Source: a bacterium
Lineage (GTDB): Bacteria; Patescibacteriota; UBA1384; CAILIB01
Length of the DNA: 64,000 bases
NCBI GenBank assembly: GCA_037131105.1
Contig: JBAXRQ010000001.1
Location: 258,039-322,038 of the forward strand
Reading direction: 5' to 3'
Shown here: piece after piece, positions 1 to 64,000 of the stretch
How positions within the stretch are numbered: position 1 is the first letter of the stretch
Layout of the letters: the number at the start of each line of letters is the position of its first letter
Notes under the pieces: generated by a model
The model's database searches: none
What the model saw: only the letters and a program-made list of their open reading frames with translations
What the model was told of the DNA's origin: nothing
Program-made: the position numbers and the translations under genes

Positions 1-17
1 TCGTCTAGCCTACGCAT

Positions 18-413
18 ATGGAGACATATTACGATCGCGTATCTGAAAATGATCCGATTCTGCCAGCTCCTGTTGTGACGTTGCCCACCCGTCGCAAGGT
101 AATGCGGTTGTCTGACCGTATCGAACTTGGTGTGCTAGTGCTTCAATACTTGCTGATCGCCCGCATGGCACTGCTGGCTGCCGGATTCGGGAGTCTGGCG
201 CCCGCCTCAGGCTTTCTGAATATCACTGGCGTTGTGGTGCGCCCGCTGTATGCAGTGTTCCCATCTATTGTGATCGGACCCTACGTTCTTGAGCCAGCCT
301 CCGCCTTCCTATTGGTGGCTCTGAGCCTTGTCCTAGCTATTCTGACTATGGTTATAGACCGTATCCGTATGCGTCGCCGGGTACTTTCCAGGACGTTGAT
401 TCCGCATATGTAA
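18..413 (+). CDS. hypothetical small membrane protein
   Basis: 131-aa ORF with 3 predicted hydrophobic helices. No recognisable motif. Confidence 0.4.
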   Translation: METYYDRVSENDPILPAPVVTLPTRRKVMRLSDRIELGVLVLQYLLIARMALLAAGFGSLAPASGFLNITGVVVRPLYAVFPSIVIGPYVLEPASAFLLVALSLVLAILTMVIDRIRMRRRVLSRTLIPHM

Positions 414-512
414 CGTTACTGTCGTATCCAATTGTCTGGACGGTTCCGCTCCTCATCGAATCTTGGAATCGCAACAAAAATACAGGCTTTGGCGACCTGT
501 CAGGCGTATTGA

Positions 513-527
513 TGTCCCCGGCTGGAC
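513..527. repeat. partial direct copy of tRNA-Arg(TCT) 3' end (att-like repeat)
   Basis: tgtccccggctggac is repeated at 513-527 and inside the tRNA at 792-806. Confidence 0.5.
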
Positions 528-539
528 ATCTCTCGTCGC

Positions 540-690
540 TCCGCTCTCAAAGGGCCCCGCTTCGCCGCTCGAGAGGTGTTAACTCGCGAACGGCCCTTTG
601 CGCTCGCATTGCTCGCTGAACCCGCCACGGGAGAACTCCCGTTCTCCCGACCCCTCTCCCGTTCGAGTCCAGCCTTAAAAACAAAACCAG
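540..690. repeat. REP-like composite palindromic element (copy E1)
   Basis: Shares cgcttcgc, ctcgctc, GC-rich hairpins and cccgttctcccgaccc with the copies at 4770, 5065, 13680, 16515, 51170, 52525 and 57757. Confidence 0.5.
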
Positions 691-790
691 CATATGCAGG
701 GGTAAGAAAAACTTTTGAGACGTATCCCGAAGGGATACTGTAGACAGGCTCCCTTGAGTCGATCAGTTTTTGCTACCCATGCGTATGCTG
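688..790 (+). repeat. fold-back element F1 (conserved core, unique 25-bp stem)
   Basis: Arms are cagcatatgcaggggtaagaaaaac and gtttttgctacccatgcgtatgctg. The core is ttttgagacgtatcccgaagggatac...ccttgagtcgatcag. The 3' arm abuts the tRNA 3' end. Confidence 0.5.
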
Positions 791-865
791 GTGTCCCCGG
801 CTGGACTCGAACCAGCGACCTAAAGCTTAGAAGGCTTCCGCTCTATCCACCTGAGCTACGGGGAC
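789..865 (-). tRNA. tRNA-Arg (anticodon TCT)
   Basis: Minus-strand sequence GTCCCCGTAGCTCAGGTGGATAGAGCGGAAGCCTTCTAAGCTTTAGGTCGCTGGTTCGAGTCCAGCCGGGGACACCA folds as a cloverleaf with a TTCGAGT T-loop. Confidence 0.9.
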
Positions 866-984
866 ACGTGGCCCTATACTACCAGAAGTAGCCTTTCATT
901 TGTACTTGTGACCTATCACCTTTACAAAACGCCTCTAATCTGGTAAAAGTATGGACGACGTAATGAAAGCCTGAGGAGAGAGAA

Positions 985-1842
985 GTGACACCTATGGTAC
1001 CGCCGGCTAGCAAGCCAAAAGAGACACTGAAGGACCGTGTCGAAAGGCTGACACGGGAACTGCGTTTTTGTGGCGAGATGCTGCTTTTTGTTCCCCACGA
1101 GATTCAAAACGCTATGCAGCGCATAATGGGCGGTGACTCTCTCACGAGAGCCATCGTTCGTAATAACGTGGCGCACGGTGTGGCGCAGGCGGTGGAAGAG
1201 CTGCTTGCCCTGGAAGAAAAGCCGAACTCAAAGGCCGTAAGAAGCCGAATGGAGGAGGTGCTGGATTATGAGATGGAGCCGGTCTTCTCGGTTCTTGAAA
1301 TCGCCAGCCGTGCCGCAAGTTTCATTTCCGCATTCCTAAAGACCGCCCTAGCCCTCCAGGATCCGTTTTTTAAAGAGGAGTGCGAGTGCAGCGCCCAGCT
1401 CCTACTCAGCCATGCCGAGGAGATCTACGGGGGCTATGCCAATCTGACTGGGGTGAGGGTCAACTTCAAATCGGAGGCGACACAGAATGTGACGGTTGCT
1501 CCAGGAAGAATTATCTTCGCCCTTGCGACGCTTCTGGGCAATGCCATTAAGGCGGCGGCCCAGTCAGAGTCGGGGTCGGGAGAGGTCTGGCTCATTGCCA
1601 CTGATGTCGAAGGCGAGCCGAATGTTAAGGTGAGCATCGTGGACAACGGCCCCGGACTTCTTCAGGACTGGGACGGTATTATCCAGAGCGCCGGCCAGCC
1701 CGACTTTCACCGCCAGCGAGGACCGGGCGGCAGGGGACAGGGCCTCCCACTGGCTGCCCATATTGTCGGCCCGACCCTTAGACTTGTTAACAATGAGTCC
1801 GGCCCCGGTGCCAACGCCAGCTTTCTGCTTCCGGCGGCGTGA
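985..1842 (+). CDS. histidine-kinase-like ATPase (HATPase_c), cytoplasmic
   Basis: N-box LGNAIKAA, G1 box VDNGPG and G2 box GPGGRGQGL. No TM segments and no clear H-box. Confidence 0.5.
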   Translation: MTPMVPPASKPKETLKDRVERLTRELRFCGEMLLFVPHEIQNAMQRIMGGDSLTRAIVRNNVAHGVAQAVEELLALEEKPNSKAVRSRMEEVLDYEMEPVFSVLEIASRAASFISAFLKTALALQDPFFKEECECSAQLLLSHAEEIYGGYANLTGVRVNFKSEATQNVTVAPGRIIFALATLLGNAIKAAAQSESGSGEVWLIATDVEGEPNVKVSIVDNGPGLLQDWDGIIQSAGQPDFHRQRGPGGRGQGLPLAAHIVGPTLRLVNNESGPGANASFLLPAA

Positions 1843-1908
1843 ACGGCGGCGATTTAGAATTTGGAGGAAACCATATGATCGGGCGTCCCCATGAGGGGGC
1901 GCCGATTT

Positions 1909-2460
1909 TTATGCCGAAACGCTTGAGAGCAGCTCGTCCCAGCTTTCGATGCGGGTAGCTAGGCCCTCGGTATTATCACCTCGGTTGTACTTTTGTCCGA
2001 AGAGGATAAGCTTCGGGACGAGACCTTTCAGGTGCTCTAGTTTTTCTATGTCGTCGTCCACAAAGACTGCCTCCTCCTTGAGTGCTCCCTGCTTGCTGGT
2101 ATCGCGGCCGACCCCAACGCATTCACAGGTGATGTCGTGTGAGCTAAGCCACTTCCGGGCCATCTCCAGGCTCTTACCAGGACGGGAAGTGATGATCCTG
2201 ACCGTTCCCATATTCTGAAGGGCAGTGATACCTTTGATTGCCCCGGGAATTTCATTCATCGATAGTACATAGCTGGGGCTGGTGCAGGCGACTTCCTGGA
2301 CGGCCCGGTATTGGCTAAGGGAGAGCAGGTCTTTTTCCACCACTGTCCGCCCGTGCATGTCCTCGGGAGGGATCTCAACTCCGAACAGCTCTCGTGAGAC
2401 GCGGATCTTCAGTGAAGCATAGTCGGCGATGACGCCGTCGAAGTCGAGGCCGATATTCAT
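1909..2460 (-). CDS. HAD-family 5'(3')-deoxyribonucleotidase-like protein
   Basis: N-terminal DFDGV HAD motif. Size 183 aa fits the NT5C-like family. Confidence 0.5.
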   Translation of the reverse strand: MNIGLDFDGVIADYASLKIRVSRELFGVEIPPEDMHGRTVVEKDLLSLSQYRAVQEVACTSPSYVLSMNEIPGAIKGITALQNMGTVRIITSRPGKSLEMARKWLSSHDITCECVGVGRDTSKQGALKEEAVFVDDDIEKLEHLKGLVPKLILFGQKYNRGDNTEGLATRIESWDELLSSVSA

Positions 2461-2539
2461 GTGGGGGATTAGGGCTGTAGATTAAGGGTAGCAAATAGCG
2501 GGGGAGGGAGCTACGGCGGCTTTTTGCTATACTCATGAC

Positions 2540-3148
2540 ATGAACAACCCCCACGCCATAGCCGATCTCTATGACCGCTTCCTTGACGACGGCTATGCCT
2601 TGCTGGCATCTGATCCGAAGCACTACCCCCTACGCCCGGTTATGGAGCGGGTGCTACGCGACTATCCTTCCCAGATACGCGGGAAGACGGTGCTTGATCT
2701 GGGATGTGGACCTGGTCTCTTAAAAGGTATGACGGATTATGACCAGTATGCCGGGGTGGATGTGTCGCAGGACATGCTGAAGGCAGCGGCCTTGCGTGGC
2801 TACTCCGAACTGGTGCATGGGGCCCTACTCGACTTCTTGCCGACCGTGTCTGACGCGTCGTATGACTCAGTAATCTGCTTCAGCGTGGCCTACTTCCTGG
2901 ATCCGGAGGAGCTGTCTGAACTGGTGGGGCATATGCAGCGGGTGGCGGGAAGGTTCTGGCTGCTGACCTTGGACAGGATACCACCGGATCTGGCTGAGCA
3001 TTACATGGATACCGAAGGGATACGGATTTACGACCATACCGGCTTGGATATTCCCGGAGCCAAGGAACGGTTTACGGTGCCTGGGTGGAAGTCGGCCACA
3101 GACGGGAAGCAGATTCCTGTGGAAGTGGTGATAGGGGTAAGGGAATAA
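2540..3148 (+). CDS. class I SAM-dependent methyltransferase
   Basis: Motif I VLDLGCGPG. Acidic residue after beta-2. Confidence 0.55.
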   Translation: MNNPHAIADLYDRFLDDGYALLASDPKHYPLRPVMERVLRDYPSQIRGKTVLDLGCGPGLLKGMTDYDQYAGVDVSQDMLKAAALRGYSELVHGALLDFLPTVSDASYDSVICFSVAYFLDPEELSELVGHMQRVAGRFWLLTLDRIPPDLAEHYMDTEGIRIYDHTGLDIPGAKERFTVPGWKSATDGKQIPVEVVIGVRE

Positions 3149-3241
3149 GGGGCGGGCTAGAAAGCAAACATCCCGCCGCTTAGCGTACTGCCAAGAGACG
3201 GGATGCGTTGATGCGTTGGGGATTTCTACGATATGGGTTCA

Positions 3242-3646
3242 CTAATGCAGTGGGGGAAGGACCTTGGTAGTGACTGAGTGCCACGTATTGCCAATGAGTT
3301 TCTGCCGTATCACTTTCGGGAGTGTTTTTGGGTCCTGCGAGAGGTCCTTATAGCGCGTCGGCCAGTGCCGCAGCTTCATCTCCGCGTCAAACCCTGTGGG
3401 AGACAGGGCGTTCATGGGGAGAAGGACGGCAGTCTCCTTGCTGCCGGCCCTGGTAACGTTTTCCAGGACGTATACGAATGTACTTTTTGTAGGGTCTGCC
3501 TCGGATGACTTGAGGCAGGTGCCCATGAGGAAGCTTGGCTCTGCAGCCTTGGCTGGCTTTCGGGCTGGTTTGCCATTTCCGCTCTGGGCGGTAACGACGG
3601 TGAAGAACAGGGCGATTACTAGTGCCGCTCTCAAACGATAAAACAT
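3242..3646 (-). CDS. secreted hypothetical protein
   Basis: N-terminal signal peptide MFYRLRAALVIALFFTVVTAQS. Confidence 0.4.
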   Translation of the reverse strand: MFYRLRAALVIALFFTVVTAQSGNGKPARKPAKAAEPSFLMGTCLKSSEADPTKSTFVYVLENVTRAGSKETAVLLPMNALSPTGFDAEMKLRHWPTRYKDLSQDPKTLPKVIRQKLIGNTWHSVTTKVLPPLH

Positions 3647-3820
3647 GGTGCGCTCCTTTGTCGGTGGGGTCTGTAGAAATCCTTACAACGCACGGAGCGA
3701 GAGGGGGTCTCAATCCGTGCGCGGTAAGGATGCATGTCAAATTACAGGAACAGTCTACGTATATCAGTAAAGTAACTGGTGTGCAATTCGGAGGGCGCTC
3801 GCGTTCCCAGCTTCCTAAGA

Positions 3821-4708
3821 TTAGGTAAGCAACAAGCCGACAATAGAAAAGAGTATTCCGATCATCTTTCTATACGCATGGTCTCGTTCTTTCAGTAGCA
3901 GATAGCTGGCGATAAAGATAAAGACGATCTTGAACGTCGTTACTGAAGATATCAGCGATACGTTGCTGGCCAAGGAACTTGCTAGCGCGAATGTGGCAAA
4001 CTGGCCGAAGCGCAGCAGTCCAAGCCAGAATATCCCCGACGTCTCAACCCTATAGTCCACCGGTCTCGACTTCCTGATATATGGCAGGGCAAAGAGCAGC
4101 GAGGCCAGAGTTTGAATACCATAGCCAACGACAAAGTAGGAGCCGATACTGCTCCCCCTTATCGCTCCTCGTTCTGCAATGAGGGCCAGGCCCAAGACCA
4201 GGGACGCTCCGAATGCGATCCAAGTATAGGGAGAAAAGCGAAGGGTTTCCTTGCTGAACCCTTTGACTGAAACGATCACCGCGCCCAGAACCAGCAGAAT
4301 CATTCCAACGGCTTGCTGCGCCGTTAGTCCTTCATGCAGAACGATTGTCGCGCCTATAATGGTAATGGGTGTGTAGAGATTGGCGATTATCGCAAACTGG
4401 GTTGCGTCAACCTCCTTCTGGCACTTAAGCGACAAGATATTGTACAGACTTTGGAATAGTCCTGCCGCTGCCATGGTCAGGATCAGGCCTACGTTTATTC
4501 CGTTTGGAAACCAGTCTCTCTCTATGAGTGCCCATATAATGCCCAGGGGTACTATGATGGCTGCCTGGGATAGTAAGGAAGCCACGGTAGGATGAAGCTT
4601 TGTTTTCTGGGCAAAAACCCGCCGCTGCAATGAGCTGGCGGTTGCAACGATAAAGTACGCTAGTAAAACAAGTTGCCAATTACTCATGTTCATAACTATA
4701 GCAAACAA
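3821..4708 (-). CDS. EamA/DMT-family transporter
   Basis: 295 aa with about 10 TM helices and a duplicated 5-TM EamA-like architecture. Confidence 0.6.
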   Translation of the reverse strand: MFAIVMNMSNWQLVLLAYFIVATASSLQRRVFAQKTKLHPTVASLLSQAAIIVPLGIIWALIERDWFPNGINVGLILTMAAAGLFQSLYNILSLKCQKEVDATQFAIIANLYTPITIIGATIVLHEGLTAQQAVGMILLVLGAVIVSVKGFSKETLRFSPYTWIAFGASLVLGLALIAERGAIRGSSIGSYFVVGYGIQTLASLLFALPYIRKSRPVDYRVETSGIFWLGLLRFGQFATFALASSLASNVSLISSVTTFKIVFIFIASYLLLKERDHAYRKMIGILFSIVGLLLT

Positions 4709-4769
4709 TCAGCGTGAGAGTTCAGTGCTTTTGACCTCTGCGGAGTAGAGGGGGACATTTCACATGCTG

Positions 4770-4940
4770 CTTCGCCGCTTTCTGCCCGAGCGCAGAAGCG
4801 CGAGCGCATTTGAGAACCCACGGTTCTCAACGAAAGCCTTTGGCTTTCTGCTCTCCTCCACGGAAACCCTCCCCGGTTAAGTGCTTCGCACCGCTTCGCG
4901 ATCGAACCTTCCGACGTTCAAGTCCCTTCCATAATTACTG
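4770..4940. repeat. REP-like composite element (copy E2)
   Basis: Contains the gagaacccacggttctc palindrome, ctcctccacggaaaccctccccggtt and gttcaagtccc. Confidence 0.5.
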
Positions 4941-5046
4941 AAGAAACAAAGAGAGGCCCCAGAAAAATTTTGAGACGTACTCCGGATGAGTTCAGTGAGA
5001 ACCTTCCTTGAGTCGATCAGTTTTCTGGGGCCTCTCTTTGTTTCTT
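4940..5046 (+). repeat. fold-back element F2
   Basis: Perfect 26-bp arms aagaaacaaagagaggccccagaaaa / ttttctggggcctctctttgtttctt flank the conserved ttttgagacgta...ccttgagtcgatcag core. Confidence 0.5.
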
Positions 5047-5064
5047 TGGTGCGCCCGGAGGACT
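5047..5064. repeat. attL-like direct copy of tRNA-Arg(TCG) 3' end
   Basis: tggtgcgcccggaggact matches 8261-8279 (tggtgcgcccggagggact) at 18 of 19 positions. Confidence 0.55.
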
Positions 5065-5200
5065 TTCACGTCGCTTCGCTCATCGGGAACCCACGGTTCC
5101 CGACGGATTTGCTAAGGACAGATAAATCCTGCCCTCCTCCACGGAAACCCTCCCCGGTTTCCGACCCTTCGGACGTTCAAGTCCCTCCGTTCTTTGACAA
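5065..5200. repeat. REP-like composite element (copy E3)
   Basis: Contains gggaacccacggttccc and cctccacggaaaccctccccggtttccgaccc. Confidence 0.5.
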
Positions 5201-5354
5201 AGCAAAAAGAGCATCCTTGGATGCTCTTTTTGCTTTGGTGCCCTGGGTGCACCTACGTTCGAACTCTTTCTAAAATGGATTGACCATTTAAGGATGGCAT
5301 ACCTAGACGCTGACTCAGTAGAGTCATCTGAAGATACGCCATCCTAGGCAAGCA

Positions 5355-6920
5355 TTATTTCAACGAGAGCGCAAGAATAGCCTCGGTGATGCGTCCAATA
5401 CTTATCGGATCGTGCCAGTCTACTTTGGTAACTGTAATCTGATGCTTTCTCCATGCGCCAATCCCTCTCTTATGATCAGCTATTTCGTCGTCGACGGTTA
5501 TGGATGCAAAGAAGGCCCGACAAAAATATTGGCGGATGATCGGGTTGGCTTTTAAAAAGGCCTTACCAACATCCAAGCTTTGAGCCAGCGCTAAGGCCCT
5601 GTCTCTTCTACCGGTGATGATAGCTAACCGTTTTTCAGCTTCGGCTATAACTTCGGTTGCCTGCGCAATGTCTTTAGCAATTCGTTTCTGGTCTTTCTTT
5701 AATAAGACTCCCGGAACCAGTTTTTCGTAGTAAGCCTGCAGAAGATTCTCCTGGGCAACCTCAAGCTTAGTAAGTCGTTGTTTCTGCTGCTTGACGTCGT
5801 CTTCGGCATAGCGTTGTTCCTCGCGTAATTCTTCATGTATTTTTTGTGCCAACTCGATATGCTCAGTCTCAGAGAATGAGAGCTTATTGAGTGTTGTAAT
5901 TACTACCTTTTCCAGTGAGTCAGCGGGGATGTAGGGTTGCGTACAACCTGCATGCTGTCGATTTATGCAGAAAAAGTAGGAGTAACGGCGTTTCGTTATA
6001 GTATGACAAAGACGACGATTGCACCTGGCACAGATAAGGAGACCAGCAAGACAGTGGAAATGCTTGCGGTCCTTACGTCTGGAGCCAGAATGACTGAGTC
6101 TAACTGCCTGGACGGCTGCGAAGACCGCGGGAGTAACAAGCGGCTGATGGTTTCCCTTATATTCCACACCGTTATAGCTGACGTAGCCGATATAGTAGCG
6201 GTTACACAGTAGGCGAGCCAACCCGCTCCTGCTTATCGGATGAGCAGGTGAGCGGTTGGTAGCTCGCATCCGAAAGCCTCGCCTAGTGAGTTCCGTGAGG
6301 AGATGCCGATCCGTGTAATCCCCGGTGGCGTAGCGTTCAAGGGCGAAGCGTGCAAAATGAGCCCTATCCGGGTCGGGGATTACCGTGCGTATTTCTCGTC
6401 GGTTTGCTCGCTCTATCACGTTAAGGTAGCCAATCGGGGCCTGGAAGGGAGTACCACCCTGCTTGGCCTTCTCAGTCGCCCCTTTCAAGGCCTCAGCCGC
6501 TAGGTTTCCACTATAGAACTCTGCGATAGTGGCCATAATGCCGTGGAGCAGTCTGCCTGAGGGGGTTTCATCGATGTTCTCCGTAACCGAGACCAGTTGG
6601 GCTCCGCCTTTTTGAATGGCCAGGCCGATCACGACGTCGTCATGGAGATTCCTCGCTAGACGATCAAGTTTATGAACAATAACGTAGTCGAAGGCCTTTT
6701 TTTCAGAAAGATCACGAAGCAACAGTTGTAGTGCGGGTCGAGCAGCCGAGCGGGCACTTTCTCCCCGGTCAACGTATTCCCTGATACTTTTAGCTCCAAG
6801 ATCCTGAGCCTTGCGTTTGCAGGCTTCCCGCTGCGCAGGTATGGAGAACCCGTCGCGGTTGGTATTGCCCTTTGTCGCCTGGTCGAGCGTAGACACTCGA
6901 AGATAGATGGCTACTTTCAT
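5355..6920 (-). CDS. large serine recombinase (resolvase/invertase N-domain + recombinase + zinc-ribbon)
   Basis: N-terminal MKVAIYLRVSTLDQ catalytic-Ser motif. 521 aa. C-terminal Cys cluster. Confidence 0.85.
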   Translation of the reverse strand: MKVAIYLRVSTLDQATKGNTNRDGFSIPAQREACKRKAQDLGAKSIREYVDRGESARSAARPALQLLLRDLSEKKAFDYVIVHKLDRLARNLHDDVVIGLAIQKGGAQLVSVTENIDETPSGRLLHGIMATIAEFYSGNLAAEALKGATEKAKQGGTPFQAPIGYLNVIERANRREIRTVIPDPDRAHFARFALERYATGDYTDRHLLTELTRRGFRMRATNRSPAHPISRSGLARLLCNRYYIGYVSYNGVEYKGNHQPLVTPAVFAAVQAVRLSHSGSRRKDRKHFHCLAGLLICARCNRRLCHTITKRRYSYFFCINRQHAGCTQPYIPADSLEKVVITTLNKLSFSETEHIELAQKIHEELREEQRYAEDDVKQQKQRLTKLEVAQENLLQAYYEKLVPGVLLKKDQKRIAKDIAQATEVIAEAEKRLAIITGRRDRALALAQSLDVGKAFLKANPIIRQYFCRAFFASITVDDEIADHKRGIGAWRKHQITVTKVDWHDPISIGRITEAILALSLK

Positions 6921-7026
6921 AGGTGACTCCTTCCGGTAAGTTACTGGTAAGTAGCCCTACTGTAGTTGGTATTCCACCTGGTCAATAAGTCATGACATAC
7001 GTTATGCAAGCAACTAAAATGAGACA

Positions 7027-7060
7027 GTAGAAAAACAGCCCAATCGGGCTGTTTTTCTAC
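7027..7060. terminator. hairpin between fic and recombinase
   Basis: gtagaaaaacagcccaatcgggctgtttttctac. Confidence 0.4.
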
Positions 7061-7095
7061 GGCTACGAATGTCTGGAAAAGATGGAGGCCCAGCC

Positions 7096-7995
7096 CTAGT
7101 TCTTTTTTGAGGTGTCGATAAAGCCAGCGCCAATCTTCCACACTCCTTTTTCCCTAAAAGCGGGAATAGTCTGCCGGGCGGCGGCATTTAAAAGCCTCGG
7201 CAGATAGATCTCATGACTTTTTGCATACTCAGCAACGTCGACTATCTCCTCACCCTTAAGATAGGTGATCCGCCGGTGAAGCGATTCCAACAGCGCTAAG
7301 TAGAGCACGCGCTCCAAGGTATCCGTTTTCTTGGTATCCCGATAATCGTGAAACGCCCGGTAGTAGGTCTTTTTCTCCTTGTTGCGGATGATGAGGATGG
7401 GGTACCCCATGCGGAGCAACTGGTAGTTAATGAGTATACGGCCGATACGTCCATTACCGTCGTTAAATGGGTGGATCGTTTCAAAATCCAGGTGAAACTT
7501 GGCGATTCTTTCCAGGAAATAGGTGGTGTGCTCGCTGGAGTGGCCCACAAGCAGATCTTCCATTAAACGCCCTATCTGCTCTGGCGCCGGGGCGATATGG
7601 GTACCGACACGCACATATTCGCCGCTCTTCCTGAATCTTCCGGCAATCGGGTCATCGATCGTGGCAATCAGCATCTGATGGAGGAAAAGGATCAGCTCCT
7701 CGCTAAGCTCCGCCTCTTGCGACTTGTGACGCACGTATTCCATGACCCGAGCCAGGTTCTTTGCCTCGTAGACCTCGCGCAAGTCAACGTCACGGGAGAT
7801 CTCCATTTCCAAGAGGATCTTCTCCGTCTCCTTAAGAGTCAGAGTAGAGTTCTCAATGGCATTGGAGTTGTAGACGCTCTCGGGAATTTCTGATTCGTCC
7901 AGTATACTAACCAATGATTCCTTGCCAATACGAAGCAGGTCGTACTGCTTCTTACGCTCCTGTAGTATGTTTTTGAGGGGGTTGGTAGTAGGCAT
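7096..7995 (-). CDS. fic: Fic/DOC family protein (adenylyltransferase-type)
   Basis: Canonical HPFNDGNGRIGR Fic motif. Confidence 0.85.
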   Translation of the reverse strand: MPTTNPLKNILQERKKQYDLLRIGKESLVSILDESEIPESVYNSNAIENSTLTLKETEKILLEMEISRDVDLREVYEAKNLARVMEYVRHKSQEAELSEELILFLHQMLIATIDDPIAGRFRKSGEYVRVGTHIAPAPEQIGRLMEDLLVGHSSEHTTYFLERIAKFHLDFETIHPFNDGNGRIGRILINYQLLRMGYPILIIRNKEKKTYYRAFHDYRDTKKTDTLERVLYLALLESLHRRITYLKGEEIVDVAEYAKSHEIYLPRLLNAAARQTIPAFREKGVWKIGAGFIDTSKKN

Positions 7996-8014
7996 AATAT
8001 ATGACTAAAGTATA

Positions 8015-8095
8015 CAATATTCACGACGTAATGTCAATATACCGTGAATATTAGTTGTTTTCGTCATATATTCACGGTATATGCGGAGTTTCTCT
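8015..8095. promoter_or_regulatory. operator-like repeats upstream of fic
   Basis: Three copies of atattcacg, two of them forming the 14-bp inverted pair tataccgtgaatat / atattcacggtata. Confidence 0.4.
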
Positions 8096-8204
8096 TCTTT
8101 TACCTCTCATAGAGTTCGATAATAAGACTGAAAAAGTATAACCTTCAGTTTAGACCTGAACAACCCTGGTGTTAATCGAACTTTTTTAACCTGATAATTA
8201 TTAC

Positions 8205-8232
8205 AAAAGAGAGCTCGATCGAGCTCTCTTTT
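8205..8232. terminator. perfect palindrome hairpin downstream of tRNA-Arg(TCG)
   Basis: aaaagagagctcgatcgagctctctttt. Confidence 0.5.
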
Positions 8233-8260
8233 GTTGTTTCTAACCTGTCAACTTAACATT

Positions 8261-8337
8261 TGGTGCGCCCGGAGGGACTTGAACCCCCGGCCTTCTGGTT
8301 CGAAGCCAGACGCTCTATCCAACTGAGCTACAGGCGC
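8261..8337 (-). tRNA. tRNA-Arg (anticodon TCG)
   Basis: Cloverleaf GCGCCTGTAGCTCAGTTGGATAGAGCGTCTGGCTTCGAACCAGAAGGCCGGGGGTTCAAGTCCCTCCGGGCGCACCA. Confidence 0.9.
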
Positions 8338-8529
8338 GAGTGAGGAACTGGCTGCCAAGCTTGCTTGGTCAGGTAGGTCCGAGCGAGTGCCTGCGTCACG
8401 TAGTGACGCGGCGCGAAGTGCTATGTATTCACCTCGCCTTCTCGACGGCCTTTACAATACCAGAACTACTCCTATTTCTCCAGGGGATGCATCTGATATA
8501 CTGGAGCTTGTCTTACCTATCCGCTCCCT

Positions 8530-9120
8530 ATGCTCCATATCCTGCGGAACCTGATCTCACATTACGGCCTCTTCGGCATGTTCGTCTCGGTGGCTATAGA
8601 GAACCTGGGGTTGCCGCTACCCACCGAGCCGGCCTACCTGGTCGGCCAGGCCCTTATCACTGACGGGTCTCATTCCTGGTGGGTGATCCAGGTCGTACTG
8701 TACCTTGGCCATACGGCGGGTGCCTGCGCCTCCTACTGGATGGGTCGTCGCATTGGTATTAAGATGAAGGGCGACCATAGCCAGTTTACCGATACCCAGA
8801 AGCGGATCGCCGGCTGGTTTGAGAAGTACGGCTATATTACGGTATTTGCTACTCGTCTTATCGGCTATGTCAGGCCCTGGAGCTCGTATGTGGCTGGTAT
8901 TGCCGAAGTGCCCTTTGTACCCTTCTTGCTACTAAGCTCAGCCGGCACCATCATCCTGAACCTTATCTGTCTGGCTTTTGCTAGCAAGTTCATCTGGTTA
9001 TGGGCCTCGTTCCCGATTGCCCGGATACTGATCACCTTTTCTTGTCTGATTGGTGTGGTCCTGCTGGCGTTCCAGGGATACAGGAAACACATGACCAAGA
9101 AGAATAAGCAGGAGGCATGA
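8530..9120 (+). CDS. DedA-family membrane protein
   Basis: SNARE-associated/DedA-like N-terminus FVSVAIENLGLPLP. Multiple TM helices. Confidence 0.55.
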   Translation: MLHILRNLISHYGLFGMFVSVAIENLGLPLPTEPAYLVGQALITDGSHSWWVIQVVLYLGHTAGACASYWMGRRIGIKMKGDHSQFTDTQKRIAGWFEKYGYITVFATRLIGYVRPWSSYVAGIAEVPFVPFLLLSSAGTIILNLICLAFASKFIWLWASFPIARILITFSCLIGVVLLAFQGYRKHMTKKNKQEA

Positions 9121-9365
9121 AGAAACAAGCCCGTCGTACGTATGAGTTTGTCGGCTGGGCCGGCATGGCAGCTATTCTGCTCGGCTATTTCCTGATCAGT
9201 TTTTCCTACCTGCAGCCGCGAGGTATCCCGTACCAGCTGCTTACCGGCTTGGGCTCGCTCGGACTGGTGCTGCATTCGTATATAAAGCGTGACTACCAGC
9301 CTCTGGTACTTAATCTGATCTGGCTGGCTATCGCCGTAACAGTTATTCTTATCGTCATCCTTTAG
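9117..9365 (+). CDS. small membrane protein
   Basis: 82 aa with 2 TM helices. ATGA overlap couples it to dedA. Confidence 0.35.
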   Translation: MKKQARRTYEFVGWAGMAAILLGYFLISFSYLQPRGIPYQLLTGLGSLGLVLHSYIKRDYQPLVLNLIWLAIAVTVILIVIL

Positions 9366-9697
9366 CCATCCTGGTCCATGGTATAGCCGATGCCATGAAC
9401 AGTACGGATGAGACGCCGACCAAAGGGTCGGTCGACTTTGTCTCGCAGATGCTTGATGTGAACGTCAACAAGATTGGAAAAGGGATTGGTGGCGTCGTCC
9501 CAGAGCTGCTCAAGGATCATTGTCCGGGTTACTACCCGGTCTTGGTTGCGCATGAGGTACTCCAAGAGGTCGAAGTCTTTGCGGCGAAGCCTGATTGGGG
9601 TGTTGCTACGGCGTACTGTTCGCCTGGCCGAATCAATTACTAGGTCTACGCAACAGATCATGGCGGAAGCTGCATGGTGGGGAGGGGGAATGAGCAT
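9362..9697 (-). CDS. stand-alone OmpR/PhoB-type winged-helix DNA-binding protein
   Basis: trans_reg_C-like sequence FDLLEYLMRNQDRVVTRTMILEQLWD...TVHGIGY. No receiver domain. Confidence 0.5.
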   Translation of the reverse strand: MLIPPPHHAASAMICCVDLVIDSARRTVRRSNTPIRLRRKDFDLLEYLMRNQDRVVTRTMILEQLWDDATNPFSNLVDVHIKHLRDKVDRPFGRRLIRTVHGIGYTMDQDG

Positions 9698-9774
9698 ATA
9701 TCATCTATGAAAATAATACGTCCTCATGCTAGTACAGAAATATTAACTTTTCATTAACTTTTTGCCTGTGTGCG

Positions 9775-10347
9775 CTACGGCAAAAACAGGGTTGTCCGGA
9801 TGACGCTCCAGTAGTGGACAATGACAACGATAAACCCAGCATTAACTAAGGGAAATATCAGCAGGTTCTCAAACCAGTGACCGGTCTCAATGCGAAGCCC
9901 CTGGAAGGGGTGCGGAGGGATGCCGAACATATGCTGGTTGGGGAACAGTAGCGGCACGCCTTCTACCGTGAGCATGTCCGCCAGTATGTGGCTCCCGTAG
10001 GCGATGGCGAAGGCAATGAAGACATAGTGCCTGCCTAGTCCCCAATACAGCGGTGCCAAGAGCAGGAGTCGATACATGCCATAGCAGACTATGCCGTAGC
10101 CCAGGAATGAGTGAGTCAGGTTACGGTGGGCAAGGAAGGGGTTCACTAGTTCGCCGCCGATATGACCGAAAGGAAGGGCGTTCCAGAGCCGGGATCCAGG
10201 CTGGTCGATGTCGGGAAGTAGTGAACCGATGCAAGAGACCACCAATACTCCCGCTAGAGAGGCGGGCTGGTAATGCGGCGAAGTAGCGATAAGAAAAGAG
10301 GCAAGCCCGGCGGTCATTCCAATGACCTGGTGGGTCTTACCGGTCAT
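9775..10347 (-). CDS. membrane-bound metal-dependent hydrolase (YdjM-like)
   Basis: 190 aa, His-rich, 3-4 TM helices. Resembles the LexA-regulated YdjM family. Confidence 0.45.
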   Translation of the reverse strand: MTGKTHQVIGMTAGLASFLIATSPHYQPASLAGVLVVSCIGSLLPDIDQPGSRLWNALPFGHIGGELVNPFLAHRNLTHSFLGYGIVCYGMYRLLLLAPLYWGLGRHYVFIAFAIAYGSHILADMLTVEGVPLLFPNQHMFGIPPHPFQGLRIETGHWFENLLIFPLVNAGFIVVIVHYWSVIRTTLFLP

Positions 10348-12101
10348 TACATTCTCTCGGGAACCGAAATACCAAGCAGGCTAAGGCCGAGCTCCAGCTG
10401 CTGCTGGGTGAGCCAGGCCAGAGTCAGCCATGACCGCTTGATAGCCGGGTCCGGCTGGTTGGCGATATGTGAGTTCTGGTAGAACCTATTGAACTCCTGG
10501 GCCAGACTGAAGAGGTGGTCGCAGAGAATGTGAGGGGCGTTACCGGCCTGGGTGTCGATGAGGACCTGGGGAAAACGGGTGAGCGACAGTATGACGGCAT
10601 GCTCAGCCTCTGTGGCAGGTGCCAACAGTCCTTCAGACGAGTTCACCTCTTCCCCGACATGCCTGAAGATCGACTTGATACGGACGGTAGTGTATACGAG
10701 GTAGGGTCCGGTCTTGCCCTCGAAGCTGACGAACTTATCGATATCAAAGATATAATCGGAAGACGAGTTGGTGCTGAGATCGCCAAACTTAAGGGCGGCC
10801 AGACCTACCTTCTCAGCAATTTCATGCTGCTCTTCTTCCGAGTAATCCTTGGCGGCTCCTATCTCGTGCAATCGCTGCAGGGCTTTCTCCTGGACCTCTC
10901 CGATGAGGTCCTGCAGCTTCATGACGCCTCCGGCCCGGGTCTTAAAAGGCCTTCCATCAGGGCCGTTCATGGTACCGAATCCTAGGTGCTGCAAGACCAT
11001 ATCCTCAGGGGCGATGCCGGTCTGGCGGGCAGCGGCAAAGACCTGCTGGAAGTGAAGGCTCTGGCGCTGGTCAGCTACTACTAGTGATCGCTTCACACCG
11101 TCAGTAGCCCGATCTAGGATGGTGGCAAGATCTGAGGTGCTATAGAGGTAGGCGCCATCTGACTTCTCAAGAAGAAGCGGAGGAAGCTCCTTACCGTCAA
11201 CGGGATGAAGGTGGACCACTAGGGCTCCTTCACTTTCGACCGCCAGGCCGCGCTGCTTGAGGTCGGCGATCATGGTGCCGATGAGGTCATGGTAATGGCT
11301 CTCACCGTTCCATAGGTCAAAATGCACGTCGAGCTTCTCCATCTGGACCTTGATGGCACTTACCGAGATATCCACGAAGTGCTGCCAGAGGGCACGGTAG
11401 CCGGGTCGTCCCTGCTGCAGCTCGTAGGTGGCCTGCAAGGCGTCTTTCTTGGCCTGCTCATTCTCCTTGCAGCGGGCGGCAGATCGCGGGTAGATGGCCT
11501 CGAGGTCGTCGAGGGTGACCGGAGACTCGGTAGGGTAGGGGCCGGTGAGCTGCTCGTCGAAGTAGGGGAGCTCCGGCTGGTCGCGGCGGATCTCGCTGAT
11601 GATCATGCCCATCTGGGTGCCCCAGTCGCCCATATGGATATCTCCCTGGATATTCGCACCAAGCAGGACGTAGAGCCGGCGCAGGCTTTCACCGATGACT
11701 GACGGCCGAAGATGGCCGATGTGCAGGGGCTTGGCTACGTTCATGCCTCCGAAGTCGACGACGGTCTTCTGGTCCTTTACATTCGTGAGAGAGGAGTAAT
11801 CGGCGTCCTTAGTGGCGAGCTTGGCCTGGTCGGCTAAGAACTGCTTGTCCAGGCGAATATTAATGAAACCGGGCCCGGCAATGTCGAGGGTGAACTCACT
11901 ACAGCCAGTGAGGGTGTCGACGACCTTCTGGGCGACCTCGCGGGGAGGCATGCCAAGGGATTTGGCGCAGGAGAGGGCGTCATTGCATTGGTAATCGGCA
12001 AGCTCCGGACGGTCGCTGGGCGTAACGCTGCCTACTTGGGCTCCTAAGCTGGCAAATGCTTCGCTAAAAAGGTTGCTGAGGTATGATTCGATGGAGTGCA
12101 T
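10347..12101 (-). CDS. argS: arginine--tRNA ligase
   Basis: 584 aa with a class-I HIGH motif (PLHIGHLR) and ArgRS N-terminal and anticodon-binding architecture. Confidence 0.9.
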   Translation of the reverse strand: MHSIESYLSNLFSEAFASLGAQVGSVTPSDRPELADYQCNDALSCAKSLGMPPREVAQKVVDTLTGCSEFTLDIAGPGFINIRLDKQFLADQAKLATKDADYSSLTNVKDQKTVVDFGGMNVAKPLHIGHLRPSVIGESLRRLYVLLGANIQGDIHMGDWGTQMGMIISEIRRDQPELPYFDEQLTGPYPTESPVTLDDLEAIYPRSAARCKENEQAKKDALQATYELQQGRPGYRALWQHFVDISVSAIKVQMEKLDVHFDLWNGESHYHDLIGTMIADLKQRGLAVESEGALVVHLHPVDGKELPPLLLEKSDGAYLYSTSDLATILDRATDGVKRSLVVADQRQSLHFQQVFAAARQTGIAPEDMVLQHLGFGTMNGPDGRPFKTRAGGVMKLQDLIGEVQEKALQRLHEIGAAKDYSEEEQHEIAEKVGLAALKFGDLSTNSSSDYIFDIDKFVSFEGKTGPYLVYTTVRIKSIFRHVGEEVNSSEGLLAPATEAEHAVILSLTRFPQVLIDTQAGNAPHILCDHLFSLAQEFNRFYQNSHIANQPDPAIKRSWLTLAWLTQQQLELGLSLLGISVPERM

Positions 12102-12106
12102 GCGGG

Positions 12107-12817
12107 CTAGCTAATACGTGTGCCGATAGTCTCGCCCTCAATGATCCGCTTGATGTTGCCATGAGTCAGAAGGTCGAAGATGATAATGGGAAGCGAATTG
12201 TCCATGGCCAGGGAGAGGGCGGCATTGTCCATTACCTTGATGTCAGAGCTGCTGAGGGCCTCGCTGAAACCAATCTGCTGCTTACGTACGGCGTCAGGAT
12301 GTGTAGCGGGGTCTTTGTCATAGACGCCGTCTACCTTGGTGGCCTTCAGTACGGTCTCGCACTCGAGCTCCAGGCCGGCGCTTACCGCGGCGGTATCAGT
12401 GGTGACGTAGGGCGCTCCGATGCCGCCGGCGATAAGTACGATCCTGTCCTTCTCCATATGTCGGATGGCCCGGCGGCGGATATAGGGCTCGGCAACGCTC
12501 TCTATCTTCAGGCGGCTCTGCAGTCTGGCTGGCTGCCCGTTGGCCTCTAGGGCGTCCACCAAGGCCATGCCGTTGATAACGGTGGCAAGCATCCCCATAT
12601 AGTCCCCGGTGGCCCGTTCGACGCCGTGGTTGGCTATGGAGGCACCGCGCATGAAGTTGCCACCGCCCACTACCACGGCTAGCTGGACGCCGGTGCTTTC
12701 GCGGGCCTCCTTCAGCTCACGTGCCAGTTTGGCGACGAACTCAGGGTCGATGCCATGGTCACGGCTGCCGGAGAACTGTTCGCCGGAGAGTTTTAGGAGG
12801 ACACGCTTCAGTGCCAT
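12107..12817 (-). CDS. pyrH: UMP kinase
   Basis: N-terminal KRVLLKLSGE and amino-acid kinase fold. 236 aa. Confidence 0.9.
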   Translation of the reverse strand: MALKRVLLKLSGEQFSGSRDHGIDPEFVAKLARELKEARESTGVQLAVVVGGGNFMRGASIANHGVERATGDYMGMLATVINGMALVDALEANGQPARLQSRLKIESVAEPYIRRRAIRHMEKDRIVLIAGGIGAPYVTTDTAAVSAGLELECETVLKATKVDGVYDKDPATHPDAVRKQQIGFSEALSSSDIKVMDNAALSLAMDNSLPIIIFDLLTHGNIKRIIEGETIGTRIS

Positions 12818-12920
12818 GAGGGAAGAGGTTAGGTATCTTTACCATAGCGGATTTGGAGGGGTATGAACAGGTTGAAGCTTTGCTTAGTTTACTTAGTTTT
12901 GCCGTCATGGTACCTTTTTC

Positions 12921-13226
12921 TTGACAAAAGAGGGAGGAATTATGGGTGCTCGGATAACGTTTGCCGTAGTGTTCGCTGTCGTCTACATGTACATGCTTAG
13001 TATCTGCATTGAGGAAGGCTTCAAGTACAAGCCTTTGAACGGCAGGCTTAGGGAGGTAGTCATTGCGGTTATGGCAGGGATAATCTCGGTGCATTTACTG
13101 GTACTGATGTCTGAACTTTTGGTAGTTGCGATAAGGCCGCGAGCATATGTCGGAGCAGCTGTCTCATGGGTCGTAGTGTACCTGCTTAGCGTATTCGGAA
13201 GCGTCTTATGGAGAAAGGCGCAATGA
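12921..13226 (+). CDS. small membrane protein
   Basis: 101 aa with 3 hydrophobic helices. Confidence 0.3.
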   Translation: MTKEGGIMGARITFAVVFAVVYMYMLSICIEEGFKYKPLNGRLREVVIAVMAGIISVHLLVLMSELLVVAIRPRAYVGAAVSWVVVYLLSVFGSVLWRKAQ

Positions 13227-13490
13227 TATTCAGATCAAAATCCCCCGTCAGCTGCGCTGGCGGGGGATTTCCTCTCTGTCTCGATATATGCAAAATATTG
13301 GGGCGGCCAGAGGGGAACGATCCCTCGATAAGAGAACCACAATCTCTTGTGTTACCACTACACTATGGCCGCCATATGTTAACCTGCCGTTCGATAATAG
13401 CCTATTCTGCAGACAAATTCCAGGGTGAGGCGGGCAGTCTCATGCCATTGGAGGGATGAGACTGCCGGCTCGGGGCGTCATGGGTTTGGG

Positions 13491-13592
13491 TGACAGAGTA
13501 GCTGTGCGGCAAGGTCCCTTGTAGTATCGTAGACCACCATTGCGCCTATCATAGCTAGACCGAATCCTCCAGCCCACAGAAATATCTTCATG
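13491..13592 (-). CDS. 34-aa hydrophobic peptide with strong SD
   Basis: AGGAGG lies 5 nt upstream of the ATG. Sequence MKIFLWAGGFGLAMIGAMVVYDTTRDLAAQLLCHPNP. Confidence 0.3.
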
Positions 13593-13679
13593 GATCCTCC
13601 TTGAATCCTGGACTAGGGCAAAGGTATCAAAAATAACCGGTTTTGTACAGGGAAAAGTGCCTACTTAGGGGGTAGGTGA

Positions 13680-13830
13680 TTTTTCTTTGGAGCGGGAGGG
13701 GAGTCGGACGTCGGAGCGAAGCTCCTCCTAGGAAACCTGCGGTTTCCTTAACGCTTTCTTCGAAAGCTACCTTCCTCCACGGAAGAACTCCCGGATTGCA
13801 GCATCTGCCTTCGGCGGACGGGCAAGCTTG
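13680..13830. repeat. REP-like composite element (copy E4)
   Basis: Contains aggaaacctgcggtttcct and cttcctccacggaagaactcccgg. Confidence 0.4.
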
Positions 13831-14074
13831 CACATGGAAAAAGCGGCATCCCCCAGATGCTGCTTATCCCTCCCCCTCCCTGTCCGACTCCCACTCATGA
13901 GTACAAAGAAAAACCCTCCGCAAGCGGAGAGTTTTTCTTTGGAGCGGGTAGTGGGAGTCGGACCCGCGTCTTCTCCTTGGAAGGGAGGTGTAATACCGTT
14001 ATACGATACCCGCGTACCTTACGGTTATAGCACAGAGCGGGGGCCTGGTGAAGCCCCCGTCCGCAGGCGTAAGG

Positions 14075-16363
14075 TTAGAATGAGGTTGAACCGGATCCGT
14101 AATTAAGGCCGCAAATGTGGCTTGCACAAGGAAGGCTGGGGGAGGGGGTGGGGACCGGCTTAAGGACTGACACCGCATCACCTGGCTTTGAGAGGCTGGT
14201 CCTGCTCGTAACACCATGTATCGTCACAGTCTGGGTGCCATTGTTTAGCTCCACATTCTTGATTTGATCATCTGCAGTCCCATTCCTCCACTCGCCCTTA
14301 AGTTCAGCTCCGCCTAAGGCTGTGGTAATGGTCACGGCTCCAGTTGCGCCAAGCGCTACGCCCCTGATGTGTTGAATGGTGGCACCGGCAACTCCACCAG
14401 CGCTCACGGCATCCGGGAACACAAGATCATAGTCTATGAGGGCATCAGGGATACCCTGGGTGATGGCGACCTGGTACTTGTGCTTGGTGTGGCCAGCTTC
14501 GACCAGATTGTCGTCAGTGGTTCCGGTCCTGGTAAGTTTCACCTGGATCCCGCCTGAGCCACCGCTGGTATCGGCCGGCTCTACCCTGATTGGAAAGGTG
14601 GTGTCGGCGTAGTCATACCGGTGGGCGGCCTGTGAGCCGGTGCCGCTGCCCTTCTCGACGATTACCTTGGGATGGAACATCCGGGTAGTGGTAGTGCTGT
14701 CGTTGGTAAAGGCATAGGCGGGACAGCTCCACTGGAAACTGCTTCGGCGGGGCACGTTCATGAGCCTATAGTACCAGCCGTAGTCATTGGGCTGAACGGC
14801 GGAGTTGGCGACATAGGTGTGAGGTAAAAGCGTCTGGTTTGGGGCGGTACCTTGTAACGGGCCGATCCTATTGTCCTGGCTGTCGCAGTAGAAGTAGGTG
14901 TTGGTGGTGGCGGTCGGATCTCCCCCCGTTACGTTGGCGGTGAGGCTTGCACTGCGCCGGTAGTACTGTCTGGAGGAAACGGGGATTTCAGGGAGTACCG
15001 TGATGGTGACCCTGACGGGTGGGTAAATAGTGAAGACTACGTAGGAGTAGGCTTTTGTGGAACAGCTGCGTGGGTCGGGAGCGCCGGCTCCGACGGGGGC
15101 ACCTGCCGGGAACTGGGTCTGGCCTGCGCAGAGCGTGGGATTGTCCGCTATTGCCGCGGTGACCTTGGCCACTGCGGTGTGGGGCAGGCGATTATCGGCA
15201 GCGACTTCGCTTGCGATGTCCTGGTACTGGTACACGCAGGGGATTGCGTAGGGAGGGGCAGGAGTTTGCGACAACCCTGTTTGGTTAAGGACGCCAGTAC
15301 CGCTGTTGCTGGTAATGCCTGGATTCTCCAGGGAGTTGCATTCGTAATAATAAAACGGATGTCCGCTGCTGGGGGCCGCACCAGATGGGTATAGTTTTAT
15401 TGGATCTGTCACCAGAAGGTTTGCACTAAGGCCATTAACCGCACTGGTCGGTGTGGGTATGAGTGTGTAGGTGGGGGGCACGTCGTTATTGAGGGTGCGT
15501 GCGGCGTTGGTATATGAGTGAAGGGCGCCGACCGATATGCCCTGGCTGGCCGGACCTACTACGACCATACCGATATCATAGGCGTTCACGATGTCTATGT
15601 TTAGGCTGTTGCCGCGCTCAACTATCACCTTCGGGTAGAAGACGCTGGGGTTATCCCCGTCGCTGGCCTTGTGGGAGTAGTGGCAGGTAGGTATGTTCGC
15701 GGCATTGGGCTCGTCCTGACCGGCCGGCACAGTCGGAGTGCTAATAAGGCCGCTGGGGGTTATGCCGGGAGTCTTGCTGTTGTTGTCGCACCAGAAGCTG
15801 AACTTGCTGCTCTGGTCGGTAAAGCCTCCCACTGCCTTGGCGGTTATCGTTGAGTCCACCGTCCCGTTGCCGCTCGTGGTGCCTACCTTAATCGTGACTG
15901 CTATCTTGGTGGGTGGGTTTATGATGATGCTGACTACGGCGATCTTGTGGCATTTGACGCCGCAGCTGCCATTGTTGACGATGACCTTGGCGTACTTGGT
16001 CATCGAAGAAAAGGGGTTTAAGGGGTTGTCGCGGCTATAGGTGCAGCCGGAGTAGCTGTAGCTGAACTTATTCAAGGCGACAGTCTGGGGATTTGAGCGG
16101 GTGCCGGTGGGCTCGCTGCCGTCATTCTTCTCGTCGCAGTAGATCTGGTAGTCGTAGGTTTTGGAAGTGTCCCCGCTTTGGTTCAGCACATTTGCCGTAA
16201 TAGTCGGCGTGAAGGTCATGCCGGGGTTGGGGGATTCGTCGGGAGTGGCCTGGGCGGTGATAGCCAGGTCCAGGGTGGCGGCGTGTACGGGGGCACTGCT
16301 AAGCAGCAGGACTGCGACTAACAGGAGGGAGCGGAGAAGCGTGGTAAGACGCATGGCAATCAT
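14075..16363 (-). CDS. large secreted/cell-surface protein (Thr/Gly/Pro/Tyr-rich, Cys-containing)
   Basis: 762 aa with a signal peptide (MIAMRLTTLLRSLLLVAVLLLSSAPVHA) and a repetitive composition. Confidence 0.55.
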   Translation of the reverse strand: MIAMRLTTLLRSLLLVAVLLLSSAPVHAATLDLAITAQATPDESPNPGMTFTPTITANVLNQSGDTSKTYDYQIYCDEKNDGSEPTGTRSNPQTVALNKFSYSYSGCTYSRDNPLNPFSSMTKYAKVIVNNGSCGVKCHKIAVVSIIINPPTKIAVTIKVGTTSGNGTVDSTITAKAVGGFTDQSSKFSFWCDNNSKTPGITPSGLISTPTVPAGQDEPNAANIPTCHYSHKASDGDNPSVFYPKVIVERGNSLNIDIVNAYDIGMVVVGPASQGISVGALHSYTNAARTLNNDVPPTYTLIPTPTSAVNGLSANLLVTDPIKLYPSGAAPSSGHPFYYYECNSLENPGITSNSGTGVLNQTGLSQTPAPPYAIPCVYQYQDIASEVAADNRLPHTAVAKVTAAIADNPTLCAGQTQFPAGAPVGAGAPDPRSCSTKAYSYVVFTIYPPVRVTITVLPEIPVSSRQYYRRSASLTANVTGGDPTATTNTYFYCDSQDNRIGPLQGTAPNQTLLPHTYVANSAVQPNDYGWYYRLMNVPRRSSFQWSCPAYAFTNDSTTTTRMFHPKVIVEKGSGTGSQAAHRYDYADTTFPIRVEPADTSGGSGGIQVKLTRTGTTDDNLVEAGHTKHKYQVAITQGIPDALIDYDLVFPDAVSAGGVAGATIQHIRGVALGATGAVTITTALGGAELKGEWRNGTADDQIKNVELNNGTQTVTIHGVTSRTSLSKPGDAVSVLKPVPTPSPSLPCASHICGLNYGSGSTSF

Positions 16364-16496
16364 GAGTGACGAATATAGATATCCCTATAAGATAAGGATA
16401 AGGGAGGCGGGCCAACGGTGTCAAACCCGGAATCTGGTGATTGTGCCTTCGGCGCTTGTGGTAGTTATTTTCTATTAAGGCGTAGACGATCTTGGC

Positions 16497-16513
16497 AACG
16501 TTCTGGTCGGGGC
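16497..16513. repeat. partial direct copy of tRNA-Pro 3' end (att-like)
   Basis: ctggtcggggcgcgca occurs at 16497 and again at the tRNA 3' end (16678-16693). Confidence 0.5.
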
Positions 16514-16514
16514 G

Positions 16515-16640
16515 CGCATGACATCTCACCGCTTCGCTTTTGAGAACCCACGGTTCTCAACGCTCACTTTGTTCGCTGCTCTCCTCTGCGGAACCTTGGC
16601 AGGCTCCGACCCTCCGCTAGTTTGAGTCTGCGCTTCGTTA
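16515..16640. repeat. REP-like composite element (copy E5)
   Basis: Contains gagaacccacggttctc and ctcctctgcggaacc. Confidence 0.45.
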
Positions 16641-16680
16641 CAGAATAAAAGAACCATCCGAAGATGGTTCTTTTATTCTG
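16641..16680. other. long perfect hairpin abutting tRNA-Pro 3' end
   Basis: cagaataaaagaaccatccgaagatggttcttttattctg. Confidence 0.5.
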
Positions 16681-16754
16681 GTCGGGGCGCGCAGACTCGA
16701 ACTGCGGACCTCCTGGTCCCAAACCAGGCGCACTACCAACTGTGCTACGCCCCG
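16679..16754 (-). tRNA. tRNA-Pro (anticodon TGG)
   Basis: Cloverleaf CGGGGCGTAGCACAGTTGGTAGTGCGCCTGGTTTGGGACCAGGAGGTCCGCAGTTCGAGTCTGCGCGCCCCGACCA. Confidence 0.9.
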
Positions 16755-16759
16755 AGGAG

Positions 16760-17312
16760 AGATGGTACTGACGTGCTAGCATGTCAGTACCATCTCGACG
16801 AGGGGAGCTCTTCCGCGAAGCGGGAGAGACGCCCCCACACGCCTTGGCGTGTGTTTCGTCTCGGTGTTGATATTGAGGAATGCTGGCGACCGTGCTTGCA
16901 CGGGCAGTAGCATTCTGAGGAGGGACGATTCCGCGAAGCGGAATCTGCCTCCGAGGAGAGATGCAGTGTACGTCTATTGAGTACACTTGGTGTTGGTATT
17001 GGGAAATCAAAGAGAACGAATAACAAAAGCACTCTACCATATCTTAACCGATCAGGCGAGGGCTGGCGCCATGCTCATCCATATTCAACCTGTCTGAACC
17101 TGATAGTGCATTGCATTTCTTCCCCCGACCGGCTACTATATAGGTACGCGTACCAGTGTTTTTCCCAATAAAGACGTACGCCATTACATGCATAACCTGT
17201 CCATGAAGTTAACGAAGCGCCGAGCCGCATACGGGCACGAACGAATCTCGCTATAGCAGCCCACACGGGCGGCCTTCTTTTCCTGTTCTCAGGCGTGGAC
17301 TGAAAGGATACC
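16760..17312. promoter_or_regulatory. 550-bp ORF-poor, hairpin-rich region upstream of rny
   Basis: 38-bp near-perfect palindrome gagatggtactgacgtgctagcatgtcagtaccatctc. Two ccgcGAAgcgg triloop hairpins. No credible ORF. Confidence 0.3.
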
Positions 17313-18833
17313 ATGGGTTTCCTGATTGAGGGTATTGTGGCGGCTGTCGCCGGTCTTGCCGTTGGCGGCGGGGCGGTATTTGCCGTGCTGAAGAAGAATC
17401 AAAAAGGTGGGAACAAAAAGGCTGAGGCGGCTATCCGCGAGGCTGAGAAGAAGGCCGAGCAGATGGTAAAGGAGGCTGCAGCTGAGGCTGAGAAGCGCCG
17501 CACCTCCCTGCTTAAGGAGTCCGAGGAGCGCCAGGTATTTCTGCGTGACCTGGAGAAGTCCTTGCAGCAGCGTGAATCTAACTTGGACAAGCGCCTGCAG
17601 GAGATAGAGAAGTCCCGCTTGGAGTGGGAGAAGAAGAATGACGAAGTGGTGAAGATAAAGGAGGCTGTGCGTGAGATCCGCGACAAGCAGGAGGCTTCCC
17701 TGGAGCGTATCGCCCACATGAAAAAGGAAGACGCCAAGGCGGTTCTGCTGAGTGTAGTGGAGAAGGCACAGAAGGATGAGATCCTGCGCAAGATGAAGAC
17801 TCTCGACGATGAGACCGAGTCCGAGATCGAGGCCGAGGCCCGCAAGAAGATTGCTACCGTACTGGCTCGTATCGCCTCCGAGGTTACGGCTGAGAATACC
17901 ATCTTCGCCGTTACCATTCCTTCTGAGGAAATGAAGGGTAGGCTTATCGGTAAGGAAGGCCGCAACATCCAGGCCTTCGAAAAGGCCACCGGTGTGGACC
18001 TGCTTATTGACGACAGTCCAGACACTGTTCTAGTAGCCTCATTCGACCCTATGCGTCGTGAGATCGGCCGTATGGCTCTGGAGCAGCTCATTAAGGACGG
18101 ACGCATCCATCCGGCCCGCATCGAAGAGGTGGTGGTGAAAGCCACTGAGGACGTCAATGTCGCCGTCCGTAAGGCTGGTGAGGCTGCCGTACTAGATGCT
18201 AAAGTTTCCGGCCTGCCCAAGGAGATCATTCGTATTCTTGGACAGCTGAAGTACCGTACTTCCTATGGACAGAACCAGCTGGCCCACGCCATCGAGGTGT
18301 CCAAGCTTTCAGGTGTGTTGGCTGAGGAGCTTGGCGCCGATGCCGCCCTCTGCCGCAAGGCCGGTCTGCTGCATGACTTGGGTAAAGCCCTGGACCACGA
18401 CATCAAGGCTCCCCACCACCACATCTCAGCTGACATCGCCAGGAAGTACAATCTGGGTGAGGACGTGGCCCACGCCATCATCGCCCACCACGACGACGTC
18501 ATGCCTACTACTACTGAGGCTTGGATCGTCAAGTCGGCCGACGCCATCTCAGGCGCCCGCCCGGGTGCCCGCCGCGGATCGTACGAGGAATATGTGGAGC
18601 GCCTGCGTGAGCTTGAGAATGTCGCCAACGGATTCCCTGGGGTTGAGAAATCCTTCGCCATCCAGGCCGGCCGCGAGGTGCGTGTCTTCGTCCGTCCCGC
18701 CGATGTGGACGACCTGGCCGCCGCTAAGCTTGCCAAGGGCATAGCCGCCAAGATCGAGGACGAGCTGGCCTATCCGGGCCAGGTAAAGGTCAACGTCATT
18801 AGGGAGACTCGTTCAATAGCGTACGCCAGCTAA
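17313..18833 (+). CDS. rny: ribonuclease Y
   Basis: N-terminal TM, coiled coil, KH domain and HD domain (HDLGKA...HHD). Confidence 0.9.
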   Translation: MGFLIEGIVAAVAGLAVGGGAVFAVLKKNQKGGNKKAEAAIREAEKKAEQMVKEAAAEAEKRRTSLLKESEERQVFLRDLEKSLQQRESNLDKRLQEIEKSRLEWEKKNDEVVKIKEAVREIRDKQEASLERIAHMKKEDAKAVLLSVVEKAQKDEILRKMKTLDDETESEIEAEARKKIATVLARIASEVTAENTIFAVTIPSEEMKGRLIGKEGRNIQAFEKATGVDLLIDDSPDTVLVASFDPMRREIGRMALEQLIKDGRIHPARIEEVVVKATEDVNVAVRKAGEAAVLDAKVSGLPKEIIRILGQLKYRTSYGQNQLAHAIEVSKLSGVLAEELGADAALCRKAGLLHDLGKALDHDIKAPHHHISADIARKYNLGEDVAHAIIAHHDDVMPTTTEAWIVKSADAISGARPGARRGSYEEYVERLRELENVANGFPGVEKSFAIQAGREVRVFVRPADVDDLAAAKLAKGIAAKIEDELAYPGQVKVNVIRETRSIAYAS

Positions 18834-19625
18834 ATGAATATCAACGTTCTCTATTTTGGGGATATTGTGGGAGAGTCCGGCCGCGACACTGTGGCCGAGC
18901 TGCTCCCTGGTCTCATCGAGGAATACGATCCCGACTTGATTCTGGCCAATGCCGACAACGCCACCCACGGCCGCGGCTTCTCGCTGAAACACTATGAGGA
19001 GCTCACGAAGCTCGGTATCGACGGCTTCGCTAGCGGAGACCACATTTGGCGCTACGAGGACATGGTGAGCGCTCTGGACGATCCTAGGACCATGGTGGCG
19101 CGCCCCGCCAACCATCACAAGGCGCCCGGCCGCGGCTACTTGGACTTCGTGGTGAAGGGGAAGCGGGTGCGCCTGATCCACCTAGTGGGGCAGGTGTTCA
19201 TGCCTACCCACGTTGACTCGCCGTTTCACACCTTGGACCGCATAGTCGCTCTTACCCCGACCCCCGATGTAGTTATCGTGGACTTCCATGCCGAGGCCAC
19301 CAGTGAGAAGCGGGCCCTGGCCGAGTACGCTGCAGGTAAGGCCCAGATGGTGGTCGGTACCCACACTCACGTGCCCACGGCCGATGCGCAGATATTGGCT
19401 TCCGGAACCGCCTTTATTTCCGACCTTGGAATGGTTGGTCCGCAGGATTCGAGTCTAGGAGCTGATAAAAATGAGGTGCTTAAGAATTTCTTGACAGGCC
19501 TTCCATGGCGATATAGTCTAGGGACAGGACAATGTGAGCTAGGAGCTGCTTTCTGCACGATTGACCTAAGCAAGGGGGTTGCAACTCATATCGAGCACAT
19601 TCGCCGTTTCGGCTCTGTCCAGTAA
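18834..19625 (+). CDS. ymdB: YmdB-like 2',3'-cyclic-nucleotide phosphodiesterase (metallophosphoesterase)
   Basis: N-terminal LYFGDIVG and GDH metallophosphatase motifs. Conserved position directly after rny. Confidence 0.8.
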   Translation: MNINVLYFGDIVGESGRDTVAELLPGLIEEYDPDLILANADNATHGRGFSLKHYEELTKLGIDGFASGDHIWRYEDMVSALDDPRTMVARPANHHKAPGRGYLDFVVKGKRVRLIHLVGQVFMPTHVDSPFHTLDRIVALTPTPDVVIVDFHAEATSEKRALAEYAAGKAQMVVGTHTHVPTADAQILASGTAFISDLGMVGPQDSSLGADKNEVLKNFLTGLPWRYSLGTGQCELGAAFCTIDLSKGVATHIEHIRRFGSVQ

Positions 19626-19664
19626 CTTACCCATCAGGCTCCGTTAGCAAAGGAGGAATCTACC

Positions 19665-19937
19665 ATGAATAAAGTCGAGCTCATCTCTGCGGTTGCGAGG
19701 AAGACCGGTCTTTCGAAGGCCGAGTCAGCTGCTGGTGTGAACGCCATGATCGGCCTCATCACCGGTGCGCTTAGCAAGAACGAGAAGGTTACCATCACCG
19801 GTTTTGGTGCCTTTGATGTCGGCGTTCGCCAGGCCCGCCGCGGTGTGAACCCTTATACCAAGAAGCATATTGAGATCCCTGAGCTGCGTCTGCCCCGCTT
19901 CCGCGCCGGCAAGGCATTGCGCCAATTGGTTAAGTAG
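19665..19937 (+). CDS. hup: DNA-binding protein HU
   Basis: 90 aa. MNKVELISAVA...GFGAF...RNP signature. Confidence 0.9.
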   Translation: MNKVELISAVARKTGLSKAESAAGVNAMIGLITGALSKNEKVTITGFGAFDVGVRQARRGVNPYTKKHIEIPELRLPRFRAGKALRQLVK

Positions 19938-19964
19938 AACTTCCAACCTAGTTCTGGTAGAGTA

Positions 19965-19991
19965 AAAAGCGACTACAACAGTCGCTTTTTA
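19965..19991 (+). terminator. intrinsic terminator after hup
   Basis: aaaaagcgactacaacagtcgcttttt. Confidence 0.6.
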
Positions 19992-20099
19992 CATTGCCGT
20001 TGAATGGCGGAGATGCACTCATAGTCGAGGATTCCGGACCTGCCGAGGTCTCATAGAGGGAGGACCAAGACGAGAATGTGAGTGCATCTCTGCGAATAA

Positions 20100-20174
20100 G
20101 CCCCCGTAGCTCAATGGATAGAGCAGCCGCGTCCTAAGCGATTGATACTGGTTCGATTCCGGTCGGGGGTACCA
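20100..20174 (+). tRNA. tRNA-Arg (probable anticodon CCT)
   Basis: GCCCCCG acceptor, GCTC/GAGC D-stem and TTCGATT T-loop, ending ACCA. The anticodon loop GTCCTAA gives CCT. The anticodon stem has one mismatch. Confidence 0.75.
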
Positions 20175-20200
20175 ATTTGAACAAAGATTAGGTGAAAAGC

Positions 20201-20237
20201 AAAAGGTCGACTCCCATAGTAGGAGTCGACCTTTTTG
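20201..20237. terminator. bidirectional hairpin terminator
   Basis: aaaaggtcgactcccatagtaggagtcgacctttttg. Confidence 0.5.
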
Positions 20238-20272
20238 TTCAGCTTTCGCGCACTTTCTGAGATAGATGCAGT

Positions 20273-20998
20273 CTACAGCTTGGCGAACGTCGATACGACC
20301 TCGTCGTATACAGCCTTACCAGCGGCATAGTCGGTCGTCTGGTTCCCTGCAGTGGCATGGAAGAAAAGTGACATGATGTACTTACCCGTCGCGAAGTCTG
20401 CGTTCTCGCTCTTTCCGGCCTTCTCGCTATCCTCTGAGTACCGAATGCCGTACTGGCTGGTAAGCGACGTCAAGCTCGAGCCGCTGTTTACGCTCTTCAA
20501 ATAGGCAAGCTGGGTGCTGATGTCCTTGTTGTCCTGTGCTGGAAGTATATGGAGTGCCTGGATGACATACAGCTGGCTTCCGCTTGCCGGAGTAAGATCG
20601 GCGTTGAACGAGTTTCCGCCTGTTTCGTCGGTGGTCACCGCCACCTTCCAGTCGGTCGGATACTTGAACGAGAAGCCCATCTTCGTGTTCGTATATACTT
20701 TCCAGTTTGCCGTAGGATCTGGAGTCGCGGTCGGCGTGGCAGTTGGAGTGGGCGTTGCAGTGGCGACTGCCAGCGGGGTCGCCGTAGGCAGGGCGGCCAG
20801 CTGCGACTTCAGGCTGTCGACCTGGGCCTGGAGGGTGTTCTGGGAATCGGCACTCCGCTTGTTCTGGACCGCGTAAGTGATGCCTCCGGCGAGGGCGGCG
20901 GCGATTACAGCTGCGATCACTGCGGGCATGAGGGGGCTACTCTTTCTCTCTAGTCCCATCTCCCGCTGCGACTTCTGGTCAATCTTTTGCTCTTCCAT
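20273..20998 (-). CDS. N-terminally membrane-anchored extracellular protein (paralog of 58915..59619)
   Basis: The first ~70 aa are near-identical to the second paralog (QREMGLERK...VIAAVIAA...QNKRS.DSQ.TLQAQVDSLK). TP-rich linker. Confidence 0.5.
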   Translation of the reverse strand: MEEQKIDQKSQREMGLERKSSPLMPAVIAAVIAAALAGGITYAVQNKRSADSQNTLQAQVDSLKSQLAALPTATPLAVATATPTPTATPTATPDPTANWKVYTNTKMGFSFKYPTDWKVAVTTDETGGNSFNADLTPASGSQLYVIQALHILPAQDNKDISTQLAYLKSVNSGSSLTSLTSQYGIRYSEDSEKAGKSENADFATGKYIMSLFFHATAGNQTTDYAAGKAVYDEVVSTFAKL

Positions 20999-21075
20999 GT
21001 GACGACGTTAGGTGTTATATCTCATCCTTATCCATCATACGCCTTGGGAACCACCGGGACAAATACATCCCCCTG

Positions 21076-21594
21076 TCACCTCCTGCGACTTGCCGTCAGC
21101 CTCGACTGCACGGCCCTGAACAGCTCGGGGCTGATGATCGCCTGGTGCCTGCCAGGGATCAGCCTGCCGCCGTACCGCAGTGTCCCCGTATAGAAAGGGT
21201 TGGTGAGTATGGCATGGAGGGACGACGGCGCCAGGGACTCCCCGTTACGTGACCGCAGTCCCTTTTCGCCCACGCGCCTACCGGCCTCCCGGATTGAGCG
21301 CCCGCCGGCGACCAGTCGGAACAGTTCCCGGACAAGAGCGGCGGTCGCGGGGTCAGCCTCGATGACCGCACCGGCGCGGGACCTCACGTTGCGGTAGCCG
21401 ACCGGGGCGCAGCCGGGCATCACGCCGGCCTCTGCCCTCTCCCGCATGGCGGACCTGGCCTGCTGGGTCCAGAACGGCTGGAATGGGTGGGTATGCATGC
21501 CTCCAGTATGGCGCCGCGTGCCGCGGTCTTTGAGCCGGGTTGCGCTCGTGCAAGTGGCTTCCTCACCGACGAGTATTATTCCTATGTTAGGCAT
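21076..21594 (-). pseudogene. truncated serine-recombinase fragment (recombinase domain only), GC-rich
   Basis: Recombinase-domain-like sequence (LRSRNGESLAPSSLHAILTNPFYTGTLRYGGR). No catalytic N-domain upstream. Local GC is much higher than the surroundings. Confidence 0.5.
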
Positions 21595-21685
21595 GGCTCT
21601 CGTGCCTTATTTGCTGTCCCGATCCTTGGTAGCCACCAGTTGTTCTGCTGCACCAAAGTTAGATATTCGATAAACCAGGGGTACC

Positions 21686-21721
21686 AACATAAAAGACCGT
21701 CATATGACGGTCTTTTATGTT
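21686..21721. terminator. hairpin terminator
   Basis: aacataaaagaccgtcatatgacggtcttttatgtt. Confidence 0.5.
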
Positions 21722-21768
21722 GGACTCTGGTGGAATCGAAACCGCGGTAGTTCCGCTTCGCTTCGCTA

Positions 21769-22470
21769 TTACAAGAACTTCACGCTTTCAACAAGACTAT
21801 GATAGGAATCGATGTTTTGGATCTCCCCCGGATCGGATCGGTCGATAGAATTCTCAATATACTCAATCCCGATTATGTAAAACGGCTTTCCGTCTCGGAG
21901 CGTGATGGTGGCAACCTCATAGAACCCCTCTGAATGTTCCGAAGCAGGGACTTTGAAGGCAACCTCCTGGGCTGGTAGTCCTCCTAGCATGGTTGCTCTC
22001 GGCTGGATGCCACTTGCTTTGTTTTGCTGAAGAAAATGGGTGACATAAGACGCTAGGGTGCCACTCCATGGCTTCTTCTCCGGGATAGTGCTGGCAGTCA
22101 TGCATATAGAGGCGGACGAGACGCATGGCGAACCAAAGGTGGCCGGCTCGGCGGGGTTCTCGCCGCCTTCCTCCGTAGAGATGATCCGTTTCCAATAGGG
22201 AGGAACGTTAAGGCTATACCCGAAGGTAGTACTGGTATACGCTACAGGCCTGCACCCCTCTGATTGGCAGTACGCTTTCCTTCCCGGACTCGAAGTGGGG
22301 GGTTCCTCAATGGGGGATTGCAAAGTGCCGTGGGTATGCATTGCTTGCTTCCGATAGGTGCCGTAGGCGGCGGCGCCAGCAATGGCCGCAGAGAATAGGG
22401 TGGCCAGAGCTATCAAGAGGATGAGTCCGGTTCTCGGTGAGAGGGACGGGAAACGGCTGTGTGATTTCAT
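21769..22470 (-). CDS. membrane-anchored extracellular hypothetical protein
   Basis: N-terminal TM anchor LILLIALATLFSAAIAGAAAYG. Confidence 0.45.
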   Translation of the reverse strand: MKSHSRFPSLSPRTGLILLIALATLFSAAIAGAAAYGTYRKQAMHTHGTLQSPIEEPPTSSPGRKAYCQSEGCRPVAYTSTTFGYSLNVPPYWKRIISTEEGGENPAEPATFGSPCVSSASICMTASTIPEKKPWSGTLASYVTHFLQQNKASGIQPRATMLGGLPAQEVAFKVPASEHSEGFYEVATITLRDGKPFYIIGIEYIENSIDRSDPGEIQNIDSYHSLVESVKFL

Positions 22471-22596
22471 GGTAATAGTTATGAATGAATACCTGCCTCA
22501 CTAGGTATATGCGATGGGGGGTACACCATATCGCTTCTCATGCCCCAGGACTATCTTCCTGGACATTAGTGGCCACTGTACGTAGCATGGAGCCAT

Positions 22597-23118
22597 ATGG
22601 AAGAGCATGACCTCTATAAACTGAGCTTTCCTCGCATTATCCGCTACTTCCTTTATCGGGATGTAGGCTCGGATGAGGCTGAGGACTTGGCTCAGGAGAC
22701 CTACGTCAGGTTCTTTGCCAAATATAGGTGCAATGATATGGATGAGACCGTCTGCATAAAGATTCTCTATACGATTGCCCGCAACATATATAGGGAGTGG
22801 GTGCGTGAGCGGGTGAATCGGCCCGTGTATGAGCTGCAGCAGGATTTTCCGATAACCGAACCGGTCGGCGGCGAGGATGACGTTGAGGGGTATGATGACA
22901 CCGAGGCGTTGCGTCCGCTTCTTATGGATGCCCTTGCCGGACTAAACCCTACATTGCGCCAGGTGGTTACATTGCGGCTGATTGAGGGGCTGACGCGACG
23001 CGAGACTGCGGAGAGGCTTTCGATAAAGGAAAAAGACGTGCATACCTATCAGAAGAGAGCGGTGCGCCAGCTGAGGGATAGGCTTTCAGATGTACCCCGG
23101 TCAGCATATACTTTTTAG
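22597..23118 (+). CDS. ECF-type RNA polymerase sigma factor
   Basis: Sigma-70 region 2 (EDLAQETYVRFF) and region 4 HTH (LTRRETAERLSIKEKDVHTYQKRAVRQLR). Confidence 0.75.
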   Translation: MEEHDLYKLSFPRIIRYFLYRDVGSDEAEDLAQETYVRFFAKYRCNDMDETVCIKILYTIARNIYREWVRERVNRPVYELQQDFPITEPVGGEDDVEGYDDTEALRPLLMDALAGLNPTLRQVVTLRLIEGLTRRETAERLSIKEKDVHTYQKRAVRQLRDRLSDVPRSAYTF

Positions 23119-23120
23119 AA

Positions 23121-23660
23121 ATGAAGAATACACGGAACCACATTCACTGGCTTTTACGCTCTGTTGGTAGGAAGCGCACTACCCGGGGTGAGATTTCCGA
23201 AATGCAGGACAGGGTATGGTCCGCTATTCAGGCGGCCAGGCTGGATGCGCCCGGCCGTGCCAAAGAAACAAGGGTCCTAACCAAAGTGAGCAGGTTCCCT
23301 TTTGGGGCGTTTCGAGCCGCTCTTTTCGTTTTTTCTTTCGCTCTCATAGTCTTTGGCGGCTTTGACTTTTACGGGGCCGTCCAGCGTTACGACCAAGACT
23401 CAAGAGGGGGCAGCTCTTTGGTGCAGGGATTGGGTAAGCCAGTGGTCAGCTACTCCCCTGTTGCCAATGTGTCGGATTCCCTTATTACGAGTCAAAGCCC
23501 GACACCTTCTCCCTCTTCTCAGGCAGAAACAAAAAAAACATCTGCTGACCACATACTTTCTTTTCTCGACAGCGCTGGCGGGAGGTCGCTTGTGGCTGGT
23601 CTGGCCTTGCTTATCGGTTGCGGTCTTTTCTATATGCTTATACGGTCCAGAAGGAGGTAG
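23121..23660 (+). CDS. putative anti-sigma factor (single-pass membrane protein)
   Basis: Immediately downstream of the ECF sigma factor. One TM segment and a Ser/Pro-rich ectodomain. Confidence 0.4.
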   Translation: MKNTRNHIHWLLRSVGRKRTTRGEISEMQDRVWSAIQAARLDAPGRAKETRVLTKVSRFPFGAFRAALFVFSFALIVFGGFDFYGAVQRYDQDSRGGSSLVQGLGKPVVSYSPVANVSDSLITSQSPTPSPSSQAETKKTSADHILSFLDSAGGRSLVAGLALLIGCGLFYMLIRSRRR

Positions 23661-24146
23661 GGACGTACCGTGAGGACAGAAAGGTAAAGCGAGAATTCCG
23701 GTCGCCATCCCCACTCTTGCATCATGGGTTGGCGGTGCTAAGGTAGTGGTGTGCGAGAGAATTGAGTTGAAAGGAGCTGATTGTCATGCCGAATATGGCG
23801 GGGATATTCTCCCCTCGACAGGCGGGAAGAGGCATTGGTCCTGACAGGGTTATTGGCTTGCTCCAGGCTATCCGGCCAGGAGTACCGGTAAAAGTCATGT
23901 CTGCTGACGAATGCAAAGCAGCCGCAAGCAGGATGGAACAAGCCGGTGAGCTTCAGTGGCGGGAGGACAAGGCTTCAAGCCTGGGGAGCATAGCAGTGAT
24001 CGCCGAGATGACACTCGGCTAGGCGTTTTCCGGTCAGATAATTTTCAGGCCCAGCTGGCTTCAGGAGGAAGCGGCTGGCCCCACTAAGTTTTCTGGTACT
24101 TGCCGTACTATTCCGCTAGCATAGAGACATACCCCTCACTTCTCCT

Positions 24147-24755
24147 ATGCCACAAGCGAAAAAGGGCACATTCATCGCGTTCGAAGGACTGGATGGCTCC
24201 GGCGAGTCCACCCAGGTAGCCTTGCTGGCTGAGCGACTACTCAAGGACGGCCACAAGGTATTGGTCACCAAGGAGCCCACCAACAATATTATCGGCGGCC
24301 TGATCCGTGGCGCCCTGACCCACGAGTGGAAGCCTACCAACCGGGTCATCCAGCTGCTCTACGCGGCTGACCGCGGCCACCACCTTCAGCGTGAGATTCT
24401 GCCGGCATTAGAGAAGGGCTTCGTGGTCATTACCGACAGGTACTTCTGGTCCACCATCGCCTTCGGCTCCTTGGACATGGACCCGGCCTGGCTGGAGATG
24501 CTGAACGAGGGCTACCAACTGCCTGACCTGGCCTTTTACGTGAACGTCTCGCCCAAGGCGGCCATGGGGCGCATGGAGTCCAGCCGCTTCGAGCTGGAGT
24601 TGTTTGAAAAGGAAGAGAAGCTGAGTAAGATTTCCGCTACCTACGCCAGTCTCCTGAAAAAGTATCCGGTACTGACCGATGTGAACGGGGAGAGGGACCG
24701 CGAAGTCATTCACAAGGAGATTTACGACGCCTGTAAGAACTATTTCAAAAAGTAG
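24147..24755 (+). CDS. tmk: thymidylate kinase
   Basis: P-loop FIAFEGLDGSGEST and a DR(Y/H) motif. Confidence 0.85.
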   Translation: MPQAKKGTFIAFEGLDGSGESTQVALLAERLLKDGHKVLVTKEPTNNIIGGLIRGALTHEWKPTNRVIQLLYAADRGHHLQREILPALEKGFVVITDRYFWSTIAFGSLDMDPAWLEMLNEGYQLPDLAFYVNVSPKAAMGRMESSRFELELFEKEEKLSKISATYASLLKKYPVLTDVNGERDREVIHKEIYDACKNYFKK

Positions 24756-24764
24756 AGCACAGCC

Positions 24765-26384
24765 ATGCCAGACACCGAGCTAAACCCATACCTGAACAAG
24801 GGCGCCGAGGGCGAGCTGACCATTACTGCGGAAGGCTACACTGAGCTGGACCGGGTGCTGACCGACTCTAAGGGCCAGGTCTATGCCTTTACCGAGAATG
24901 CCTCTCCGCTGCTGGTGGCAGCCGCCATGGCCCGCCTTTCCCGTCGGGCAGGGGACATGCGCCTGACCTATCTGGATGAGTTTGCCACTACCGGTACAGC
25001 CGGAGCTGAAAAGCTCATTGAACGAGTGGTGACTGGATACGGAGATGACTCGGTGCAGCAGCTGGGAGGTATTCAGTTCGTCGTCGAAGGAGCCTCAAAT
25101 TGGCTTACCAAGCAGCTGGAACGGGGACGACTGGCCGCTTACCTGGAGCAGTCCACCCGTTATATTTACTTCGACCAGAAAGACGCTGACGGCTGCTATC
25201 TGTACTACGTGCCCAAGAACCTAGACAAGGCCACTAAGACTGAGTACGAGAAGACACTGGACGCCGTATTTGAAAGCTACTCGACCATGGTGCGGGGCCT
25301 TACCGACTACGTTCGCACCCAGAATCCGGAGCCTGAGGACAAGAAGGAGAGGACTGCCTGGATGAACGCTACCCGAGCCAAGGCTTGTGACGCCGTCCGC
25401 GCCGTCCTGCCTACTTCTACTAAGTCCACCGTGGGCATATTTGGCAGCTACCAGGCGGTGGAGATGCTGGTCATGCGGCTGCTCTCAGAGCCCATGCTGG
25501 AGGCTCAGGAAGTCGGAGAGGGTATTTTGGCTGCCGCCCGTGCCGTGGCACCTACCTTCTTCCGCAGAGCTGACATTCCAGAGCGTGGTGGAGCTACTAC
25601 CGCTTTTCGGGCTACTACTCGCCAGGCTATGCGTGAGATCGCCAAGGACCTGAAGGGCGAGGTGGTCAAAGATGCTCCGCTAATCCAACTTCTCGATTAC
25701 TGGCCCAAAAAAGAGCTTGATCTACTGCCCGGTATGCTCTTCGAGTTCAGCGCCCCCTTACTTCCCGGCCAGGTGACTGAGCAGGTGAAGACCTGGAGCA
25801 AGAAGCAGCAGGAAGAGGCCTTTGCCACCTACATGGGTACCCGCCTAAACCGTCGCCACAAGCCAGGGCGAGCAGCTGAGAAGGCCCACTTTGAGTGGGT
25901 GGTCACCGGTGACTACGGTACCTTCCGCGACCTGCAGCGCCACCGCCTGATGGACGAAATGCAGTGGCAGGCCCTGACTCCCTATCTGGGCTATGAGGTG
26001 CCTGAGATTGTCACGGAGGCCGGCCTCGAGAAGCCGTTTAGGAAGTGCTTTGAACTGTCCGAGAAGCTGTATAAGCTGCTGACCGACAAGGGCTATGTCC
26101 ATGAGGCCCAGTACGCCACTCTGCTTGGCCACCGCATGTCCTACCGCTTCACCGCCAACCTGCGCGAACTGTTCCATCTCTTTGAACTGCGCACCCAGCC
26201 CGACGGCCACCCCGGCTACCGGAAGATTTGTCTGGCCATGTATGAGGAGCTGAAGAAAGCCTATCCGCTTTCGGCCAAGGCCATGCGCTTCGTTAACCAG
26301 CGTGAGGATCCTGAGCTCGTGAGAATGGCAGCCGAACTCGCCACTCAGCATAAGTTAGAGCGTCTCGAGGCCCAAGGTAAATAA
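24765..26384 (+). CDS. hypothetical 539-aa protein; possible long-form ThyX-like flavin-dependent thymidylate synthase
   Basis: Contains an RHR motif (FRDLQRHRLM) and is translationally adjacent to tmk. The match to ThyX is weak, so this is only an inference. Confidence 0.3.
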   Translation: MPDTELNPYLNKGAEGELTITAEGYTELDRVLTDSKGQVYAFTENASPLLVAAAMARLSRRAGDMRLTYLDEFATTGTAGAEKLIERVVTGYGDDSVQQLGGIQFVVEGASNWLTKQLERGRLAAYLEQSTRYIYFDQKDADGCYLYYVPKNLDKATKTEYEKTLDAVFESYSTMVRGLTDYVRTQNPEPEDKKERTAWMNATRAKACDAVRAVLPTSTKSTVGIFGSYQAVEMLVMRLLSEPMLEAQEVGEGILAAARAVAPTFFRRADIPERGGATTAFRATTRQAMREIAKDLKGEVVKDAPLIQLLDYWPKKELDLLPGMLFEFSAPLLPGQVTEQVKTWSKKQQEEAFATYMGTRLNRRHKPGRAAEKAHFEWVVTGDYGTFRDLQRHRLMDEMQWQALTPYLGYEVPEIVTEAGLEKPFRKCFELSEKLYKLLTDKGYVHEAQYATLLGHRMSYRFTANLRELFHLFELRTQPDGHPGYRKICLAMYEELKKAYPLSAKAMRFVNQREDPELVRMAAELATQHKLERLEAQGK

Positions 26385-26462
26385 CGGGAGGCCGGAACGT
26401 TTCGACGCCTCCGCAGCCGGTAACAGGAAGGAAAGGACAGTGGCGAAAGGACCGGCCTCCTG

Positions 26463-27584
26463 TTATTCTGGCCAATTCTTGAAATACTTCGCTAGTTTGA
26501 TGCCGGTTTGGAACTGGTAATGAGATAGCTCAGCAACCTTTGAGCTTTGCTCACCGTAGAGTCGTGAAGGGATCTGCGAGACACTTTCATAGCGCATGAG
26601 GCAGACACCCTGACCATCGGCAAACTGCAGACGACGGTCGGTAAGGTTGCGGATCTCAAGTACTACACCGCTACCCTGGGTGTCCTGCTCGTCGTAGCCG
26701 AACCCTGGGTCGAAGTAGCCGGCGAAGTGGCTTCGGAATGGCCCCTGCTTCTCGGTGTAGGGGACCATTTCTGTGCTCATCCAGGGTAAAATACGTAGAC
26801 GTTCCTTGGTGGTCGCTAGAACGAACTCATGTGGCTCAAGCATTAGGCTGCCATCACGTTCGAGCCGTTTCTCGCGGAAGTAGTCGGTAGGATCGATGCT
26901 CTGGCGCTCGGCCAAATCCAGCGGCCGGCCATTGGGTATGCTTACCAGGTTTGAAGGTGCCCCAGTTAAATCGAGGTGCAAGAGAATGCCCTCATTGGTA
27001 AACACGGGTTTGAGGGTACCGCTCACCAAGGGGTCTTCCTGGTGGATCTTCTTCAGCTGCACACCTGTAAGGATGTCACGGACTCCTTTGAACAGGCGGA
27101 TCTGCATCAGGGTGTCGCCAGGGCGCAGGATGACCGGGAAGCTCTGGGCGCTCACCAGCAAGTAGAGGCTCCCCTTATATCCGGCCGGTATGACGTTGTA
27201 CTCGGTGCCACCTTCAGCTAATAGTGTACAGTCAAGATCGCATCGCCCGGCTGAGGACTTTGGGTTGGAATAGCCGACGATAGTCTTGGGGAGGTCAAGA
27301 GCACACTGGATTTTCACCAGGTAGTTGATGCCAGGCATGAGTACAATGGAGCCATCCTTGAGGTCGTGGGTGCTGTGGCAGTAGTTCTTGATGAAGTTCT
27401 TGCCGTCAAAGCCCTGGGCAAGACTGGGAATACAGCTGGCTTGGTAAGCGGTGGTGCCAATGGGAAGGTCAAAACCGCCTGGCTGCAGGTATTTGGCGGG
27501 CAGGGCGAGGGCCTTTTTGGCACGCAAGTCCTCGAGCTGGCTGTCGGTGAGTACGGCGCCCTTGCGCTTGGGGAGGGTGATCAT
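26463..27584 (-). CDS. dCTP deaminase-like protein (DCD family, dUTPase fold)
   Basis: GYFDPGFGY...VVLEIRN matches the dCTP-deaminase/dUTPase motif (fDPGf.G...LEi.N). 373 aa. Confidence 0.5.
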   Translation of the reverse strand: MITLPKRKGAVLTDSQLEDLRAKKALALPAKYLQPGGFDLPIGTTAYQASCIPSLAQGFDGKNFIKNYCHSTHDLKDGSIVLMPGINYLVKIQCALDLPKTIVGYSNPKSSAGRCDLDCTLLAEGGTEYNVIPAGYKGSLYLLVSAQSFPVILRPGDTLMQIRLFKGVRDILTGVQLKKIHQEDPLVSGTLKPVFTNEGILLHLDLTGAPSNLVSIPNGRPLDLAERQSIDPTDYFREKRLERDGSLMLEPHEFVLATTKERLRILPWMSTEMVPYTEKQGPFRSHFAGYFDPGFGYDEQDTQGSGVVLEIRNLTDRRLQFADGQGVCLMRYESVSQIPSRLYGEQSSKVAELSHYQFQTGIKLAKYFKNWPE

Positions 27585-27732
27585 GGGTAATGGGCGATGA
27601 TAGGGTGTATCTCCAGTGTGCCAGAAATAGCCAGGCTTTCAAGCATCTCCTTCAGCTTGCTCACAGGTTACACTTTCTATACTAAAGGTATTCTGATAGT
27701 TTGAAAGTACCCTTTTAGCCGTAACGATCCCT

Positions 27733-28407
27733 ATGAACAATGAGCTGAAGATCGTGTTTCCTATCGCCGCCGTCGTGGTGATTGCACTGGGCGCAGTCGC
27801 CTACTTTGCCATCCGCTCGGCCCCGAGTACTCCCGTAGTCGTGCTGGCAACGCCATCTACGACCCTAACTGACGCCGGAAAGATTTCCCGTCCTGACCAG
27901 CGTTCCCGAGGCGCTACTAATGCCAAGGTCACCGTGGTTGAGTTTGGTGATTTCCAATGCCCCGCCTGTCAGACGGCCGAGCCTATCGTCCAGGAGCTGG
28001 TGCAGAAGTACAAGGATAAGAGCGTCAGCTTTGCATTCCGCAACTTCCCGCTCGACCAGCACGCCAACGCCCAGTCATCCGCCACGGCGGCTGAGGCAGC
28101 TGGTGCCCAGGGCAAGTACTGGGAGATGCATGACATGCTGTATTCTAAGCATGACGAGTGGGCGGAGACAACCTCAGCAGTGGCTGAGAACCATTTTATC
28201 GACTACGCCAAGCAGGTGGGTGTAAAGGACGCTGACAAGTTCAAGGCAGCCCTCGATAACCATTCCTACAATGAGATACTTGGACGCGACCTGGCTGATG
28301 CCGGAGGCCTTCAGCTACAGGGAACTCCCTCGTTCTTCGTAGACGAGAAGCCAGTCAGTGCTGTTACGGGAGTTGCGGCAGCTATTGACGCCGCACTGGC
28401 TAAATAG
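27733..28407 (+). CDS. DsbA-like thioredoxin-fold oxidoreductase, membrane anchored
   Basis: CPAC active site and an N-terminal TM. Confidence 0.6.
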   Translation: MNNELKIVFPIAAVVVIALGAVAYFAIRSAPSTPVVVLATPSTTLTDAGKISRPDQRSRGATNAKVTVVEFGDFQCPACQTAEPIVQELVQKYKDKSVSFAFRNFPLDQHANAQSSATAAEAAGAQGKYWEMHDMLYSKHDEWAETTSAVAENHFIDYAKQVGVKDADKFKAALDNHSYNEILGRDLADAGGLQLQGTPSFFVDEKPVSAVTGVAAAIDAALAK

Positions 28408-28408
28408 T

Positions 28409-30175
28409 CTAGTTCTTCCCGAAGTCACTGTTTGCTGAACACAAAGGGTTGGCCGTACCGGTCAGCCTTTTTGTTATGTCTCTGTAGACGAACGGTTCCG
28501 AGCGGCCGTCAGGGTAGGCATAATAGCACTTTGGCAGGTAGGGAAGAGTATCCTTGAAGTAGCGGTTCAGAACTAAGCGGAAGACGTTGACGTTGTCAGC
28601 TCCCTGGGTTAGGTCGGCAGTGGTGCTTTCCGGAATATGGTAAGCAGCGAGATTGCCATATTTCATCTGCAGGTTGGCGTCCGACCAATTCAGCATGCTA
28701 CCGTTGGCTAGCTCGGTCTCGATGGCATTTCCGTCAAAAAGGTCATCATTGAGGCTGGCCGGATAGGGGCCTTCGTCTGACTGGAGGATGACAATGGCCT
28801 TACCGCCACTATTCTTATTGATTTTGGCTAGGAGCGGTTCCATCTGGCTGTTTATGTATTTCACCTGGTTGACGTACTTCTGTTTGATGAGTTCTCCGAC
28901 ATTGTCATCGCCGGTATTGGGATTAAGGGAGCCGTCGGCGTTGTAGTAGTAAGGATTGTGGGGGACAAGGACATGGGCGAAGATGAAGCGGCCGCCGGCC
29001 GGCTGATCTGCCAGGTCGTTAAGCGCGTCCAGCTTGTATGGGGTCGCTTGCTGCTCCCCAAGTCCTCCGTAGGCGAGTACCTGGAAATTCCCGAGACTGA
29101 TTCCGTGCTCAGTCAGCCGCCAGAAGGGGCTTTGGGTCAGTAGGTTTTTGGAAAAGGTATTCATGGTGTAGGTATGGCCCAGCACAGTCAAGAGGCCTTC
29201 CGGCTGGTAGACGTGGTCAGCCAGGGGCGCTTCATTAGTGGCCTCATACCAGCTGCCCAGCTCGTCATAGGTGTAGCCCAGACTTTTAAGGCGCTTGATA
29301 ACCGTGGCGTTCCGGATGGCTTCGTGATAAGCGAAGATAGTCTGATCGGGGGAACCTGCGAACTTCTGGACAATATCTGTATGGTAGTCGGCATTTAGAG
29401 TCGAGGCTATCGACATGGTCGTGTAGGGATAGTTCTGGTGGGCATTTGGGTTGGAATAGTAGCCGTTGTCAGTAAGGAACTTGATGAAGGCCGAGTTGTC
29501 AAAGCCGAACTGCTGCTGCAAGACGTCTTGGCTGGCATACCGGTCCAGCACTATGTAGTAAATATCAGGCTTCTCGGTGCCGGTGCTGAGCGCCGCCTGG
29601 GTCCCGAGGGTACTAGTCGGCTTATATGAGAACTGGCCCCACTCGGTGGTAATGGTCCGCACGGTTGGGTAGAGCTGGAGCACGAAGGTGACAACGATGA
29701 CCACGGTAATGCCTCCCACCAGGTCCTTAGCCTTCCAGTTGCGGGTCTCCACCAGTCTATCTATCACAAGACCGACGTAACGAGCCATTAGGGCAACTAA
29801 CACGATAAAGGCCAGGCTTATGACTGTGCCCTCCCAGCTCTTAAGCTGGGGAATGGGGTTCAGGGCCTTGATAGCGGGGTACAGCGAGCTGAGCTTGCTC
29901 TCGTACTGGTCACCGATTACGAGGACAGTGAGGATGGCACCGACAAAAGAGCCGAGAGGTGTCTTCTTGGAAAGGGGATAGAATATACAGGCCACAACTG
30001 TCGCTGTCAGCAGGCTGAGGATTATCGGCAATAGGAGGTCTATCAGGGTAACTTGGTACTTGTTCTGTAGCCAACTGGAAAGCGGCGGAAGCTCGGCTAA
30101 CAATACCAGGGGGGTCCAGTAAGAGAGCCAGGGGATGATTCGCTTCAGAAATGTGATGGGGCGTTTTTCGCTCAT
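28409..30175 (-). CDS. LtaS/sulfatase-like membrane protein (polytopic N-domain + extracellular alkaline-phosphatase-superfamily domain)
   Basis: 5 N-terminal TM helices followed by a large extracytoplasmic domain with DRY.SQ and sulfatase-like features. Confidence 0.4.
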   Translation of the reverse strand: MSEKRPITFLKRIIPWLSYWTPLVLLAELPPLSSWLQNKYQVTLIDLLLPIILSLLTATVVACIFYPLSKKTPLGSFVGAILTVLVIGDQYESKLSSLYPAIKALNPIPQLKSWEGTVISLAFIVLVALMARYVGLVIDRLVETRNWKAKDLVGGITVVIVVTFVLQLYPTVRTITTEWGQFSYKPTSTLGTQAALSTGTEKPDIYYIVLDRYASQDVLQQQFGFDNSAFIKFLTDNGYYSNPNAHQNYPYTTMSIASTLNADYHTDIVQKFAGSPDQTIFAYHEAIRNATVIKRLKSLGYTYDELGSWYEATNEAPLADHVYQPEGLLTVLGHTYTMNTFSKNLLTQSPFWRLTEHGISLGNFQVLAYGGLGEQQATPYKLDALNDLADQPAGGRFIFAHVLVPHNPYYYNADGSLNPNTGDDNVGELIKQKYVNQVKYINSQMEPLLAKINKNSGGKAIVILQSDEGPYPASLNDDLFDGNAIETELANGSMLNWSDANLQMKYGNLAAYHIPESTTADLTQGADNVNVFRLVLNRYFKDTLPYLPKCYYAYPDGRSEPFVYRDITKRLTGTANPLCSANSDFGKN

Positions 30176-30183
30176 GTCCGTTA

Positions 30184-31134
30184 TTAAGAAGTGACTGCCT
30201 TTACGATCTGGTGGATGGTCTCGGTGCGTTCATCGTATTTGTAGAAGCCCTTTCCGTTGGTGTAGATAGTCAGAATATATAGGTGCTTTCCGTCACTCAC
30301 GATAGCGGCGTCATGGACATTGTCCTCGTATTCTCCGTATTTGTGATAGGCCTTAGTGCCTTTTGGAAGTGCTGCTGGTATAAGGCTTTCTTCATTGGTC
30401 TTCTGCATATAGGAAAGTAGGAGGGCGGTATTGTCCTTGTTAAGCAGGGTTCCGTTATACAGCTTTAGGAGAAGAGTAGCCATATCGTTCGATGAGAGCG
30501 AATTGGTAGAGCTGTCATAGGAGCTTAGGCCTACTCCGTGGGCGAAAGTTTCTTCATTCGGCAGCCCAAGCAGGTCATTGAACAGGTCCCATGAATCATT
30601 ATTGCTCTGGTTGATCATCTGTTGCAGTTGGTACTTTGCGGTACCGTTGCCAAGTTTTTGGCTCAGTGAGTAGGTACCTTTCTCAACCTGCTGAAGAAAA
30701 TCAGTGGCGGCAATTATCTTGGCAGTGCTTGCTGCTGTGAAGGCGTGACTGCCACCAACGTCGGCCCGTTGTCCGTTTGCGAGGTCCACTAGACTCACCC
30801 CGATGATGAGGTGGGGGTTTGCTTTCACGATGTCGTCGACAGCCTGTTTGGCCTTGTCTAGTAGGATGGGACTGGCGGCAGGGGTCGGAGATGGTGTAGC
30901 GGTGGACACTGAAGCCAGCCGGGTAGCCTGGGGGGAGGATTCGGCAGTCGCCTGATCGTCTTTTTCAGGCTGCTCATTTTTCCGGGTGAGCATGAGTCCA
31001 CCGACAAGAAGCACGGCAGAGACAATGAACAGGGCGGCAGAACGTCTCTGTCTTTTCTGTCTTAGGCGCCGCCGCTTCTCGAGCGGCGAACGTGTTTCAG
31101 TCAGTCCGATTCGTGGCGGCAGGGAACCGAGCAT
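30184..31134 (-). CDS. class A beta-lactamase-like serine hydrolase, membrane anchored
   Basis: SxxK motif (AASTAKI) and an N-terminal TM. Confidence 0.5.
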   Translation of the reverse strand: MLGSLPPRIGLTETRSPLEKRRRLRQKRQRRSAALFIVSAVLLVGGLMLTRKNEQPEKDDQATAESSPQATRLASVSTATPSPTPAASPILLDKAKQAVDDIVKANPHLIIGVSLVDLANGQRADVGGSHAFTAASTAKIIAATDFLQQVEKGTYSLSQKLGNGTAKYQLQQMINQSNNDSWDLFNDLLGLPNEETFAHGVGLSSYDSSTNSLSSNDMATLLLKLYNGTLLNKDNTALLLSYMQKTNEESLIPAALPKGTKAYHKYGEYEDNVHDAAIVSDGKHLYILTIYTNGKGFYKYDERTETIHQIVKAVTS

Positions 31135-31135
31135 A

Positions 31136-32527
31136 CTAGGCAGTCTTACGCTTCATGAGGTAAAGGGTGCGCGAAGTGTCCTTCATGGTCTTCTGTTCCA
31201 GTATAGTGAAATATCGCAGAAATACCTTCTCAAACTGATCCTGTTCGTAGCCGGGGAAGATGTCTTCGCGGGCGGAAAGTAGTCTCTGGGCGTTGCTGTC
31301 CTGCTTGGGTACGAACTCTATGATCAGATGTTTGGCCTGCCCGGCAAAGAGACGGGCAATATGGTCGAGGGGTAGATTGTTGGCAATTGCCAAATGGTGC
31401 ACCAGGGCCAGACAAAGGGCCAGGTCAAATCTGCCGCGCTCTAGAAACGAAGGCCGTTCCTGGTTGGCCCAGCCTATGCTGGGACTGGGATTGGTCAGGT
31501 CGATGATCATGGAAAGCAGGTTTTCGTCCTTCTGCTTTCGGCTCAACCGGTAGCCCCTCTCTACTGCCACCGGGTCGATGTCCGATGCGACTGTGCGAGC
31601 TCCCGTAGCAGAGGCCAGACGGCTGAAGGTGCCGTCGTTGGCGCCGGCATCCCATACGGTGCCAGGCGTTATCTTGGCTATCCATTTCGAGACCAGCTTT
31701 TCCTTTTCGGAAAGAGAGCCTTTGGAATAGTTGTGGGTGGTCTCATAATAGTCGTCCCAGACGGTCTTCTGACGGATGGGTTTCAGTGAGGCTACGGTAG
31801 CATCAAGGTTCTGGAGTACTCCTAGTAGACGGGTCTTATCTAAACGATACTCGCGTGAAGTAGAAGGAGCGTCGGCATGACGGTTCTGGCTGCGGGCATG
31901 CAGATGGAGATGGGCGCCAATGCCGATAGAGAGCCGGGTCCGCTTGGGAAGCAGGTGGCTGGCCAAGGCAAGCGGAATCCCGTCGATGTGAAGCTGGGAA
32001 AGGGTGCCCATATGCAGGTCTACCTTGGCCATGAGGGCGAGTGGGGCAAGGAAATGCTGGCAGAACTGGCGGTAGGCCACCCAAGGCTGGCCTTCAGGAT
32101 ATATCTCAAAGGAAAGCGTGTCGATGAGAACAGGGCGGTGACCTATGAACTGGATGTTATAGGCGCTGGCGTCCTTGAGGCTCATGCCGTGCCTGAGAGC
32201 GATGCGCTGGATGCGTAGGGTAAGTAGGGCGGCGTCCTGCAGCTGGCTGAAACTCCATTCATAAGGGTACGTAATGAAGGGGATCGGCTCAGGCTTCAGA
32301 AGCTTATAGGTCAAGGGGTCCTTGGTCTCCAGTGGCTTTTCAACATGGGGAACCATCAGCCCCTTCTCGATGAGCTTGGCATACAGGCCCGAACTCATGA
32401 GTAGGTCGTAGGCTTCCTTGTATGCGTGGTTTACCTGGCGGTAGGGCACTCCGTCCTTCATGAAGACGAAGCCGCTGGGATCACGGAAAGAAGAGGCAAG
32501 CGGCTGGACGGCATGTGCGGAGCTCAT
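31136..32527 (-). CDS. fusion protein: N-terminal kinase-like (APH/ePK-like) domain + C-terminal class I SAM methyltransferase
   Basis: The N-domain has a catalytic-loop-like KDASAYN and a DFG-like LIDTLSFE. The C-domain has VWDAGANDGTF and DIDP methyltransferase motifs. Confidence 0.4.
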   Translation of the reverse strand: MSSAHAVQPLASSFRDPSGFVFMKDGVPYRQVNHAYKEAYDLLMSSGLYAKLIEKGLMVPHVEKPLETKDPLTYKLLKPEPIPFITYPYEWSFSQLQDAALLTLRIQRIALRHGMSLKDASAYNIQFIGHRPVLIDTLSFEIYPEGQPWVAYRQFCQHFLAPLALMAKVDLHMGTLSQLHIDGIPLALASHLLPKRTRLSIGIGAHLHLHARSQNRHADAPSTSREYRLDKTRLLGVLQNLDATVASLKPIRQKTVWDDYYETTHNYSKGSLSEKEKLVSKWIAKITPGTVWDAGANDGTFSRLASATGARTVASDIDPVAVERGYRLSRKQKDENLLSMIIDLTNPSPSIGWANQERPSFLERGRFDLALCLALVHHLAIANNLPLDHIARLFAGQAKHLIIEFVPKQDSNAQRLLSAREDIFPGYEQDQFEKVFLRYFTILEQKTMKDTSRTLYLMKRKTA

Positions 32528-32760
32528 GCGTCCGGATCATTCTTTTTGTTGGACTTCCGGCTACGTAGTTTGGTGACGAGACGCCCGATAAGCCCGCGCA
32601 TGGTGTAGGCTGCCCCGAATATAACACCCACTATCACCTGAATCACATAGCTGCCTGTGCCTGGATCAAGATAGGCGTGGGCATAGCTCAGAGGGGATAG
32701 ACAGAGGGGGATGACCAGCCAGAGTGATGAAGATAAGGTGGGGCGGGGCAGGCGCAGCAT
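32524..32760 (-). CDS. small 2-TM membrane protein
   Basis: 78 aa. ATGA overlap with the downstream gene. Confidence 0.4.
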   Translation of the reverse strand: MLRLPRPTLSSSLWLVIPLCLSPLSYAHAYLDPGTGSYVIQVIVGVIFGAAYTMRGLIGRLVTKLRSRKSNKKNDPDA

Positions 32761-32769
32761 GTCGGTGGG

Positions 32770-33843
32770 TTAGGCGGACGGTTGATGGGGTGAATGGTGA
32801 TGGGGCCGCAAGCCAGGGAGACGGGAATGATGGGACGGCAGAATGACGCTAAAGACGGATCCCTTGCCGGGAGCGCTTACTACCTCGATGCTGCCATGAT
32901 GGAGCTTGGCGATCTTGGCGGCAATAGAGAGGCCTAGCCCATATCCTGCCGTGGAATTTTGGTTCCTGGACTGGTCGGCTCGGTAAAACCTGTCGAAGAT
33001 GAGGGGAAGGTCAGTGGCAGGTATGCCAATGCCGTGATCCTTGATGCGGATAGCCGTTTGAGATCCCTGATAGAGCGAACTAGTTGATACTTCGACTGTC
33101 GTGCCCGCAGGACTGTACTTGATGGCATTATCCAAGAGTATGGAGACCAGCTCAACCAGGCTCCACTGATCGCCCCACACTGACAGGTCTGCGCTATCGC
33201 TGCTGATAGTGACCCTTCTCTTCTTAGCGGCGGGAGCGACTCGTTCACCTGCTTCTCGTATGATAGCATGCAGATCACAGTTTTTGAAGGCTGAGAGCCG
33301 TTCTTGGCTATCCTGCTGGGCAAGCTTCAGGAGTCCGTTTGAAAGTGCCTCTAGGCGCCCGATCTCCTCAAGGTTGCTTTTAAGTAGTTGCTTGGACTCG
33401 GCCAGGGTCAGGCCGGTGTCGCGCAGAGCAACCTCGATCTCGCTCTTCATGACAGTCAGGGGTGTACGTAGTTCGTGAGAGGCATCGGCGGTAAAGCGCT
33501 GCTGTGACTCGAGGGTCTCCTCAATCGGGCGCAGGGTGCGGCGGGCCAGAAGATAACTTAAGGCTCCCCCCACCAGTAGGATGATAAGGTTGAAGTAGAT
33601 GAGGGTGCTTTGGATCGCCTCTCGACTCTCCTCGATCTGAGCGAGACGTGTCTGGGTGAATTGGGTGAAGCCCGGCTGGAGGTTTATGTAGAAGCTGCTC
33701 TGAAGCAGGGCCTCTTGGCGATGTTGGTCAGCGTCGAGGGTGCCGGTGGAGACCCTATATAAGGAAATGCTAAAGGACACACTTAAGAGCATGACCAAGG
33801 CCAGGTACCAGAGGGTGAGGCGCAGTACGGCGGCCCGGAACAT
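32770..33843 (-). CDS. sensor histidine kinase
   Basis: 2 TM helices, H-box SHELRTPL and HATPase_c N/G boxes. Confidence 0.8.
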   Translation of the reverse strand: MFRAAVLRLTLWYLALVMLLSVSFSISLYRVSTGTLDADQHRQEALLQSSFYINLQPGFTQFTQTRLAQIEESREAIQSTLIYFNLIILLVGGALSYLLARRTLRPIEETLESQQRFTADASHELRTPLTVMKSEIEVALRDTGLTLAESKQLLKSNLEEIGRLEALSNGLLKLAQQDSQERLSAFKNCDLHAIIREAGERVAPAAKKRRVTISSDSADLSVWGDQWSLVELVSILLDNAIKYSPAGTTVEVSTSSLYQGSQTAIRIKDHGIGIPATDLPLIFDRFYRADQSRNQNSTAGYGLGLSIAAKIAKLHHGSIEVVSAPGKGSVFSVILPSHHSRLPGLRPHHHSPHQPSA

Positions 33844-34521
33844 CTAGGACTTCCCCAGCTTATAACCGAAGCCGCGGACGGTGTTGATGAGATGGGGGCC
33901 CTTGAAGGGCTTGTCGATCTTGTTGCGGAGGTAGCCGATGTAGACCTCTACGGTATTGGGAAGAATATCGGCGTCGTAATCCCAGACATGGCCGATGATG
34001 CTGTCCTTGCTGAGGGTGAGGTCCTTGTTGCGCATAAGATATTCCAGTAAGGCGAACTCCTTGGTGGTAAGGCTGATGCTCTTGGCACCGCGCTTCACTT
34101 CATAGCTTACCGTATCTAGGGTCAGGTCTTCCACTTGGAGAGTGTTGTGCAGGCTTTGCTCGGGGCGGCGCAGGAGGGCGCGTACCCTGGCCAGGAACTC
34201 CTCAAAAGCAAACGGTTTTACGAGGTAGTCGTCGGCGCCACCGTCCAATCCGGCGACGCGGTCCTGGATCTTGTCCTTGGCAGTAAGTACCAGGACAGGG
34301 GCGTGCAGGCCCTTTTTGCGCATGGCGGCGCAGATCATCAGGCCGTCCTCAATGCCGGGTAGCATCCTGTCTAATATCACCAGGTCATAGGGTTCGGTCA
34401 GGGCCATGCCAAGGCCTTCTTTTCCATCATAGGCCACATCTACAGCATAATGCTCCTGTTGGAGTCCGCGCTGTAGGGCTCCAGCGATTTTGTGTTCGTC
34501 TTCTACGATAAGTATTCTCAT
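33844..34521 (-). CDS. OmpR-family response regulator
   Basis: Receiver domain MRILIVEDE...D...K plus a winged-helix trans_reg_C domain. Start chosen at MRIL. Confidence 0.85.
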   Translation of the reverse strand: MRILIVEDEHKIAGALQRGLQQEHYAVDVAYDGKEGLGMALTEPYDLVILDRMLPGIEDGLMICAAMRKKGLHAPVLVLTAKDKIQDRVAGLDGGADDYLVKPFAFEEFLARVRALLRRPEQSLHNTLQVEDLTLDTVSYEVKRGAKSISLTTKEFALLEYLMRNKDLTLSKDSIIGHVWDYDADILPNTVEVYIGYLRNKIDKPFKGPHLINTVRGFGYKLGKS

Positions 34522-34554
34522 GTAACCTAGTATAGCGGGCAATTCTGAGAAGTC

Positions 34555-34658
34555 ACTGAGCGTTGCCGTGCCACAGAAAACCGATCGACTCAAGGAAGAG
34601 ATCACCTGTATTCCTTCGGAATACGTCTCAAAGGTTTTCTGTGGCACGGCAACGCTCA
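34555..34658 (-). repeat. fold-back element F3 (core in reverse orientation)
   Basis: Perfect 27-bp arms ctgagcgttgccgtgccacagaaaacc / ggttttctgtggcacggcaacgctcag. The core is the reverse complement of tttgagacgtattccgaaggaatac...ccttgagtcgatcgg. Confidence 0.5.
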
Positions 34659-34665
34659 GTCAGGG

Positions 34666-35166
34666 CTAGGCAGACAGGTGCGACATGATTTTCGCTACGG
34701 TCTCTTCGGGAGAGATGCCGGAGTTGTCCAGCCTGATCTCATGTGGGAGCGGAGGACGTTCCTTTACCATACGATTCCACTCCAGCGTTCTTTCGATGTC
34801 CTTGTATTCGCCTTCGCGGTTGGCCATTCGTTCCCGCAACGTGTTGTCGCTGTCTACGGTTAGTGTGATGCTGGCAAAGCTGAGGTCCTTGAAAATATCA
34901 GTAAGAGCCTGGACTCTGTCCTCTTCCAGGTCGTCAACGACCACGTTCTTGTAGCCGTGCTTGATATAGTTTTTCAGAATGAAGACGAGGTTCTCAAACG
35001 CCATGTTCTCCTCCTCGGCGCTGGCATTGCTCCAGTCCTTGTCCAGATGAACGTCACGGAAGCTGGCGAAGTCAAACAGGGGACAGCCTAGCTCTCCCCG
35101 AAGAAGTTCGCTGACAGTGGACTTTCCACTGCAGGGGCAGCCTGAAAATATTATGAGGTCGTGCAT
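34666..35166 (-). CDS. P-loop NTPase/kinase-like protein
   Basis: Walker A GCPCSGKST. 166 aa. Confidence 0.45.
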   Translation of the reverse strand: MHDLIIFSGCPCSGKSTVSELLRGELGCPLFDFASFRDVHLDKDWSNASAEEENMAFENLVFILKNYIKHGYKNVVVDDLEEDRVQALTDIFKDLSFASITLTVDSDNTLRERMANREGEYKDIERTLEWNRMVKERPPLPHEIRLDNSGISPEETVAKIMSHLSA

Positions 35167-35348
35167 GGGTGGAGCATACTGATTTTCCTGATTATTCCAG
35201 GTACCCCTCCATAGATCAAATCCTTCTTCTCATGTCTCCCGCGGCTTTGAGCAAGGAGGCAAGATCGACAAGCTTCTGTCCTAACCGGTTGGTTGACAGG
35301 GGTAAGATGGCTCCCGTAGACTGGAGATATCAGTAGTAAGCGTGCAGC

Positions 35349-35642
35349 ATGTCCCAGCGAGTCTTTTCTTCGGCAGTTACTGTTGTGAGCGCCAGCCTGG
35401 TCATCGCCGGCTCCCTTCTGCTGACTGCTCCGGCTATGGCTGATTCCATTCTGGACCTTACTCCAAGCGCCACGCCCACCCCGACTCCTAGCGATATTGC
35501 CGCTACTCCTACTCCGACGCCTACCGCTACGCCGGTTGCTCTTCCCGCTACCGGCACGTCGCCGTATCTGCCGATCACCCTACTGGCTGTCTTCCTGGTC
35601 TCTGCAGGGGTGTACGCTGTCTTCCCCCGCCACCAGGGCTAA
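35349..35642 (+). CDS. small LPXTG-anchored surface protein (sortase substrate)
   Basis: Signal peptide, TP-rich region, LPATG motif, hydrophobic segment and a basic tail RHQG. Confidence 0.6.
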   Translation: MSQRVFSSAVTVVSASLVIAGSLLLTAPAMADSILDLTPSATPTPTPSDIAATPTPTPTATPVALPATGTSPYLPITLLAVFLVSAGVYAVFPRHQG

Positions 35643-35654
35643 TCCTTTCCCGCT

Positions 35655-36260
35655 ATGACTGTCCGGCGCCTTGTTCGTCCTTTGGCCGGAGTGACCGCCC
35701 TGCTTAGTCTGGGCTGTTTGTATTATTTCTATGCTCCAGCCTTAGCAGGTAGCCTTCGTCTTCCTCTTCCCACACTCCAGCTGAGTGCCTCTGGACTGTC
35801 GTCTGCGTCCGGCCAGCTGACTCAGTATAAGGAAAGTCCCACCCTTACCATCACCAAGCTGGGACTGAAGGCACCTATTCTTCGCAATATCTCGGTCGGC
35901 GACCAGGGTGCCTACGACGCGGCGTTACATGACGGTATCGCCCAGGCCAAAGGCAGCGCCGACCTGGAGGCTAAGGATGGTAATACCTTTATCTTCGGTC
36001 ATTCTTCCAATGTATCGCTGCACCCCAGTACCTATGATGCTATTTTCGCCGGGCTGCCCAGTCTTACGCCGAGTGATAGTATGCAGATTAGTGTGGGTGG
36101 TCGTGTCCAGACTTATACCGTGACAACCAGCCAGGCGGTGGATGCAAGCGCGGTACAGTATTTGAATGCTTCCGGCGATCGGAAGCTTACTCTGGTGACC
36201 TGCTGGCCTCTGGGAACCGACTACAAGCGCTGGGTGGTGGAGGCTACACGCGTAAACTAG
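35655..36260 (+). CDS. sortase
   Basis: TLVTCWP catalytic Cys motif (TLxTC) and His motif IFGHSS. Confidence 0.7.
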   Translation: MTVRRLVRPLAGVTALLSLGCLYYFYAPALAGSLRLPLPTLQLSASGLSSASGQLTQYKESPTLTITKLGLKAPILRNISVGDQGAYDAALHDGIAQAKGSADLEAKDGNTFIFGHSSNVSLHPSTYDAIFAGLPSLTPSDSMQISVGGRVQTYTVTTSQAVDASAVQYLNASGDRKLTLVTCWPLGTDYKRWVVEATRVN

Positions 36261-36316
36261 GGACCGGACTGGGCCTTTCAGGTTGCCTTGTGAGGCTGAT
36301 CTGATACAATTGGCCT

Positions 36317-37363
36317 ATGAAACGAGATACCGGACGGCTTATGCTCGATATCAGCTGGGAGGCACTGCTTAAGGTGCTGGCTTTTGTGGTGGGCATCTGG
36401 GCAGTTATCGCTCTGCGCGAGGTTATCATCATGTTGTTTGGCTCCTTTATCCTGGTGGCGGCAGTGAACCCTACTATCACCCGCTGGCAGGGCAAGATGT
36501 CACGTCTGCTGGCGGTAAGCCTATTTTACACACTGGTCGTTACGGTCCTCGTAATATTAGCCTCCTTCTTTGTGCCTACGTTCATATCCCAGATGAACGA
36601 GCTGGTGCACGCTTTGCCAAGTATTCTGGACAAGGCGCAGCCGTGGTTAGGCTCTTACAAAGGCAGTTACTCAGGTATCGTCAATCAAACGGTTGAGACG
36701 GTCAAGAGTAGCCTTAACGGACTTTCACAGAGTTTCCTGGAGACTACTCTCAGCTTCTTCGGCGGTGTAGTGATGGTGGTGACAGGTGCCGTGATCAGCT
36801 TCTACCTGCTCTTGGAGGAGGAAAATGCCCGAGCTTTCTTCCGTCAGGTGCTTCCTCATAACCGATACGAGGCAGTCTATGGGGCAGTGCGTAAGATTGC
36901 GGACCGTATGGGTAGCTGGGTGCGCGGCCAGGTTATCCTCATGGTGATCATTGGCCTCAGTAGTCTGGTAGCCTATTACTTACTCCATTTAAGCTCTCCT
37001 TTGCCTCTAGCTATCTGGGCGGGCTTGTGTGAACTGCTTCCTTATATAGGTCCCACTATCGGCCTGTTCCCGGCTGTTATAGTCGCCCTCACCACCGGCG
37101 GCCCGGTCCAGGCTCTGTTAGTGCTCTTGGTTGGTTACGTAGTCATCCAGCAGATCGAGTCCCATATCGTGGTTCCACGCGTTATGTCCAAGGCAGTCGG
37201 TCTTTCACCAGTACTGGTGATCGTTGCCCTTACCGTTGGGGTGAAGCTGTTCGGCTTGGTGGGCGCCGTTATAGCCGTGCCCATAGCCGCCATTATCTCG
37301 GTTATCGCTGGCGAGTGGCCTGAGCTTCGAAAGATTTGGGAGTCAGCAGATAGCCGGGATTAA
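36317..37363 (+). CDS. AI-2E family transporter (PerM/UPF0118)
   Basis: 348 aa with 8 TM helices, a typical AI-2E topology. Confidence 0.6.
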   Translation: MKRDTGRLMLDISWEALLKVLAFVVGIWAVIALREVIIMLFGSFILVAAVNPTITRWQGKMSRLLAVSLFYTLVVTVLVILASFFVPTFISQMNELVHALPSILDKAQPWLGSYKGSYSGIVNQTVETVKSSLNGLSQSFLETTLSFFGGVVMVVTGAVISFYLLLEEENARAFFRQVLPHNRYEAVYGAVRKIADRMGSWVRGQVILMVIIGLSSLVAYYLLHLSSPLPLAIWAGLCELLPYIGPTIGLFPAVIVALTTGGPVQALLVLLVGYVVIQQIESHIVVPRVMSKAVGLSPVLVIVALTVGVKLFGLVGAVIAVPIAAIISVIAGEWPELRKIWESADSRD

Positions 37364-37364
37364 T

Positions 37365-37832
37365 ATGGCTGACCATTCCCACACCTACGCCAGGAACCGT
37401 AAGGCCGGCTTTGATATCGAAGTCCAGGAGAAGTATGAGGCTGGTATTGTACTTACCGGCGATGAGATAAAGTCTATAAGGTCCGGGCGCATGCAGCTTT
37501 CTGGTAGCTATGTGAAGTTGATGCGGGGTCATTCAAAGCAGGGAGGACTCCCTGAGGTGGTACTTATTGGTATGAACCTCAGCCAGGCTGCCAAGCCTGA
37601 TCGGACCCGCCGGCTCTTGCTACATGCCCGAGAGGTGGAGACGCTGACCCGCGCCCTGGAAGCCAAGGGCAAGGTAGCAGTTCCTCTATCCCTCTACTTC
37701 AAGCGGGGCTGGGCCAAGGTCAGTGTCGGAGTGGGTGTTGGCCGTCGCCAGTATGACAAGCGTGAGCTCTTGCGGAAGCGCGAGGGGGAGCGTAGCCAGG
37801 AGCGAGAATTGAAGGGAATCCGCAGACCGTGA
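37365..37832 (+). CDS. smpB: SsrA-binding protein
   Basis: Signature KAGFDIEVQEKYEAGIVLTGDEIKSIR. Confidence 0.85.
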   Translation: MADHSHTYARNRKAGFDIEVQEKYEAGIVLTGDEIKSIRSGRMQLSGSYVKLMRGHSKQGGLPEVVLIGMNLSQAAKPDRTRRLLLHAREVETLTRALEAKGKVAVPLSLYFKRGWAKVSVGVGVGRRQYDKRELLRKREGERSQERELKGIRRP

Positions 37833-37864
37833 TACCATGGGCCTACAATAACTAAGTCCTGTGT

Positions 37865-38098
37865 ATGGCGTCTCGCAAGTCGTTTCCGTGGGGTGAGGTG
37901 GGGGTAGCTGCTATCGGTGCGGCAGTAGGCGGGGTCCTGGGGGTGTTGCTTTCGCCAAACAGTGGCAAGCGCAATCGCCAGATCATCGCCAACGAGTCCA
38001 AGAAGGCGGTAAAGGCAGTCAGCAAAGCTGCCAAGCCGGTCTTGAAAAAGGCTGCTCCTGCAGCCAAGAAGAAAGTAGCGGCTAAGAAAAAGAAGTAA
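37865..38098 (+). CDS. small membrane protein with Lys-rich tail
   Basis: 77 aa with one TM and a KKAAPAAKKKVAAKKKK tail. Confidence 0.35.
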   Translation: MASRKSFPWGEVGVAAIGAAVGGVLGVLLSPNSGKRNRQIIANESKKAVKAVSKAAKPVLKKAAPAAKKKVAAKKKK

Positions 38099-38110
38099 TC
38101 TTCCCAGCTG

Positions 38111-39136
38111 ATGGCGGTACCCAGGCTTTTTCTGTTCTACGGTACCGACAGCCGAGCCAGCCGAGCGGCCGTTTCCCAGTGGGAGCGGCTCTTTGCTGAG
38201 AAGCACGGGGATCTCACCCGGTATCTTATTGAGGGTGACGAGCTGAATCCGGCCCAGCTTTCTGCGGGCTTGGCGGAATACCTGCAGGGGCAGACGCTGT
38301 TTCCCGTGCCTCGCTTTATTTTAGTAAAGAGGCTGACCCAGGCCGAGAAGGCCCCTGGCTACGCCAACAGTAAGGCGGCGGCGGCTCTGCTTAAGGAGTC
38401 GCTTGCCCAGCTGGACACCAGCGTGACAGTGGTTCTCTGGGAGCCTTCCAATCTTGCGCCTACCCACCCTTTGTTTAAGCAGATGGCTGCCTGGCAGGAG
38501 CAGGGTATCGCCAAGCTGCGACATTTCCCCCTGCCTACCGAGCGCTCAGTCGCCCAGCTCGCCCACACCTATCTTACTGAGCGCGGATCAGGATTGACCC
38601 AGGACGCTGGCGCATGGCTTCGTCAGGAGTATGCAATGCTCGGCAAGAAGGCCCGTCTGGCCAAGCGTCTGCGTGCCGGAGAGGAGCTCCTTCAGGACGA
38701 ACGGGGTTGGTGGCTGTACCAACTTCTGGATAGCGCTCTCCTGCAAGCTGCGGGTGGTGAGGTCACTCCTGAACACCTGGGGGCCGGACAGGCCGATGCG
38801 TCAGCAGTCGGGGTGTTTGAGGTGGCTACTGCCTTGGCCAACCGACGCTTCGGCGAAGCTCGCCGCCTGCTCAGGCTGTTGGAAGAGGAGGGAGATGACG
38901 GTGTGGTCTTCTCGCTTATCGCCGCCGTTCGCTGGCAGCTTTCCCAGTCCGGTCAGGGCAAACAAGGTCAGGCAGCTTCTCGGCGATTGGCCGAGCTCGA
39001 ACTCATACTTAAGAACTTTTCTCCCAGTCCCTGGTGGCTGCTTGACGTGCTGCTGAACCGCCTAGAGGGAATCGGCATAGACGAGGGGCTGGTTCCGGCT
39101 CGACGCATGTGGCTGGCTCACCTTGCCCGAACCTAG
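38111..39136 (+). CDS. possible DNA polymerase III delta subunit (HolA-like)
   Basis: 341 aa. N-terminal LFLFYGTDS resembles the HolA start. Weak overall. Confidence 0.35.
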   Translation: MAVPRLFLFYGTDSRASRAAVSQWERLFAEKHGDLTRYLIEGDELNPAQLSAGLAEYLQGQTLFPVPRFILVKRLTQAEKAPGYANSKAAAALLKESLAQLDTSVTVVLWEPSNLAPTHPLFKQMAAWQEQGIAKLRHFPLPTERSVAQLAHTYLTERGSGLTQDAGAWLRQEYAMLGKKARLAKRLRAGEELLQDERGWWLYQLLDSALLQAAGGEVTPEHLGAGQADASAVGVFEVATALANRRFGEARRLLRLLEEEGDDGVVFSLIAAVRWQLSQSGQGKQGQAASRRLAELELILKNFSPSPWWLLDVLLNRLEGIGIDEGLVPARRMWLAHLART

Positions 39137-39214
39137 AGACGTCCTGGCCTCTCGTTGTCATGAGGATCAAAGTGTGCGACCATAGTAATGAACAATCCCT
39201 GTAATACCCGGTCT

Positions 39215-39679
39215 ATGAAGCGCATCCTTGTGGTTGAAGACGAGCAGACCCTGGCCGACATCATCGGTATTAAGCTTAAGGAAGAGCAGTTCGAGGTTGA
39301 CCATGCCTACGATGGCGAGCAGGCTTATCAGGCTCTTATCAAGTCCAATCTTCCTGACCTGGTACTTCTCGACGTGCTGCTACCCAAGATGAGCGGTTTC
39401 GATGTCCTGCAAAAGCTTAAGGACGAGAAGAAGCCATTGCCAAAGATCATAGTATTCTCAAACTTCGCCCAGCAGTCCGATATCGATAAGGCCCGTTCAT
39501 TGGGTGCCGTCGACTATATCGTCAAGGCAGCCTTCTCGCCTGCTGAGATCCTCAGCAAGATCAAAGCGGTATTTGCCCAGGAAGGTGCCGCCGCACCTGC
39601 CCAGAACTTCGATTCTATGGAAGATGTGAAACCGATGGCCGAAGTACTCCGTCCTGGGGAGCCCAACAACAACGAATAA
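39215..39679 (+). CDS. single-domain response regulator (CheY-like receiver)
   Basis: MKRILVVEDE...DVLLP...K receiver motifs. No output domain. Confidence 0.75.
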   Translation: MKRILVVEDEQTLADIIGIKLKEEQFEVDHAYDGEQAYQALIKSNLPDLVLLDVLLPKMSGFDVLQKLKDEKKPLPKIIVFSNFAQQSDIDKARSLGAVDYIVKAAFSPAEILSKIKAVFAQEGAAAPAQNFDSMEDVKPMAEVLRPGEPNNNE

Positions 39680-39705
39680 CGTCTAGAGCATCTAAGGAGG
39701 GGGAT

Positions 39706-40314
39706 ATGAAGCAGGCCTACGAGGATCTGATTGCTCACATCCAAACCCTGGAAGCAGGGAAGGATGACCTTGAAGGTCAGAATCGGGCCCTTGCGCATCG
39801 TTTGCAGCTAGAGCAAAGGCAGGTCTCACTGTTGGAGCATCAGGCACGCACAGTGCGGCAACTGGTCAAGGATCTGGTCAGCCAACGGGACCCTGGATCA
39901 GTGCTTTCTCATGTTTGTACGATACTGGTGCATGAACTGGGCTGGGACACCTCGTTTGTAGTCGTGGGTGAGGCTGACGTAATAAAGGTCGCGGCCTCAT
40001 ACCAGGCGACTACCTCTCAACTGGGAAATGTACGCAAGCATCTCGGACAAGCCCATCCGTATCTCAATTCACTTTCAGCCGGCCACTCTTTTACGACACT
40101 CGACTCGAGTGAGAAGGACGCGCTATTACTCCGTTCGGTTTTTTGTACCGACGAAGTGGTATTGGTACCACTTGCCTGCTCCGGGAAGACCTACGGTACC
40201 ATCGCTGTCTGTGCTCATACTCACCCCAGACATGAAGGAGTACATCGTGATGTGCGGTTCCTTAGTGAAGTGGCCGATATTATTGCTTGTTCTCTGTTCG
40301 TTTCTGAACGATAA
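39706..40314 (+). CDS. coiled-coil + GAF-like domain protein
   Basis: N-terminal coiled coil followed by a GAF-like fold. Co-directional with the receiver gene. Confidence 0.35.
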   Translation: MKQAYEDLIAHIQTLEAGKDDLEGQNRALAHRLQLEQRQVSLLEHQARTVRQLVKDLVSQRDPGSVLSHVCTILVHELGWDTSFVVVGEADVIKVAASYQATTSQLGNVRKHLGQAHPYLNSLSAGHSFTTLDSSEKDALLLRSVFCTDEVVLVPLACSGKTYGTIAVCAHTHPRHEGVHRDVRFLSEVADIIACSLFVSER

Positions 40315-40580
40315 GGCCGATAAGTAGGGATAGGAGGATCCAGCTTACTGCATACCAGATGAGGCCGGGAAGCCAGGTGAATCCTACTCCGACCTGCCCT
40401 TCTCCGATTGGGGTACGTGTGATACGCATCAATTCTAATGACCCTATAGCCACCAGCCTTTCCGAGGCTGTTTTTGGAAAGGTAAAGGATTGCCACAGTA
40501 GGAGTGTAGTTAGGCTGAGTCCCGCGCCGGTAAGACCCCAGGTTATTGCCCTGGTGAAGAGTTGTTGAAGCGGGCTTCGG

Positions 40581-41927
40581 TTAAATATGTCCATAGGATC
40601 GTATTCTTAGTGATTCGATATAGTGAGAAGCCAAAAGTGTGAGAGGTATAGATGTGGCGAGAATGGCTAGTTGCATGACTGGTATTGAGAAATAAAAGGC
40701 GCCTTTTGCCAGGAGATAGCAGGCAGTCGCAGAAAAACTGACCGACAATAACTGACCTCCCACATCTCGTGGCGGAGGGGCTACCAGAGACCCAACTGCG
40801 ATTCCCAGACTACAAGCTGCCAGTTGCGACATGAGGTAGATGGCTATGACGTGGGCAGGCGTCCAACCTCCAGAGTGTAGAAGTACCAGAATAAAGGGTA
40901 GACAGGTGATGGAAGTAGCTACTAGTGAGCCACGTAGTTGCGAACGAATGAGAAAGAAAGGCCCTGCTAGCGAGAAGACTTCGGCCGCCTTGTGACGCGG
41001 GACCAGGCTTCGTAGTTCTCCGGCTAGGCCGCCAGCGGCCGACATGGAAATGGTTATCCAGATGATCTCGAGGCCTGCTATTGCTGATTGTCTCTCGGCA
41101 GTACTTGCCAGAAAAAGAGCGGCAATTAAAAGAAACGATACATCGGTAAGACTACTGCGGTTACGAAGAATCTTGAGAACGTACCAAAACGCTTGGAGCG
41201 TCGTCTTCGGCAGAGAAATGAGTATGAGAGATGGAGAGGTAGGTAGGTAATTTCCCGGCTTTTCGAGATAGCTGGGTATCAGACCGAGGATGGGAAGAAT
41301 AAGGAGTGAAATTAGCAGGTAGGGCGCTGTCTCCCGTGATATGTGGTGCCAAAAAGTTAGTTCACCGCTAAGCAGTCTCACGCCAATAGCGGTACCACCT
41401 ACCAAGATCAGGGGCTTTGTCATTCGTAGAAGAGTGTGGTGGATAGGCCACAAAACAAAGCACAATCCTGCGAAGCAACCGTACAAACAGAAGCTTGCGC
41501 TTAGCAGGTAGGAAGTTGTGACCGCGTGCGCGAAGGCCAGGCTAAGGGGAAGGCAAAAGATAGCTATGACCATAGTGAGGACAAAGCTGGGAAGCAGTCG
41601 TATCGCCCAGCTGGTAAGAGGCGGTACGGGAAGTATCGCTAGGTGTCGGCCAAGATTGTCTGAGCCTTTGCTGATTCCTGATATACGAACCAGAGAAAGT
41701 ACGGAAGATGATATAAAGAAACTTGTTACCAGTATCACGGCCAGTATCCAGATAAGAGGCGCGGATATTCCCAGGTTTGACTCCCAGATCTGGCGGGAAA
41801 GAAGGCTACTGATCGTCAGTGCTCCCAAAGTGAGGACTACAAGACTGATGGTGAGCTTACGTATGGGCTGAGCACTGCCACTGCCGAGAGAGGTAATCAG
41901 ACTCGTAGAAGTAAGCTGGCTACTCAT
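40581..41927 (-). CDS. polytopic membrane permease (ABC-2-like)
   Basis: ~12 TM helices. Immediately downstream of the ABC ATPase. Confidence 0.45.
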   Translation of the reverse strand: MSSQLTSTSLITSLGSGSAQPIRKLTISLVVLTLGALTISSLLSRQIWESNLGISAPLIWILAVILVTSFFISSSVLSLVRISGISKGSDNLGRHLAILPVPPLTSWAIRLLPSFVLTMVIAIFCLPLSLAFAHAVTTSYLLSASFCLYGCFAGLCFVLWPIHHTLLRMTKPLILVGGTAIGVRLLSGELTFWHHISRETAPYLLISLLILPILGLIPSYLEKPGNYLPTSPSLILISLPKTTLQAFWYVLKILRNRSSLTDVSFLLIAALFLASTAERQSAIAGLEIIWITISMSAAGGLAGELRSLVPRHKAAEVFSLAGPFFLIRSQLRGSLVATSITCLPFILVLLHSGGWTPAHVIAIYLMSQLAACSLGIAVGSLVAPPPRDVGGQLLSVSFSATACYLLAKGAFYFSIPVMQLAILATSIPLTLLASHYIESLRIRSYGHI

Positions 41928-42675
41928 GAATTCCTCCCGCACAAAGTTCGAGGAAGCAGTTCTCGAGGCTGCCCCATTCTTCCTGTATCCTCGCTGTCTT
42001 TTCTCTTAACACGATATCGCCATCTGCTAGTATGGCTACCTGATCAGAAAAGCGCTCAGCCCACCAAAGATCGTGGGTGGCGGCTAATACCGCTGTCCCT
42101 GCTTGTGCCTCTGCCTGGACCAGGCGTTCAGCTACCCTAATGACTATGGGGTCCAGACCGTTTCGTAACTCGTCTACAATGAGAACCTTGGGGCGCCTCA
42201 TGAGGGCGGCAATTATCTGTACTTTTTTTCGGTTGCCGTGGCTCAGTGCCCCGGTTTGCATGTCGATGGCATTGAAATCAAGGAGTGATGAAAGCTCTGT
42301 CGTTCGTTTCTCAAGCGTTTTCTCCTCTTCTTTTGGTGCAAGCGAAATGAGTAGCTTGAAATATTCGGCAGCTGTCAGCTCCGGGATTATCCAACTGTCA
42401 TCGTCAGGTATGTAACCTACGTGCCGTTTAGCTTCGATCTGTCTGCCATCCTGTACGTATCCATTAATCCGGATCTCTCCCCCTTGGGGAGTCACTAGTC
42501 CGGTCAATCCTTCGAGAAAGGTGGTTTTACCGCAGCCATTGGCTCCTACTAATGAGGTTATCTTCCCAGAGAGAAGTTCAAAATGAGGGATGGCAAGGGT
42601 AAAGCTTCGGCTACGGCGAATTACGAGCGAGGAAACCGTTAGAAGGGGGCTTGGATTACGAGACAGATGTGACAT
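41920..42675 (-). CDS. ABC transporter ATP-binding protein
   Basis: Walker A GANGCGKTT, ABC signature LSHGNRKK and Walker B LIVDE. Confidence 0.8.
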   Translation of the reverse strand: MSHLSRNPSPLLTVSSLVIRRSRSFTLAIPHFELLSGKITSLVGANGCGKTTFLEGLTGLVTPQGGEIRINGYVQDGRQIEAKRHVGYIPDDDSWIIPELTAAEYFKLLISLAPKEEEKTLEKRTTELSSLLDFNAIDMQTGALSHGNRKKVQIIAALMRRPKVLIVDELRNGLDPIVIRVAERLVQAEAQAGTAVLAATHDLWWAERFSDQVAILADGDIVLREKTARIQEEWGSLENCFLELCAGGIHE

Positions 42676-43543
42676 GAGCAGTTCGCTTGAATAAGGTAAG
42701 TAGTGACCTGCCGTCGCCATAGAACGGTAGTAGACTGGCAAGATGTAGTAGGGCGATGGCTTGACCTGCGAAAAGCACACCGGGAAGGGCACTAGCGCGA
42801 GAAACTAACATACTTGTAAGTATACTAACGCCGGCACCTGCCAATGGACCAACTAGTCCTGTGACCGCCTCAACCCACATGTCTAGCGGTGGATGTAATA
42901 TAGCCAGTCGCATACCTCTTCGCAGTACACAGATGGCAGGGTGGTAGCGGCGAAGGATGATGACGTGAGCGTATTCATGTGCGACCAAGCCCATAAACAG
43001 TACCGGTAGGCTCGGTAGAAGCCAGGGTATGGCAGCTGTTGGAAGAACCAGGCTGAGTAGTAGGGCCATAGCCGGGGTGACCAGCCATAGAAGCAGCATT
43101 GCCTGGAAGACTGAAGAACTGATTCCTTTAATAGTTGCTGACCGTCGGACAGCAACCTGAAGAGGCGGGGCGCCGAGGTACAGGAGACTGGCCTTTCGCA
43201 TAAACATTTCTCCCTGCTGAGTCAAACTTCTCCGTATGCTTATACCTCCGATTGTTCCCAGAAACAAAAGGATCTGCCGGGATTCCTTTTCGGAAATATT
43301 ATAACTATCCAGATCAGTGAGCCATTCAGAGACAGAGCTAATTCTTTCGAGCGAGACCAAGGCCTTTCCTGCCCGGACATGCAGCTTGTGCCGTGCGAGC
43401 GTGGCATCGTCCACTAGTTCTCCCTTCTCCACCCGGAGGCCGGGGGAGAGGGAGATGCTGTCGCCAGCGGTAAGCAAGCCGCCACTCCAGCGATAGGGGT
43501 CTATCAGCGTCGACATAGGAAGGTAGCCTTGCCATGTACCCAA
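42656..43543 (-). CDS. membrane zinc metalloprotease (HExxH in TM region; M48/M56-like)
   Basis: HEYAH motif within a hydrophobic segment. N-terminal soluble domain. 295 aa. Confidence 0.45.
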   Translation of the reverse strand: MGTWQGYLPMSTLIDPYRWSGGLLTAGDSISLSPGLRVEKGELVDDATLARHKLHVRAGKALVSLERISSVSEWLTDLDSYNISEKESRQILLFLGTIGGISIRRSLTQQGEMFMRKASLLYLGAPPLQVAVRRSATIKGISSSVFQAMLLLWLVTPAMALLLSLVLPTAAIPWLLPSLPVLFMGLVAHEYAHVIILRRYHPAICVLRRGMRLAILHPPLDMWVEAVTGLVGPLAGAGVSILTSMLVSRASALPGVLFAGQAIALLHLASLLPFYGDGRSLLTLFKRTAHVTSVS

Positions 43544-43707
43544 TCAATACTTACTGACTCGGCTCCACGCCACCCACAGATGGCAATCGCAGCTAAGGCA
43601 ACACTTCCCAAGACTAGTACATACGCCAGGGCGGCAACGATTATCACGGCTACTTCTTTTATCTGATACTGCGCCATTTGGTCGGTAGCGATCATCGTCT
43701 CCTGCAT
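43504..43707 (-). CDS. small single-TM peptide upstream of protease/ABC module
   Basis: ~67 aa, sequence MQETMIATDQMAQYQIKEVAVIIVAALAYVLVLGSVALAAIAICGW.... Overlaps the protease start. Confidence 0.25.
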   Translation of the reverse strand: MQETMIATDQMAQYQIKEVAVIIVAALAYVLVLGSVALAAIAICGWRGAESVSIDWVHGKATFLCRR

Positions 43708-43966
43708 GGTGCTCCTTTCAGTTAACGGGCGGGTAAGAGCATGCCAAGCCATGGCTTGGTCCTTCCGATCGGTGGCGAGGCCTAGGCGCCTGGAATCACC
43801 CTACCCTTTGCTGATAGGAGCTGGCTAGCTAGTTCGATTTTGTAGAAATCAAACTAGCTGAACTTTCATATTGGAAAGGGCCCAACCGACCATATTCGCA
43901 TAGTACGTCATCAAGATTAACTTTTTATTAAACGTGAAAACCGCCTCGACACAGTATCATATTCTG

Positions 43967-44773
43967 TTAGGCGTTTAGTGCCTTCAGGCAGGCCTCAATG
44001 CCTTCCCTTTGGTTCTTCCAGTCCGAGCCCCAGCGTACCGCCGCCTCGATTTCTACATAGGCAATGCCCTGCTCGTCACACCATTCCTTGGCGGTGCCGG
44101 TTTGGCCAAGCTGGTTCCATTCCTCTAACGTGCCGAGGGTATACCCGCTGGCCTTGCTAAATATGTCAGCCAGCTTCTGGGCCTTGCTGTTGTCATTCCC
44201 CATGACGTCGCGCCCGGCGCTATGGAAACCGAAGTAATAGTCGATGTGCTGCTGGGTAATAAACAGAGTAAGGGCCTTGATCTCGGGCTCTGACCTGCCC
44301 CGCTCACCGCAGTACACAGCTGTCTTCTCCTGGTAATCCTTACCGTGGGTCCAGGCTGAGGTCTTTTGGAAGCTGCGGGTGGGGAAGTTGCGGTTCAAAT
44401 CGACGCCGTGGGCGTTTAGTCGGCCTCTGCGGCCGAAGTTATGGAAATCAGGGTGTCGAAGTGCCACTGCCTGCCCGTCAGGGTTAAGACAGGGGACTAC
44501 AAAAAACGTACACTTTTTGTACTCGTCGCGGTGATCACCAAGCCAGGTGATAAGATGGCGGGCAAGCTTGGTAGTGCCGACTTCATTGCCATGGATGGCT
44601 GCAACGAGTAGTATCTTTCGGGGACCGTTGCCGATCCGAAAATAGGGGATTTCACGGTTTTCCAGGGACATGCCAAGCAGCCCAGTACTGGCAGGTAAGA
44701 GCGGCACCCGTTCAAAAAGGGTGTCTCGGACTCCTGTGATGCCCCGTCGGATTCTGCCCAGGATCTTTCTCAT
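43967..44773 (-). CDS. M14-family zinc carboxypeptidase (murein-peptide amidase-like)
   Basis: HGNE zinc-binding motif (HxxE) and N-terminal hydrophobic segment. Confidence 0.55.
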   Translation of the reverse strand: MRKILGRIRRGITGVRDTLFERVPLLPASTGLLGMSLENREIPYFRIGNGPRKILLVAAIHGNEVGTTKLARHLITWLGDHRDEYKKCTFFVVPCLNPDGQAVALRHPDFHNFGRRGRLNAHGVDLNRNFPTRSFQKTSAWTHGKDYQEKTAVYCGERGRSEPEIKALTLFITQQHIDYYFGFHSAGRDVMGNDNSKAQKLADIFSKASGYTLGTLEEWNQLGQTGTAKEWCDEQGIAYVEIEAAVRWGSDWKNQREGIEACLKALNA

Positions 44774-45207
44774 GGAAGTGAGCTACGGTATGTCCTTACC
44801 ATACGGGTAGGAGGCAAAAGTTTCAACGAGTGAGCATATAAAACGACATGCCCTCAGCCGGCGTGGCAAAGGGCATTGGTGATGGGGGCTCGTTGCGGCA
44901 TCGTGCGGCGCAGTCGGGCCTGTACTCGAGGATGAGCGCGTATGCTTTCTCAAAGTTACTCGGACTGTTTCGAACCGTTATCCAGAAGAATTGCACGATT
45001 GAGTCGTTGGTAAACGCGGCGATCTTAACGTGCTGATTAAACCTGCTCAAAAACATGGCAACCTCCTTGTTGTCGAGGCGGTCATATATAAAATCTGCCT
45101 ACATGTCAATCGTAGTCCTACCAGCCCCAATGTGGGTGTGATGAAAAATGAAAAACCACAGGTGCATGCTGCTGCCTGTGGCTTCCCAATGGTTCGATAT
45201 TTTGCCG

Positions 45208-45690
45208 TTAGGCTCCGTCTGCATAATTGCCGAACGGCGGGCGACCCAGCAAGCCCTCCGGTGCCGCTACTGGCGCCCTGTCAGTGTAAAGCTGAAGGGG
45301 GCTCCTTTTCAGTGAGGGCTGCTGTTCTGCCGGGGGTTGCGCCCCCTCCGGGTGGAGTTCCTGAAAGCTCGGCTTCCCCATCTTCTCCAGGCGAGCAGCC
45401 AGTTCCGTCGTCGTCACCAGGACGCCGCTCTCGGCCAGTATGGCAGTGGCTGACATTACTTGGTCGCGCATCCCGATGAGCGCGATCTCCTGCTCTCCCA
45501 GGGCTGCGAACTCGGCTAGGCCGAGTCGCTGCTCGAGGTTCACGGGGATCCGGCGGGCCTCGGCTTCAGCCAGCATTGCCAACACGACGTTGGCATACCA
45601 GGTGAGGTCCCGACCCATCTGGGCGATGTACCCAAGGACCTCTTCCGTTGTCATGGGAGCCTGCGCTCCGCGGTTGTTTTCAGTAGTCAT
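45208..45690 (-). CDS. hypothetical protein in GC-rich (~65 %) segment
   Basis: 160-aa ORF. Composition is clearly atypical for this window. Confidence 0.3.
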   Translation of the reverse strand: MTTENNRGAQAPMTTEEVLGYIAQMGRDLTWYANVVLAMLAEAEARRIPVNLEQRLGLAEFAALGEQEIALIGMRDQVMSATAILAESGVLVTTTELAARLEKMGKPSFQELHPEGAQPPAEQQPSLKRSPLQLYTDRAPVAAPEGLLGRPPFGNYADGA

Positions 45691-45889
45691 CTCTCATCTC
45701 CTCAAAGTGGCTATACGCGGCCTGCGCGCCCATCATTGCTGACGGGTAAATGCTGTACTATCTCAGCTCATCCGGTATGGACGGGCTTATCTAGGTACTT
45801 TGGTTAAGTAGCCAGATAAGCGCGGCCAGCTGGTGATGGGAAATAATACCACAAAAATAGTGCTATGTCAATCCTATTATAAGAAACCC

Positions 45890-46907
45890 GAATTCAATAC
45901 CTAATGCACCACCTGTCTGCTACAACTGGTGCATATGAAACACCTAACATCCTACGAGAGAGAACAGATCGCCTACTGGAAGAGCCAAGGCCTTGGTGTG
46001 CGGGACATCGCGGGAAAGGTGAGCCGTGACCACTCGGTGGTGAGCCGGGAACTGAGGAGAAACAAAGGTCAGCTCTTTCCCTACGAGGCGGCAAACGCCC
46101 AGTACTACGCTGAGCGCAGAAGGAGGATCGCCAACCGCCCGAAGCTTTCCAAGCACCGGGAACTTAAGGAGTGGGTACATGACCAGCTCATGCAAAAGTG
46201 GAGTCCGGAACAAATTGCGGGCCGGCTCAAAGAACACCCTCCCGTCCACCTTGCGGGACTCACCATTAGCCACGAGGCCATCTACCAGTGGATCTACGCC
46301 GAGTCTCCCCGGGGCGCTCCCTGGCTCTACCACCACTTGCGCAGAAAGCACGTTGAGCGGCGGCCAAAGTTCGGTAGGAAGAAGAGAAACCAGGTTAAGA
46401 TACCGGAGCTGGTGCCCATTTCGGAGCGTGGGGAACTAGAGGGGTTCGGCCACTTCGAGGCCGACTCTGTAGTCGGCAAGAACCACAAGCCAGGCCTTTC
46501 CGTCCACTACGAGAAAGCCACTCAGTGGACAAAGCTGCACAAGTTAGAGAGCATGAAGGCTGAGGAGACCCTGGCTGCGCTGGAGGGCACCCTCGCCGAC
46601 CTGCCCCTGGGGTTCGCGGCCTCGGTCACGTTCGACCGGGGCGGCGAGACCGCCCTCCACTACCGCCTGAGGGAGTCCTACGGCGTCGCCACCTACCACT
46701 GCGACCCGTACAGCCCCCACCAGAAGGGAGGGGTAGAGAACGTGAACGGCCTGGTCCGCCAGTTCTTTCCCAAGGGCACCGACTTCCGGTATGTTAGTCC
46801 CGAGACGGTCGCCCTGGTAGAGGATCTCCTCAACAACCGGCCCAGGAAGAAACTGAACTACCAAACCCCTAACGAAGCCATGAGTGGTGCATTAGATTCT
46901 TGAATTC
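45890..46907 (+). mobile_element. IS30-family insertion sequence
   Basis: Terminal inverted repeats gaattcaatacctaatgcaccac (left) and gtggtgcattagattcttgaattc (right). Single DDE transposase. Confidence 0.8.
45929..46903 (+). CDS. IS30-family transposase
   Basis: N-terminal HTH (YEREQIAYWKSQGLGVRDIAG), WSPEQIAGRLK motif and an rve DDE domain. Confidence 0.85.
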   Translation: MHMKHLTSYEREQIAYWKSQGLGVRDIAGKVSRDHSVVSRELRRNKGQLFPYEAANAQYYAERRRRIANRPKLSKHRELKEWVHDQLMQKWSPEQIAGRLKEHPPVHLAGLTISHEAIYQWIYAESPRGAPWLYHHLRRKHVERRPKFGRKKRNQVKIPELVPISERGELEGFGHFEADSVVGKNHKPGLSVHYEKATQWTKLHKLESMKAEETLAALEGTLADLPLGFAASVTFDRGGETALHYRLRESYGVATYHCDPYSPHQKGGVENVNGLVRQFFPKGTDFRYVSPETVALVEDLLNNRPRKKLNYQTPNEAMSGALDS

Positions 46908-47547
46908 ACCATATCCTGCCTATGCTGATTTCCAAGACTATAAGGCTGAAATAGTGGATACGGAAGAGGAGATACTCCGTAAGAGTTTCCAGTATTTAGA
47001 CTGGGCAAATCAGTATCTTGAGCACGTCTCCAGTAATGAAGATGTAAGTAAGGTTATCCAATCTAGTCTTATGCACCTAAAGATAGTAACTCTCTACTTT
47101 ATTGGGCCGGGACTTTCTGCAGCAGTCATCCCTTTAACTCACATTGAAATTCCTGGATTATTTTCTGTAACAGAGAGTCCCTATGGGGTGCGAGACATTC
47201 GTACAAGCTCTAATAACTCGAAGTTGCGTCATGTTAAGGGTAAGACCCAACCATACTGCATACTAAGGATGGTTGCCGAACAATACCAGAGAAATACTTG
47301 GAAAGGGGAGCGTCCAGACAGGATAGAGCTTGCCTATGAGGATATTATTGCCCGATTGAAGGATGCCGAATACTGTTCTTTCCCCATTAAGAAGGACATT
47401 GCCAAACTGCCGTATGACCATCTAACCGACTTATTGTACGAGGTAAAAAGGATAATCTCATTTACTGAAACCCAGGCAAAAGTAACCCAAGCGAATAAAA
47501 AAGTCCGTCTTGTATTCCTGATCCCCAAAAGCGGAGCAGGGAAGTAG
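46900..47547 (+). CDS. hypothetical protein (TTG start inside IS30 right repeat; probably 5'-truncated)
   Basis: 215 aa, AT-rich. Its start overlaps the IS terminal repeat. Confidence 0.3.
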   Translation: MNSPYPAYADFQDYKAEIVDTEEEILRKSFQYLDWANQYLEHVSSNEDVSKVIQSSLMHLKIVTLYFIGPGLSAAVIPLTHIEIPGLFSVTESPYGVRDIRTSSNNSKLRHVKGKTQPYCILRMVAEQYQRNTWKGERPDRIELAYEDIIARLKDAEYCSFPIKKDIAKLPYDHLTDLLYEVKRIISFTETQAKVTQANKKVRLVFLIPKSGAGK

Positions 47548-47904
47548 AGTAGTTCCGCCACTTCCGCCACTGAAATGGATAGCCTTTTATAGGTTATTTT
47601 TTGAATTCTTGACAAAGTGTAATCCCGCTATAGAGGTGGAGTTAGTCGTAAGGACTCTACTAGCCGGAGTGACAGGAAGACTATAAGCAGACCTGTCTAG
47701 GGAGCTGGCCGACCGGAATCAACTATACGGATACCTATCACGAACCGAATAATCTTCTTCTTTTCAGGATTTCTTCTTCTACCGCACCGTACTCGCTACC
47801 GCTCATACGTTGCTGGGACTGGATAACCTAGGATGGGATTCGGGACGGAGGGGAAACGGCTAGGAGTGAAGGGAGGGCCTCCATCTTACCCAAAGCGAAG
47901 CCCT

Positions 47905-48072
47905 ATGCGTCGACAAGTCAACAAACAGACTAAACAACTTAGGGTTTCGGTAGAGCTCCATAAAAAGTTGCGGCTTGAGGCTGCAAAAAAGTGTGTTCCT
48001 ATGGGTGAAATTCTTGTGGAAGTGCTTGAGGGCACATACCTCGATAGTCGTAACTTAAAGGCGAAGAAATGA
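47905..48072 (+). CDS. ribbon-helix-helix (CopG/Arc-like) protein
   Basis: QLRVSVELHKKLRLEAAKKCVPMGEILVEVLE fits an RHH beta-alpha-alpha fold. Confidence 0.4.
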   Translation: MRRQVNKQTKQLRVSVELHKKLRLEAAKKCVPMGEILVEVLEGTYLDSRNLKAKK

Positions 48073-48266
48073 AGGTTAAAACTACGTCATCTAATCTTGA
48101 CCCTCAACGGATTGTAAAAGATGCCGGTCAAGTTTTAGATGAAATGGTATCAGGTCTCTTGGATGAACTTGAGATTCCGCAAAACGATAGAGAGAGATTC
48201 ATATCTGATCTAAAACGAATGATTAATATTTCCTTTGATGAATATTTTGATCAGCTAGGTAGTTAA
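48069..48266 (+). CDS. small acidic hypothetical protein
   Basis: 65 aa. Overlapping stop/start with the flanking genes indicates an operon with the recombinase. Confidence 0.35.
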   Translation: MKVKTTSSNLDPQRIVKDAGQVLDEMVSGLLDELEIPQNDRERFISDLKRMINISFDEYFDQLGS

Positions 48267-48270
48267 TTAT

Positions 48271-49875
48271 ATGGTATACGCCTTCATCTACACTCGGGTA
48301 AGTAGCGAACGTCAGGTTACAGAGGGAAACGGCACTCAGAGCCAAGAACAGCGTTGTCGCTCATATGCCAAATTTCAAGGCTATCAGGTGAAGTTGGTTG
48401 TCCCTGATGATGGGGTTTCCGGTGCAATATTAAATCGGCCAGGAATGAGGAAGCTACTAGAAGAGCTACGAACATTCTCAGGTGAAAAGGTGGTTATTAT
48501 TGATGATATCTCCCGTTTAGCAAGGGATATTAAAACCCATATTGAACTTCGTGCGGCAATTGCTACTTGTGGGGCAACTTTGGAATCTCCTAATATGAAG
48601 TTTGAAGAAACGGCGGTAGGTGAATATATAGAAATGATAATGGCTGCAACCGCTCAATTTCAGAGAAAAGGAAATAGGGAGCAGGTAATTAATCGCCAAC
48701 GTGCCCGCCTTGAAATGGGGTATTGGACGTTCCATGCTCCCCTTGGGCTACATTATGAAAAGCATCCTCTTCATAAAAAGCTTATCACACCAGATCAGAC
48801 AGCTTACAAATTAGCCGAAGGCCTTGAGCGGTATGCTATTGGGTCAATATCCACAAAAAGGGCACTTGCTACACACCTGATTAAAAATGGCTTCTTTGTA
48901 GATGCTCCGTTGGATATTATAGAAAAAAAGCTAACGAGAGTCTTTGATAACTTAAGCCTTTATGCGGGTTATATTGAGTATCCTGCGTGGAACATTGAGA
49001 AAGTAAAGGGTCGTCATACGGCCATAATAGGTGATGACATATATAACCTATTATTGGGAAGAGAGGGTAATCTTCCTGAGCGGCTAGGGAATAGGACACA
49101 ACCTAACTCAGAGTTTATTCTTCGTAACTTTGTACGGTGTCCGCATTGTATGTATGGCTTTACTGCATCTTATGCCAAACCAGGGAAAAAGTTTCCACGG
49201 TATTATTGTCGTAATCAAAAATGTGCCTACTACGGTCGGACTGTACGGAGAGATATTCTGACTGATAAGTTTGAGGAGCTTCTTAAGTCCCTAGAGGCAA
49301 AAGATGGGCTAATACAGCTTCTAGAGAGACTTAGTAAGGAGGAGTGGACTAAAAAACTAGAGAGCTGGGAAAGAACCGGTAAATTATCTGAGCAAAGAGT
49401 GGAGGAATATTCTAGGGAATTGGCGAGAGCTACTAAGCGCTTGTTAAAAACTACGAATGAGCATGTTGCAGAAGAGATTGAGATAGAAATTGATAAGCTG
49501 CGGGCACAACAGAAAGGTCTTGAAATAGACGTGAGTAAATACCGTCAGTCTCCTCCTAACTTCGAAGAGGCTTTGGGGCGTGTTAGCACTCTTCTTAAGA
49601 GCCCTTACTCCTATTGGAAATCAGGTTCAGATGAACAAAAAAGAACGGTTCACAATATAGTGTTTACCGTTCCCCCTTCCTATGACATAACTAAAGGAGT
49701 TTACACCGTTAGTTATGCGCTTCCATACCAGGTTTTAAATACTCTGAAAGAAGATAGATCTCGGGTGGTGGACCAGAGCCTAAAAACTTGGAACACCTTT
49801 TTCAAGTATGTGGAGGAGTGGGAGCCGAAGCTGGAAGAGATTTACGGCAATTTAGACTACTCAAATGGCTTTTAA
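48271..49875 (+). CDS. large serine recombinase
   Basis: N-terminal MVYAFIYTRVSSERQ catalytic motif, recombinase domain, Cys-rich zinc ribbon (CPHC...CRNQKC) and coiled coil. Confidence 0.85.
   Translation: MVYAFIYTRVSSERQVTEGNGTQSQEQRCRSYAKFQGYQVKLVVPDDGVSGAILNRPGMRKLLEELRTFSGEKVVIIDDISRLARDIKTHIELRAAIATCGATLESPNMKFEETAVGEYIEMIMAATAQFQRKGNREQVINRQRARLEMGYWTFHAPLGLHYEKHPLHKKLITPDQTAYKLAEGLERYAIGSISTKRALATHLIKNGFFVDAPLDIIEKKLTRVFDNLSLYAGYIEYPAWNIEKVKGRHTAIIGDDIYNLLLGREGNLPERLGNRTQPNSEFILRNFVRCPHCMYGFTASYAKPGKKFPRYYCRNQKCAYYGRTVRRDILTDKFEELLKSLEAKDGLIQLLERLSKEEWTKKLESWERTGKLSEQRVEEYSRELARATKRLLKTTNEHVAEEIEIEIDKLRAQQKGLEIDVSKYRQSPPNFEEALGRVSTLLKSPYSYWKSGSDEQKRTVHNIVFTVPPSYDITKGVYTVSYALPYQVLNTLKEDRSRVVDQSLKTWNTFFKYVEEWEPKLEEIYGNLDYSNGF
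49765..49875 (+). repeat. recombinase 3'-end repeat R0 (within gene)
   Basis: gtggtggaccagagcctaaaaacttggaacacc... is repeated at 50475 and 51383. Confidence 0.7.
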
Positions 49876-49880
49876 TTCAA

Positions 49881-50336
49881 TTAGATACCATCCTGGCTTT
49901 CCTGGTACTGTCCGAATACTTTTTCGTATACAAGCGAAGCGGTATCCAGTCGGCCTTGAGCAGCATATTTGTCGTCGGTGCCAGCGTTTTCAAGCTCAGT
50001 CCTGAAGTTCTCTTTAAAGTTTTCGAGAGCATCGGCCAAAAGGCTGATCTCTTGGTGGGAGAGTGCTTCGTCATCACCTAGCTTCAGCCCGATTTCACCG
50101 ATAGTGCTAAGTTTTCTTGCTACGCTAGCTTTTTCGCTGGAAGTATCTACGCCATCTTCACGCTGCTGTCTAAAGTATTCCCTTTCTTTCGTCATTAGCT
50201 CCTTTTGCATTCGGTCCAGCGCAGCATACATAGTCGTTTTTTCCTTCTCAGAATATAAACCCTGAACTTCCGGTGCCTTAACTGCCTCGTTGGCTGTCAC
50301 TTTAATATCTTCTGGTTGATATCCTTCTATACTCAT
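49881..50336 (-). CDS. hypothetical protein (cassette A cargo)
   Basis: 151 aa, acidic, coiled-coil-like. Confidence 0.45.
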   Translation of the reverse strand: MSIEGYQPEDIKVTANEAVKAPEVQGLYSEKEKTTMYAALDRMQKELMTKEREYFRQQREDGVDTSSEKASVARKLSTIGEIGLKLGDDEALSHQEISLLADALENFKENFRTELENAGTDDKYAAQGRLDTASLVYEKVFGQYQESQDGI

Positions 50337-50474
50337 AAAGATCTTTTAGATTGAATTATGCTGTTATATTACCATAAAAGTATTTATAAGATCCTAGATA
50401 CCAAAAAACAGCCTGTTAGGCTGCTCTGGGTTCCAAGTGTCAGTTTGGTGTCGCCGGATTAAACCTGGAAAAAT

Positions 50475-50594
50475 CGTGGTGGACCAGAGCCGAAAAACTT
50501 GGAACACATTCTTTGAGTACGTAACAGATTGGGAGCCGAAATTAAGGCAGGTTTACGACTATGAACCTAAAGCAAGGACCGATCCACCAGGATG
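50475..50594 (+). repeat. recombinase 3'-end repeat R1 (gene remnant, in-frame to stop)
   Basis: Encodes VVDQSRKTWNTFFEYVTDWEPKLRQVYDYEPK.... Compare the recombinase C-terminus VVDQSLKTWNTFFKYVEEWEPKLEEIYGNL. Confidence 0.7.
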
Positions 50595-50699
50595 AGTTGT
50601 GTTGTTTAATGGATCAACGTACCTGAAAAATTCACAATAAAAATTGCCCCGACAGGCTGCTATGCAGTGATCTGACGGGGCGGTGGGTGCGATTTGGGC

Positions 50700-51032
50700 T
50701 TAGTACTTTGGCTCGTACTCGCCGACCGACGCTACAGTCTGCTCGAATAGTACGACCTTCTTCCTGAGTACCATGCGGGCGACCCTGGCCCAGCCCTCTG
50801 CGTCGCTGACGCTAAGATGGGGATTGCTTTCATCCATGCAGACGAAGCCTTGCTTCAGGTCCGGGACCTTCAGGCCGACGAGATCGAGGAACTCGGTGAG
50901 CGAGACCGCGTTCTGCGGATGCATCTCCGGGCTACGCAGGCTGACCAGGATCTGGTCTGGCCGCATCCTGTCCCTCATCGAGACATAGACTGTTTCCGCT
51001 GCCTTGGCTTCTTCGGTTGTAAAGTGCTTCAT
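50700..51032 (-). CDS. hypothetical protein (cassette B cargo)
   Basis: Start MKHFTTEE preceded by SD AGGAGGAAGG. 110 aa. Confidence 0.45.
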   Translation of the reverse strand: MKHFTTEEAKAAETVYVSMRDRMRPDQILVSLRSPEMHPQNAVSLTEFLDLVGLKVPDLKQGFVCMDESNPHLSVSDAEGWARVARMVLRKKVVLFEQTVASVGEYEPKY

Positions 51033-51169
51033 ATCCTTCCTCCTTGGAATGAGATTCAGCGCGAATATAACCCGAATTCGTCCAATTGTCAAGGAGTATA
51101 CGAAAAAAGCCTAGCAGAAAGTGTAGATTACACGTAATAGTTAGACTGTTTTCTACTCTGTAAAAAGTG

Positions 51170-51350
51170 GTGGAGGTGGGAGAATCGCACGTGGCTCTCT
51201 TGCCGCTCGGGTTGGGAACCCTCGCTGGCTCGCTCCCAGGAAACCCACGGTTTCCTTGACGCCGCTGGTGCGGCTACCTTCCTCCACGGAAAAACTCCCG
51301 TTTTCCCGACCCCTTTCCCCGTGTGACTCTCTTTCCTGAAAACTTTACCA
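51170..51350. repeat. att-like motif + REP composite element (copy E6)
   Basis: gtggtggaggtgggagaatcgcacgtggctc followed by ctcgctcccaggaaacccacggtttcc and cttcctccacggaaaaactccc. Confidence 0.5.
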
Positions 51351-51384
51351 ACATAAAAACAGCTCTGAGAGCTGTGTTTATGTT
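51350..51384. other. conserved hairpin at cassette boundary
   Basis: aacataaaaacagctctgagagctgtgtttatgtt, identical to 52649-52683. Confidence 0.6.
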
Positions 51385-51487
51385 GGTGGACCAGAGCTTA
51401 AAAACTTGGAACACTTTTCTTGAGTGCGTATGGGATTGGGAGCCGATGCTGAGGGAGATCTATGGGGATTTGAATCAAGAGGGCTGA
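51383..51487 (+). repeat. recombinase 3'-end repeat R2 (gene remnant)
   Basis: Encodes VDQSLKTWNTLLECVWDWEPMLREIYGDLNQEG*. Confidence 0.7.
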
Positions 51488-51531
51488 CTTGAATGCACTA
51501 AATGGTGTAAAGTTCGTACATTCACAATACG

Positions 51532-52521
51532 GTGAATTTGCACGTATCACCCTGTGAAGACGTGCCAAGCTTTTGGTGTTATTCTATACACATGCAAGAG
51601 TTTCCCTATCTCAATACCAAAATTCCAGTTCAACACTCAGCCAAGGAGCTGAGTACTTTCGTCGAAGGGTTTCCTGGCTTTAAATTCTGCATTTATCTCG
51701 CCCACAAGGACGAAGAGGGATGGGAGCGCTCGACCAGCAGGGCTTACATGAACCGCCTATTCCCCCGTTTCCTCTATGTTCCAGTAGACATCCTCAAGGA
51801 AGATGTTGATGAGCTACGAGCCGTCTATTCTCTTGTAACTGTAAGTCCGGAGATTGTTGCCATAAACCAGACCCAGCCGCACAAGAGCAATGCGGTTATG
51901 CAAGAGTTCCTAGAGGAAGGAGATATCCCGGCAAACGTCGACGCCATAGTAAAGGATGAGGGAGGAATGCTGGTAGCGTATGACCTTAACGGACCGTCGT
52001 TCATCCGATGGTTCAAGGACGAGGCGGGCGGGTTCGAGTCGGCAACTGTGCTGCTCGTAGGGGTAGGCGGTGTCGGCGAGCCTATCGCGCGGGCCTTGGC
52101 CTACGAGCACACTGCATGCGTCTACCTTATCGACCCTGTTAGTAAGGTTGAGCTCCAGGCAGAGCTTTCCGAGCTTATGGACGTGGAATACTACACCCTG
52201 CAGCACGACCTGGATCTGCCGGAGACAGTTGAGCGCCTTGTGCTCATCAACTGCGCCGGCAAGGAGGGCGTAGAGGGCCAGTCAAAGGTTGAGGAATGGC
52301 TTACCAGATATAAGGAAAAGGGGTTCATTTTTGTTGATCTCAGGCCTCACTTGGATATTGATATTGTAAAGAAGGCGGAGTCACTAGGGTGGAAGGCTTT
52401 TACGGGTCACGGAATGAATGCCTACAACGATCATGTGCTGGTATCTAAGATTGCGGAGCTGATCGGGGGGACATCGCCAAAATTCGAAGAGTTCAGAAAA
52501 GCAGTGGCAGGGGTCTCTTAG
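51532..52521 (+). CDS. shikimate/quinate dehydrogenase-like NAD(P)-binding protein (cassette C cargo)
   Basis: NQTQPHK resembles the AroE NvTiPhK motif. Rossmann GVGGVG. NCAGKEG. 329 aa. Confidence 0.45.
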   Translation: MNLHVSPCEDVPSFWCYSIHMQEFPYLNTKIPVQHSAKELSTFVEGFPGFKFCIYLAHKDEEGWERSTSRAYMNRLFPRFLYVPVDILKEDVDELRAVYSLVTVSPEIVAINQTQPHKSNAVMQEFLEEGDIPANVDAIVKDEGGMLVAYDLNGPSFIRWFKDEAGGFESATVLLVGVGGVGEPIARALAYEHTACVYLIDPVSKVELQAELSELMDVEYYTLQHDLDLPETVERLVLINCAGKEGVEGQSKVEEWLTRYKEKGFIFVDLRPHLDIDIVKKAESLGWKAFTGHGMNAYNDHVLVSKIAELIGGTSPKFEEFRKAVAGVS

Positions 52522-52524
52522 GAT

Positions 52525-52650
52525 TCGGTGGGAGAATCGCGCGTCGCTCGCTTCCGTTCGGCATAATGCCTCACTGCTCGCTCCCAGGAAACCCTCCCCG
52601 GTTTCCGACCCTTCCGACTGTGCAACTCTCTTTCCTACAAACCCAACCAA
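52525..52650. repeat. att-like motif + REP composite element (copy E7)
   Basis: ggtgggagaatcgcgcgtcgctcgc...ctcgctcccaggaaaccctccccggtttccgaccc. Confidence 0.5.
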
Positions 52651-52683
52651 CATAAAAACAGCTCTGAGAGCTGTGTTTATGTT
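52649..52683. other. conserved hairpin (second copy) at array end
   Basis: aacataaaaacagctctgagagctgtgtttatgtt followed by ggtgga. Confidence 0.6.
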
Positions 52684-52689
52684 GGTGGA

Positions 52690-53057
52690 GGTGGCGAGAG
52701 TCGCACTCGCGTCCAAAGTGGTTGCGGCAGCGGTTCTACATGCTTAGTCCCGTTCAATTTAACCTCCCCTGAGCGCGGGACGACTCTGGGATCGGCTTCT
52801 ACCGTAAGCTTATCAGCGACGACGGTAGCTGTCGCTGGGGCATCCTCACTATATGTCGCTAAGCCTCTCCGGTCAGGAGGCAGAAAGGTAAGCGGCGATC
52901 GTTATTAGGCGAAAGCTGGTGCGAAAGTCGCAGGAGTCAGCAAGCTGGCTACAGCGGACTTAACGCGAGCAAATGCAGTTGCACTTGTGGTGTGTGTACA
53001 TAGTTTAACGAGGGCAAATACACATCCTCGGCATGCTGGTACTGCGACAGGACCACC
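52690..53057 (+). ncRNA. structured RNA, candidate RNase P RNA (rnpB)
   Basis: ~365 nt with no credible ORF and many hairpins. UUAGUCCCG (52744) is complementary to CGGACUUA (52961), as in the P4 helix. ACAGCGGACUUAACG resembles CR-V. GAAAGGUAAGCGGCG resembles CR-II. The terminal segments GGUGGCGAGAGUCGC / GCGACAGGACCACC could pair as P1. Confidence 0.3.
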
Positions 53058-53200
53058 CTGTCGAATAAATACACCCCCATGTTGTTAAGCTCCAAGTGCC
53101 TGCTGATCATAGCACGAACATGCCCTTTTGTCAATTGACCAACAGGTTGGGAGATGGTACTACTAGGGCGTATCGATTCCGTATTGAAAGGGGCGTGGAT

Positions 53201-53581
53201 ATGGGCGCACATAGTGCGACGCTGTCGATTGATGGGGCAATTGCAGCTGCCTACTTGGCCTTGTGGCTGATGGTATGGCTGATCTGCCTGTTCGAGGCAT
53301 TCTGGCTTTTTCGTTACTGTCTTGCCAGGAAAAACGGATGTATGGAAAGCCGCGAGTACCGGCTGTACTCCAACCAGGTACTGATGTCCTGGCTGATGAC
53401 GTTCGGGTCGGCGGCAGCGGTAACCCTGCTCTTTTGGGTGGTGGCTCCGGTAAGGAACGTTGCCATACTGTCCGCGCAGTCACTGTGGTACCAGGTGGCG
53501 GTAATGACTGTGCAGGTACTGATCCTGGCACATGTCGGCAACGATCCGCCCATGATCAGACAATACGGAGGTGAACCTTGA
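53201..53581 (+). CDS. hypothetical membrane protein
   Basis: Start at MGAHS with SD AAAGGGG. 3-4 TM helices. Confidence 0.35.
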   Translation: MGAHSATLSIDGAIAAAYLALWLMVWLICLFEAFWLFRYCLARKNGCMESREYRLYSNQVLMSWLMTFGSAAAVTLLFWVVAPVRNVAILSAQSLWYQVAVMTVQVLILAHVGNDPPMIRQYGGEP

Positions 53582-53842
53582 TAGCCTTGCTCGGAACTAT
53601 GTATGTGTGCGTCATTACGCATTGGGAGATTTCCGTGTCGGTGCTGGTCTGTCTTGGGACGGCGTATGTCGTTAAGGATGTTCCCCGGCAGTATCGTCGC
53701 TAGGCCGAGAGTGATTTGGGGTATACCACGAGGAGGGTGAACATGATTCCGATCTGCTTTGAGTTGAGGCTGTATGAAGACGATGATGGCTATTATGCCT
53801 ACAGAAGGAGAAAGCTGAAGAAGCGACGACCTTCTACTGGAG

Positions 53843-54217
53843 GTGGATGGCATGGATAGTCTGGGTATGCTGGCGACAGCGGTGCTTGTCGGCCTCGTCG
53901 CAACGGCTATGGAAGCGGCAGTACTGTGCCTGCTGCAGTTTGTTCAGTGGCGGCTGGAGGAGCGCTTTTCCTGGGGAATGGACAGTGAGGAACGTTTCAA
54001 TAGTTTTCTTCGCGACCTGGTCCTGATGAAGCTTTCTGCTTCAGTCCTGCTCATGGTAGCATTCGTGGCTTTTCCGGAACCGTTGTCATGGTTCGGGGTA
54101 GCGCTTGGCTGCAACGCCGTGTTCAAATGGCTGCTCATCATCAAGAGACGTGAGTCGCAGCTTGGCTGGGCAGTGTATGGGAAACTCTTTAAGGGAGGAG
54201 GATACGCCTGCGCGTAA
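53843..54217 (+). CDS. hypothetical membrane protein
   Basis: 124 aa with 3 TM helices. Preceded by a 38-aa upstream ORF with SD GGAGGG (53744-53860). Confidence 0.4.
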   Translation: MDGMDSLGMLATAVLVGLVATAMEAAVLCLLQFVQWRLEERFSWGMDSEERFNSFLRDLVLMKLSASVLLMVAFVAFPEPLSWFGVALGCNAVFKWLLIIKRRESQLGWAVYGKLFKGGGYACA

Positions 54218-54329
54218 GTCAGGATAGGAATGGTTGTCGTTTAGAGTCGCCGGTCCCCTGTGGGCCGGCGCTTCTTTTTACTCTGTAAACCTTGACTTTT
54301 ACCCATGTAAATTATACTTTACATCTGAT

Positions 54330-54968
54330 ATGTCCGAACCACGCCACGTTATTCACATCCGTATCCGCGACCTGCGCCGCGAGCGGGCCCTGACCCAGGA
54401 GGAGCTGGCCGAGGCCCTGGGCCTTTCCCGCCAGTCCATCAACGCCATGGAGGCCGGCCGTTGCTTGCCTTCCTTGCCGGTCGCCCTGCAGATCGCCTCG
54501 TACTTCTCGGTGCCCCTCGGCACTATCTTCGGAGTGGACGAACGCAGCGCCATGACCTCTGCCCTGATTCCCTGGACGCCACTGCGCGACCTACGTGAGT
54601 CATTGGCCGGACTTGAGGACGAACGACTGCGCTGGCTGCCGGCACCCACCCCCATCCTTCCCACCGCCAACCTGCGCCAGGACGAGCACAGCATCCAGAT
54701 AGAGCTTTGCCTGCCCGGCTACCGCAAAGAGGATCTGGCCATCGAGGTGGGCGAGGACTTCGTGACTGTGGCCGGACAGCCCAGCTTCACTGAGATCGAC
54801 TCATATATGCGCCAGGAGTTCATGCTGCAGGAGTTCCAGCGCACCATCTCATTGCCTTCCTCTGTGTACTCTGACCGGGCCGAGGCTAAGATGGAGGATG
54901 GTATCCTGCGCATTACCGTGCCGCGTCGGGAAGAGCGTTCCCGCAGCTCCCGCATTACTATTAGCTAG
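54330..54968 (+). CDS. XRE-family HTH domain fused to Hsp20/alpha-crystallin domain
   Basis: The N-terminal LTQEELAEALGLSRQSINAMEAG is an HTH_XRE. The C-terminal IQIELCLPGYRKEDLAIEV...DGILRITVPR is an alpha-crystallin domain. Confidence 0.6.
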   Translation: MSEPRHVIHIRIRDLRRERALTQEELAEALGLSRQSINAMEAGRCLPSLPVALQIASYFSVPLGTIFGVDERSAMTSALIPWTPLRDLRESLAGLEDERLRWLPAPTPILPTANLRQDEHSIQIELCLPGYRKEDLAIEVGEDFVTVAGQPSFTEIDSYMRQEFMLQEFQRTISLPSSVYSDRAEAKMEDGILRITVPRREERSRSSRITIS

Positions 54969-54971
54969 AAT

Positions 54972-55940
54972 ATGAAGAAGACTTCGCCTGTCATGGATCG
55001 GCTGAAGTCTCTCTGGCCTTGGGGCATTATTATCATCTCGATAGGCGTCGGCCTGGGCCTCAGCGGCTACCAGCTTGTTCAGCATGTAAGGGCCTTGGCT
55101 AGCGCCAGTGAGCTTTCCCGCTACCAAAAGTTCCCGGCCCTCAAGTCCACCGACCGTATAACCATAGTCTCACCCCATCTGGACGATGAGACCCTGGGAT
55201 TGGGAGGCTTCGTGGCCCAGGCCCGGCAGCAGGGGATACCGGTTTCCGTGATATTTATGACTAATGGCGACGACTTTTCCTTCGGAGCCGACCTGGAGCT
55301 GGGCACCGGCTATCCTACTCCCCAGAAGCTGCTGGCCTACGGGGCCAAACGTCAGGATGAGGCGCTGGCCGCCACCGCCAAGCTGGGCATTGATCCCAAG
55401 GACGTCTATTTCCTTGGGCTTCCCGACCGGGGGCTTAAGGTACTATTGGACAAGAAGGATGGTACAAGTCTTGTTACCTCCAGTGGTACCCTTGAAAATC
55501 ACTCTCCGTACGCCCGTTCGTATGTCCCAAATCTACCGTATAGTCGCAATGCCTTGGAAGCTGCCCTGGCCAAGGCAGTAAACGCGACCAGTCCCACCGA
55601 GGTCTTTACTACGCTTCCGGACGACGTGCATACCGACCATGCATCCACTGCCCAGTTTGTCATGCAGATCTCCTCGAAGTTGTCGTCGGCACCGAAGCTC
55701 TACTTCTTCCTCATTCATTATCCTAAGTTCCCTAATCCCAAGGGTAGCGACAGCAGCTACCCCTTGCTGCCTCCAGACAAGCTGAAGGACCGGCAGTGGC
55801 AGGTGATCAGTCTGTCGGCTGAAGATGTTGATCTTAAAACCAGCGCGCTGGAGCTGTATGCTAGCCAGCTGATGGTGCCGTTCTCGGGCAAGGGGCTGCG
55901 GGCGTTCGTACGGCAGAACGAACTGGTGCTGCCCAAATAA
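54972..55940 (+). CDS. PIG-L/LmbE-family N-acetylglucosaminyl deacetylase, membrane anchored
   Basis: VSPHLDDETLG motif (HxDD) and an N-terminal TM. Confidence 0.65.
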   Translation: MKKTSPVMDRLKSLWPWGIIIISIGVGLGLSGYQLVQHVRALASASELSRYQKFPALKSTDRITIVSPHLDDETLGLGGFVAQARQQGIPVSVIFMTNGDDFSFGADLELGTGYPTPQKLLAYGAKRQDEALAATAKLGIDPKDVYFLGLPDRGLKVLLDKKDGTSLVTSSGTLENHSPYARSYVPNLPYSRNALEAALAKAVNATSPTEVFTTLPDDVHTDHASTAQFVMQISSKLSSAPKLYFFLIHYPKFPNPKGSDSSYPLLPPDKLKDRQWQVISLSAEDVDLKTSALELYASQLMVPFSGKGLRAFVRQNELVLPK

Positions 55941-55994
55941 CACCTTTCAGCCGCCCATGTGAATGGGCGGCTGGGTCAAAACGTGCTGCCCCGC

Positions 55995-56981
55995 TTATGG
56001 AGTCGCACTTGGAGTCGTGTTTGCAGACGGAATGTGGGTCTGGGGGTTATGCCGTTTCGCCTCTATTTGTTCAGACGTAGGCAGTAGCAGGTCGGTGATG
56101 ACACCGAGCTTGGAAAGCGTCCAGATCACATACCATGAGAGGTCGGGCTGCCACCAGTAGACACTGTGTCTGACCGAATAGGCCATGGAGTGGTGGATGC
56201 GGTGCCCGCCTTCTCCAGCGGCTACGAGCATAACCCAGAAGTTATCCGTGCTCTGGTCTCCTTTGCTGCTGGTAAACTCACGCCTACCAAACAGGTGGCA
56301 GATTGAGTTGACGGCAAAGGTCGACTGATGGGTCAGGCCTAATGCCATCAAAGAAAGGAGAATGCCAACTGGTCCAAATAACAGGTAGGCAAAAACAAAT
56401 CGTAGCAGTAGCCACCAGAAGTAGGTACGGTCCATGAAGAGCACAAGCCGGTCCTTGTCGAGGTCCCTTTTGTACTGCTGGATGACGCTTGGATAATTAA
56501 TCCTGAACATCCAGCCGACGTGCGCGTGCCAGAACCCTTTCCAGAAATTGTCCCATCCATGGTGGGGACTGTGCGGGTCACCCTCAATGTCGCTGAAGGC
56601 GTGGTGTTTCCGGTGTGAAGCCACCCAGGAGATAGCCGGTCCCTCAGCTGACGTATTTGCCAATGCCAGGATAAGGAACTTGAATATCAGGCCGGGAATA
56701 CCCTTTGGCTTGAAGCCGCTATGGGTAAGAAAGCGATGCAGGCCGATCGTCACGCCCAGACAGCCAAGCTGCCAGGTAACAATGAGAAAAGCTAGCTCTG
56801 CGAGGGCAATGCCGTTCACGCAGAAATAAACGGTTCCAAGAAGCAATGCGGCAAAGGGGGCGAATACCACCACTGCAGCCAGCACCTTGAAGTTTCTGCT
56901 TAGAAAACGACGGATGGATAGACTCTTCTGAATGTTCTTCCATCGTTTTTGTATTTTCAGAGTCCAGTTTTGAGATTTCAT
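55995..56981 (-). CDS. membrane fatty-acid (acyl-CoA/acyl-lipid delta-9-type) desaturase
   Basis: Three His boxes: HRFLTH, HRKHH and HRIHH. 4 TM helices. Confidence 0.65.
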   Translation of the reverse strand: MKSQNWTLKIQKRWKNIQKSLSIRRFLSRNFKVLAAVVVFAPFAALLLGTVYFCVNGIALAELAFLIVTWQLGCLGVTIGLHRFLTHSGFKPKGIPGLIFKFLILALANTSAEGPAISWVASHRKHHAFSDIEGDPHSPHHGWDNFWKGFWHAHVGWMFRINYPSVIQQYKRDLDKDRLVLFMDRTYFWWLLLRFVFAYLLFGPVGILLSLMALGLTHQSTFAVNSICHLFGRREFTSSKGDQSTDNFWVMLVAAGEGGHRIHHSMAYSVRHSVYWWQPDLSWYVIWTLSKLGVITDLLLPTSEQIEAKRHNPQTHIPSANTTPSATP

Positions 56982-57114
56982 GTATTCCTCCGACTGGCAA
57001 GCTTAGGGAGCTTGTTCCAGTTCAGAAAAAGTATAGCACAAATCTTATGCTTGGCATGGTGCAGCGGCTTCCTGAGCTGCTATAGTGAATACGCACTAGT
57101 AAGTAACGATTCCC

Positions 57115-57492
57115 ATGGACTCAGCCGCTATCCAGAAACGCCTCGACCTGCTCGAGAAGTCAGAAGCCGAATTCAAGACCAAGAAGGATATGTTGAACGA
57201 CAGCCTGAAGAGTGACGAGGAGCTTATCACCCTTGAGGACAAGATGAAGGACGCCCGCCAGCGCTATACCGCCCAGAAGCAGGCCTTGCTCAATGAGCCT
57301 GAGAATCGCAAGCTGATGGACGACCTGAAGGACCTGACCCAGGAGATCAAGGACACCAAAAAGCTGCTGGGCGACGAGCTCATCGCCTATTTCATGAAGA
57401 ACCAGACCTTGGAGTATGTAACGCCCTCCGGTGAGAAGAAGCGCTTCTCGGTATCTGCCAAGTTTGTCCGCGGGAAGGAAGACGGGGAGTAA
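57115..57492 (+). CDS. hypothetical coiled-coil protein
   Basis: 125 aa, highly charged, heptad-like repeats. Confidence 0.4.
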   Translation: MDSAAIQKRLDLLEKSEAEFKTKKDMLNDSLKSDEELITLEDKMKDARQRYTAQKQALLNEPENRKLMDDLKDLTQEIKDTKKLLGDELIAYFMKNQTLEYVTPSGEKKRFSVSAKFVRGKEDGE

Positions 57493-57639
57493 TCCGTTGC
57501 CGGGGAGAGGATAATCTGGTAAGGTAGGATGGACTCAAGCGATCTTCCCGTGTAGTTTTATAAAAGTCGGGGCAATATCCGACTGTAAAGTCTGTCTTCG
57601 ACAGATTTTGACAGCCGTTGTTGCCCCGATTGAAAATCA

Positions 57640-57716
57640 GGGCAATTAGCTCAGGTGGTTAGAGCGCCACATTGACATTGTGGAGGTCACTGGTTCGAGT
57701 CCAGTATTGCCCACCA
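57640..57716 (+). tRNA. tRNA-Val (anticodon GAC)
   Basis: Cloverleaf GGGCAATTAGCTCAGGTGGTTAGAGCGCCACATTGACATTGTGGAGGTCACTGGTTCGAGTCCAGTATTGCCCACCA. Confidence 0.9.
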
Positions 57717-57752
57717 AGAGAAAAGACAGGTCTTCGGACCTGTCTTTTCTCT
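57717..57752 (+). terminator. intrinsic terminator after tRNA-Val
   Basis: agagaaaagacaggtcttcggacctgtcttttctct. Confidence 0.6.
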
Positions 57753-57756
57753 TGTG

Positions 57757-57850
57757 TCCGCAGTAGCGGACTCGAAACCATTGGTTCGCTCGCGCTCCTG
57801 CGCTCGGGCAGGAAGCGTTGCAATCGTTCGCCTAGCGAACAGAAGCAAGT
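57757..57850. repeat. REP-like element (copy E8)
   Basis: Contains gttcgctcgcgctcctgcgctcgggcaggaagcg and gttcgcctagcgaac hairpins. Confidence 0.4.
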
Positions 57851-58161
57851 CCAGTTTTTCACTGCTATCAAAGCAGCGAATTAACGCCTGTCAAAATCAG
57901 TGAAACTGACTTGACTGGCGGATATTGCCCACCAAACTGGACATACATCAGGTTAAACCCTGCAAAAGAGAGCCCTTTCCGGGCTCATTTTTTGTGCTTG
58001 TTCAACCTTCCTCGGGTTCAAGTGCTCGATATTGCATAAGGGGGTCTTTGGTATTACCCTGTACATAATTTGAACGCATAATATTTATCGAACACCAGAA
58101 TAATACTTGACAAATATATCGCAAGATGTACACTTAACATGTACACATTAAATACTTCTCT

Positions 58162-58452
58162 ATGGCAAAGCTCTTGTCCCTTGTCGAGGCGCGGAACAAC
58201 CTGAGCAGTCTTGTCGATGACGTTTCGGAGAACAATACCCGCGTAGTCATCCAGAAGCGGGGCAGGGACAAGGTCGTGATGATCAGCGCGGACGACTACC
58301 TGCGCTCCATTACCCCTGTCGACCCACTTTTTGCAGAGTCGCGCAGACAGGCAGCCCTAAGCGGTTCGAATGACCTCGGGGGGTCTGAGATTGAGGCAGA
58401 GATACGAGCTGCCCGGAGAGAGCTCAGCCGGTCAGGAAAGAGCAATGGCTGA
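58162..58452 (+). CDS. Phd/YefM-family antitoxin
   Basis: SLVEARNNLSSLVDDV...VVIQKRGRDKVVMISADDY. Confidence 0.6.
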   Translation: MAKLLSLVEARNNLSSLVDDVSENNTRVVIQKRGRDKVVMISADDYLRSITPVDPLFAESRRQAALSGSNDLGGSEIEAEIRAARRELSRSGKSNG

Positions 58453-58855
58453 TATTGTCCTCGACACGAATGTCCTGGTTTCAGCCTTTCTTTCTTCCCA
58501 TATCTCGCCGCCGTCCCTTTGTTTGGATATGGTGTTTTCAGGCTCCCACAGGCTTGTCGTTTCTGACAGGATTATTGCAGAATACCGGGAGGTCCTTAAG
58601 CGACCCAAGTTCTCAATAGATCCTAAGATCCTCAAATCATTCTTTGCACGCCTGCCGGACCACAGCACGTACGTGAGTCCTGAGAAGTACTTCACGCTTT
58701 GCCAGGACCCGGATGACAATATCTTCCTGGACGCAGCCTTTGCTGGGAAGGCCGCTTACTTGGTGACGGGCAACCTTCGGCACTTTCCCCAGGTTACGAG
58801 CTTCACCCACATTGTCTCTGCCAAGAAGTTCATAGATTTTCAGGCGATGACGTAA
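58445..58855 (+). CDS. PIN-domain toxin (VapC-like)
   Basis: Start MADIVLDTNVLV. Conserved acidic residues. 8-nt overlap (ATGGCTGA) with the antitoxin. Confidence 0.6.
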   Translation: MADIVLDTNVLVSAFLSSHISPPSLCLDMVFSGSHRLVVSDRIIAEYREVLKRPKFSIDPKILKSFFARLPDHSTYVSPEKYFTLCQDPDDNIFLDAAFAGKAAYLVTGNLRHFPQVTSFTHIVSAKKFIDFQAMT

Positions 58856-58914
58856 GTGTAGTGTCCTTGTCCATGAGATGCCCACCAGTACAGTGGCCTG
58901 CTTATGAGGTTGGC

Positions 58915-59619
58915 CTAAGGAACTAACTTTCCGTTCTGGTACGTGAACGTAAACGTTTTTGCCTTCGAAGGATGGTGATAGTCACCGTCGGCCCCGGTCA
59001 CCTTTGCCTTAACTACGACTTTCCCTTTTTCAAGGCTGACACTATCTACAGTGGCATGGTCGTCCAGTGCGACATCTGCTAGCTGCGAATTGCCGTGCCC
59101 CTGGTTCTCCTGGGTAAGGAACACAATGGGAAGGCTGAGGTTGGCGCCGTATCCCCGATATATGACTACTGCGGTCGCGCAGGTGTTGTCGCTCAGCGTG
59201 CCATCTGTAGTTGAGATGTACGAGTAGTAGGGCGTTGCTGTGCTGTCCAGGGGAGTAGTGACTGAGGCTGATCCGTTTGCCAGGCTGAAGTGAATCCCCG
59301 TCGCATTATCTGCTGCCTTGTAATAATCAGCTGTGTCTGTGTAGTCGCCCTGCTTGAAGTCAAAGGTATGGCTGCAGGCTGTTGCTACTGGTGAAGTAGA
59401 TGGAGTCGGCGTGGACAGAGTGGCGATCTGTGTCTTTAAGCTGTCCACCTGCGCCTGCAGGGTGCTCTGGGAATCGGTACTCCGCTTATTCTGGATGGCA
59501 TAGGTGACGCCCCCAGCAAGGACAGCGGCAATGACTGCGGCAATTATAGTAGGTACTGCAGGGTTGTTTTTTCTCTCAAGGCCCAACTCACGTTGCGACT
59601 GACGTTCATGCTCTTCCAT
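58915..59619 (-). CDS. N-terminally anchored extracellular protein (paralog of 20273..20998)
   Basis: Conserved N-terminal 70 aa and a Thr/Ser-rich linker. Start chosen at MEEHER. Confidence 0.5.
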   Translation of the reverse strand: MEEHERQSQRELGLERKNNPAVPTIIAAVIAAVLAGGVTYAIQNKRSTDSQSTLQAQVDSLKTQIATLSTPTPSTSPVATACSHTFDFKQGDYTDTADYYKAADNATGIHFSLANGSASVTTPLDSTATPYYSYISTTDGTLSDNTCATAVVIYRGYGANLSLPIVFLTQENQGHGNSQLADVALDDHATVDSVSLEKGKVVVKAKVTGADGDYHHPSKAKTFTFTYQNGKLVP

Positions 59620-59712
59620 AGGATGGGTTAGGTGTTTCGGACCATGTATTACTAGTATATGTCTGGGAACGCCTAGGGACAAGAAGCCTGGCTCTCGGAT
59701 GGGGTCTTGTTA

Positions 59713-60570
59713 TTACTTCCCTTTCTTAGGCGTCAGGGTTTTGAAGCTGTCTAGTATAGTCCGTTGCCCCTTGGTGATGGAGGAGAGGCTTGAGGCTTCC
59801 AGGAAATTTACGAAATACAGCTGACTGGCGCCGGGCAGTACGATCTCCACGGTTTGATGTGAGGTGCCTGAAGACTGGGTCAGATAGGCCTTCTGCCCAG
59901 CCAGGCTGGTAGTGGAGATGGTGCCGTTGCTGGAAAGGGCCTCCGCCCAGGCCTGTGCCTGATCGGCGTGGGTACCTGACTCCAGGTAGGGCTTTACGTC
60001 CACCACTACTCCTGACAGGACGGTACCCAAAATGGTCACATGGTAGGCCTGGTTGTCACCGTAGGAGGTGGTGGCAGTGTTTGAGGTGCTGCCTGAGGAT
60101 GGGTCGCTGAAAGTAGTCTGGGTCCCGTTGGCCTGTACCGTCCAGCCCTTGGGATAGTCGAACTGGTAGTTGTGGCCGGTATCGGTGTAGCTAGCGGTGG
60201 CGATAGGGAGGTGCGCCTTCTGGAAGAGGGTATTCAAACGACCGGTCCTCCAGGTGAGATAGCCGACTCCCGCAATGGGGAGAATAAGAAGGAGGTAGAG
60301 TAGTGTCCGGGTGCGGCGTTTTCTCAGGCTCTTGGCCCGGAGTCGCTTGGCAAAGACATGATCAGAGCGCACGGCAATGAGACCTTGTTTGATGAGGGGC
60401 GGCTGCCAGCCCTTGGCGGCCAGGGTGGCGATGACCTGGGATTCGCTGTAGCCCTTCTCCAGTGAGGACTCGATGTAGGTGATGAGTGCCGTATTGACCA
60501 CACAGAATCTTACGGGTATCCGTTCATGCCAGTATACCACGGCAGGATTAACCGGATCCAAAAAAAACAA
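59713..60570 (-). CDS. single-pass membrane protein with Ser/Thr-rich ectodomain
   Basis: TM segment LLYLLLILPIAGVGYLTW. C-terminal S/T/Q-rich region. Confidence 0.4.
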   Translation of the reverse strand: MFFLDPVNPAVVYWHERIPVRFCVVNTALITYIESSLEKGYSESQVIATLAAKGWQPPLIKQGLIAVRSDHVFAKRLRAKSLRKRRTRTLLYLLLILPIAGVGYLTWRTGRLNTLFQKAHLPIATASYTDTGHNYQFDYPKGWTVQANGTQTTFSDPSSGSTSNTATTSYGDNQAYHVTILGTVLSGVVVDVKPYLESGTHADQAQAWAEALSSNGTISTTSLAGQKAYLTQSSGTSHQTVEIVLPGASQLYFVNFLEASSLSSITKGQRTILDSFKTLTPKKGK

Positions 60571-60594
60571 GGCACCGCTTGCGCGGCACCCTGT

Positions 60595-61392
60595 TCAATA
60601 TTTGACCGCCTCAATGATGACTTGGTCTCGATACTGCCCCGCTATGCTTCCCCGCAGGCCGCTCCGCGCCATGGCTTCCAGATGAGTGGATACTGGCAGG
60701 AACAGGCTCCAGTCATAGAGAAAATGGCGTATCCAGGCGTCACGGTCGGCAGCGTTCTGGCTCTCACCTATGGGTACCGCGAGCGCCAGTTCATGCAGTG
60801 CGTCCCTAACGGTTTCGCCGTCCTCTGGGAAGACATGGTCCATGTGCAGATACCTTCCATTTGGTATAAGGTGACGGGCGATATGGCCGTACCAATGATC
60901 AAGCTTATCCGGGAAATGATGGACGGTGAAGCGGGAGAGGGCGACGTCAAACAGATCTGGCTCGCTCCACTCTAGAAACTTCTGCTTGACCAGACGGAAC
61001 TCATCAGGAATTCGCAATGACCGGTACTGAGCACCGTTTGCCGGATCGATGCCGACATACTCCATGACCGGGTATCTTCCCAAAAGGGTCACCATTGATG
61101 CCATGGCACCAGTGGCGCAACCAGGTTCAAATACCCGGCTATCCTCGCAATGTCCCTGAGCAAGCTTTCCAAAGTCCTCAATAAGCCGCAAATAGCCGGG
61201 GTGGGCACGGCGAATGGCCCGGAATATCTCTATGGTCTGCAGTGAGTCAAAATACTCTATAACGTGGTCTTCATGCGAAACCATCACGGCCGCACCTCCT
61301 TTGATCTCGCCTATCCGGGCGGTCAGCTGCACTGTATCAGAAACGGGGATATTTTCAAGGCTCTGGCGGCTCATTCTTGCTTGGCAAGCCAT
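60595..61392 (-). CDS. class I SAM-dependent methyltransferase
   Basis: Motif I VFEPGCATGAM. Confidence 0.5.
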   Translation of the reverse strand: MACQARMSRQSLENIPVSDTVQLTARIGEIKGGAAVMVSHEDHVIEYFDSLQTIEIFRAIRRAHPGYLRLIEDFGKLAQGHCEDSRVFEPGCATGAMASMVTLLGRYPVMEYVGIDPANGAQYRSLRIPDEFRLVKQKFLEWSEPDLFDVALSRFTVHHFPDKLDHWYGHIARHLIPNGRYLHMDHVFPEDGETVRDALHELALAVPIGESQNAADRDAWIRHFLYDWSLFLPVSTHLEAMARSGLRGSIAGQYRDQVIIEAVKY

Positions 61393-61432
61393 TTTGCCAT
61401 ACCGTAAAGATATGACTTCCTCTCAATAAACA

Positions 61433-62023
61433 ATGTCAAAACCACTAGTAGTCTGGATAAACTGCTACGGTGCCTGGGATCCCGAGCACCGACCCAAGCT
61501 TGAAAATGACGGCTACGGAGAGTACCTGGACGGCGTGGTTGATCTGTTGCTGGCTCATAAGGACACCGTGTCGGCTGTGCATATCTCAGGGGGTATGTAC
61601 GACTCCCAGGGTAAGACCGAGTGCGAGACTACTATTCCTGAATTAGAGAAGCGGTTGGCTGCCAAGGGTGTCTCCGGGTGGGCGTTCATGGCTGACGAGC
61701 GAAGCGTGACCAGTATCAGCATAGTCCGCACGTTTCTGCAGGCATGGAAGAATGAGTATCCGGGCCATGATGCCTTGCTTGTCATCGACGAGGTCCGTTA
61801 TCCCACCAACGCCTACGCCCTTGAGTACCTGGCTGAAAAGATGGAGATGCAGATTCCTCCTAGCGACCAGGTTTTAGTATCCATACCAAGACCGGATACT
61901 CATCCTCACAGCACGCCTGAGTTCCAAGCCAAGAAGCTGGAAGAAATGAAAGAGAAGGGGGTAGAGGAAGTGGAGCGAGAGGGGATGGAGGCGCGCAAGG
62001 AGCACCTGACAAGAAAGTCCTAG
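61433..62023 (+). CDS. hypothetical protein
   Basis: 196 aa. No recognised motif. Confidence 0.35.
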   Translation: MSKPLVVWINCYGAWDPEHRPKLENDGYGEYLDGVVDLLLAHKDTVSAVHISGGMYDSQGKTECETTIPELEKRLAAKGVSGWAFMADERSVTSISIVRTFLQAWKNEYPGHDALLVIDEVRYPTNAYALEYLAEKMEMQIPPSDQVLVSIPRPDTHPHSTPEFQAKKLEEMKEKGVEEVEREGMEARKEHLTRKS

Positions 62024-62817
62024 ATATCCAGTTCAACACTTACCGGACAGTGGTCGGATCCCATTACCGCGGGATGGATGTCGGCGGCTTTCACCTTGTC
62101 CTTGAGGGCGGCAGATACTAGTACGTAGTCGATACGCCAGCCGACGTTCCGCTCTCTAGCGCCTCCGAAGTTACTCCACCAGGTATAGTAGCCATTTCCT
62201 TCTTTGAACATGCGCAGGGTGTCTACGAAGCCAGCGTCCAGGAAGGCCTGGAAGCCTGAGCGCTCCTCTAGAGTGAAGCCCTTTTTGCCCTTGTTTGGCT
62301 TGGGGTTGGCCAGGTCGAGCTCGGTATGGGCTACATTCAGGTCGCCGCAGAAGACTACGGGTTTGCTCTTCTCGAGCCTGACACAGTGCTCCAGGAAGGC
62401 CGGGTCCCAGTGCTGGTGGCGCAAGGGGATGCGGCTGAGATCGTCCTTGGCATTGGGGGTGTAGACGGTGACTACGTAAAAGTCTTTGTACTCGGCGGTC
62501 AGCACCCGGCCCTCGGTATTGGGGTCGCCGTAGCCGTCGTCGGTCATGTCGTACTTCTTCTGGATGTCCACGGGTATGCCATTGGCTATGGAAAGCGGCT
62601 TCTCCTTGCTGTAGATGGCTGTGCCGGAGTAGCCTTTCTTCTGGGCAGAGTTCCAGTATTCGATGTAGTCAGGCAGGTCGATGATGGCCTCGCCGGGCTG
62701 GGCCTTGGTCTCCTGCAGGCAGAGTATGTCTGGCTGTTCCTGTCGGATAAAGGGAAGGAAGGCGTCCTTGCGCAGGACGGCCCGGATGCCGTTGACGTTC
62801 CATGAGTAGATCTTCAT
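62020..62817 (-). CDS. xth: exodeoxyribonuclease III
   Basis: MKIYSWNVNGIRA...LQETK...GDLNVAH...SDHCPV EEP nuclease motifs. Confidence 0.85.
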   Translation of the reverse strand: MKIYSWNVNGIRAVLRKDAFLPFIRQEQPDILCLQETKAQPGEAIIDLPDYIEYWNSAQKKGYSGTAIYSKEKPLSIANGIPVDIQKKYDMTDDGYGDPNTEGRVLTAEYKDFYVVTVYTPNAKDDLSRIPLRHQHWDPAFLEHCVRLEKSKPVVFCGDLNVAHTELDLANPKPNKGKKGFTLEERSGFQAFLDAGFVDTLRMFKEGNGYYTWWSNFGGARERNVGWRIDYVLVSAALKDKVKAADIHPAVMGSDHCPVSVELDI

Positions 62818-63205
62818 AGGAATGGTTAGAGGTTCAGAGTAAAGCGTAGCATGTCAGGCGGAAATTGTCTTGGGATACAAAACCGCCCCGGCATCACAGA
62901 GGATGCGAGGGCGGGTAATGCTACTTACGCCACCGACATGGGCGTATCTGCTCGATGGTCAGCTAGGTGGCTGACCAGGCGGACAATGATACGTATGGTC
63001 GGTTTTGTGTCTGGCTTGCCGTTGGCAATCGCGGCTGCAGCTAGTGCAAACGCTATAAATATCTTTATAATTCCCCCATTACTGTGATCTGCTTTTATAC
63101 ACTAATCAGGGTAAAAAGTCAATCCCCCTGAGCTCCTCTTGCATTCTCTGTTCGCCAGGTCTTTACTGGTGGTGTGTTGAGTATTTTATCAGCTAGTCCT
63201 CATAT

Positions 63206-63619
63206 ATGGACGCTATTTCAGTGAATCTAGTAGCTGCCTTGGCAGCTGGTGTGGTCAGTATGGTCATTGGTGCGATCTGGTATTCGCCAGCAGTATTTGG
63301 CAAGATCTGGATGCGTGAGATCGGTATGAAGGAGACAGATGCTATGGCTGGTTCTGGTATGGCCCAGGCCTATGGGATCACCTTTGTTGGGGCTCTGCTG
63401 ATGGGCTACGTTACGGCTGTGGTGGTTCATTTTGCTGGTGCTAGTACGGCTATGGAAGGTCTTGAGGTCGGTCTGCTACTCTGGCTGGGCTTTGCAGTCA
63501 CTATCCCTCTTAACGACGTAGTGTTCGGCAAGAAGACTACCACGCTCTATATGCTCAATGCGGCGTATTATTTGGTTGTTCTGGGAATAAATGGCATTCT
63601 TCTCGCCCTCTGGAAATAG
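63206..63619 (+). CDS. DUF1761-like membrane protein
   Basis: 137 aa with 4 TM helices and an N-terminal GAIWYSP motif. Confidence 0.4.
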   Translation: MDAISVNLVAALAAGVVSMVIGAIWYSPAVFGKIWMREIGMKETDAMAGSGMAQAYGITFVGALLMGYVTAVVVHFAGASTAMEGLEVGLLLWLGFAVTIPLNDVVFGKKTTTLYMLNAAYYLVVLGINGILLALWK

Positions 63620-63910
63620 GCTGAGTCTTTCTGGCTGGTAGTTTTCCTCGTCAGGACTTCTGTTACTTGCTCAACGTGCAGAAGAGTACGCCTCGCTCCG
63701 CTACTCAGACCTTCCTTGAAAACTACCTAGCTAAAACGAACTCAAGCAAATAGAAATGGTTTGCATTAGGTGAAAAAGCGGGCTCTTGAAGCCCGCTTTT
63801 TCGTACCCTATTTTACTTCAGGCCCAAAAGTGGACTAGGCACCTTTTCCCGGGCCGGCTGCTGTCATATAATTGGTAGGCACCAACCTCACTAGCCTAAC
63901 AGGAGGACCT

Positions 63911-64000
63911 ATGCCACAGGCAGTCATCGCTCCCGAAGAAACCACCAAGATCACCAAGTCCACCGAAGATGAGTGGCAGCTGGACACCGTAAAGGCCTGT
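63911..64000 (+). CDS. 5' end of an ORF continuing beyond the window
   Basis: AGGAGGA SD followed by ATG at 63911. Translation MPQAVIAPEETTKITK.... Confidence 0.2.
   Translation, partial: MPQAVIAPEETTKITKSTEDEWQLDTVKAC

Follow-up and report, generated by a model that had tools for sequence, protein, structure and literature searches.

Analysis of the 64-kb window (the whole stretch of DNA that was analysed) showed a family of small elements in which a conserved unit of about 55-66 nt lies at the tip of a long hairpin, the outer hairpin sequences being otherwise unrelated between the copies. The core was independent of the stems that carry it, and plain hairpins of the same class were present in the same window. 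One core-bearing hairpin had a core-free paralogue, so that the two form a filled/empty pair. The explanation that best accounted for these results, held with moderate confidence, is that a small low-copy module was moved or copied into the dyad of palindromic hairpins that were there before it. Copy-specific stems had been described in a first-pass annotation of this DNA; their main explanation, absent from that annotation, lay in the coreless hairpins of the same size and in the empty paralogue, which aligned across the insertion point.

Copies of the family and anatomy of the core

A pattern scan of the window with the two conserved boxes (TTTGAGACGTA-N(20-50)-CCTTGAGTCGATC) gave 3 exact matches, at 714-764 (+), 4969-5018 (+), and 34583-34632 (-), against 0.00 expected from shuffles. 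The box-to-box core common to copies 1-3 was 50 nt. A covariance model was built from five copies, and the window scan, run with filters off, placed copies 1-3 alone at 92-96 bits, with the next matches at 24 bits or less. The claim that the three copies form a real family was borne out, with a conserved apical core, and the consensus written for it (gta[ty]ccg) was only approximate. The covariance model detected no further copies in about 16 kb of extra genome flanking the window edges, giving three copies in about 80 kb scanned, and the family is low-copy. The three copies are located as follows:

686-792, plus strand: copy 1, with stem 686-713 / 765-792, left box 715-722, P2 722-738, and right box region 752-764
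4941-5046, plus strand: copy 2, with arms 4941-4966 / 5021-5046 and P2 at about 4977-4993
4961-5026, plus strand: putative inserted unit of copy 2 (inner stem P1 and core)
34555-34660, minus strand: copy 3, with arms 34555-34582 / 34633-34660, core 34583-34632, and P2 34608-34624

A two-box scan of metagenomes, with follow-up of its matches, recovered six further copies, from metagenome contigs of the same or a sister genome, making a total of nine. Of the matches in JGI metagenomes, three were real new loci, one repeated copy 1, and three were due to chance. Only one chance match, inside a Pyrinomonadaceae coding sequence, was obtained from GTDB representative genomes, a set that does not include the host species, and only one from IMG/VR viral contigs. 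The family was found in one sample set only. The fold-back sequences were identical across independent ENA, JGI, and Logan assemblies and are therefore real and not an assembly artefact. On Rfam, only the tRNAs and the tmRNA of the window passed at the gathering threshold, and at E<=10 only spurious miRNA-like hairpin matches, far below threshold, were added.

The module contained, in order, the innermost stem (P1), the left box YTTGAGACG, a 7-bp hairpin (P2), a variable segment of 20 nt (J) with three subtypes, and the right box CCTTGAGTCGAWC. The left box, YTTGAGAC(G/A), and the right box, C(T/A)(T/A)GAGTCGA(T/A)C, were invariant across the nine copies, and the two boxes (CTTGAGWCG) are direct repeats about 39 bp apart. 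Core identity among the copies was 80-93%. The P2 pairs seen were GTATCCC/GGGATAC, GTATTCC/GGAATAC, GTACTCC/GGAGTAC, and ATATCC/GGATAT. The compensatory changes reported earlier for this internal hairpin, between the first of these (copy 1) and the second (copy 3), were confirmed, and the extra copies extended the covariation to 3 of the 7 pairs. RNAalifold folded the whole element as a single long, near-continuous hairpin with a 20-nt 3' bulge and an extra helix of UUGAGAC with GUC(GA)UCAG; the U-G at the base of this box-box helix was kept in 6 of 9 copies.

A promoter in the core was considered and rejected: TTGAGA resembles a -35 element, but inspection placed it 20-21 nt from any -10-like hexamer, and a consensus promoter scan listed nothing within the core. 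To our knowledge, none of the motifs that might be read into the module fits all copies, whether Type IIS sites (GAGAC/GAGTC), a K-turn, a T-loop mimic, Spo0A-like or DnaA-like boxes, or Hin/Gin-like half-sites in P1.

The copies varied in context and orientation, occurring between convergent genes, between ftsE and ftsX, in an operon spacer, and upstream of dnaA, where they were nested or truncated. Copy 1 stands at the hairpin position within the tRNA-Arg(tct) module. Copy 3 lies in the spacer that separates the stop codon of an AAA_18 gene from the start codon side of a response-regulator gene, and it has the orientation of these two genes. Among the extra copies, the one on contig L011 lies between convergent genes, and the one on L009 separates ftsE from ftsX and runs antisense to the pair. 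At L009 1108-1120, 25 nt downstream of the complete ftsE-ftsX copy, a right box (CATTGAGTCGAAC) was also observed on its own, and it is probably the remnant of a second copy.

Four of the six extra copies (named z, a, b, and c) form a cluster immediately before dnaA, on its upstream side, in a 283,763-bp contig (L013) from the same sample. The cluster region (L013 9394-10000) is origin-like: after two perfect DnaA boxes come four cores that are complete and two that are partial, with 9 or 10 boxes of the family within 600 nt directly upstream of dnaA and none elsewhere in 20 kb. Copy z has a stem of 26-28 bp, copy a has none, copy b has 11 bp, and copy c, in the opposite orientation to the other three, has 23 bp. 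In alignment, z, a, b, and a degenerate copy d showed a spacing of about 101 nt and spacer sequence in common, which points to local tandem duplication and not to independent insertion; a tandem-repeat finder called no array in the cluster. An AAA kinase and a PIN/RHH toxin-antitoxin pair were inserted between dnaA and rpmH on the same contig.

Stems, plain hairpins, and modules at tRNA and tmRNA ends

The stems had been described as perfect over 25-27 bp, which agreed with copy 2 (26 of 26 pairs) and copy 3 (28 of 28) but not with copy 1, where 24 of 28 positions were Watson-Crick pairs, 1 was G-U, and 3 were mismatches. Likewise, the arms had been called unrelated between copies, and this applied to the outer arms of copies 1-3, which had no mutual similarity, but not to the inner 7-8 bp: P1 was CAGAAAAC/GTTTTCTG in 4 of 9 copies and the related GAAAAGTC/GACTTTTC in a fifth. 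In z, c (L013-c), and the L009 copy, unrelated paired sequence stood in its place, and copy a had no P1. Stem length over the copies ranged from none (copy a) and 11 bp (copy b) up to 23-28 bp, and the stems therefore depend on context. Without P1, the host stems of copies 1-3 measured 18, 20, and 20 bp and so matched the plain hairpins, which measured 16-20 bp. The outer stems of copies 1 and 2 resembled the terminator-like hairpins of this genome, copy 1 being followed by a U-tract on the tRNA strand; copy 3 had no U-tract, and the host stems of copy 3 and z were without the A/T tracts of terminator-like hairpins. Folding z-scores for copies 1-3 were about -6.5 to -12.5 on either strand when compared with shuffled sequence. 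The arms were also considered as CRISPR-like spacers or guides and rejected, the arms of copy 3, z, and L013-c having no exact match in IMG/VR and the outer arms of copies 1-3 having no second match anywhere in the window.

Copy 1 and the L011 copy were informative on the relation of core to stem. Their cores were about 90% identical over 73 nt, including the otherwise variable J, and their outer arms were unrelated, which rules out joint descent of core and stem by compensatory drift alone. The stems of both contained several mismatches, and that of L011 also an internal loop.

Plain perfect hairpins with stems of 11-20 bp and a layout of A-tract, GC stem, and T-tract numbered at least 10 in the window, and these were retrieved by the covariance model as core-deleted matches. 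The plain hairpins and tRNA-associated features that bear on the family are as follows:

5198-5237, no strand assigned: plain hairpin of 19 bp that serves as the paralogous empty counterpart of copy 2
16641-16680, no strand assigned: plain 18-bp hairpin that begins at the tRNA-Pro CCA end, with the module architecture of copies 1 and 2 and no core
57715-57754, no strand assigned: plain 18-bp hairpin that begins at the tRNA-Val CCA end, with the same module and no core
52647-52685, no strand assigned: plain hairpin that begins at the tmRNA CCA end, with an identical duplicate at 51348-51386, neither with a core
789-865, minus strand: tRNA-Arg(tct), whose CCA end is the last 3 bp of the copy 1 stem
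510-676, plus strand: unit U1, comprising an 18-nt near-copy of the tRNA-Arg(tct) 3' end (510-527), a GC-rich body, and an inverted T-arm mimic (661-674)
5047-5063, minus strand: 17-nt duplicate of the tRNA-Arg(tcg) 3' end (8261-8277), an att-type direct repeat adjoining copy 2
510-865, 4745-5063, 5047-5256, 16505-16693, 57705-57937, 52580-52690, and 51300-51390: the seven modules of the window

The seven paralogous modules at tRNA and tmRNA 3' ends share one layout, namely a direct repeat of the tRNA 3' end (15-18 nt), a GC-rich U body, an inverted T-arm mimic, a hairpin, and the CCA end of the tRNA or tmRNA. The direct repeat is PBS-like and begins with TGG, the U body carries the motifs CTCCTCCACGGAAACCCTCCCCGGTT and GAACCCACGGTTC, and the inverted T-loop/T-stem mimic is specific to each copy and matches the local cognate tRNA. 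No match to these modules was found in Rfam. They look like miniature integrative elements without an ORF, as in the case of U1 and copy 1, which together make up an ORF-less module between direct repeats. Every module has a hairpin, which bears the core in 2 of 7 and is plain in 5 of 7, and the stems of copies 1 and 2 start exactly at the CCA end, like the plain hairpins at tRNA-Pro, tRNA-Val, and tmRNA. The earlier report of tRNA adjacency was correct in that the copy 1 stem overlaps the tRNA-Arg(tct) CCA and copy 2 adjoins the 17-nt tRNA-Arg(tcg) duplicate.

Comparison of two neighbouring modules placed the extra sequence of copy 2. After removal of 4961-5026, the module at 4845-5066 aligned end to end with the module at 5126-5256, both arms included, with 102 of 130 positions identical (78.5%), which puts the 66 additional nucleotides precisely on the dyad. 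The two modules are a paralogous filled/empty pair, and the paralogues alone are compatible with either direction, insertion or precise loss.

A large serine recombinase gene (5355-6920, minus strand) lies in a 3-kb island (about 5238-8260) integrated directly after the tRNA-Arg(tcg) CCA, and the island also carries a Fic gene (7096-7995). In another assembly (L018 1040-1260), the same island end borders another pseudo-tRNA end (...GCACCCAGGGCACCA/AATGTT), and the crossover can thereby be mapped to CACCA/AA. For copies 1 and 2, a serine-recombinase crossover point is no more than about 100 nt away. The gene is read here as context for copy 2, and any action of its product on the core would be conjectural. 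The core as an att site of a large serine recombinase was rejected: the crossover falls right after the tRNA CCA, 5 of 7 junction-adjacent hairpins are without the core, and other copies lie far from tRNAs, so that the earlier suggestion of a recombinase att module had taken context for content.

Several neighbouring features were also observed. The identical hairpins at 51348-51386 and 52647-52685, each with U-like sequence, are duplicated 1.3 kb apart at the tmRNA 3' end, with a second large serine recombinase (48271-49875) upstream and an ORF (51532-52521) in the region, and a further tandem integration, with the tmRNA gene as its site, is the probable origin of this arrangement. The tag peptide predicted for the tmRNA (ATAFARVKSAVASLLTPATFAPAFA) is of unusual length, being long. 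A truncated serine-recombinase gene (21076-21594) adjoins a perfect 20-bp palindrome (21684-21723) near tRNA-Arg(cct). Inverted copies of tRNA gene ends adjoin the genes in two long imperfect inverted repeats, one incorporating the tRNA-Gly 3' end (13882-13963; 40 nt, 80%) and the other the tRNA-Pro 5' end (16750-16805; 28 nt, 82%). About 6-7 kb left of the window start (L020 15173-16547), a reverse transcriptase (RVT_1) gene stands beside a bAvd gene, and this is a diversity-generating retroelement. The window itself contained seven tRNA genes, a tmRNA, ArgRS, RNase Y, SmpB, and a sortase. The next-best homologues of a flanking protein were about 50% identical, with Parcubacteria-group entries among them, and the host looks like a member of a small-genome, sparsely sampled, CPR-like lineage.

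Proposed route and rival readings

The proposed route would begin with long hairpins already present in the genome, which would be of the bidirectional-terminator kind and would include the CCA-end hairpins inside att-flanked modules. The conserved module would move, or be copied, into the dyad centre of such a hairpin, leaving the outer 18-20 bp of each stem as host sequence. Under this proposal, the stems are perfect, copy-specific, and mutually unrelated because the outer stem is the host hairpin. The mobiliser may be a structure-specific or ssDNA transposase encoded elsewhere; alternatively, copy-choice template switching between hairpin tips, with A/T-tract microhomology, could provide a protein-independent route. 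The module would lengthen the host stem by about 14 bp (P1 and the left box with its GUC..UCAG pairing), and the whole would then form one long hairpin on the core-sense strand, probably in a transcribed or single-stranded form.

No transposase linked to any copy was found. In the 64-kb window and about 60 kb of related loci there was no cognate IS, and the recombinases there were large serine recombinases only, besides which one HTH_38 protein was encoded. This protein (324 aa, 45929-46903) may be an IS30-like transposase. No target-site duplication was seen beside the copies, where the flanks were inverted complements (CCCC on one side with GGGG on the other, and CCAC with GTGG) and not direct repeats, and no terminal repeat was universal, P1 differing in z, L009, and L013-c. 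No orthologous empty site was found: the nearest relatives among 5.8 billion proteins were about 50% identical, and every assembly of this population carries the copies and is identical at the three loci. Insertion, as opposed to precise loss, would be the direction under the preferred reading.

The strand on which the element folds was addressed through the non-Watson-Crick pairs of the stems, with a scoring that treats all such pairs alike. On the core-sense strand, 8 G-U pairs were counted against 1 A-C (p = 0.039), which suggests that one strand folds or is transcribed, and this is probably the core-sense strand. Together with the P2 covariation, the bias indicates that the element exists or matters as a single-stranded fold of the core-sense strand. 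A G-U bias that follows the orientation of the core would be unexpected for merely bidirectional host terminators, and biased C-to-T mutation on a transcribed strand could also yield it. The module could therefore also be a transcribed RNA element.

A functional structured RNA, as the first-pass annotation had suggested, is the first rival to be weighed. Here, a core-sense transcript would use the duplex as a handle, for example for RNase III processing, 3'-end protection, or termination, the boxes and P2 would bind a protein or target, and the stems would vary because their pairing alone was under selection. The P2 covariation, the 8:1 G-U bias, the U-G pairs kept in the box-box helix, and the strong folding z-scores are in its favour. 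So is the pairing of outer-stem alignment cells (92.6%, vs 72.7% in shuffles). So is the sense of the copies, since copies 1 and 2 follow their upstream U units and copy 3 follows its operon. However, no Rfam family was found even at E<=10, no convincing promoter was found by scan or inspection, the L009 copy runs antisense to ftsEX, and the orientation of copy c is the reverse of that of z, a, and b. Copy a is stemless and copy b has only 11 bp, unrelated arms beside cores of about 90% identity do not come from compensatory drift alone, and a palindrome that forms a DNA hairpin would be expected to covary just as well. The covariation and the bias lend modest support to the earlier suggestion, and as a full explanation of the family a structured RNA is possible but rather unlikely.

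A wider version of the insertion proposal may be put forward only tentatively and is doubtful at present. A structure-seeking element would insert at the tip of any long hairpin (as ssDNA or a cruciform) without target-site duplication and would act on one strand, possibly as an RNase III-processed small RNA from terminator hairpins; or it would seed palindromes that then grow by fold-back copying.

Growth by fold-back copying was also weighed as a rival in its own right, in which the quasi-palindromic core (P1, box-box helix, and P2) inserts or duplicates anywhere and template switching at the fold-back copies the flank in inverted form, creating new perfect arms. The observed arms, of 0 to 28 bp and of arbitrary sequence, are in its favour. 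The arms of copy 3 and z are not terminator-like, the core is itself a near-continuous hairpin, and the inverted tRNA ends beside hairpins (13882-13963 and the T-arm mimics of the U units) suggest active palindrome growth. Against this, both arms of copy 2 have homologues in the empty paralogous hairpin, and copies 1 and 2 sit where five sister modules have a plain hairpin. The close cores of copy 1 and L011 are carried on mismatched stems, with an internal loop in L011, for which old host hairpins are a better fit. This self-extending palindrome is accordingly regarded as distinctly unlikely.

The least probable of the readings, and a very unlikely one, is a DNA module for protein binding, in which the direct CTTGAGWCG boxes and the P2 palindrome would serve as iteron-like or recombination sites for an origin or for large serine recombinases. 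The boxes are invariant in nearly all copies, 9 or 10 of them lie in 600 nt by dnaA beside two perfect DnaA boxes, and copies 1 and 2 are near crossover points (about 100 nt), but 5 of 7 att-adjacent modules lack the core, recombinase half-sites would be expected as inverted and not direct repeats, and the compensatory changes in P2 and P1 preserve pairing and not a fixed recognition sequence. Dispersed copies also occur between ordinary genes, and the origin is a large non-coding "safe haven" that holds other cargo (the AAA kinase and the PIN/RHH pair).

Comparison with known systems and meaning

The preferred reading, a module placed at the dyad of existing hairpins, was compared with known elements. 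The closest analogue for a core inside a hairpin is the palindrome-targeting insertion sequences: IS1397 and ISKpn1 insert in palindromic units, and IS621, ISPpu9/10, and ISPa11 insert in REPs (PMC1525189, PMC12288879). In these systems, as would be the case here, mobile DNA lies inside pre-existing intergenic palindromes and the inverted-repeat flanks are those of the host (PMC1525189, PMC12288879). They differ in being autonomous elements of 1-2 kb that encode a transposase and use one conserved REP target, whereas the insert here is non-coding and about 66 nt, the host palindromes differ in sequence, and insertion is at the exact dyad.

The view that the family is neither a classical MITE nor a REP was upheld, the defining tests for both having failed. 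REP, REPIN, and BIME elements are likewise short intergenic palindromic repeats that form long hairpins, are located at gene ends, and are possibly moved in trans (PMC3116915, PMC3333891), but REPINs have conserved stems, variable loops, hundreds of copies, and a RAYT, whereas the loop is conserved here, the stems are variable and unrelated, and the copy number is low (three in about 80 kb). No RAYT or Y1 transposase was seen in the regions examined. Bacterial MITEs such as Correia, ERIC, RUP, and Nezha are also small, non-coding, structured, intergenic, and sometimes nested or truncated (PMC3184786). In contrast to them, the family showed no target-site duplication, no cognate IS in the window and related loci, and no shared terminal inverted repeat, P1 being present in 4 of 9 copies and in related form in a fifth, and its terminal boxes are direct repeats. 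Membership in any Rfam family was likewise rejected, no score reaching the gathering threshold.

Bidirectional intrinsic terminators resemble the host hairpins in their A-tract, GC stem, and T-tract and in their position between convergent genes or right after tRNAs; they have a loop of 3-8 nt, and here a structured module of 50 nt replaces the loop. Integron attC sites are imperfect palindromes that fold as single strands, with structure kept and sequence mostly free, and strand-specific folding is suggested in both. In attC, however, the conserved R and L boxes are basal and the variable part is apical, the opposite of the arrangement found here. An attC site was rejected because each copy has its own stem base, the inner GTTTTCT departs from GTTRRRY, and no tyrosine integrase lies near any copy. 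A conserved apex on a stem derived from the host would be unusual among small intergenic palindromic or mobile repeats.

If the module does seek hairpin tips regardless of their sequence, it would offer a compact case of DNA insertion directed by structure, and it would also show terminator hairpins gaining new apical RNA modules. If it is merely a low-copy selfish repeat, its practical use would be to mark strains and to counsel caution in the prediction of terminators and sRNAs in such genomes. The context may outweigh the module itself, as the ORF-less CCA-end modules beside large-serine-recombinase islands bear on the remodelling of very small genomes in uncultivated bacteria.

Follow-up and report, generated by a model that had tools for sequence, protein, structure and literature searches.

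A probable minimal integrative island of a large serine recombinase and a Fic protein at the 3' end of tRNA-Arg(TCG) in a Patescibacteria genome

What is the mobile unit at the tRNA-Arg(TCG) gene of this Patescibacteria genome, where does it end, and what put it there? The gene lies in a 64,000-nt stretch of contig JBAXRQ010000001.1 (GCA_037131105.1, positions 258,039-322,038) from a member of CAILIB01, Patescibacteriota. This whole stretch is referred to as the window, and all coordinates are counted within it. The initial annotation described a 3.2-kb island, 5047-8279, bounded by an 18/19 repeat of the tRNA 3' end and forming a minimal tRNA-Arg-integrated element with a large serine recombinase and Fic as its only cargo. 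The gene content is borne out, as an ORF search of the island found no plausible ORF besides these two. The repeat is also real: TGGTGCGCCCGGAGG occurs exactly twice in 64 kb, where 0.02 occurrences are expected, and the match between 5047 and 8261 reaches ~19/20 when one deleted G is allowed. The boundary at 5047 does not stand. An 18/19 repeat is in the style of tyrosine integrases, and a serine recombinase does not leave such a repeat. Window 5242-8258 is probably a ~3.02-kb integrative mini-island that its own recombinase, LSR-521, put between the last bases of tRNA-Arg(TCG) and the native terminator.

8261..8337, minus strand: tRNA-Arg(TCG), intact (ARAGORN; Rfam tRNA, 73.3 bits)
8259..8266, no strand: tRNA-proximal core copy TTTGGTGC (tRNA sense GCACCAAA); L001 identity starts at 8260 and L003 identity ends at 8266
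8203..8258, minus strand: island P' arm (AATGTTAAGTTGACAGGTTAGAAAC), then the island-borne perfect terminator hairpin 8203-8234 (sequence, hairpin search)
8009..8082, minus strand: fic promoter TTGACA-17-TATACT at 8037-8009 (11/12 promoter match), and three ATATTCACG/CGTGAATAT operator half-sites at 8017-8025, 8043-8051 and 8068-8076 (repeat search)
7096..7995, minus strand: class II Fic protein, 299 aa (Pfam Fic 2e-21; FICD alignment; structure model; Foldseek matches)
7027..7060, minus strand: intrinsic terminator hairpin between fic and the recombinase gene (hairpin search)
5355..6920, minus strand: large serine recombinase LSR-521, 521 aa (resolvase, recombinase and zinc-ribbon domains)
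5242..5280, minus strand: island P arm, in tRNA sense AGAAAGA-GTTCGAAC(5264-5257)-GTAGGTGCACCCAGGG-CA-CCAAA
5234..5241, no strand: distal core copy TTTGGTGC, the true far boundary of the island (sequence repeat and comparative junctions)

The ends of the island are marked by the 8-nt core TTTGGTGC, found at the 3' end of tRNA-Arg(TCG) and again at 5234-5241. The island thus lies at the 3' end of a tRNA that is kept intact, with direct repeats on either side, and these repeats are a short crossover core (8 nt shared, flanks unrelated) and not a long block of identity. The distal copy is 190 nt nearer to the recombinase gene than the 5047 repeat, and it is to this copy that the comparative junctions map. 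Base composition gives no clear island signal, with a GC content of 47-57% inside and 50-56% outside. The palindromic terminators noticed earlier are perfect hairpins (7027-7060 and 8203-8234), and two further perfect hairpins are found at 5198-5237 and 4941-5046.

The junctions come from a second element at the same CCA site. On both sides, contigs of sample ERZ27300165 match the window at 100% identity, and they diverge exactly at 8260-8266, where this element sits, and the arrangement of the window is found also in sibling sample ERZ27300174 and in run SRR7053528. This makes the CCA site a live point of integration, occupied by the second element in one sample and free of it in the siblings. 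The element has its own recombinase of 512 aa (LSR-512, L001), which abuts the tRNA. Its distal end (L003) matches window 5234-5280 at 96% identity over 47 nt and joins directly onto the P' sequence of the island, with no hairpin or module in between, which places the island end at 5241 and not at 5047. LSR-512 is only 28% identical to LSR-521, yet the P arm of its element is near-identical to that of the island, which insertion by LSR-521 does not account for. Two unrelated recombinase families thus target the same tRNA end in one organism.

The initial annotation had pointed to empty tRNA-Arg sites in other genomes as a way to recognize the insertion. This comparison gave the presence and absence of the second element between sibling samples, but no empty site for the island itself, which is carried by 4/4 sources of the organism and is identical in all samples. 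ArgRS-anchored scans of genome and metagenome contigs for close relatives returned only relatives of at most 52% identity, from other phyla, and an exact look-up of the EamA neighbor returned no record. When the neighboring DedA gene was used as the anchor, the closest homologue was 60% identical; in that relative, tRNA-Arg(TCG) is followed directly by a hairpin and an inverted T-arm copy, without LSR or Fic. An unoccupied tRNA-Arg(TCG) site is known from a distant relative only. No circular or attP form of the island was seen, and the island P arm had 0 matches in a scan of viral contigs.

Beyond the distal core copy, two tRNA-linked modules follow outside the island.

5047..5237, minus strand: module 1, from the native terminator hairpin (5198-5237) to the tRNA-end copy
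5173-5188: inverted T-arm copy of module 1
5065-5172: structured core of module 1
5047-5064: direct copy of the tRNA-Arg 3' end in module 1, the repeat of the initial annotation
4742..5046, minus strand: module 2, older and degenerate, with the long hairpin 4941-5046
4915-4929: inverted T-arm copy of module 2
~4766-4914: core of module 2
~4742-4765: decayed 3'-end copy of module 2

These modules measure ~115-300 nt, stand behind a tRNA or tmRNA gene, and follow one plan: a terminator hairpin, an inverted T-arm copy, a conserved multi-hairpin core, and a direct copy of the tRNA 3' end that runs through CCA and is followed by the original terminator. In the core, which has two or three hairpins with co-varying stems, the sequence elements are CGGRAAACC...GGTTTYCCG, a linker rich in purines (GAGGARG), and GGRAACC-GTG-GGTTYCC. 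The core is common to the modules, and the ends match each host tRNA. In the window, the module also occurs behind tRNA-Arg(TCT), Gly, Pro, Val and the tmRNA gene, all five without an island, and it was found in two other genomes at tRNA-Asp (L086) and tRNA-Glu (L186).

Could module 1 nevertheless belong to the mobile unit, so that the island runs from 5047 to 8279 as first proposed? The 18/19 repeat is well above chance, and the tmRNA islands of Dehalococcoides, which have a serine recombinase, carry 20-bp repeats of the 3' end of the gene (PMC3146451). However, the same kind of repeat, with the same module, stands behind the five other genes named above, and behind tRNA-Glu, with no recombinase island between; the second element ends at the P arm without a module; the 5047 copy has host-type (attB-like) and not element-type spacing; and a second, more decayed module lies beyond. 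This reading is very unlikely. The boundary at 5047 is not confirmed because the TTTGGTGC copy at 5234-5241 fits the junctions and the 5047 copy ends a separate repeated module. The module is an older, independent tRNA-linked structure, separate from the island.

Several known kinds of element were considered for the module and rejected. A dispersed REP-like palindrome does not fit, as the palindromes are confined to the modules. The scar of an island of the LSR-521 type does not fit either, as CCA runs straight into the hairpin and the spacing in the distal copy is of the host type. The lack of an Rfam match and the small size of the module speak against an intron of group I or II and against a known ribozyme. 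Rfam searches at the gathering threshold found only tRNAs and tmRNA in the whole window, and a search of 4600-8500 with E up to 5 gave only hairpin noise in 4740-5240. Viral contigs scanned for the core motif gave 0 matches. MAFFT misaligned the stems, which differ in length, so that RNAalifold yielded no usable consensus, and a hand-made helix table was used instead. G-T and A-C mismatches number 6 and 3, respectively, which does not fix the functional strand. The module is apparently undescribed and would be more novel than the island, whose type is already known. A tentative reading, held with less than even confidence, is that it belongs to a class of tRNA-specific miniature elements of Patescibacteria not described before. 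Such an element would either be integrative and non-coding or be a structured RNA, and it would target the 3' ends of tRNAs or mimic them. Its inverted T-arm may be the segment that matches the target, and under the same reading the module would renew a spare attachment site where recombinase islands pile up.

The question of what put the island in place leads to LSR-521, which lies at the distal end and reads outward. The serine recombinase call at 5355-6920 was correct. The protein has a full-profile N-terminal resolvase domain (PF00239, 3.9e-31, residues 3-156, with the motif YLRVSTLDQ), a recombinase domain (PF07508, 1.5e-06) and a zinc ribbon (PF13408, 4.4e-11), the last two both above gathering scores. 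With this architecture, LSR-521 would be the enzyme of an attP x attB recombination. Its best NCBIfam matches are CcrB, CcrC and XisF, all far under cut-off; LSR-521 is not a Ccr, because it scores 115.9 bits against a CcrB equivalog cut-off of 900. The closest homologue is 66% identical and the closest Fic 76%, which gives no hint of a recent transfer.

Homologues at 60-66% identity are prophage integrases on Saccharimonadales/Patescibacteria contigs. Prophages that carry them and are identical to each other are found in different flanks, and all diverge right after '...CCA', 170-270 nt beyond the LSR stop. Most of these homologues stand at the end of a prophage-like region of 15-40 kb that also encodes a terminase, a ParB-methyltransferase and an S24 repressor. 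The island could on this basis be the fixed remnant of a larger Patescibacteria prophage, no longer autonomous, with an integrase and one accessory gene left and the recombinase perhaps inactive or domesticated. In keeping with this, the island has no transfer function and does not vary across samples, and the ORF search found no recombination directionality factor or excision factor encoded in it, which makes its present-day mobility uncertain. Against it, neither island arm is damaged, the LSR ORF is not truncated and encodes all three domains, and a second, independent mini-island of two modules (AbiEii and LSR) exists at tRNA-Asp. Decay from a prophage is thus rather unlikely, though a serious alternative.

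This parallel island (L086) is ~3.8 kb long, with AbiEii as cargo and an LSR 64% identical to LSR-521. It has the order of parts seen at tRNA-Arg(TCG): tRNA-CCAA, 24 nt plus terminator, cargo, LSR, GTTCGAAT-16-CG-CCAA, native hairpin and module. Its shared block is 9 nt. A second such island points to small cargo islands as a recurrent type and not a single accident.

Site-specific insertion by LSR-521 is the reading to which the arms of the two islands also point. On the host side, the B arm is the segment of the tRNA from the T-loop to the discriminator, GTTCAAGT-11 nt-CA. A T-loop-like box, GTTCGAAC, lies 16 nt from CA in the island P arm, compared with 11 nt in the tRNA, and this +5 geometry is repeated in L086, so that box and proposed crossover are 16 nt apart in each P arm and 11 nt apart in each tRNA. 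In serine integrases, the zinc-ribbon motif of attB is shifted 5 bp inward relative to attP (PMC3783163). Judged from the letters of the sites, the element-side box, 5 bp farther out than the tRNA T-loop, would match this known large serine recombinase geometry. The shift is seen on the tRNA-side arms of two islands; B' is without a recognizable box, and the P' box is ~3 bp off perfect dyad symmetry. On the P' side, L086 has the same layout and shares a CAGGTTW box at +17 to +23. In the prophage relatives, the GTTC-to-CCA arms are 24 nt and not 29 nt, so the +5 rule is demonstrated in the two islands only.

In the proposed mechanism, recombinase dimers would bind attP through the P arm (GTTCGAAC-16 nt-CA) and the P' arm (CCAA-ATGTTAAGTTGA-CAGGTTAG). 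They would also bind attB through the T-loop of the B arm (GTTCAAGT-11 nt-CA) and through a B' arm formed by the A-rich terminator arm. Strand exchange would then take place at a dinucleotide within the common GCACCAAA core, most likely the CA of C72 and discriminator A73 (8264-8265). The tRNA would stay intact after integration because the island provides its last bases and its terminator hairpin. The hairpin at 8203-8234, brought by the island, now serves as the tRNA-Arg(TCG) terminator.

The cargo is a Fic protein with the canonical active-site motif HxFx(D/E)GNGRxxR, present as HPFNDGNGRIGR, as initially annotated; 25 homologues all share H174, F176, D178, G179, N180, G181, R182 and R185. 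The initial annotation had suggested either a Fic antitoxin or an inhibitory helix within Fic. The helix was found: S43-N-A-I-E47-N48 (SNAIEN, aa 43-48), a motif of the (S/T)xxxE(G/N) type in the N-terminal part of the same polypeptide, aligns with TVAIEG of FICD and is invariant in the 25 homologues. No antitoxin was found, with no ORF of at least 20 aa plausibly placed in 7996-8260 or 6921-7095. A class I Fic/Doc toxin-antitoxin module (VbhT-VbhA or Doc-Phd type) was accordingly rejected; Fic is not half of such a pair because the inhibitory motif sits inside Fic itself. By its motifs, the protein is a predicted class II, auto-inhibited enzyme of the AMP-transferase type. A C-terminal winged helix is predicted at aa ~250-288 (structure model; Foldseek). 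The protein matches the PADLOC models PDC-S04 (5.6e-37) and SoFic (2e-30) and resembles Fic genes catalogued as candidate phage-defense genes.

Upstream of fic, the operator-like triple repeat is confirmed: ATATTCACG occurs three times in the window (8017, 8043 in reverse complement, and 8068), compared with 0.25 expected, and the first half-site falls in the promoter spacer. The three operators probably belong to the regulation of Fic itself, which would repress its own strong promoter by placing the predicted winged helix on the three candidate ATATTCACG sites. The same palindromes, which flank the fic promoter, might instead be taken as signs that the recombinase acts locally, as an invertase or resolvase, to switch the expression of fic, with the tRNA adjacency incidental; the JGI names of several LSR-521 homologues indeed read 'DNA invertase Pin-like'. 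However, LSR-521 has integrase-type recombinase and zinc-ribbon domains, its homologues mark element ends, and the palindromes are 9-15-nt operator-like sites that overlap the promoter and not ~50-bp inverted pairs of recombination sites. No inversion of the 7996-8082 segment was found in 4/4 assemblies. A switch of this kind is extremely improbable, and an island inserted by LSR-521 remains the preferred reading.

The island is a clean minimal case, one recombinase and one cargo gene, of an LSR that uses the universally conserved T-loop-to-CCA end without harm to the tRNA. tRNA genes are conserved natural landing sites, and such enzymes may therefore be of interest for genome engineering. Patescibacteria genomes of ~1 Mb keep integration hot spots that stack small defense-like cargo, Fic here and AbiEii in a relative. 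The module, if its reading is true, would be a new non-coding family confined to a poorly known lineage. It would also call for caution in annotation, as repeats of tRNA 3' ends in these genomes would not mark island boundaries.

Among known systems, the P4-like islands likewise target a tRNA 3' end, regenerate the tRNA and stack in tandem. They use a tyrosine recombinase and are bounded by identity blocks of 15-60 bp, and no tyrosine recombinase is present in the island described here. The Listeria A118/LI, Bxb1, phiC31 and TP901-1 integrases have the same resolvase, recombinase and zinc-ribbon architecture, an int gene beside attP and a very short shared core. As on the tRNA-side arms of the two islands, the outer box of phage and ICE integrases sits 5 bp closer to the center in attB than in attP (PMC3783163). 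The usual targets of phage and ICE serine integrases are protein-coding genes, which are disrupted by the insertion within them (PMC5357655), whereas in this case a tRNA is targeted at its very 3' end, the T-loop appears to act as the outer box, the gene is left intact, and the element is only 3 kb long with no phage or conjugation genes.

The ssrA islands of Dehalococcoides, with the CcrB-like integrase DsiB, are inserted by a serine recombinase at the tRNA-like 3' end of tmRNA, in tandem arrays with variable cargo (PMC3146451). In these arrays, islands and integrase-less remnants lie in tandem downstream of tmRNA (PMC3146451). Their integrase stands beside tmRNA on the opposite strand, in a six-gene module with a second small recombinase, and the 20-bp repeat starts from the T-loop. 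In the island, the LSR is at the far end, co-directional and the sole recombinase, the repeat is 8 bp, and the crossover would be at the discriminator; it is thus not an ssrA integration module of the Dehalococcoides type. The second element (LSR-512) and a homologue at tRNA-Phe (L192) are nearer to that arrangement.

SCCmec, with CcrA/CcrB, shares with the island an insertion at the 3' end of an essential housekeeping gene that is kept, a cargo without transfer genes, and CcrB as best NCBIfam match, but the island works with a single recombinase, targets a tRNA and not rlmH, and has a host of a different phylum. The cargo itself has its counterparts in human FICD/HYPE, Bacteroides BT_2513, Shewanella SoFic and PADLOC PDC-S04, which have the same Fic fold, active site and N-terminal inhibitory (S/T)xxxE(G/N) helix, with a winged-helix-like C-terminal domain of the SoFic type. 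The island Fic differs from the class II proteins of solved structure in its ~25% identity to them and in being the sole cargo of a recombinase island.

The tRNA-Arg(TCG) island is a real integrated element. The locus has the following features, and no further plausible ORF was found in the island interval:

8261-8337, minus strand: tRNA-Arg(TCG), scoring 73.3 bits in Rfam
8203-8234, same strand: perfect hairpin with 16-bp arms, downstream of the tRNA
7096-7995, same strand: Fic gene (299 aa), after this hairpin
7027-7060, same strand: hairpin terminator between the Fic and recombinase genes
5355-6920, same strand: large serine recombinase LSR-521 (521 aa), with Resolvase, Recombinase and Zn_ribbon_recom domains
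5257-5264: GTTCGAAC box of the island-side P arm of the attachment site

The island boundary is set by three independent assemblies that carry sequence 100% identical to the window. In sample ERZ27300165, contig L001 corresponds to window 8260-19120 and has a different element to the left of the tRNA, while contig L003 corresponds to window 1-8266 and beyond that point holds other genes, namely a response regulator, a small ORF and an HTH gene. The overlap between both break points is exactly TTGGTGC (8260-8266). The tRNA is joined straight to the island, as in the window, in L177 (sibling sample ERZ27300174) and L002 (run SRR7053528). Thus, a second element, element 2, is present or absent precisely at the tRNA-Arg CCA end. 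The distal 47 nt of element 2 are 96% identical to window 5234-5280 and adjoin the tRNA-proximal sequence of the island with nothing between, so 5242-5280 is an element-type arm and TTTGGTGC at 5234-5241 repeats the core found at 8259-8266. This junction has ACTTGAGAAAG at its start, whereas the predicted circle junction of the island is ATTTTAGAAAGAGTTCGAACGTAGGTGCACCCAGGGCACCAAATGTTAAGTTGACAGG. The island is therefore ~3.02 kb (5242-8258). The initial annotation had placed its end at a repeat of the tRNA end at 5047. That repeat is real, since the 15-mer TGGTGCGCCCGGAGG occurs in 64 kb only at 5047 and 8261 (0.02 copies expected), but the limit lies at the second core copy and the element 2 junction. 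For the island, the empty-site junction would read ...GGATGCTCTTTTTGCTTTGGTGCGCCCGGAGGGAC. Because no empty site, circular form or excision factor was found for the island, its present-day mobility is unproven.

Element 2 was recovered in two parts, its middle being unassembled:

L001:1-2863 and L003:1-1143 (ERZ27300165): element 2, inserted at window 8260-8266

Element 2 encodes a 512-aa serine recombinase (LSR-512), an M23-peptidase-like ORF, a response regulator and an HTH gene. LSR-512 is only 28% identical to LSR-521. Its ORF is convergent with tRNA-Arg and overlaps the tRNA 3' end, and a 56%-identical homologue on an IMG/VR contig adjoins tRNA-Phe likewise. This placement resembles the ssrA islands of Dehalococcoides, where a CcrB-like recombinase beside the tmRNA leaves 20-bp repeats, arrays in tandem and remnants that lack an integrase (PMC3146451). 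Bearing a P arm like that of the island despite its distant recombinase, element 2 may be a composite of two elements.

The arms of the attachment site differ in spacing. In tRNA sense, the island arm reads GTTCGAAC-GTAGGTGCACCCAGGG-CA-CCAAA and the tRNA-Arg arm reads GTTCAAGT-CCCTCCGGGCG-CA-CCAAA, so that the T-loop or T-loop-like box lies 16 nt from CA in the element versus 11 nt in the tRNA. The same spacing is found at L086, a locus of a different genome, with GTTCGAAT-16-CG on the element versus GTTCGAAT-11-CG in tRNA-Asp. In the Listeria integrase studied by Rutherford et al., the zinc-ribbon-domain motif occupies bp 16-24 of the attP half-site and bp 11-19 of the attB half-site, a 5-bp inward shift (PMC3783163). 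By this analogy, the T-loop is probably the zinc-ribbon box of the LSR-521 site, and crossover would occur at or next to C72 and the discriminator, within the 8-nt shared core. CAGGTTW at +17 to +23 is common to the P' arms of the window island and L086. Weak points of this reading are a P' box that departs by ~3 bp from perfect symmetry and a host B' arm, the A-rich arm of the terminator, in which no box is recognisable.

Database labels for homologues 49-63% identical to LSR-521 are Candidatus Saccharimonadales or Patescibacteria group. The host is likely a Patescibacteria (CPR) member, with a genome of ~1 Mb. Most members of the recombinase family close a prophage-like region and face outward; such regions also hold terminase, ParB-methyltransferase, HNH and S24-repressor genes. 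Identical prophage copies occur in differing flanks and diverge directly after a ...CCA end, 170-270 nt past the recombinase stop; example ends are GTTCCAGACCCGAGTGTTCCGCCA| and GGGGTTCTAGACCGTGATGCTCAGCCA|. The arms of these prophages are 24 nt, a further weak point of the proposed site geometry. At L086, an island of ~3.8 kb has a 64%-identical recombinase and, as cargo, a DUF6922/AbiEii pair. The order is tRNA-Asp-CCAA, 24 nt and the island's own terminator, cargo, recombinase, GTTCGAATGGAAGTATATCCAGCCCGCCAA, native hairpin, inverted T-arm, core, and a direct copy of the tRNA-Asp end, a layout that corresponds to the window architecture at another tRNA. The 39-kb 'viral' contig IMGVR_UViG_3300033402_000781 (loci L174/L175) has two recombinases of this family, 26 kb apart and 86% identical in nucleotides. 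Both are followed by the same GTTCCAGACCCGAGTGTTCCGCCA end, which suggests tandem prophages. One copy has a ~4-kb insertion between recombinase and end, and a long CTGT tandem run lies at L174:8200-8300.

The cargo protein Fic carries the HPFNDGNGRIGR motif. Its residues S43-N-A-I-E47-N48 align with the inhibitory TVAIEG of human FICD and are invariant among 25 Fic homologues. The protein therefore belongs to class II and inhibits itself, and the island has no antitoxin gene. The Fic gene was correctly named as cargo at the outset; its class is what needed correction, to class II with an internal inhibitory motif. The AlphaFold model has a mean pLDDT of 74, with a C-terminal strand-helix-helix-strand-strand unit (aa 250-288) near 90. 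The Foldseek matches are FICD, BT_2513, Dde_2494 and SoFic. The strongest library matches are the PADLOC candidate defence models PDC-S04 (5.6e-37) and SoFic (2e-30). With more than 8000 proteins at E<=1e-30, the family is very large and conserved; the best matches among those listed are 64-76% identical and labelled Patescibacteria, Deltaproteobacteria and Elusimicrobia. Upstream of fic is a near-consensus predicted promoter (TTGACA-17-TATACT, 11/12), with one copy of ATATTCACG within its spacer and two just upstream, in palindromic arrangement. Because the island encodes no other DNA-binding protein, the most economical reading is that fic would be autorepressed through the predicted winged helix of Fic.

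The repeat at 5047 is the direct tRNA-end copy that closes a separate, tRNA-linked module. In the window, this pattern lies behind tRNA-Arg(TCT), tRNA-Gly, tRNA-Pro, tRNA-Val, the tmRNA gene and, if the island is left out, tRNA-Arg(TCG). It is absent behind tRNA-His and tRNA-Arg(CCT). The modules are as follows:

510-770: module
4742-5237: two tandem modules at tRNA-Arg(TCG), 5047-5237 and 4742-5046, the outer one decayed
13688-13939: module
16504-16678: module
51168-51390: module
52521-52682: module
57717-57900: module
L086:8792-8986: module at tRNA-Asp
L186:17183-17347: module at tRNA-Glu of another genome, compact (115 nt), with an ordinary terminator next

Each module opens after the CCA with a perfect terminator-like hairpin and 9-21 nt that start TGT or TGG. 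Next, the T-loop and 3' T-stem of the local tRNA recur in inverted orientation, and a core of 90-170 nt follows. The 3' end of this tRNA, CCA included, then recurs in direct orientation, usually ahead of a further terminator. The ends match the individual tRNA, and the core is common to the copies. Features in common are a GGGTCGG lead, hairpin H1 (CGGRAAACC/GGTTTYCCG), a GAGGARG linker, a variable hairpin H2, hairpin H3 (GGRAACC-GTG-GGTTYCC) and, often, GCGAAGCG. A profile of the modules matches three Patescibacteria-like genomes (window, L086, L186), always after a tRNA or the tmRNA gene, and has no match in control loci of other phyla (~2.4 Mb). Five other tRNAs of L086 lack the module, and within the window the GGRAACC...GGTTYCC palindromes are confined to modules.

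Single-sequence folds (z-scores -3.6, -0.7 and -2.3) place a closing helix of inverted T-arm and direct copy around three hairpins, with the acceptor 3' strand and CCA as a free tail. Stem sequences vary between copies, H2 being wholly different in each, and a hand-made helix table holds 196 Watson-Crick pairs, 6 G-T, 3 A-C and 5 other. No Rfam family matches the modules, and no sigma-70-like promoter was found in 4600-5240. The layout fits a small insertion that brings its own terminator and displaces the original tRNA end. A module may act as RNA or as single-stranded DNA, and could be a functional RNA, an element without an integrase, or a scar left by an unknown element family. Its distal copy and the next hairpin re-create a host-type attachment site.

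A small repeat, CTGATCGACTCAAGG...ACGTCTCAAAA (~55-80 nt, copies 68-82% identical), lies at 4956-5031, 648-770 and 34570-34645 inside the loops of long hairpins that resemble terminators, with the look of an insertion. In a distant relative, the spacer from DedA to tRNA-Arg(TCG) (L190:9500-9720) has two copies of a ~35-nt repeat, cgcataccacttcgcggtgtacggcgctcgttcgctc.

Downstream of the tmRNA gene, a 1.1-kb segment with one ORF (51532-52521; 329 aa, no Pfam match) lies between two modules. It ends at ~51391 in a P-arm-like GTTCCAAG-16-CA-CCA, and the CCACCA, hairpin and TTGG stretches of the flanking modules (42 nt) are identical. This locus (51168-52682) may be a recombinase-less island at a module's spare attachment site, a hint that module-made copies of the site are in use.

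Other recombinase genes occur in the window, listed here with features near them:

48271-49875, plus strand: third large serine recombinase (534 aa), ~26% identical to LSR-521, 2.8 kb from the tmRNA 3' end
45929-46903, plus strand: IS30-like transposase (HTH_38/rve_3), near the 534-aa recombinase
21076-21594, minus strand: 172-aa ORF, 33% identical to LSR-521 residues ~150-278
20100-20174, plus strand: tRNA-Arg(CCT)

The 172-aa ORF is apparently a recombinase fragment, ~900 nt beyond tRNA-Arg(CCT). The 24 nt from the CCA of this tRNA to its hairpin bear a loose likeness to the island P' arm.

The functional reading of the initial annotation largely holds; what changes is where the island ends, what the repeat is and which class of Fic it encodes. 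The tRNA-linked module is the most surprising part for a specialist and merits its own study. Serine integrases are generally reported inside genes, which they disrupt, and it is tyrosine integrases that use tRNA 3' ends (PMC5357655). There is a precedent for serine recombinases at tRNA-like ends in the tmRNA of Dehalococcoides (PMC3146451), and the island is therefore a further case of a known type, one whose attachment-site logic is neat.

Follow-up and report, generated by a model that had tools for sequence, protein, structure and literature searches.

The repeated units downstream of the integrase gene int0 in the window (the whole stretch of 64,000 nucleotides analysed here) are probably a tandem accretion of integrative elements and U modules at the 3' end of ssrA, the tmRNA gene. 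The preliminary description had noticed that a structured RNA gene follows the last hairpin; ARAGORN and Rfam (RF00023, 114 bits, full-length match) identify this gene as a tmRNA on the minus strand (52683-53078), and the promoter and terminator scan places a promoter-like site for it at 53106-53134 on the same strand. The heptamer TGGTGGA at 52683-52689 (core J5) is the complement of UCCACCA, the tmRNA 3' end, and the attB at this position is unoccupied. Because the tmRNA lies on the minus strand, the crossover core is located at its 3' end and not, as had been proposed, at the 5' end of the RNA gene. TGGTGGA with its flank occurs at 49766, 50477, 51168, 51384 and 52683 in the window (cores J1 to J5), and a degenerate core pattern gives 10 matches against 2.9 expected. 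The junctions described earlier are thus present five times, but the second copy of the module motif, at 52527, lacks the core. As in an island array, an intact tmRNA gene stands at one end, and the unit boundaries are marked by the five cores, the R1 and R2 tails and displaced stubs at 51168-51190 and 52527-52542; the array holds a single integrase, in contrast to the integrase per island of tandem islands in the sense of Islander. The 35-nt hairpin is the native terminator of ssrA: the promoter and terminator scan scores it as intrinsic, and at the empty site of a relative (L095) a near-identical hairpin leads into TGGTGGA and the tmRNA, with no recombinase nearby. A role of the hairpin as an attC-like cassette end was rejected because it is the ssrA terminator and stands at the empty site as well. 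In the array, only two of the five junctions have it, and J1-J3 lack a hairpin directly at the core.

By the criteria of its catalytic and C-terminal domains, int0 (48271-49875, plus strand; Pfam, family alignment and AF2) is predicted to be a large serine recombinase, and it is present in the unsplit, attP-type form. It matches Pfam Resolvase (PF00239, E=1.2e-23, residues 4-150), its Zn_ribbon_recom score of 22.5 bits falls just under the cut-off of 25.3, and its homologues carry PF07508 and PF13408. Every residue that is invariant in a 29-sequence family alignment is retained (R9, S11, D78, D79, R82 and R85, and the cysteines C290, C293, C313 and C318), and the AF2 model contains catalytic, recombinase and zinc-ribbon domains and a coiled coil, with long helices at 345-393 and 397-425 and, around the core, a disordered linker (481-507) and a helix (504-526). 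Its predicted activity is attP x attB recombination, with a 2-bp crossover, at the core TGGTGGA shared by the junctions. Core J1 (49766-49772, plus strand) lies inside the gene at codons 499-501, with the integrase body as its left arm and R0 as its right arm; in the homologue P0002, the integrase is fused to antisense tmRNA at the equivalent codon. Past the core, the int0 tail R0 (49765-49875, plus strand) comprises the P' arm and a C-terminal helix (sequence comparison, family-tail profile and AF2). The earlier observation that this 3' end recurs downstream was confirmed by sequence comparison and the family-tail profile: core J2 (50477-50483) opens the orphan tail R1 at the left end of unit B (50476-50595, plus strand), core J4 (51384-51390) opens the orphan tail R2 (51383-51487, plus strand), and R0, R1 and R2 are the only matches to the profile in the 64-kb window (E about 1e-10). 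The three repeats (49766-49853, 50477-50564 and 51384-51471) are 74-78% identical over 88 nt, and their homology begins exactly at the core. All are in frame, have their own stop codons and encode VVDQS(L/R)KTWNTF...WEP, an open frame of 34-39 codons being by itself not significant. Identity is 88-94% in nt 1-33, synonymous positions included, and only 60-67% in nt 34-93; such synonymous conservation of the first 33 nt is as expected of an att arm. The suggestion that related recombinase C-termini left these repeats as remnants is supported: R1 and R2 are orphan tails (P' arms of attP) of related elements, while R0 is the tail joined to int0. J4 is an attL-type junction, in which a native-type hairpin is followed by the core and then by the R tail.

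One scan of species-representative genomes yielded 549 relatives of int0, with hosts among Patescibacteria, Proteobacteria, Armatimonadota, Planctomycetota and others. Judged from their sequences, they appear to form a family of large serine integrases with the crossover inside their own ORF, ~35 codons before the stop. Among 80 species-representative genomes sampled, 60 have an integrase ORF that reads into an antisense tRNA or tmRNA (53 by ARAGORN and 7 more by Rfam). In at least 12 of the surveyed genomes (L013, L018, L020, L024, L038, L041, L047, L057, L062, L072, L077 and L079), an orphan tail with the motif [VLM]V[DE]x5W[NH]x[FLI]x6Wx3L precedes the fused integrase by 4.7-7.8 kb and shares its strand and its frame relative to the core, as in self-splitting integrases with attP within the ORF. 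In canonical relatives, whose elements measure 5-8 kb, the orphan tail occupies the end away from the recombinase, and the relatives behave as ordinary integrative elements of this size or as proviruses of 13-50 kb. In three genomes (L002, L090 and L097) the serine integrase ORF enters an antisense tmRNA at a TGGTGGA core. L093, the only relative in which the tail subtype common to R0, R1 and R2 was seen, has an integrase that is truncated but remains fused to tmRNA and, about 5 kb from it and beside a terminator hairpin, a decayed orphan tail of this KTWNT subtype. A search of other genomes for similar arrays, as had been advised, found accretion in four: L020 has two full tandem integrases with a stub-spacer-hairpin unit between them, in L062 an old integrase 3' remnant meets a new tail at the core, in L057 the order is stub, spacer, hairpin, core and R, and in L065 (Levyibacteriota) a 778-bp int-less unit composed of R and one gene precedes a canonical element, the R of the unit being 88% identical to that of the resident element.

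Single cargo genes do lie between the repeats of the window, as described before. Unit A (711 bp) contains a 151-aa gene (49881-50336, minus strand; an ORF assigned to no family) and its upstream region X1 (50337-50476, minus strand; direct sequence reading), which ends exactly at core J2 and, at about 50405-50432 on the minus strand, has a stem-loop with a T-run behind it; no int remnant was detected in X1. Unit B (691 bp) contains a 110-aa gene (50700-51032, minus strand; ORF) with a sigma-70-like promoter at 51064-51092 (minus strand; 11 of 12 positions matched in the promoter scan). The two units have a common layout, end exactly at cores and show no trace of an integrase body, and no integrase remnants were found in 49876-52700. 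R2 is followed by a divergent shikimate-dehydrogenase-like (AroE-like) gene (51592-52521, plus strand), of a family that is an ordinary chromosomal gene in other CPR genomes. The cargo genes of the single-gene units are mutually unrelated, and the segments between the repeats differ in GC content. The module of motif, REP-like stretch and hairpin that was said to close cassettes B and C is present twice (51168-51390 and 52527-52689), with a 41-nt identical hairpin. U_B (51168-51383, plus strand) consists of core J3 (51168-51174, plus strand), a stub that repeats 16 nt of the tmRNA 3' end, a structured REP-like spacer and a terminator-hairpin copy (51347-51383, plus strand), and U_C (52527-52682, plus strand) of a stub without a core, a spacer, a native-type flank and the terminator hairpin (52646-52682, plus strand). 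These U modules form a repeat family of their own, which recurs in this genome downstream of many t(m)RNA genes.

In the mechanism that we propose for accretion at ssrA, the attP of the family would lie inside the integrase ORF, about 35 codons ahead of the stop, and a tRNA or tmRNA gene would provide attB at its CCA (3') end. Integration would fuse the integrase body to the antisense t(m)RNA (attR) and would leave the last ~35 codons (the R tail, equal to the P' arm) orphaned at the opposite element end (attL). Each unit would have entered, in an insertion order that we infer, at a TGGTGGA core beside a tmRNA-3'-like arm, provided by the gene end itself or by one of the 16-nt stubs in the two U modules. 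The target would be recognised mainly via the core and the t(m)RNA-side arm; an off-target site in L004 is similar to this arm. The unit of R2 and the AroE-like gene may have lost its integrase by a deletion that removed one core too, and the int-less units A and B may be remnants or satellites mobilised in trans. The earlier idea of repeated site-specific insertion at one core, inside the recombinase 3' end and at the end of the RNA gene, is supported, while the statement that no such architecture is known was too strong because tandem islands at ssrA are classical. Five observations count against accretion. First, its simple form predicts that int0 is fused to the tmRNA, and int0 is instead unsplit despite a native-type attB 2.8 kb downstream in direct orientation. 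Second, the tail-profile and core searches found neither an orphan tail nor TGGTGGA to the left of int0 and, therefore, the attL of its own element is missing. Third, the hairpin is 100% identical between the U copies and the remainder of U only 81-89%. Fourth, the exact core ends and shared layout of the int-less units A and B are not predicted by random decay. Finally, the analysis saw no product of recombination, and a collection of 15 billion proteins does not contain the predicted hybrid proteins.

Two features are unusual here, an integrase of the serine type that disrupts its own gene and two int-less single-gene units bounded by cores. The latter keep alive a weaker reading, which we consider unlikely, in which an active system moves units A and B, and possibly C, in trans as non-autonomous cassettes of one gene each. 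In such a system, the attachment site would be X-TGGTGGA-R, the recombinase 3' end would be kept because it is the P' arm, and a family integrase such as int0 would be the mover, so that cassettes pile up between integrase and ssrA. The similarity of A and B in size and layout (R tail, convergent gene with upstream region and exact cores), the absence of an integrase remnant from both, their unrelated genes, the similar unit in L065, a member of another CPR phylum, and the single tail subtype in the window are in favor of this reading, and recombination between a canonical attR and a circle with an attL-type site would yield exactly the order int-core-R-cargo-arm-core-tmRNA. However, neither circles nor alternative junctions were detected, and both assemblies that span the array agree. 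Moreover, the left arms X1 and X2 are unlike the integrase-side arm and unlike one another, the unit in L065 is 5 kb away from the integrase, at the distal end of the element, large serine integrases are normally limited to attP x attB, or to attL x attR with a directionality factor, and site-specific or ordinary deletion of full elements could give such units too. Somewhat more doubtful still is a combined proposal of a CPR serine-recombinase cassette system with three parts. In a tail-swap switch, the integrase of the free element may have the conserved helical tail and that of the integrated element be tail-less or tRNA-antisense-tailed, with a different directionality; the ssrA end and the stub copies would form a reusable landing pad because the target would be defined by the core and the t(m)RNA-side arm alone; and int-less single-gene cassettes with just the P' arm would be captured and released there.

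A true serine-recombinase analogue of an integron, in which int0 is a stationary platform that captures promoterless, hairpin-ended cassettes under a common promoter, is very improbable and already largely refuted. The layout is superficially similar to that of integrons, in which a recombinase gene is likewise followed by short, mostly one-gene units with a common recombination core. Yet the enzyme is a serine recombinase and not an IntI-type tyrosine recombinase, int0 is located in a low-GC mobile element, its relatives are ordinary elements or proviruses, the hairpin terminates the tmRNA gene, and both short cargo genes (151 aa and 110 aa) oppose the array, the latter with its own promoter-like site, rather than being promoterless and co-oriented. 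There is no attC, attI platform or common promoter, and it is the tmRNA 3' end, together with its short copies, that determines where insertion occurs. Least probable of all is local tandem duplication of a hairpin-core-R block followed by divergence, or an assembly artefact, because, even though U_B/U_C and R0/R1/R2 are broadly similar in divergence and a Logan contig ends within the exact repeat of 41 nt, L091, an independently made ENA assembly, matches at 100% identity over 44234-64000 and spans the array without one difference, unrelated genes of differing GC lie between the repeats, the R homology starts exactly at the core, and the same family elsewhere leaves single attL orphan tails without duplication.

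Tandem accretion at ssrA resembles the accretion of ICEs and CIMEs in Streptococcus and the IMEX arrays at dif, which are built by site-specific insertion next to a resident remnant, mix autonomous and recombinase-less elements and regenerate the target. Those arrays depend on tyrosine recombinases (the element integrase or host XerCD), unlike the large serine integrase here, an enzyme type normally strictly limited to attP x attB. Integration-dependent immunity of mycobacteriophages, reportedly described by Broussard et al. in 2013, involves a tyrosine integrase and an attP inside the repressor gene, and integration is said to strip a degradation tag from the repressor; in both cases integration alters the C-terminus of the protein whose ORF contains attP, but here the integrase itself is affected. 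Known tandem ssrA islands share with this array the ssrA 3'-end target, stacked elements, displaced 3'-end copies and an adjacent integrase gene. They differ in having tyrosine integrases and gene-restoring identity blocks, whereas the array in the window has a large serine integrase and, as its repeated sequence, the 3' end of the gene for that integrase. Serine integrases were not known to target tDNA according to Islander (PMC4383910), and TIGER found 14 of 297 and called this use previously unreported and unproven (PMC7192596). The SSV-type "suicidal" integrases of archaeal viruses and plasmids (SSV1, pTN3 and pT26-2) also have attP in the integrase ORF and a tRNA target, and integration splits the gene into two parts that flank the element; they are tyrosine recombinases, while the enzyme here is a bacterial serine recombinase with hosts from many phyla. 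SSV-type integrases are reported to be exclusive to Archaea, and a 2021 review places self-disrupting integrases only there (PMC8371274). Also unlike the SSV type, only the last ~35 codons are removed here and replaced by a tail encoded by the antisense t(m)RNA and, therefore, the catalytic and DNA-binding domains remain in one ORF. A self-splitting layout of serine integrases is little described in bacteria, and this family contradicts the published statements on t(m)RNA targets (PMC4383910 and PMC7192596) and on restriction to Archaea (PMC8371274). It suggests that integration could, by a simple route, reprogram the very enzyme that carries it out, it explains odd gene calls of recombinases ending in "GFEPATS"-type peptides, and its targets, short tRNA/tmRNA 3' ends conserved among bacteria, are of interest for integrase-based genome engineering. 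Accretion would also illustrate how, in reduced CPR genomes, small cargo units come to form arrays at ssrA.

At its left edge, the low-GC element E0 that contains int0 carries an IS30-family insertion sequence (45896-46905, plus strand; ORF and terminal inverted repeats) with a transposase ORF at 45929-46903 and GAATTC flanking both sides; the gene call for this transposase in the L091 assembly has Pfam HTH_38. The accessory genes of E0 (46900-48266, plus strand; GC 0.40-0.49) are a 215-aa ORF, a 79-aa ORF with a weak HicB-like match and a 65-aa ORF.

The large serine integrase gene int0 (48271-49875, plus strand) is followed by the recurrent recombinase 3' ends, shared junctions and motif/REP/hairpin module that the preliminary description had reported, and repeat, pattern and profile searches confirmed that observation. 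Specifically, the repeat search of the window returned an 88-nt sequence in three copies (starts 49766, 50477 and 51384; 74–78% identity), a 109-nt repeat pair (51282-51390 and 52581-52689), two occurrences of the motif GGTGGGAGAATCGC (51175 and 52527), and two identical copies of a 41-nt hairpin (51347-51387 and 52646-52686). A pattern scan placed the core TGGTGGA with its characteristic flank at 49766, 50477, 51168, 51384 and 52683 (junctions J1–J5). A profile of the family tail matched three places only in the window: R0, the tail of int0 beyond the core, and the orphan tails R1 and R2, all in frame and each with its own stop codon. The first 33 nt of these tails are 88–94% identical, including synonymous sites, and the following 60 nt are 60–67% identical, a pattern that fits DNA-level constraint on the P' arm.

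The structured RNA gene said to follow the last hairpin is real and is the tmRNA gene ssrA (52683-53078; ARAGORN; Rfam, full length, 114 bits), with a promoter-like site at 53106-53134. Because it lies on the minus strand, TGGTGGA is the complement of the tmRNA 3' end UCCACCA, and the core is therefore at the 3' end of this gene and not at its 5' end, as had been proposed. The hairpin lies directly 3' of the tmRNA on the minus strand and is scored as a predicted intrinsic terminator. In the relative L095, which we found by way of the neighbouring HTH-Hsp20 gene, the site is unoccupied (...AACATAAAAACAGCTACTAGAGCTGTTTTTATGT-TGGTGGA-GGTGGCGAGAATTGCAC...), and no recombinase lies nearby. Because this empty site has the hairpin, the hairpin and ~45 nt beside it are native ssrA flank; together with the terminator score, this overturns the reading of the hairpin as a cassette end. 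The T-loop region of the tmRNA (52683-52712) reads GUGCGACUC versus GUUCGAUUC in the Rfam consensus. Among the other loci, the tmRNA was missed by ARAGORN and found by Rfam in L002, L014, L028, L035, L047, L051, L065 and L077.

The mode of integration is suggested by the integrase family. In the closest int0 homologue, P0002 of locus L002 (48% identity), the same codon is where the ORF passes directly into antisense tmRNA (...CGT/TTGGTGGA/GGTGGCGAGAGTCTCAC); the same fusion is present in L090 and L097 and, with a truncated integrase, in L093, while remoter homologues terminate in peptides like MVGPAGFEPATS or VEMPGIEPGSNV, which are translated antisense tRNA or tmRNA. In a survey of 80 loci from species-representative genomes, ARAGORN finds an antisense tRNA (Arg, Ala, Leu, Ser, Tyr, Thr, Val) or tmRNA gene overlapping the integrase ORF in 53, and Rfam does so in a further seven. 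An orphan tail with the motif [VLM]V[DE]x5W[NH]x[FLI]x6Wx3L lies 4.7–7.8 kb upstream of the fused integrase, sharing its strand and its frame relative to the core, in L013, L018, L020, L024, L038, L041, L047, L057, L062, L072, L077 and L079. From the fusions and the upstream orphan tails we infer that attP lies inside the integrase ORF. Integration would then yield attL (flank, core, tail) and attR (integrase body, core, t(m)RNA), and excision would restore the complete integrase gene. A single IMG/VR contig (L108) carries the integrase with an intact tail, and other proviruses terminate at an integrase fused to tRNA-Ala. In the AF2 model of int0 the crossover falls within a low-confidence linker (481-507), before the terminal helix 504-526. 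A metagenome scan with the tmRNA 3' end as query gave one match only, L090, and L044 holds two integrase copies.

Other members of the family depart from this layout. In L004 (11520-11790), and also in L012 and L005, the integrase body runs at TGGTGGA into the central part of the 'Recombinase'-domain ORF of a different recombinase; this junction looks like an off-target insertion, and its right arm GTGTGCGAAAGTTGCAC is similar to the tmRNA arm GGTGGCGAGAGTCGCAC. Ten integrase ORFs do not enter a tRNA or tmRNA (L001, L003, L006, L008, L010, L011, L016, L017, L026 and L030). They are on contigs of chromosomal size from Armatimonadota and Planctomycetota MAGs, the surrounding 10 kb being free of tRNA and tmRNA genes, and most have a recognisable R-type tail; the tail profile did not pick up L016 and L026. 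A small tmRNA-adjacent element at L097 6863-7279 encodes a terminase small subunit (Terminase_2), recalling a phage satellite, and LOOT RNA (RF03000) matches L065 8420-8533, inside the element, and L028 465-572.

Two modules of the array, U_B (51168-51383, repeat part to ~51343) and U_C (about 52527-52682, repeat part to ~52642), belong to a family of structured repeats of about 120–180 nt with seven copies in the window, the others being at 510-683, 4810-4936, 5048-5199, 13725-13797 and 16506-16642. All seven lie directly downstream of minus-strand tRNA or tmRNA genes (tRNA-Arg-TCT, tRNA-Arg-TCG with two in tandem, tRNA-Gly, tRNA-Pro and tmRNA with two). Full copies open with a stub consisting of the last 15–23 nt of that very gene, followed by a structured spacer (folding of U_B, z = -4.8) and a terminator hairpin abutting the gene. 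They are not tmRNA fragments, since the gene-end match is limited to the first 16-23 nt and no partial tmRNA match came out of an Rfam E-value search over 49700-52700. No fetched locus of a relative contains a copy of this family; L020 (Peribacteria) and L057 (Woeseiaceae) have units that share its design but not its sequence. We infer that these modules are miniature or remnant integrative elements, each of which would provide a core and a tmRNA-like arm as a second landing site.

Downstream of the int0 body and the core, unit A (711 bp) consists of R0, a 151-aa gene and the left arm X1, and unit B (691 bp) of R1, a 110-aa gene and the left arm X2. U_B (stub_B, spacer and hairpin) follows between cores, and then unit C with U_C (R2, an AroE-like gene, stub_C without a core, spacer and hairpin), which ends at the tmRNA. 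Our working hypothesis, which we consider probable, is that the array grew at ssrA by accretion of serine-integrase elements together with U modules. The most economical history would need just insertion at a core beside a tmRNA-like arm. It would start from a tandem pair of U modules downstream of ssrA, as at tRNA-Arg-TCG; one element would have inserted at the junction of hairpin_B, core and stub_C and later lost its integrase by a deletion that also took that core, leaving R2, the AroE-like gene and the coreless stub_C. The core of stub_B would have been entered by the int0-carrying element and then by units A and B, and the real attB at the tmRNA gene end would never have been used. This history is supported by L020, which has two full integrases with a stub-spacer-hairpin unit in between, by L062, in which the core joins an old integrase 3' remnant to a new tail, and by the right arm of L004.

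Some features fit less readily. int0 is unsplit, and a search for the attL of its own element found no R-tail match left of int0 (tail profile, window), no TGGTGGA between 41443 and 49766, and no stub; an R-like peptide at 46945 was not recovered by the tail profile. Units A and B have a common layout with boundaries exactly at cores, and the family HMM detected no integrase remnant in their six-frame translation; X1 and X2 are not decayed integrase 3' ends, as the HMM matched tails only. A 778-bp unit of the same kind in L065 (Levyibacteriota) comprises a tail, one convergent gene and a hairpin; its tail is 88% identical to that of the resident element, and it stops at the core of a canonical tmRNA-fused element. 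The genes of these integrase-less units are mutually unrelated. This pattern would be better explained by site-specific deletion or trans-mobilised satellites than by random decay. Units A and B may be mobilisable satellites or remnants; a circle with an attL-type site recombining with a canonical attR would produce exactly the junctions around unit A. The exact products predicted for the rearranged forms J1xJ2, J1xJ3, J1xJ4 and J1xJ5 are absent from the protein collection, but there are just two or three assemblies of the organism. We regard an active cassette system as unlikely. An assembly artefact is also unlikely, because the independent ENA assembly (L091) is 100% identical over 44234-64000; a Logan contig ends within the exact hairpin repeat.

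No fetched locus encodes a homologue of the 151-aa, 110-aa, 215-aa, 79-aa or 65-aa protein, and the tail-adjacent genes of other elements are unrelated to the window cargo and to one another. The AroE-like (shikimate-dehydrogenase-like) gene (51592-52521) has 252 homologues at about 45-53% identity and belongs to a family of ordinary chromosomal genes that many CPR genomes share. It is not a native ssrA neighbour, since in other CPR genomes (e.g. L109-L112) it lies away from tmRNA and recombinases; because of these ordinary contexts, the array copy is captured or relocated host-type cargo.

Tandem arrays of islands at ssrA are a classical arrangement. Of the interpretation first offered for the array, repeated site-specific insertion at a core within the recombinase 3' end holds, but the analogy to integrons does not: the enzyme is of the serine class, attC is lacking, the genes come with an orientation and promoter of their own, and ssrA is what sets the site. 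In surveys, serine integrases were described as not known to use tDNA (PMC4383910), or 14 of 297 cases at tDNA were given as previously unreported and unproven (PMC7192596); self-splitting integrases have been described as exclusively archaeal tyrosine enzymes (PMC8371274). Within the full-text literature searched, we found no description of bacterial serine integrases that use t(m)RNA genes and have attP within their own ORF.

The window holds further elements. A second island (5238-8260) has inserted at tRNA-Arg-TCG, separating a U hairpin from the tRNA, and each of its ends bears TGGTGC. The island's serine recombinase (521 aa, 5355-6920, minus strand) points outward and ends 117 nt short of the junction, so its layout differs from that of int0; at the right end, a stem-loop read as a terminator lies about 30 nt from the tRNA end. 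A family-like serine recombinase fragment (residues ~147-276; 21097-21465, minus strand) points to tRNA-Arg-CCT (20100-20174, plus strand) and probably represents the remains of a decayed element at another, third tRNA gene. Finally, an IS30-family insertion sequence (45896-46905) with terminal inverted repeats and GAATTC on both flanks has inserted at the left margin of the low-GC element.

Follow-up and report, generated by a model that had tools for sequence, protein, structure and literature searches.

A tmRNA gene as the putative attachment site of a large serine recombinase family in a Patescibacteriota genome, with orphan recombinase tails and single genes beside it

Transfer-messenger RNA (tmRNA), together with SmpB, frees stalled ribosomes and puts a degradation tag on the unfinished protein. 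The genes for tmRNA (ssrA) are described as a favoured site for the integration of islands (Williams, 'Traffic at the tmRNA gene', as cited in PMC4383910). In the classic tmRNA islands the full tmRNA architecture is kept, insertion at the 3' end leaves the gene whole, and displaced 3'-end fragments and tandem relics gather downstream; the locus described here is alike in each of these respects. The classic islands use tyrosine integrases and an attP that carries a copy of the tmRNA 3' segment, whereas the enzyme considered here is a serine recombinase, predicted to cross over within the final 7 nt of the gene at its CCA. Tycheposons of Prochlorococcus also show remnant arrays and partial tRNA or tmRNA fragments beside the target gene, with small cargo units, as found here, but they are mostly tyrosine-recombinase elements and belong to another host lineage. 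According to the text of that preprint, 27 of 937 tRNA/tmRNA-adjacent elements carry a large serine recombinase, and the sections of it drawn on here describe no intragenic attP or tail swapping (bioRxiv 10.1101/2020.12.28.424599).

As of 2014, serine integrases were not known to target tRNA or tmRNA genes (Islander paper, PMC4383910). Integrases of the phiC31, Bxb1 and A118 types resemble the present enzyme in their N-terminal resolvase domain with an R-V-S serine motif and length of ~530 residues, and in the short att sites with a small common core that are predicted for it; a zinc-ribbon region, weakly matched in the present enzyme, is a candidate further likeness. The characterized large serine integrases have their attP outside the ORF and use protein-coding genes or intergenic sites as targets, unlike the family described below. 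An attP inside the int gene is a property of the SSV1-type ('suicidal', class I) integrases, which target tRNA genes and have been called exclusive to archaea (PMC8371274, 2021). These share with the present family an att site in the integrase ORF, a tRNA-type target and a gene product that is changed by integration. They are, however, archaeal tyrosine recombinases whose gene is split into two large parts, whereas in the present family the exchange is confined to the last ~35 residues and the ORF runs into the antisense tmRNA. The enzyme is of the serine type and does not have the tyrosine recombinase fold; the relation to SSV is one of analogy only. Integrons are outwardly similar, in that single-ORF units, delimited by a repeated site, form a row after a recombinase gene, but they depend on the tyrosine recombinase IntI, a folded single-stranded attC and a separate attI, none of which is present here: the enzyme is serine-type, and the sites consist of a 7-nt core plus a coding tail rather than attC hairpins. 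No paper describing the intragenic-attP/CCA arrangement of a serine family was found in the open-access literature; TIGER may hold such islands.

The window, by which we mean the whole stretch of DNA analysed, comprises 64,000 nt of a Patescibacteriota genome (assembly GCA_037131105.1, contig JBAXRQ010000001.1, positions 258,039–322,038 of the forward strand). All coordinates refer to the window unless a relative is named. The features of the tmRNA gene and its surroundings are as follows.

52683–53078, minus strand: tmRNA (ssrA) gene, one-piece, 396 nt, from Rfam (RF00023), ARAGORN and covariation
53106–53134, minus strand: predicted sigma-70-type promoter of the tmRNA gene, from a consensus match (TTGACA, 17 nt, TG-TATGAT)
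52615–52682, minus strand: native downstream flank of the tmRNA gene, the putative B arm of attB, from a terminator scan and a 71-nt alignment to the flank in locus L087
52683–52689, no strand: site F, att core TGGTGGA, putative unoccupied attB with the B arm on the left and tmRNA on the right, junction as in L087

An Rfam scan of the whole window gave this one long RNA, with a score of 114.1 bits against RF00023 (gathering score 47, E = 8e-44) over the complete model (1–374 of 374). ARAGORN called identical coordinates independently and reported the tag as ATAFARVKSAVASLLTPATFAPAFA, followed by two stop codons. The internal frame extends from a GCA resume codon to these stops, and the tag, at 25 residues and with a PAFA end, is long and differs from the commoner LAA type. 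The predicted promoter matches the consensus at 11 of 12 positions, has an extended -10 element and lies ~28 nt upstream of the mature 5' end. In the terminator scan, an intrinsic hairpin at 52658–52674, followed by a T-run, was found directly after the CCA end of the tmRNA.

The recombinase and the adjoining HTH-HSP20 gene served as anchors for gathering related tmRNAs, and the comparison set consisted of five sequences: those of the window and of loci L002, L086, L087 and L088. The four relatives score 102–122 bits each against RF00023, and in all four the synteny with the HTH-HSP20 gene is kept; these tmRNAs were found by Rfam and missed by ARAGORN. Common to all five are the acceptor strands, 5' GGGGGUG and 3' CACCUCCACCA, with a G3–U pair in each, as well as the T-arm, the GCAUGCCGAG motif, the resume region and the tag end P-A-F-A-stop. 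The tRNA-like domain is recognizable in the five-sequence alignment from the invariant pairs 1–7/414–420, the T-arm at 397–413 and the 3' end ACCA. Compensatory changes on both sides occur at 28 of the 78 consensus pairs, as scored in a covariation alignment with RNAalifold, which is blind to pseudoknots; in the Rfam alignment the PK1–PK4 regions have low posterior probability and several non-canonical pairs. Judged by these sequence features, the RNA encoded on the minus strand at 52683–53078 is the tmRNA gene of the cell and an ordinary member of a well-known family.

A sequence-only reading of the same DNA had placed an ORF-free, highly structured RNA gene at 52690–53057 and proposed it as a candidate RNase P RNA, unusually short in its 3' domain. 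The gene itself was confirmed by Rfam and ARAGORN, with a true span of 52683–53078, but both programs place a full-length tmRNA on the opposite strand and the RNase P families match nothing. Infernal comparison with RF00010 and RF00011 gave no RNase P match, RF00023 being matched instead; no RNase P family reached its gathering score anywhere in the window, and between 49500 and 53200 nothing was found on either strand even at E ≤ 10. The case for a reduced RNase P RNA on the plus strand had been a by-eye likeness to the CR-II and CR-V regions and a P4-like pairing. The likenesses to CR-II and CR-V find no support in these searches. The pairing, between TTAGTCCCG (52744–52752) and CGGACTTA (52955–52962), is an imperfect helix of 7–8 bp with a perfect core of only 5 bp. 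It occurs at chance level (complementary 8-mers with at most one mismatch number 21 in the region against a mean of 22.6 in shuffled sequence) and has no counterpart in the tmRNA consensus structure; the two segments, taken in the tmRNA sense, belong to the tag reading frame and to the conserved GACUAAGCAUGUAG motif. Since the tmRNA gene is on the minus strand, all of the plus-strand motifs of that reading are antisense, and the short 3' domain was an artefact of reading a tmRNA backwards. With a 114-bit, complete tmRNA on the opposite strand, equipped with tag, covariation, promoter and terminator, the probability of a reduced RNase P RNA is negligible. The reading had also allowed for a different RNA altogether, and that was the correct choice. 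The RNA can be named by a routine Rfam or ARAGORN scan and is not to be chased as a novel or reduced RNase P RNA.

The recombinase gene lies to the left of the tmRNA, in a block of distinct composition.

48271–49875, plus strand: large serine recombinase gene, 534 aa, from Pfam (Resolvase), 295 homologues and repeat family D1
46900–50480, no strand: low-GC block, 41–46% GC against 52–60% around it, ending at site B
45890–46907, plus strand: IS30-like insertion sequence, from HTH_38 and rve_3 matches
49881–50336, minus strand: cargo ORF 1, 151 aa, no Pfam family, low GC like the recombinase

The catalytic domain is present (PF00239, Resolvase, residues 4–150, E = 1.2e-23), and R9-V10-S11 is invariant in 21 homologues. 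The match to Zn_ribbon_recom (PF13408) is weak, at 22.5 bits against a cutoff of 25.3, and PF07508 was not reported for the window enzyme; precomputed matches to PF07508 and PF13408 exist for many homologues. Site A, with its core at 49766–49772, is located inside the gene, 37 codons before the stop, in an attP configuration. The recombinase tail, VVDQSLKTWNTFFKYVEEWEPKLEEIYGNLDYSNGF, is intact and the gene is 2.8 kb from the tmRNA; because an intact tail is found in the chromosome, the window recombinase is not in the canonical integrated configuration. The low-GC block, which holds the recombinase, three small upstream ORFs and cargo ORF 1, is the most recently acquired DNA. Its left edge is abutted by the IS30-like element, the terminal inverted repeats of which read GAATTCAA...CTAATGCACCAC. 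No att junction that would mark the left boundary of the recombinase island was found at this edge. A candidate relic of a recombinase 3' end at 46900–47050, with a P-Y, F, K, V-D spacing fitted by eye, was rejected (profile HMM ~4 bits, E ~10).

The heptamer TGGTGGA is the antisense of the tmRNA end UCCACCA-3', the last 7 nt of the gene. It is also found at 49766, 50477 and 51384, each time followed by a C-terminal coding segment of the recombinase. These copies with their recombinase tails do not appear in the earlier description of the locus. In L087 the site is unoccupied and reads ...aactttaccaacataaaaacagctactagagctgtttttatgt|TGGTGGA|ggtggcgag..., with the same terminator as in the window directly against the core. 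Because the empty site has it, the hairpin abutting the core is the native tmRNA terminator, that is, the B arm. The window contains two copies of this B arm with terminator, ~82% identical over ~110 nt (a 111-nt BLAST alignment), and both align with the L087 flank over 64–71 nt. In L002, L085, L086 and L088 TGGTGGA is the point of fusion. This comparison shows the attB of a large serine recombinase family to be, as far as can be read from DNA, the last 7 nt of tmRNA plus the adjacent terminator. The junctions suggest recombination of attP with attB at a short common core, and the crossover dinucleotide would fall inside TGGTGGA, a placement set only by the limits of the shared sequence.

The fate of the recombinase C-terminus is seen in the relatives. 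Close homologues, among the 295, mostly carry a conserved tail of the form V-D/E-x-x-G-E-S-W-H-x-F...W. The C-terminus of homologue P0002, ...LVEVARVSLASK, is instead antisense tmRNA; read antisense in the recombinase frame, the window tmRNA encodes VVEVARVALASK... at its 3' end, one substitution away from the P0002 end. At locus L002 the P0002 ORF (8001–9587) overlaps a 116-bit tmRNA on the minus strand (9511–9904), with the HTH-HSP20 gene next in line as it is in the window. Fusion at this point of the tmRNA is also seen in L085 and L088, where the serine recombinase is a more distant one, and in L086, where the fused ORF is truncated. The RNA had been taken by the sequence-only reading for a tRNA/tmRNA-type att target, and this part of it was right: the recombinase ORFs of relatives are fused to antisense tmRNA at exactly the same sequence.

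For a wider count, 90 family loci were available, 80 from a scan with one genome per species and ten from viral contigs. [quoted passage not shown] The target genes are those for tRNA-Arg (24), tRNA-Ala (11), tmRNA (10), tRNA-Ser (4), tRNA-Leu (3) and tRNA-Tyr, tRNA-Thr and tRNA-Val (one each). The junction falls without exception at the encoded CCA end, the homologues cease to resemble the query near residue 500, and the recombinase-side (P) arm of the family typically has an A-rich stretch or A-run immediately to the left of TGG. An integrated int ORF interrupted at the att core, with its remainder at the other end of the element, was observed: interruption at L002 and in the 55 of 90 loci, an orphan tail at the opposite end of the island, 6–7 kb upstream from the recombinase, in L008 and L019, and an attL with an orphan tail at 51384 in the window. 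Several members with intact tails (L006, L011) lie in large contigs of chromosomal DNA and have neither a tRNA nor a tmRNA within 10 kb, so tail swapping may not be universal in the family.

The family was seen in Armatimonadota, Patescibacteria, Alphaproteobacteria, Planctomycetota and some viral contigs. The ten viral members are distant relatives, two of them fused to tRNA-Ala, and no close relatives were among them. A metagenome scan with a pattern for the tmRNA 3' end returned a single match, L085, which is a fusion case, and no empty sites. A search of the protein database for orphan tails yielded two small proteins, one from L101 (the same locus in another sample) and one from L100 (a new orphan junction).

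These observations point to the following course of integration. By the junction sequences, the attP lies inside the recombinase gene, ~35 codons before the stop, and the order after integration would be flank, core, orphan tail, cargo, N-terminal part of the recombinase, core and tmRNA, with no change to the mature tmRNA sequence. The tail V-D-x-x-G-E-S-W-H-x-F...W would be replaced over the last ~35 residues by residues encoded in the antisense tmRNA; that integration swaps these residues follows from recombinase ORFs that end inside an antisense tRNA or tmRNA at its CCA.

Between the recombinase and the tmRNA of the window lies an array in which parts of this arrangement recur. Its features, after cargo ORF 1, are the following.

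50476–50595, plus strand: orphan recombinase tail C2, VVDQSRKTWNTFFEYVTDWEPKL..., with the core of site B at 50477–50483 (tail HMM, E = 5e-10)
50700–51092, minus strand: cargo ORF 2, 130 aa, no Pfam family
51168–51341, plus strand: putative relic U', site C, a core and decayed tmRNA 3' end (51168–51191) joined to a U-body (51214–51341; E = 1.7e-30)
51282–51390, no strand: site D, putative true attL, composed of B arm and terminator, core and tail C3; ~82% identical to 52581–52689, repeat family D2, 64-nt alignment to L087
51383–51487, plus strand: orphan recombinase tail C3, LVDQSLKTWNTFLECVWDWEPMLREIYGDLNQEG, with the core at 51384–51390 (tail HMM, E = 1.9e-7)
51532–52521, plus strand: cargo ORF 3, 329 aa, no Pfam family
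52527–52640, plus strand: putative relic U'', a decayed tmRNA 3' end (52527–52543) joined to a U-body (52547–52640), from direct repeats D7, D13 and D2 and nhmmer (U-body E = 6e-17)

The core together with tail codons recurs at 50477 and 51384 (repeat family D1 and tail HMM). The three tails are 62–65% identical to one another and have an invariant VDQS-KTWNTF..WEP motif; tail C3 is 68% identical to residues 499–529 of the recombinase (tblastn). In a second sample, contig L101 reproduces 50154–53654 (3.5 kb) with 100% identity, and the array is therefore not an assembly artefact. At sites B and C the left arm consists of neither recombinase-coding nor B-arm sequence. Together with the L100 junction, these two arms have in common only an A-run next to the core. 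The left arm of site B was considered as a third copy of the native terminator and rejected, the match extending over 13 nt only. Remnants of the N-terminal part of the recombinase were not found between 49876 and 52700 (tblastn with 30 homologues, E ≤ 10). Judged by their junctions, site D is a genuine attL and site F an intact, unoccupied attB; the two are 1.3 kb apart.

A sequence of ~25 nt from the RNA had been described by the sequence-only reading as its 5' end, duplicated at each cassette end. The duplication is real, but the sequence is the 3' end: it corresponds to the 3' half of the T-arm, the 3' strand of the acceptor and the CCA of the tmRNA. The copy at 51168–51191 matches the tmRNA 3' end at 22 of 24 positions with one gap, and the copy at 52527–52543, which is without TGGTGGA, at 14 of 17. 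The U-body that follows is a dispersed repeat with at least seven copies in the window, in the same orientation throughout, each downstream of a minus-strand tRNA gene (Arg, Gly or Pro) or the tmRNA gene; the relative L089 has one copy, after tRNA genes. Before the U-body at 13706 stands a pseudo 3' end of the tRNA-Gly next to it. We read the duplicates at 51168 and 52527 as displaced, decaying tmRNA 3' ends with a U-body joined to each. The starts of U' and U'' also resemble the 'VEVAGESWH' tails of some homologues.

The two copies could instead be decayed recombinase tails of the 'VEVAGESWH' type, in which case all repeats of the array would stem from serine-recombinase elements alone. We consider this improbable. 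The frame of U', VVEVGESH..., is like the MVEVAGESWH tails of P0003, P0005 and P0009, but the tail HMM does not detect the copies, and the DNA match to the tmRNA T-loop (TCGCAC) is equal to the match to the tails. The U-body that follows them is also present downstream of tRNA-Arg, tRNA-Gly and tRNA-Pro, and the pseudo tRNA-Gly 3' end that stands before its copy at tRNA-Gly contains no tail-like frame.

With displaced tmRNA 3' ends as the preferred reading of these copies, a second type of insertion may be postulated, in which a new 3' end and terminator would be delivered and the old 3' end displaced together with its attachments. An attB renewed in this way would explain the coexistence of attL and attB. 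Sites A (attP) and F (attB) are direct repeats on one molecule, so that the intervening 2.9 kb would be expected to be lost if the enzyme is active; the predicted product of this deletion is a recombinase ending ...SRVVEVARVALASKVVAAAVLHA.

The units of the array lend themselves to two explanations. We favour decayed tandem islands, that is, relics, given the ordinary attL at site D and the lack of a comparable array at any other locus. The alternative is that each unit of a tail plus one ORF is a mobile cassette lacking a recombinase, captured serially at the intragenic site or at the tmRNA end to give an integron-like array of a serine recombinase. Each unit would then have an attP-like site composed of a short A-rich left arm, the core and the tail, and every capture would give the enzyme a new tail. 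The units at 49766–50476, 50477–51167 and 51384–52526 are indeed uniformly small (711, 691 and 1143 bp) and bounded by cores, with one ORF each and no recombinase remnants. The divergence of the tails (62–65% identity) points to independent acquisitions, and the recombinase tail is intact, as serial capture predicts. A fourth unit, whose cargo differs (HTH, PLD-like) but whose core is preceded by the same A-run, is present on the unrelated contig L100, and A-rich sequence left of TGG is a P-arm feature across the family. Decay of three full islands, for its part, needs three deletions, each ending at or next to a core, since N-terminal remnants are absent and the left arms of B and C are odd. 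Serial capture is nevertheless unlikely in our estimate. The left arms share the short A-run only and no extended half-site, and no such array occurs at any other of the ~100 loci examined. Site D, with its native B arm, is an ordinary attL rather than a cassette junction, and the same low GC of the recombinase and cargo 1 suggests that they arrived jointly. We also know of no recombination of attP-like sites with each other by large serine recombinases.

That the RNA is a tmRNA, that its 3' end has the role of attB and that the region downstream of it is made up of relics form, taken jointly, the best explanation of the locus, and we hold it to be very probable. What is moderately interesting lies outside the interval 52690–53057: a family of serine recombinases that docks at the CCA end, and a row of orphan tails and single genes. 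We tentatively propose, as a possibility well short of an even chance, that widespread bacterial serine recombinases integrate at the encoded CCA by way of an intragenic attP and exchange their conserved C-terminal tail, as a serine counterpart of the archaeal 'suicidal' integrases. The exchange could switch the enzyme between an integrated and a free state, and the same site in the window may have captured single-gene cassettes without a recombinase, in the manner of an integron array. A regulatory role of the tail exchange is our inference. At ~60% of the 90 loci, a serine family with an intragenic site is found at tRNA or tmRNA 3' ends, a target that PMC4383910 gave as not known for serine integrases and a site position that PMC8371274 assigned to archaeal tyrosine recombinases. 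If the family is uncatalogued, it would offer compact integrases with a near-universal and highly conserved attB, the acceptor end plus CCA, and it would give a rule for annotating island boundaries, namely a recombinase ORF that runs into an antisense tRNA or tmRNA gene. It would also be a natural case in which integration rewrites the C-terminus of the recombinase itself.

The recombinase studied here is a large serine recombinase whose attP lies inside its own gene. Its intact copy (window 48271-49875) carries the attP-type site at 49766, and the unoccupied attB lies at 52683, at the 3' end of the tmRNA gene; the two are 2.9 kb apart in direct orientation on one molecule. If the integrase is active, the intervening DNA should be deleted, and despite this expectation a second sample showed an identical arrangement. 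Two small ORFs are located at 47833-48266, immediately upstream of the recombinase gene. The first (79 aa) gave a weak HicB-like match (E 0.0045), and the pair are candidates for the element's regulator or directionality factor. On its left side the low-GC element ends exactly at the following insertion sequence, which may have erased the element's left junction.

Window 45890-46907: IS30-like insertion sequence; transposase of 324 aa with HTH_38 and rve_3 domains; terminal inverted repeats GAATTCAA..CTAATGCACCAC.

An independent junction with an orphan tail, a C-terminal coding segment of the recombinase at the core that lacks the rest of the gene, was found in another contig.

L100 (ENA ERZ27299992 k141_547250), 255-370: orphan-tail junction.

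The junction reads gcaaaaaT, TGGTGGA (core) and ccagagcc... in succession, with the tail LVDQSLKTWNTFFDIMFEWEPKLRQIY...; genes for an HTH protein and a PLD-like nuclease come after it. The tail is of the same type as in the window, whereas the cargo is different.

The U-body is a dispersed repeat of ~100-130 nt in which a hairpin, GGAAACC-N4-GGTTTCC, and a sequence motif, CCTCCACGGAA.AACTCCCG, are found.

Window 590-681: U-body copy.
Window 4811-4933: U-body copy.
Window 5060-5193: U-body copy.
Window 13706-13801: U-body copy.
Window 16540-16629: U-body copy.
Window 51214-51341: U-body copy.
Window 52547-52640: U-body copy.
L089 (contig of a relative) 11366-11490: U-body copy.

All copies share one orientation, and in every case a tRNA or tmRNA gene lies 50-150 nt upstream. 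The relative shares the repeat although the neighbouring protein there is just ~52% identical. The U-body may represent the terminus of a miniature integrative element; alternatively, it may be a module for tRNA-flank processing or termination. A pseudo 3' end of tRNA-Gly at 13688-13712 (tggagcgggaggggagtcgg, versus the genuine tggagcgggtagtgggagtcg at 13940) immediately adjoins a U-body copy, and the flank AAAGAAAAA is common to both 3' ends; this combination is the signature of an insertion displacing the tRNA 3' end. Another large serine recombinase gene, only distantly related, is present at ~5523-6920 on the minus strand; it shares ~26% identity with the family studied here (tblastn E values down to 1e-25), and two of the listed U-body copies (4811-5193) lie just downstream of it.

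ARAGORN reported no tmRNA gene in L002, L086, L087 and L088, four contigs of relatives in which Rfam matches scored 102-122 bits; numbers of tmRNA targets obtained with ARAGORN will therefore be too low for this lineage. The tag region of the window tmRNA (52980-52900, minus strand) encodes a long tag of 25 aa that ends in ...PAFA rather than the common ...LAA. This ending is kept in all five related tmRNAs (the window and these four), which suggests a lineage-specific degradation signal.
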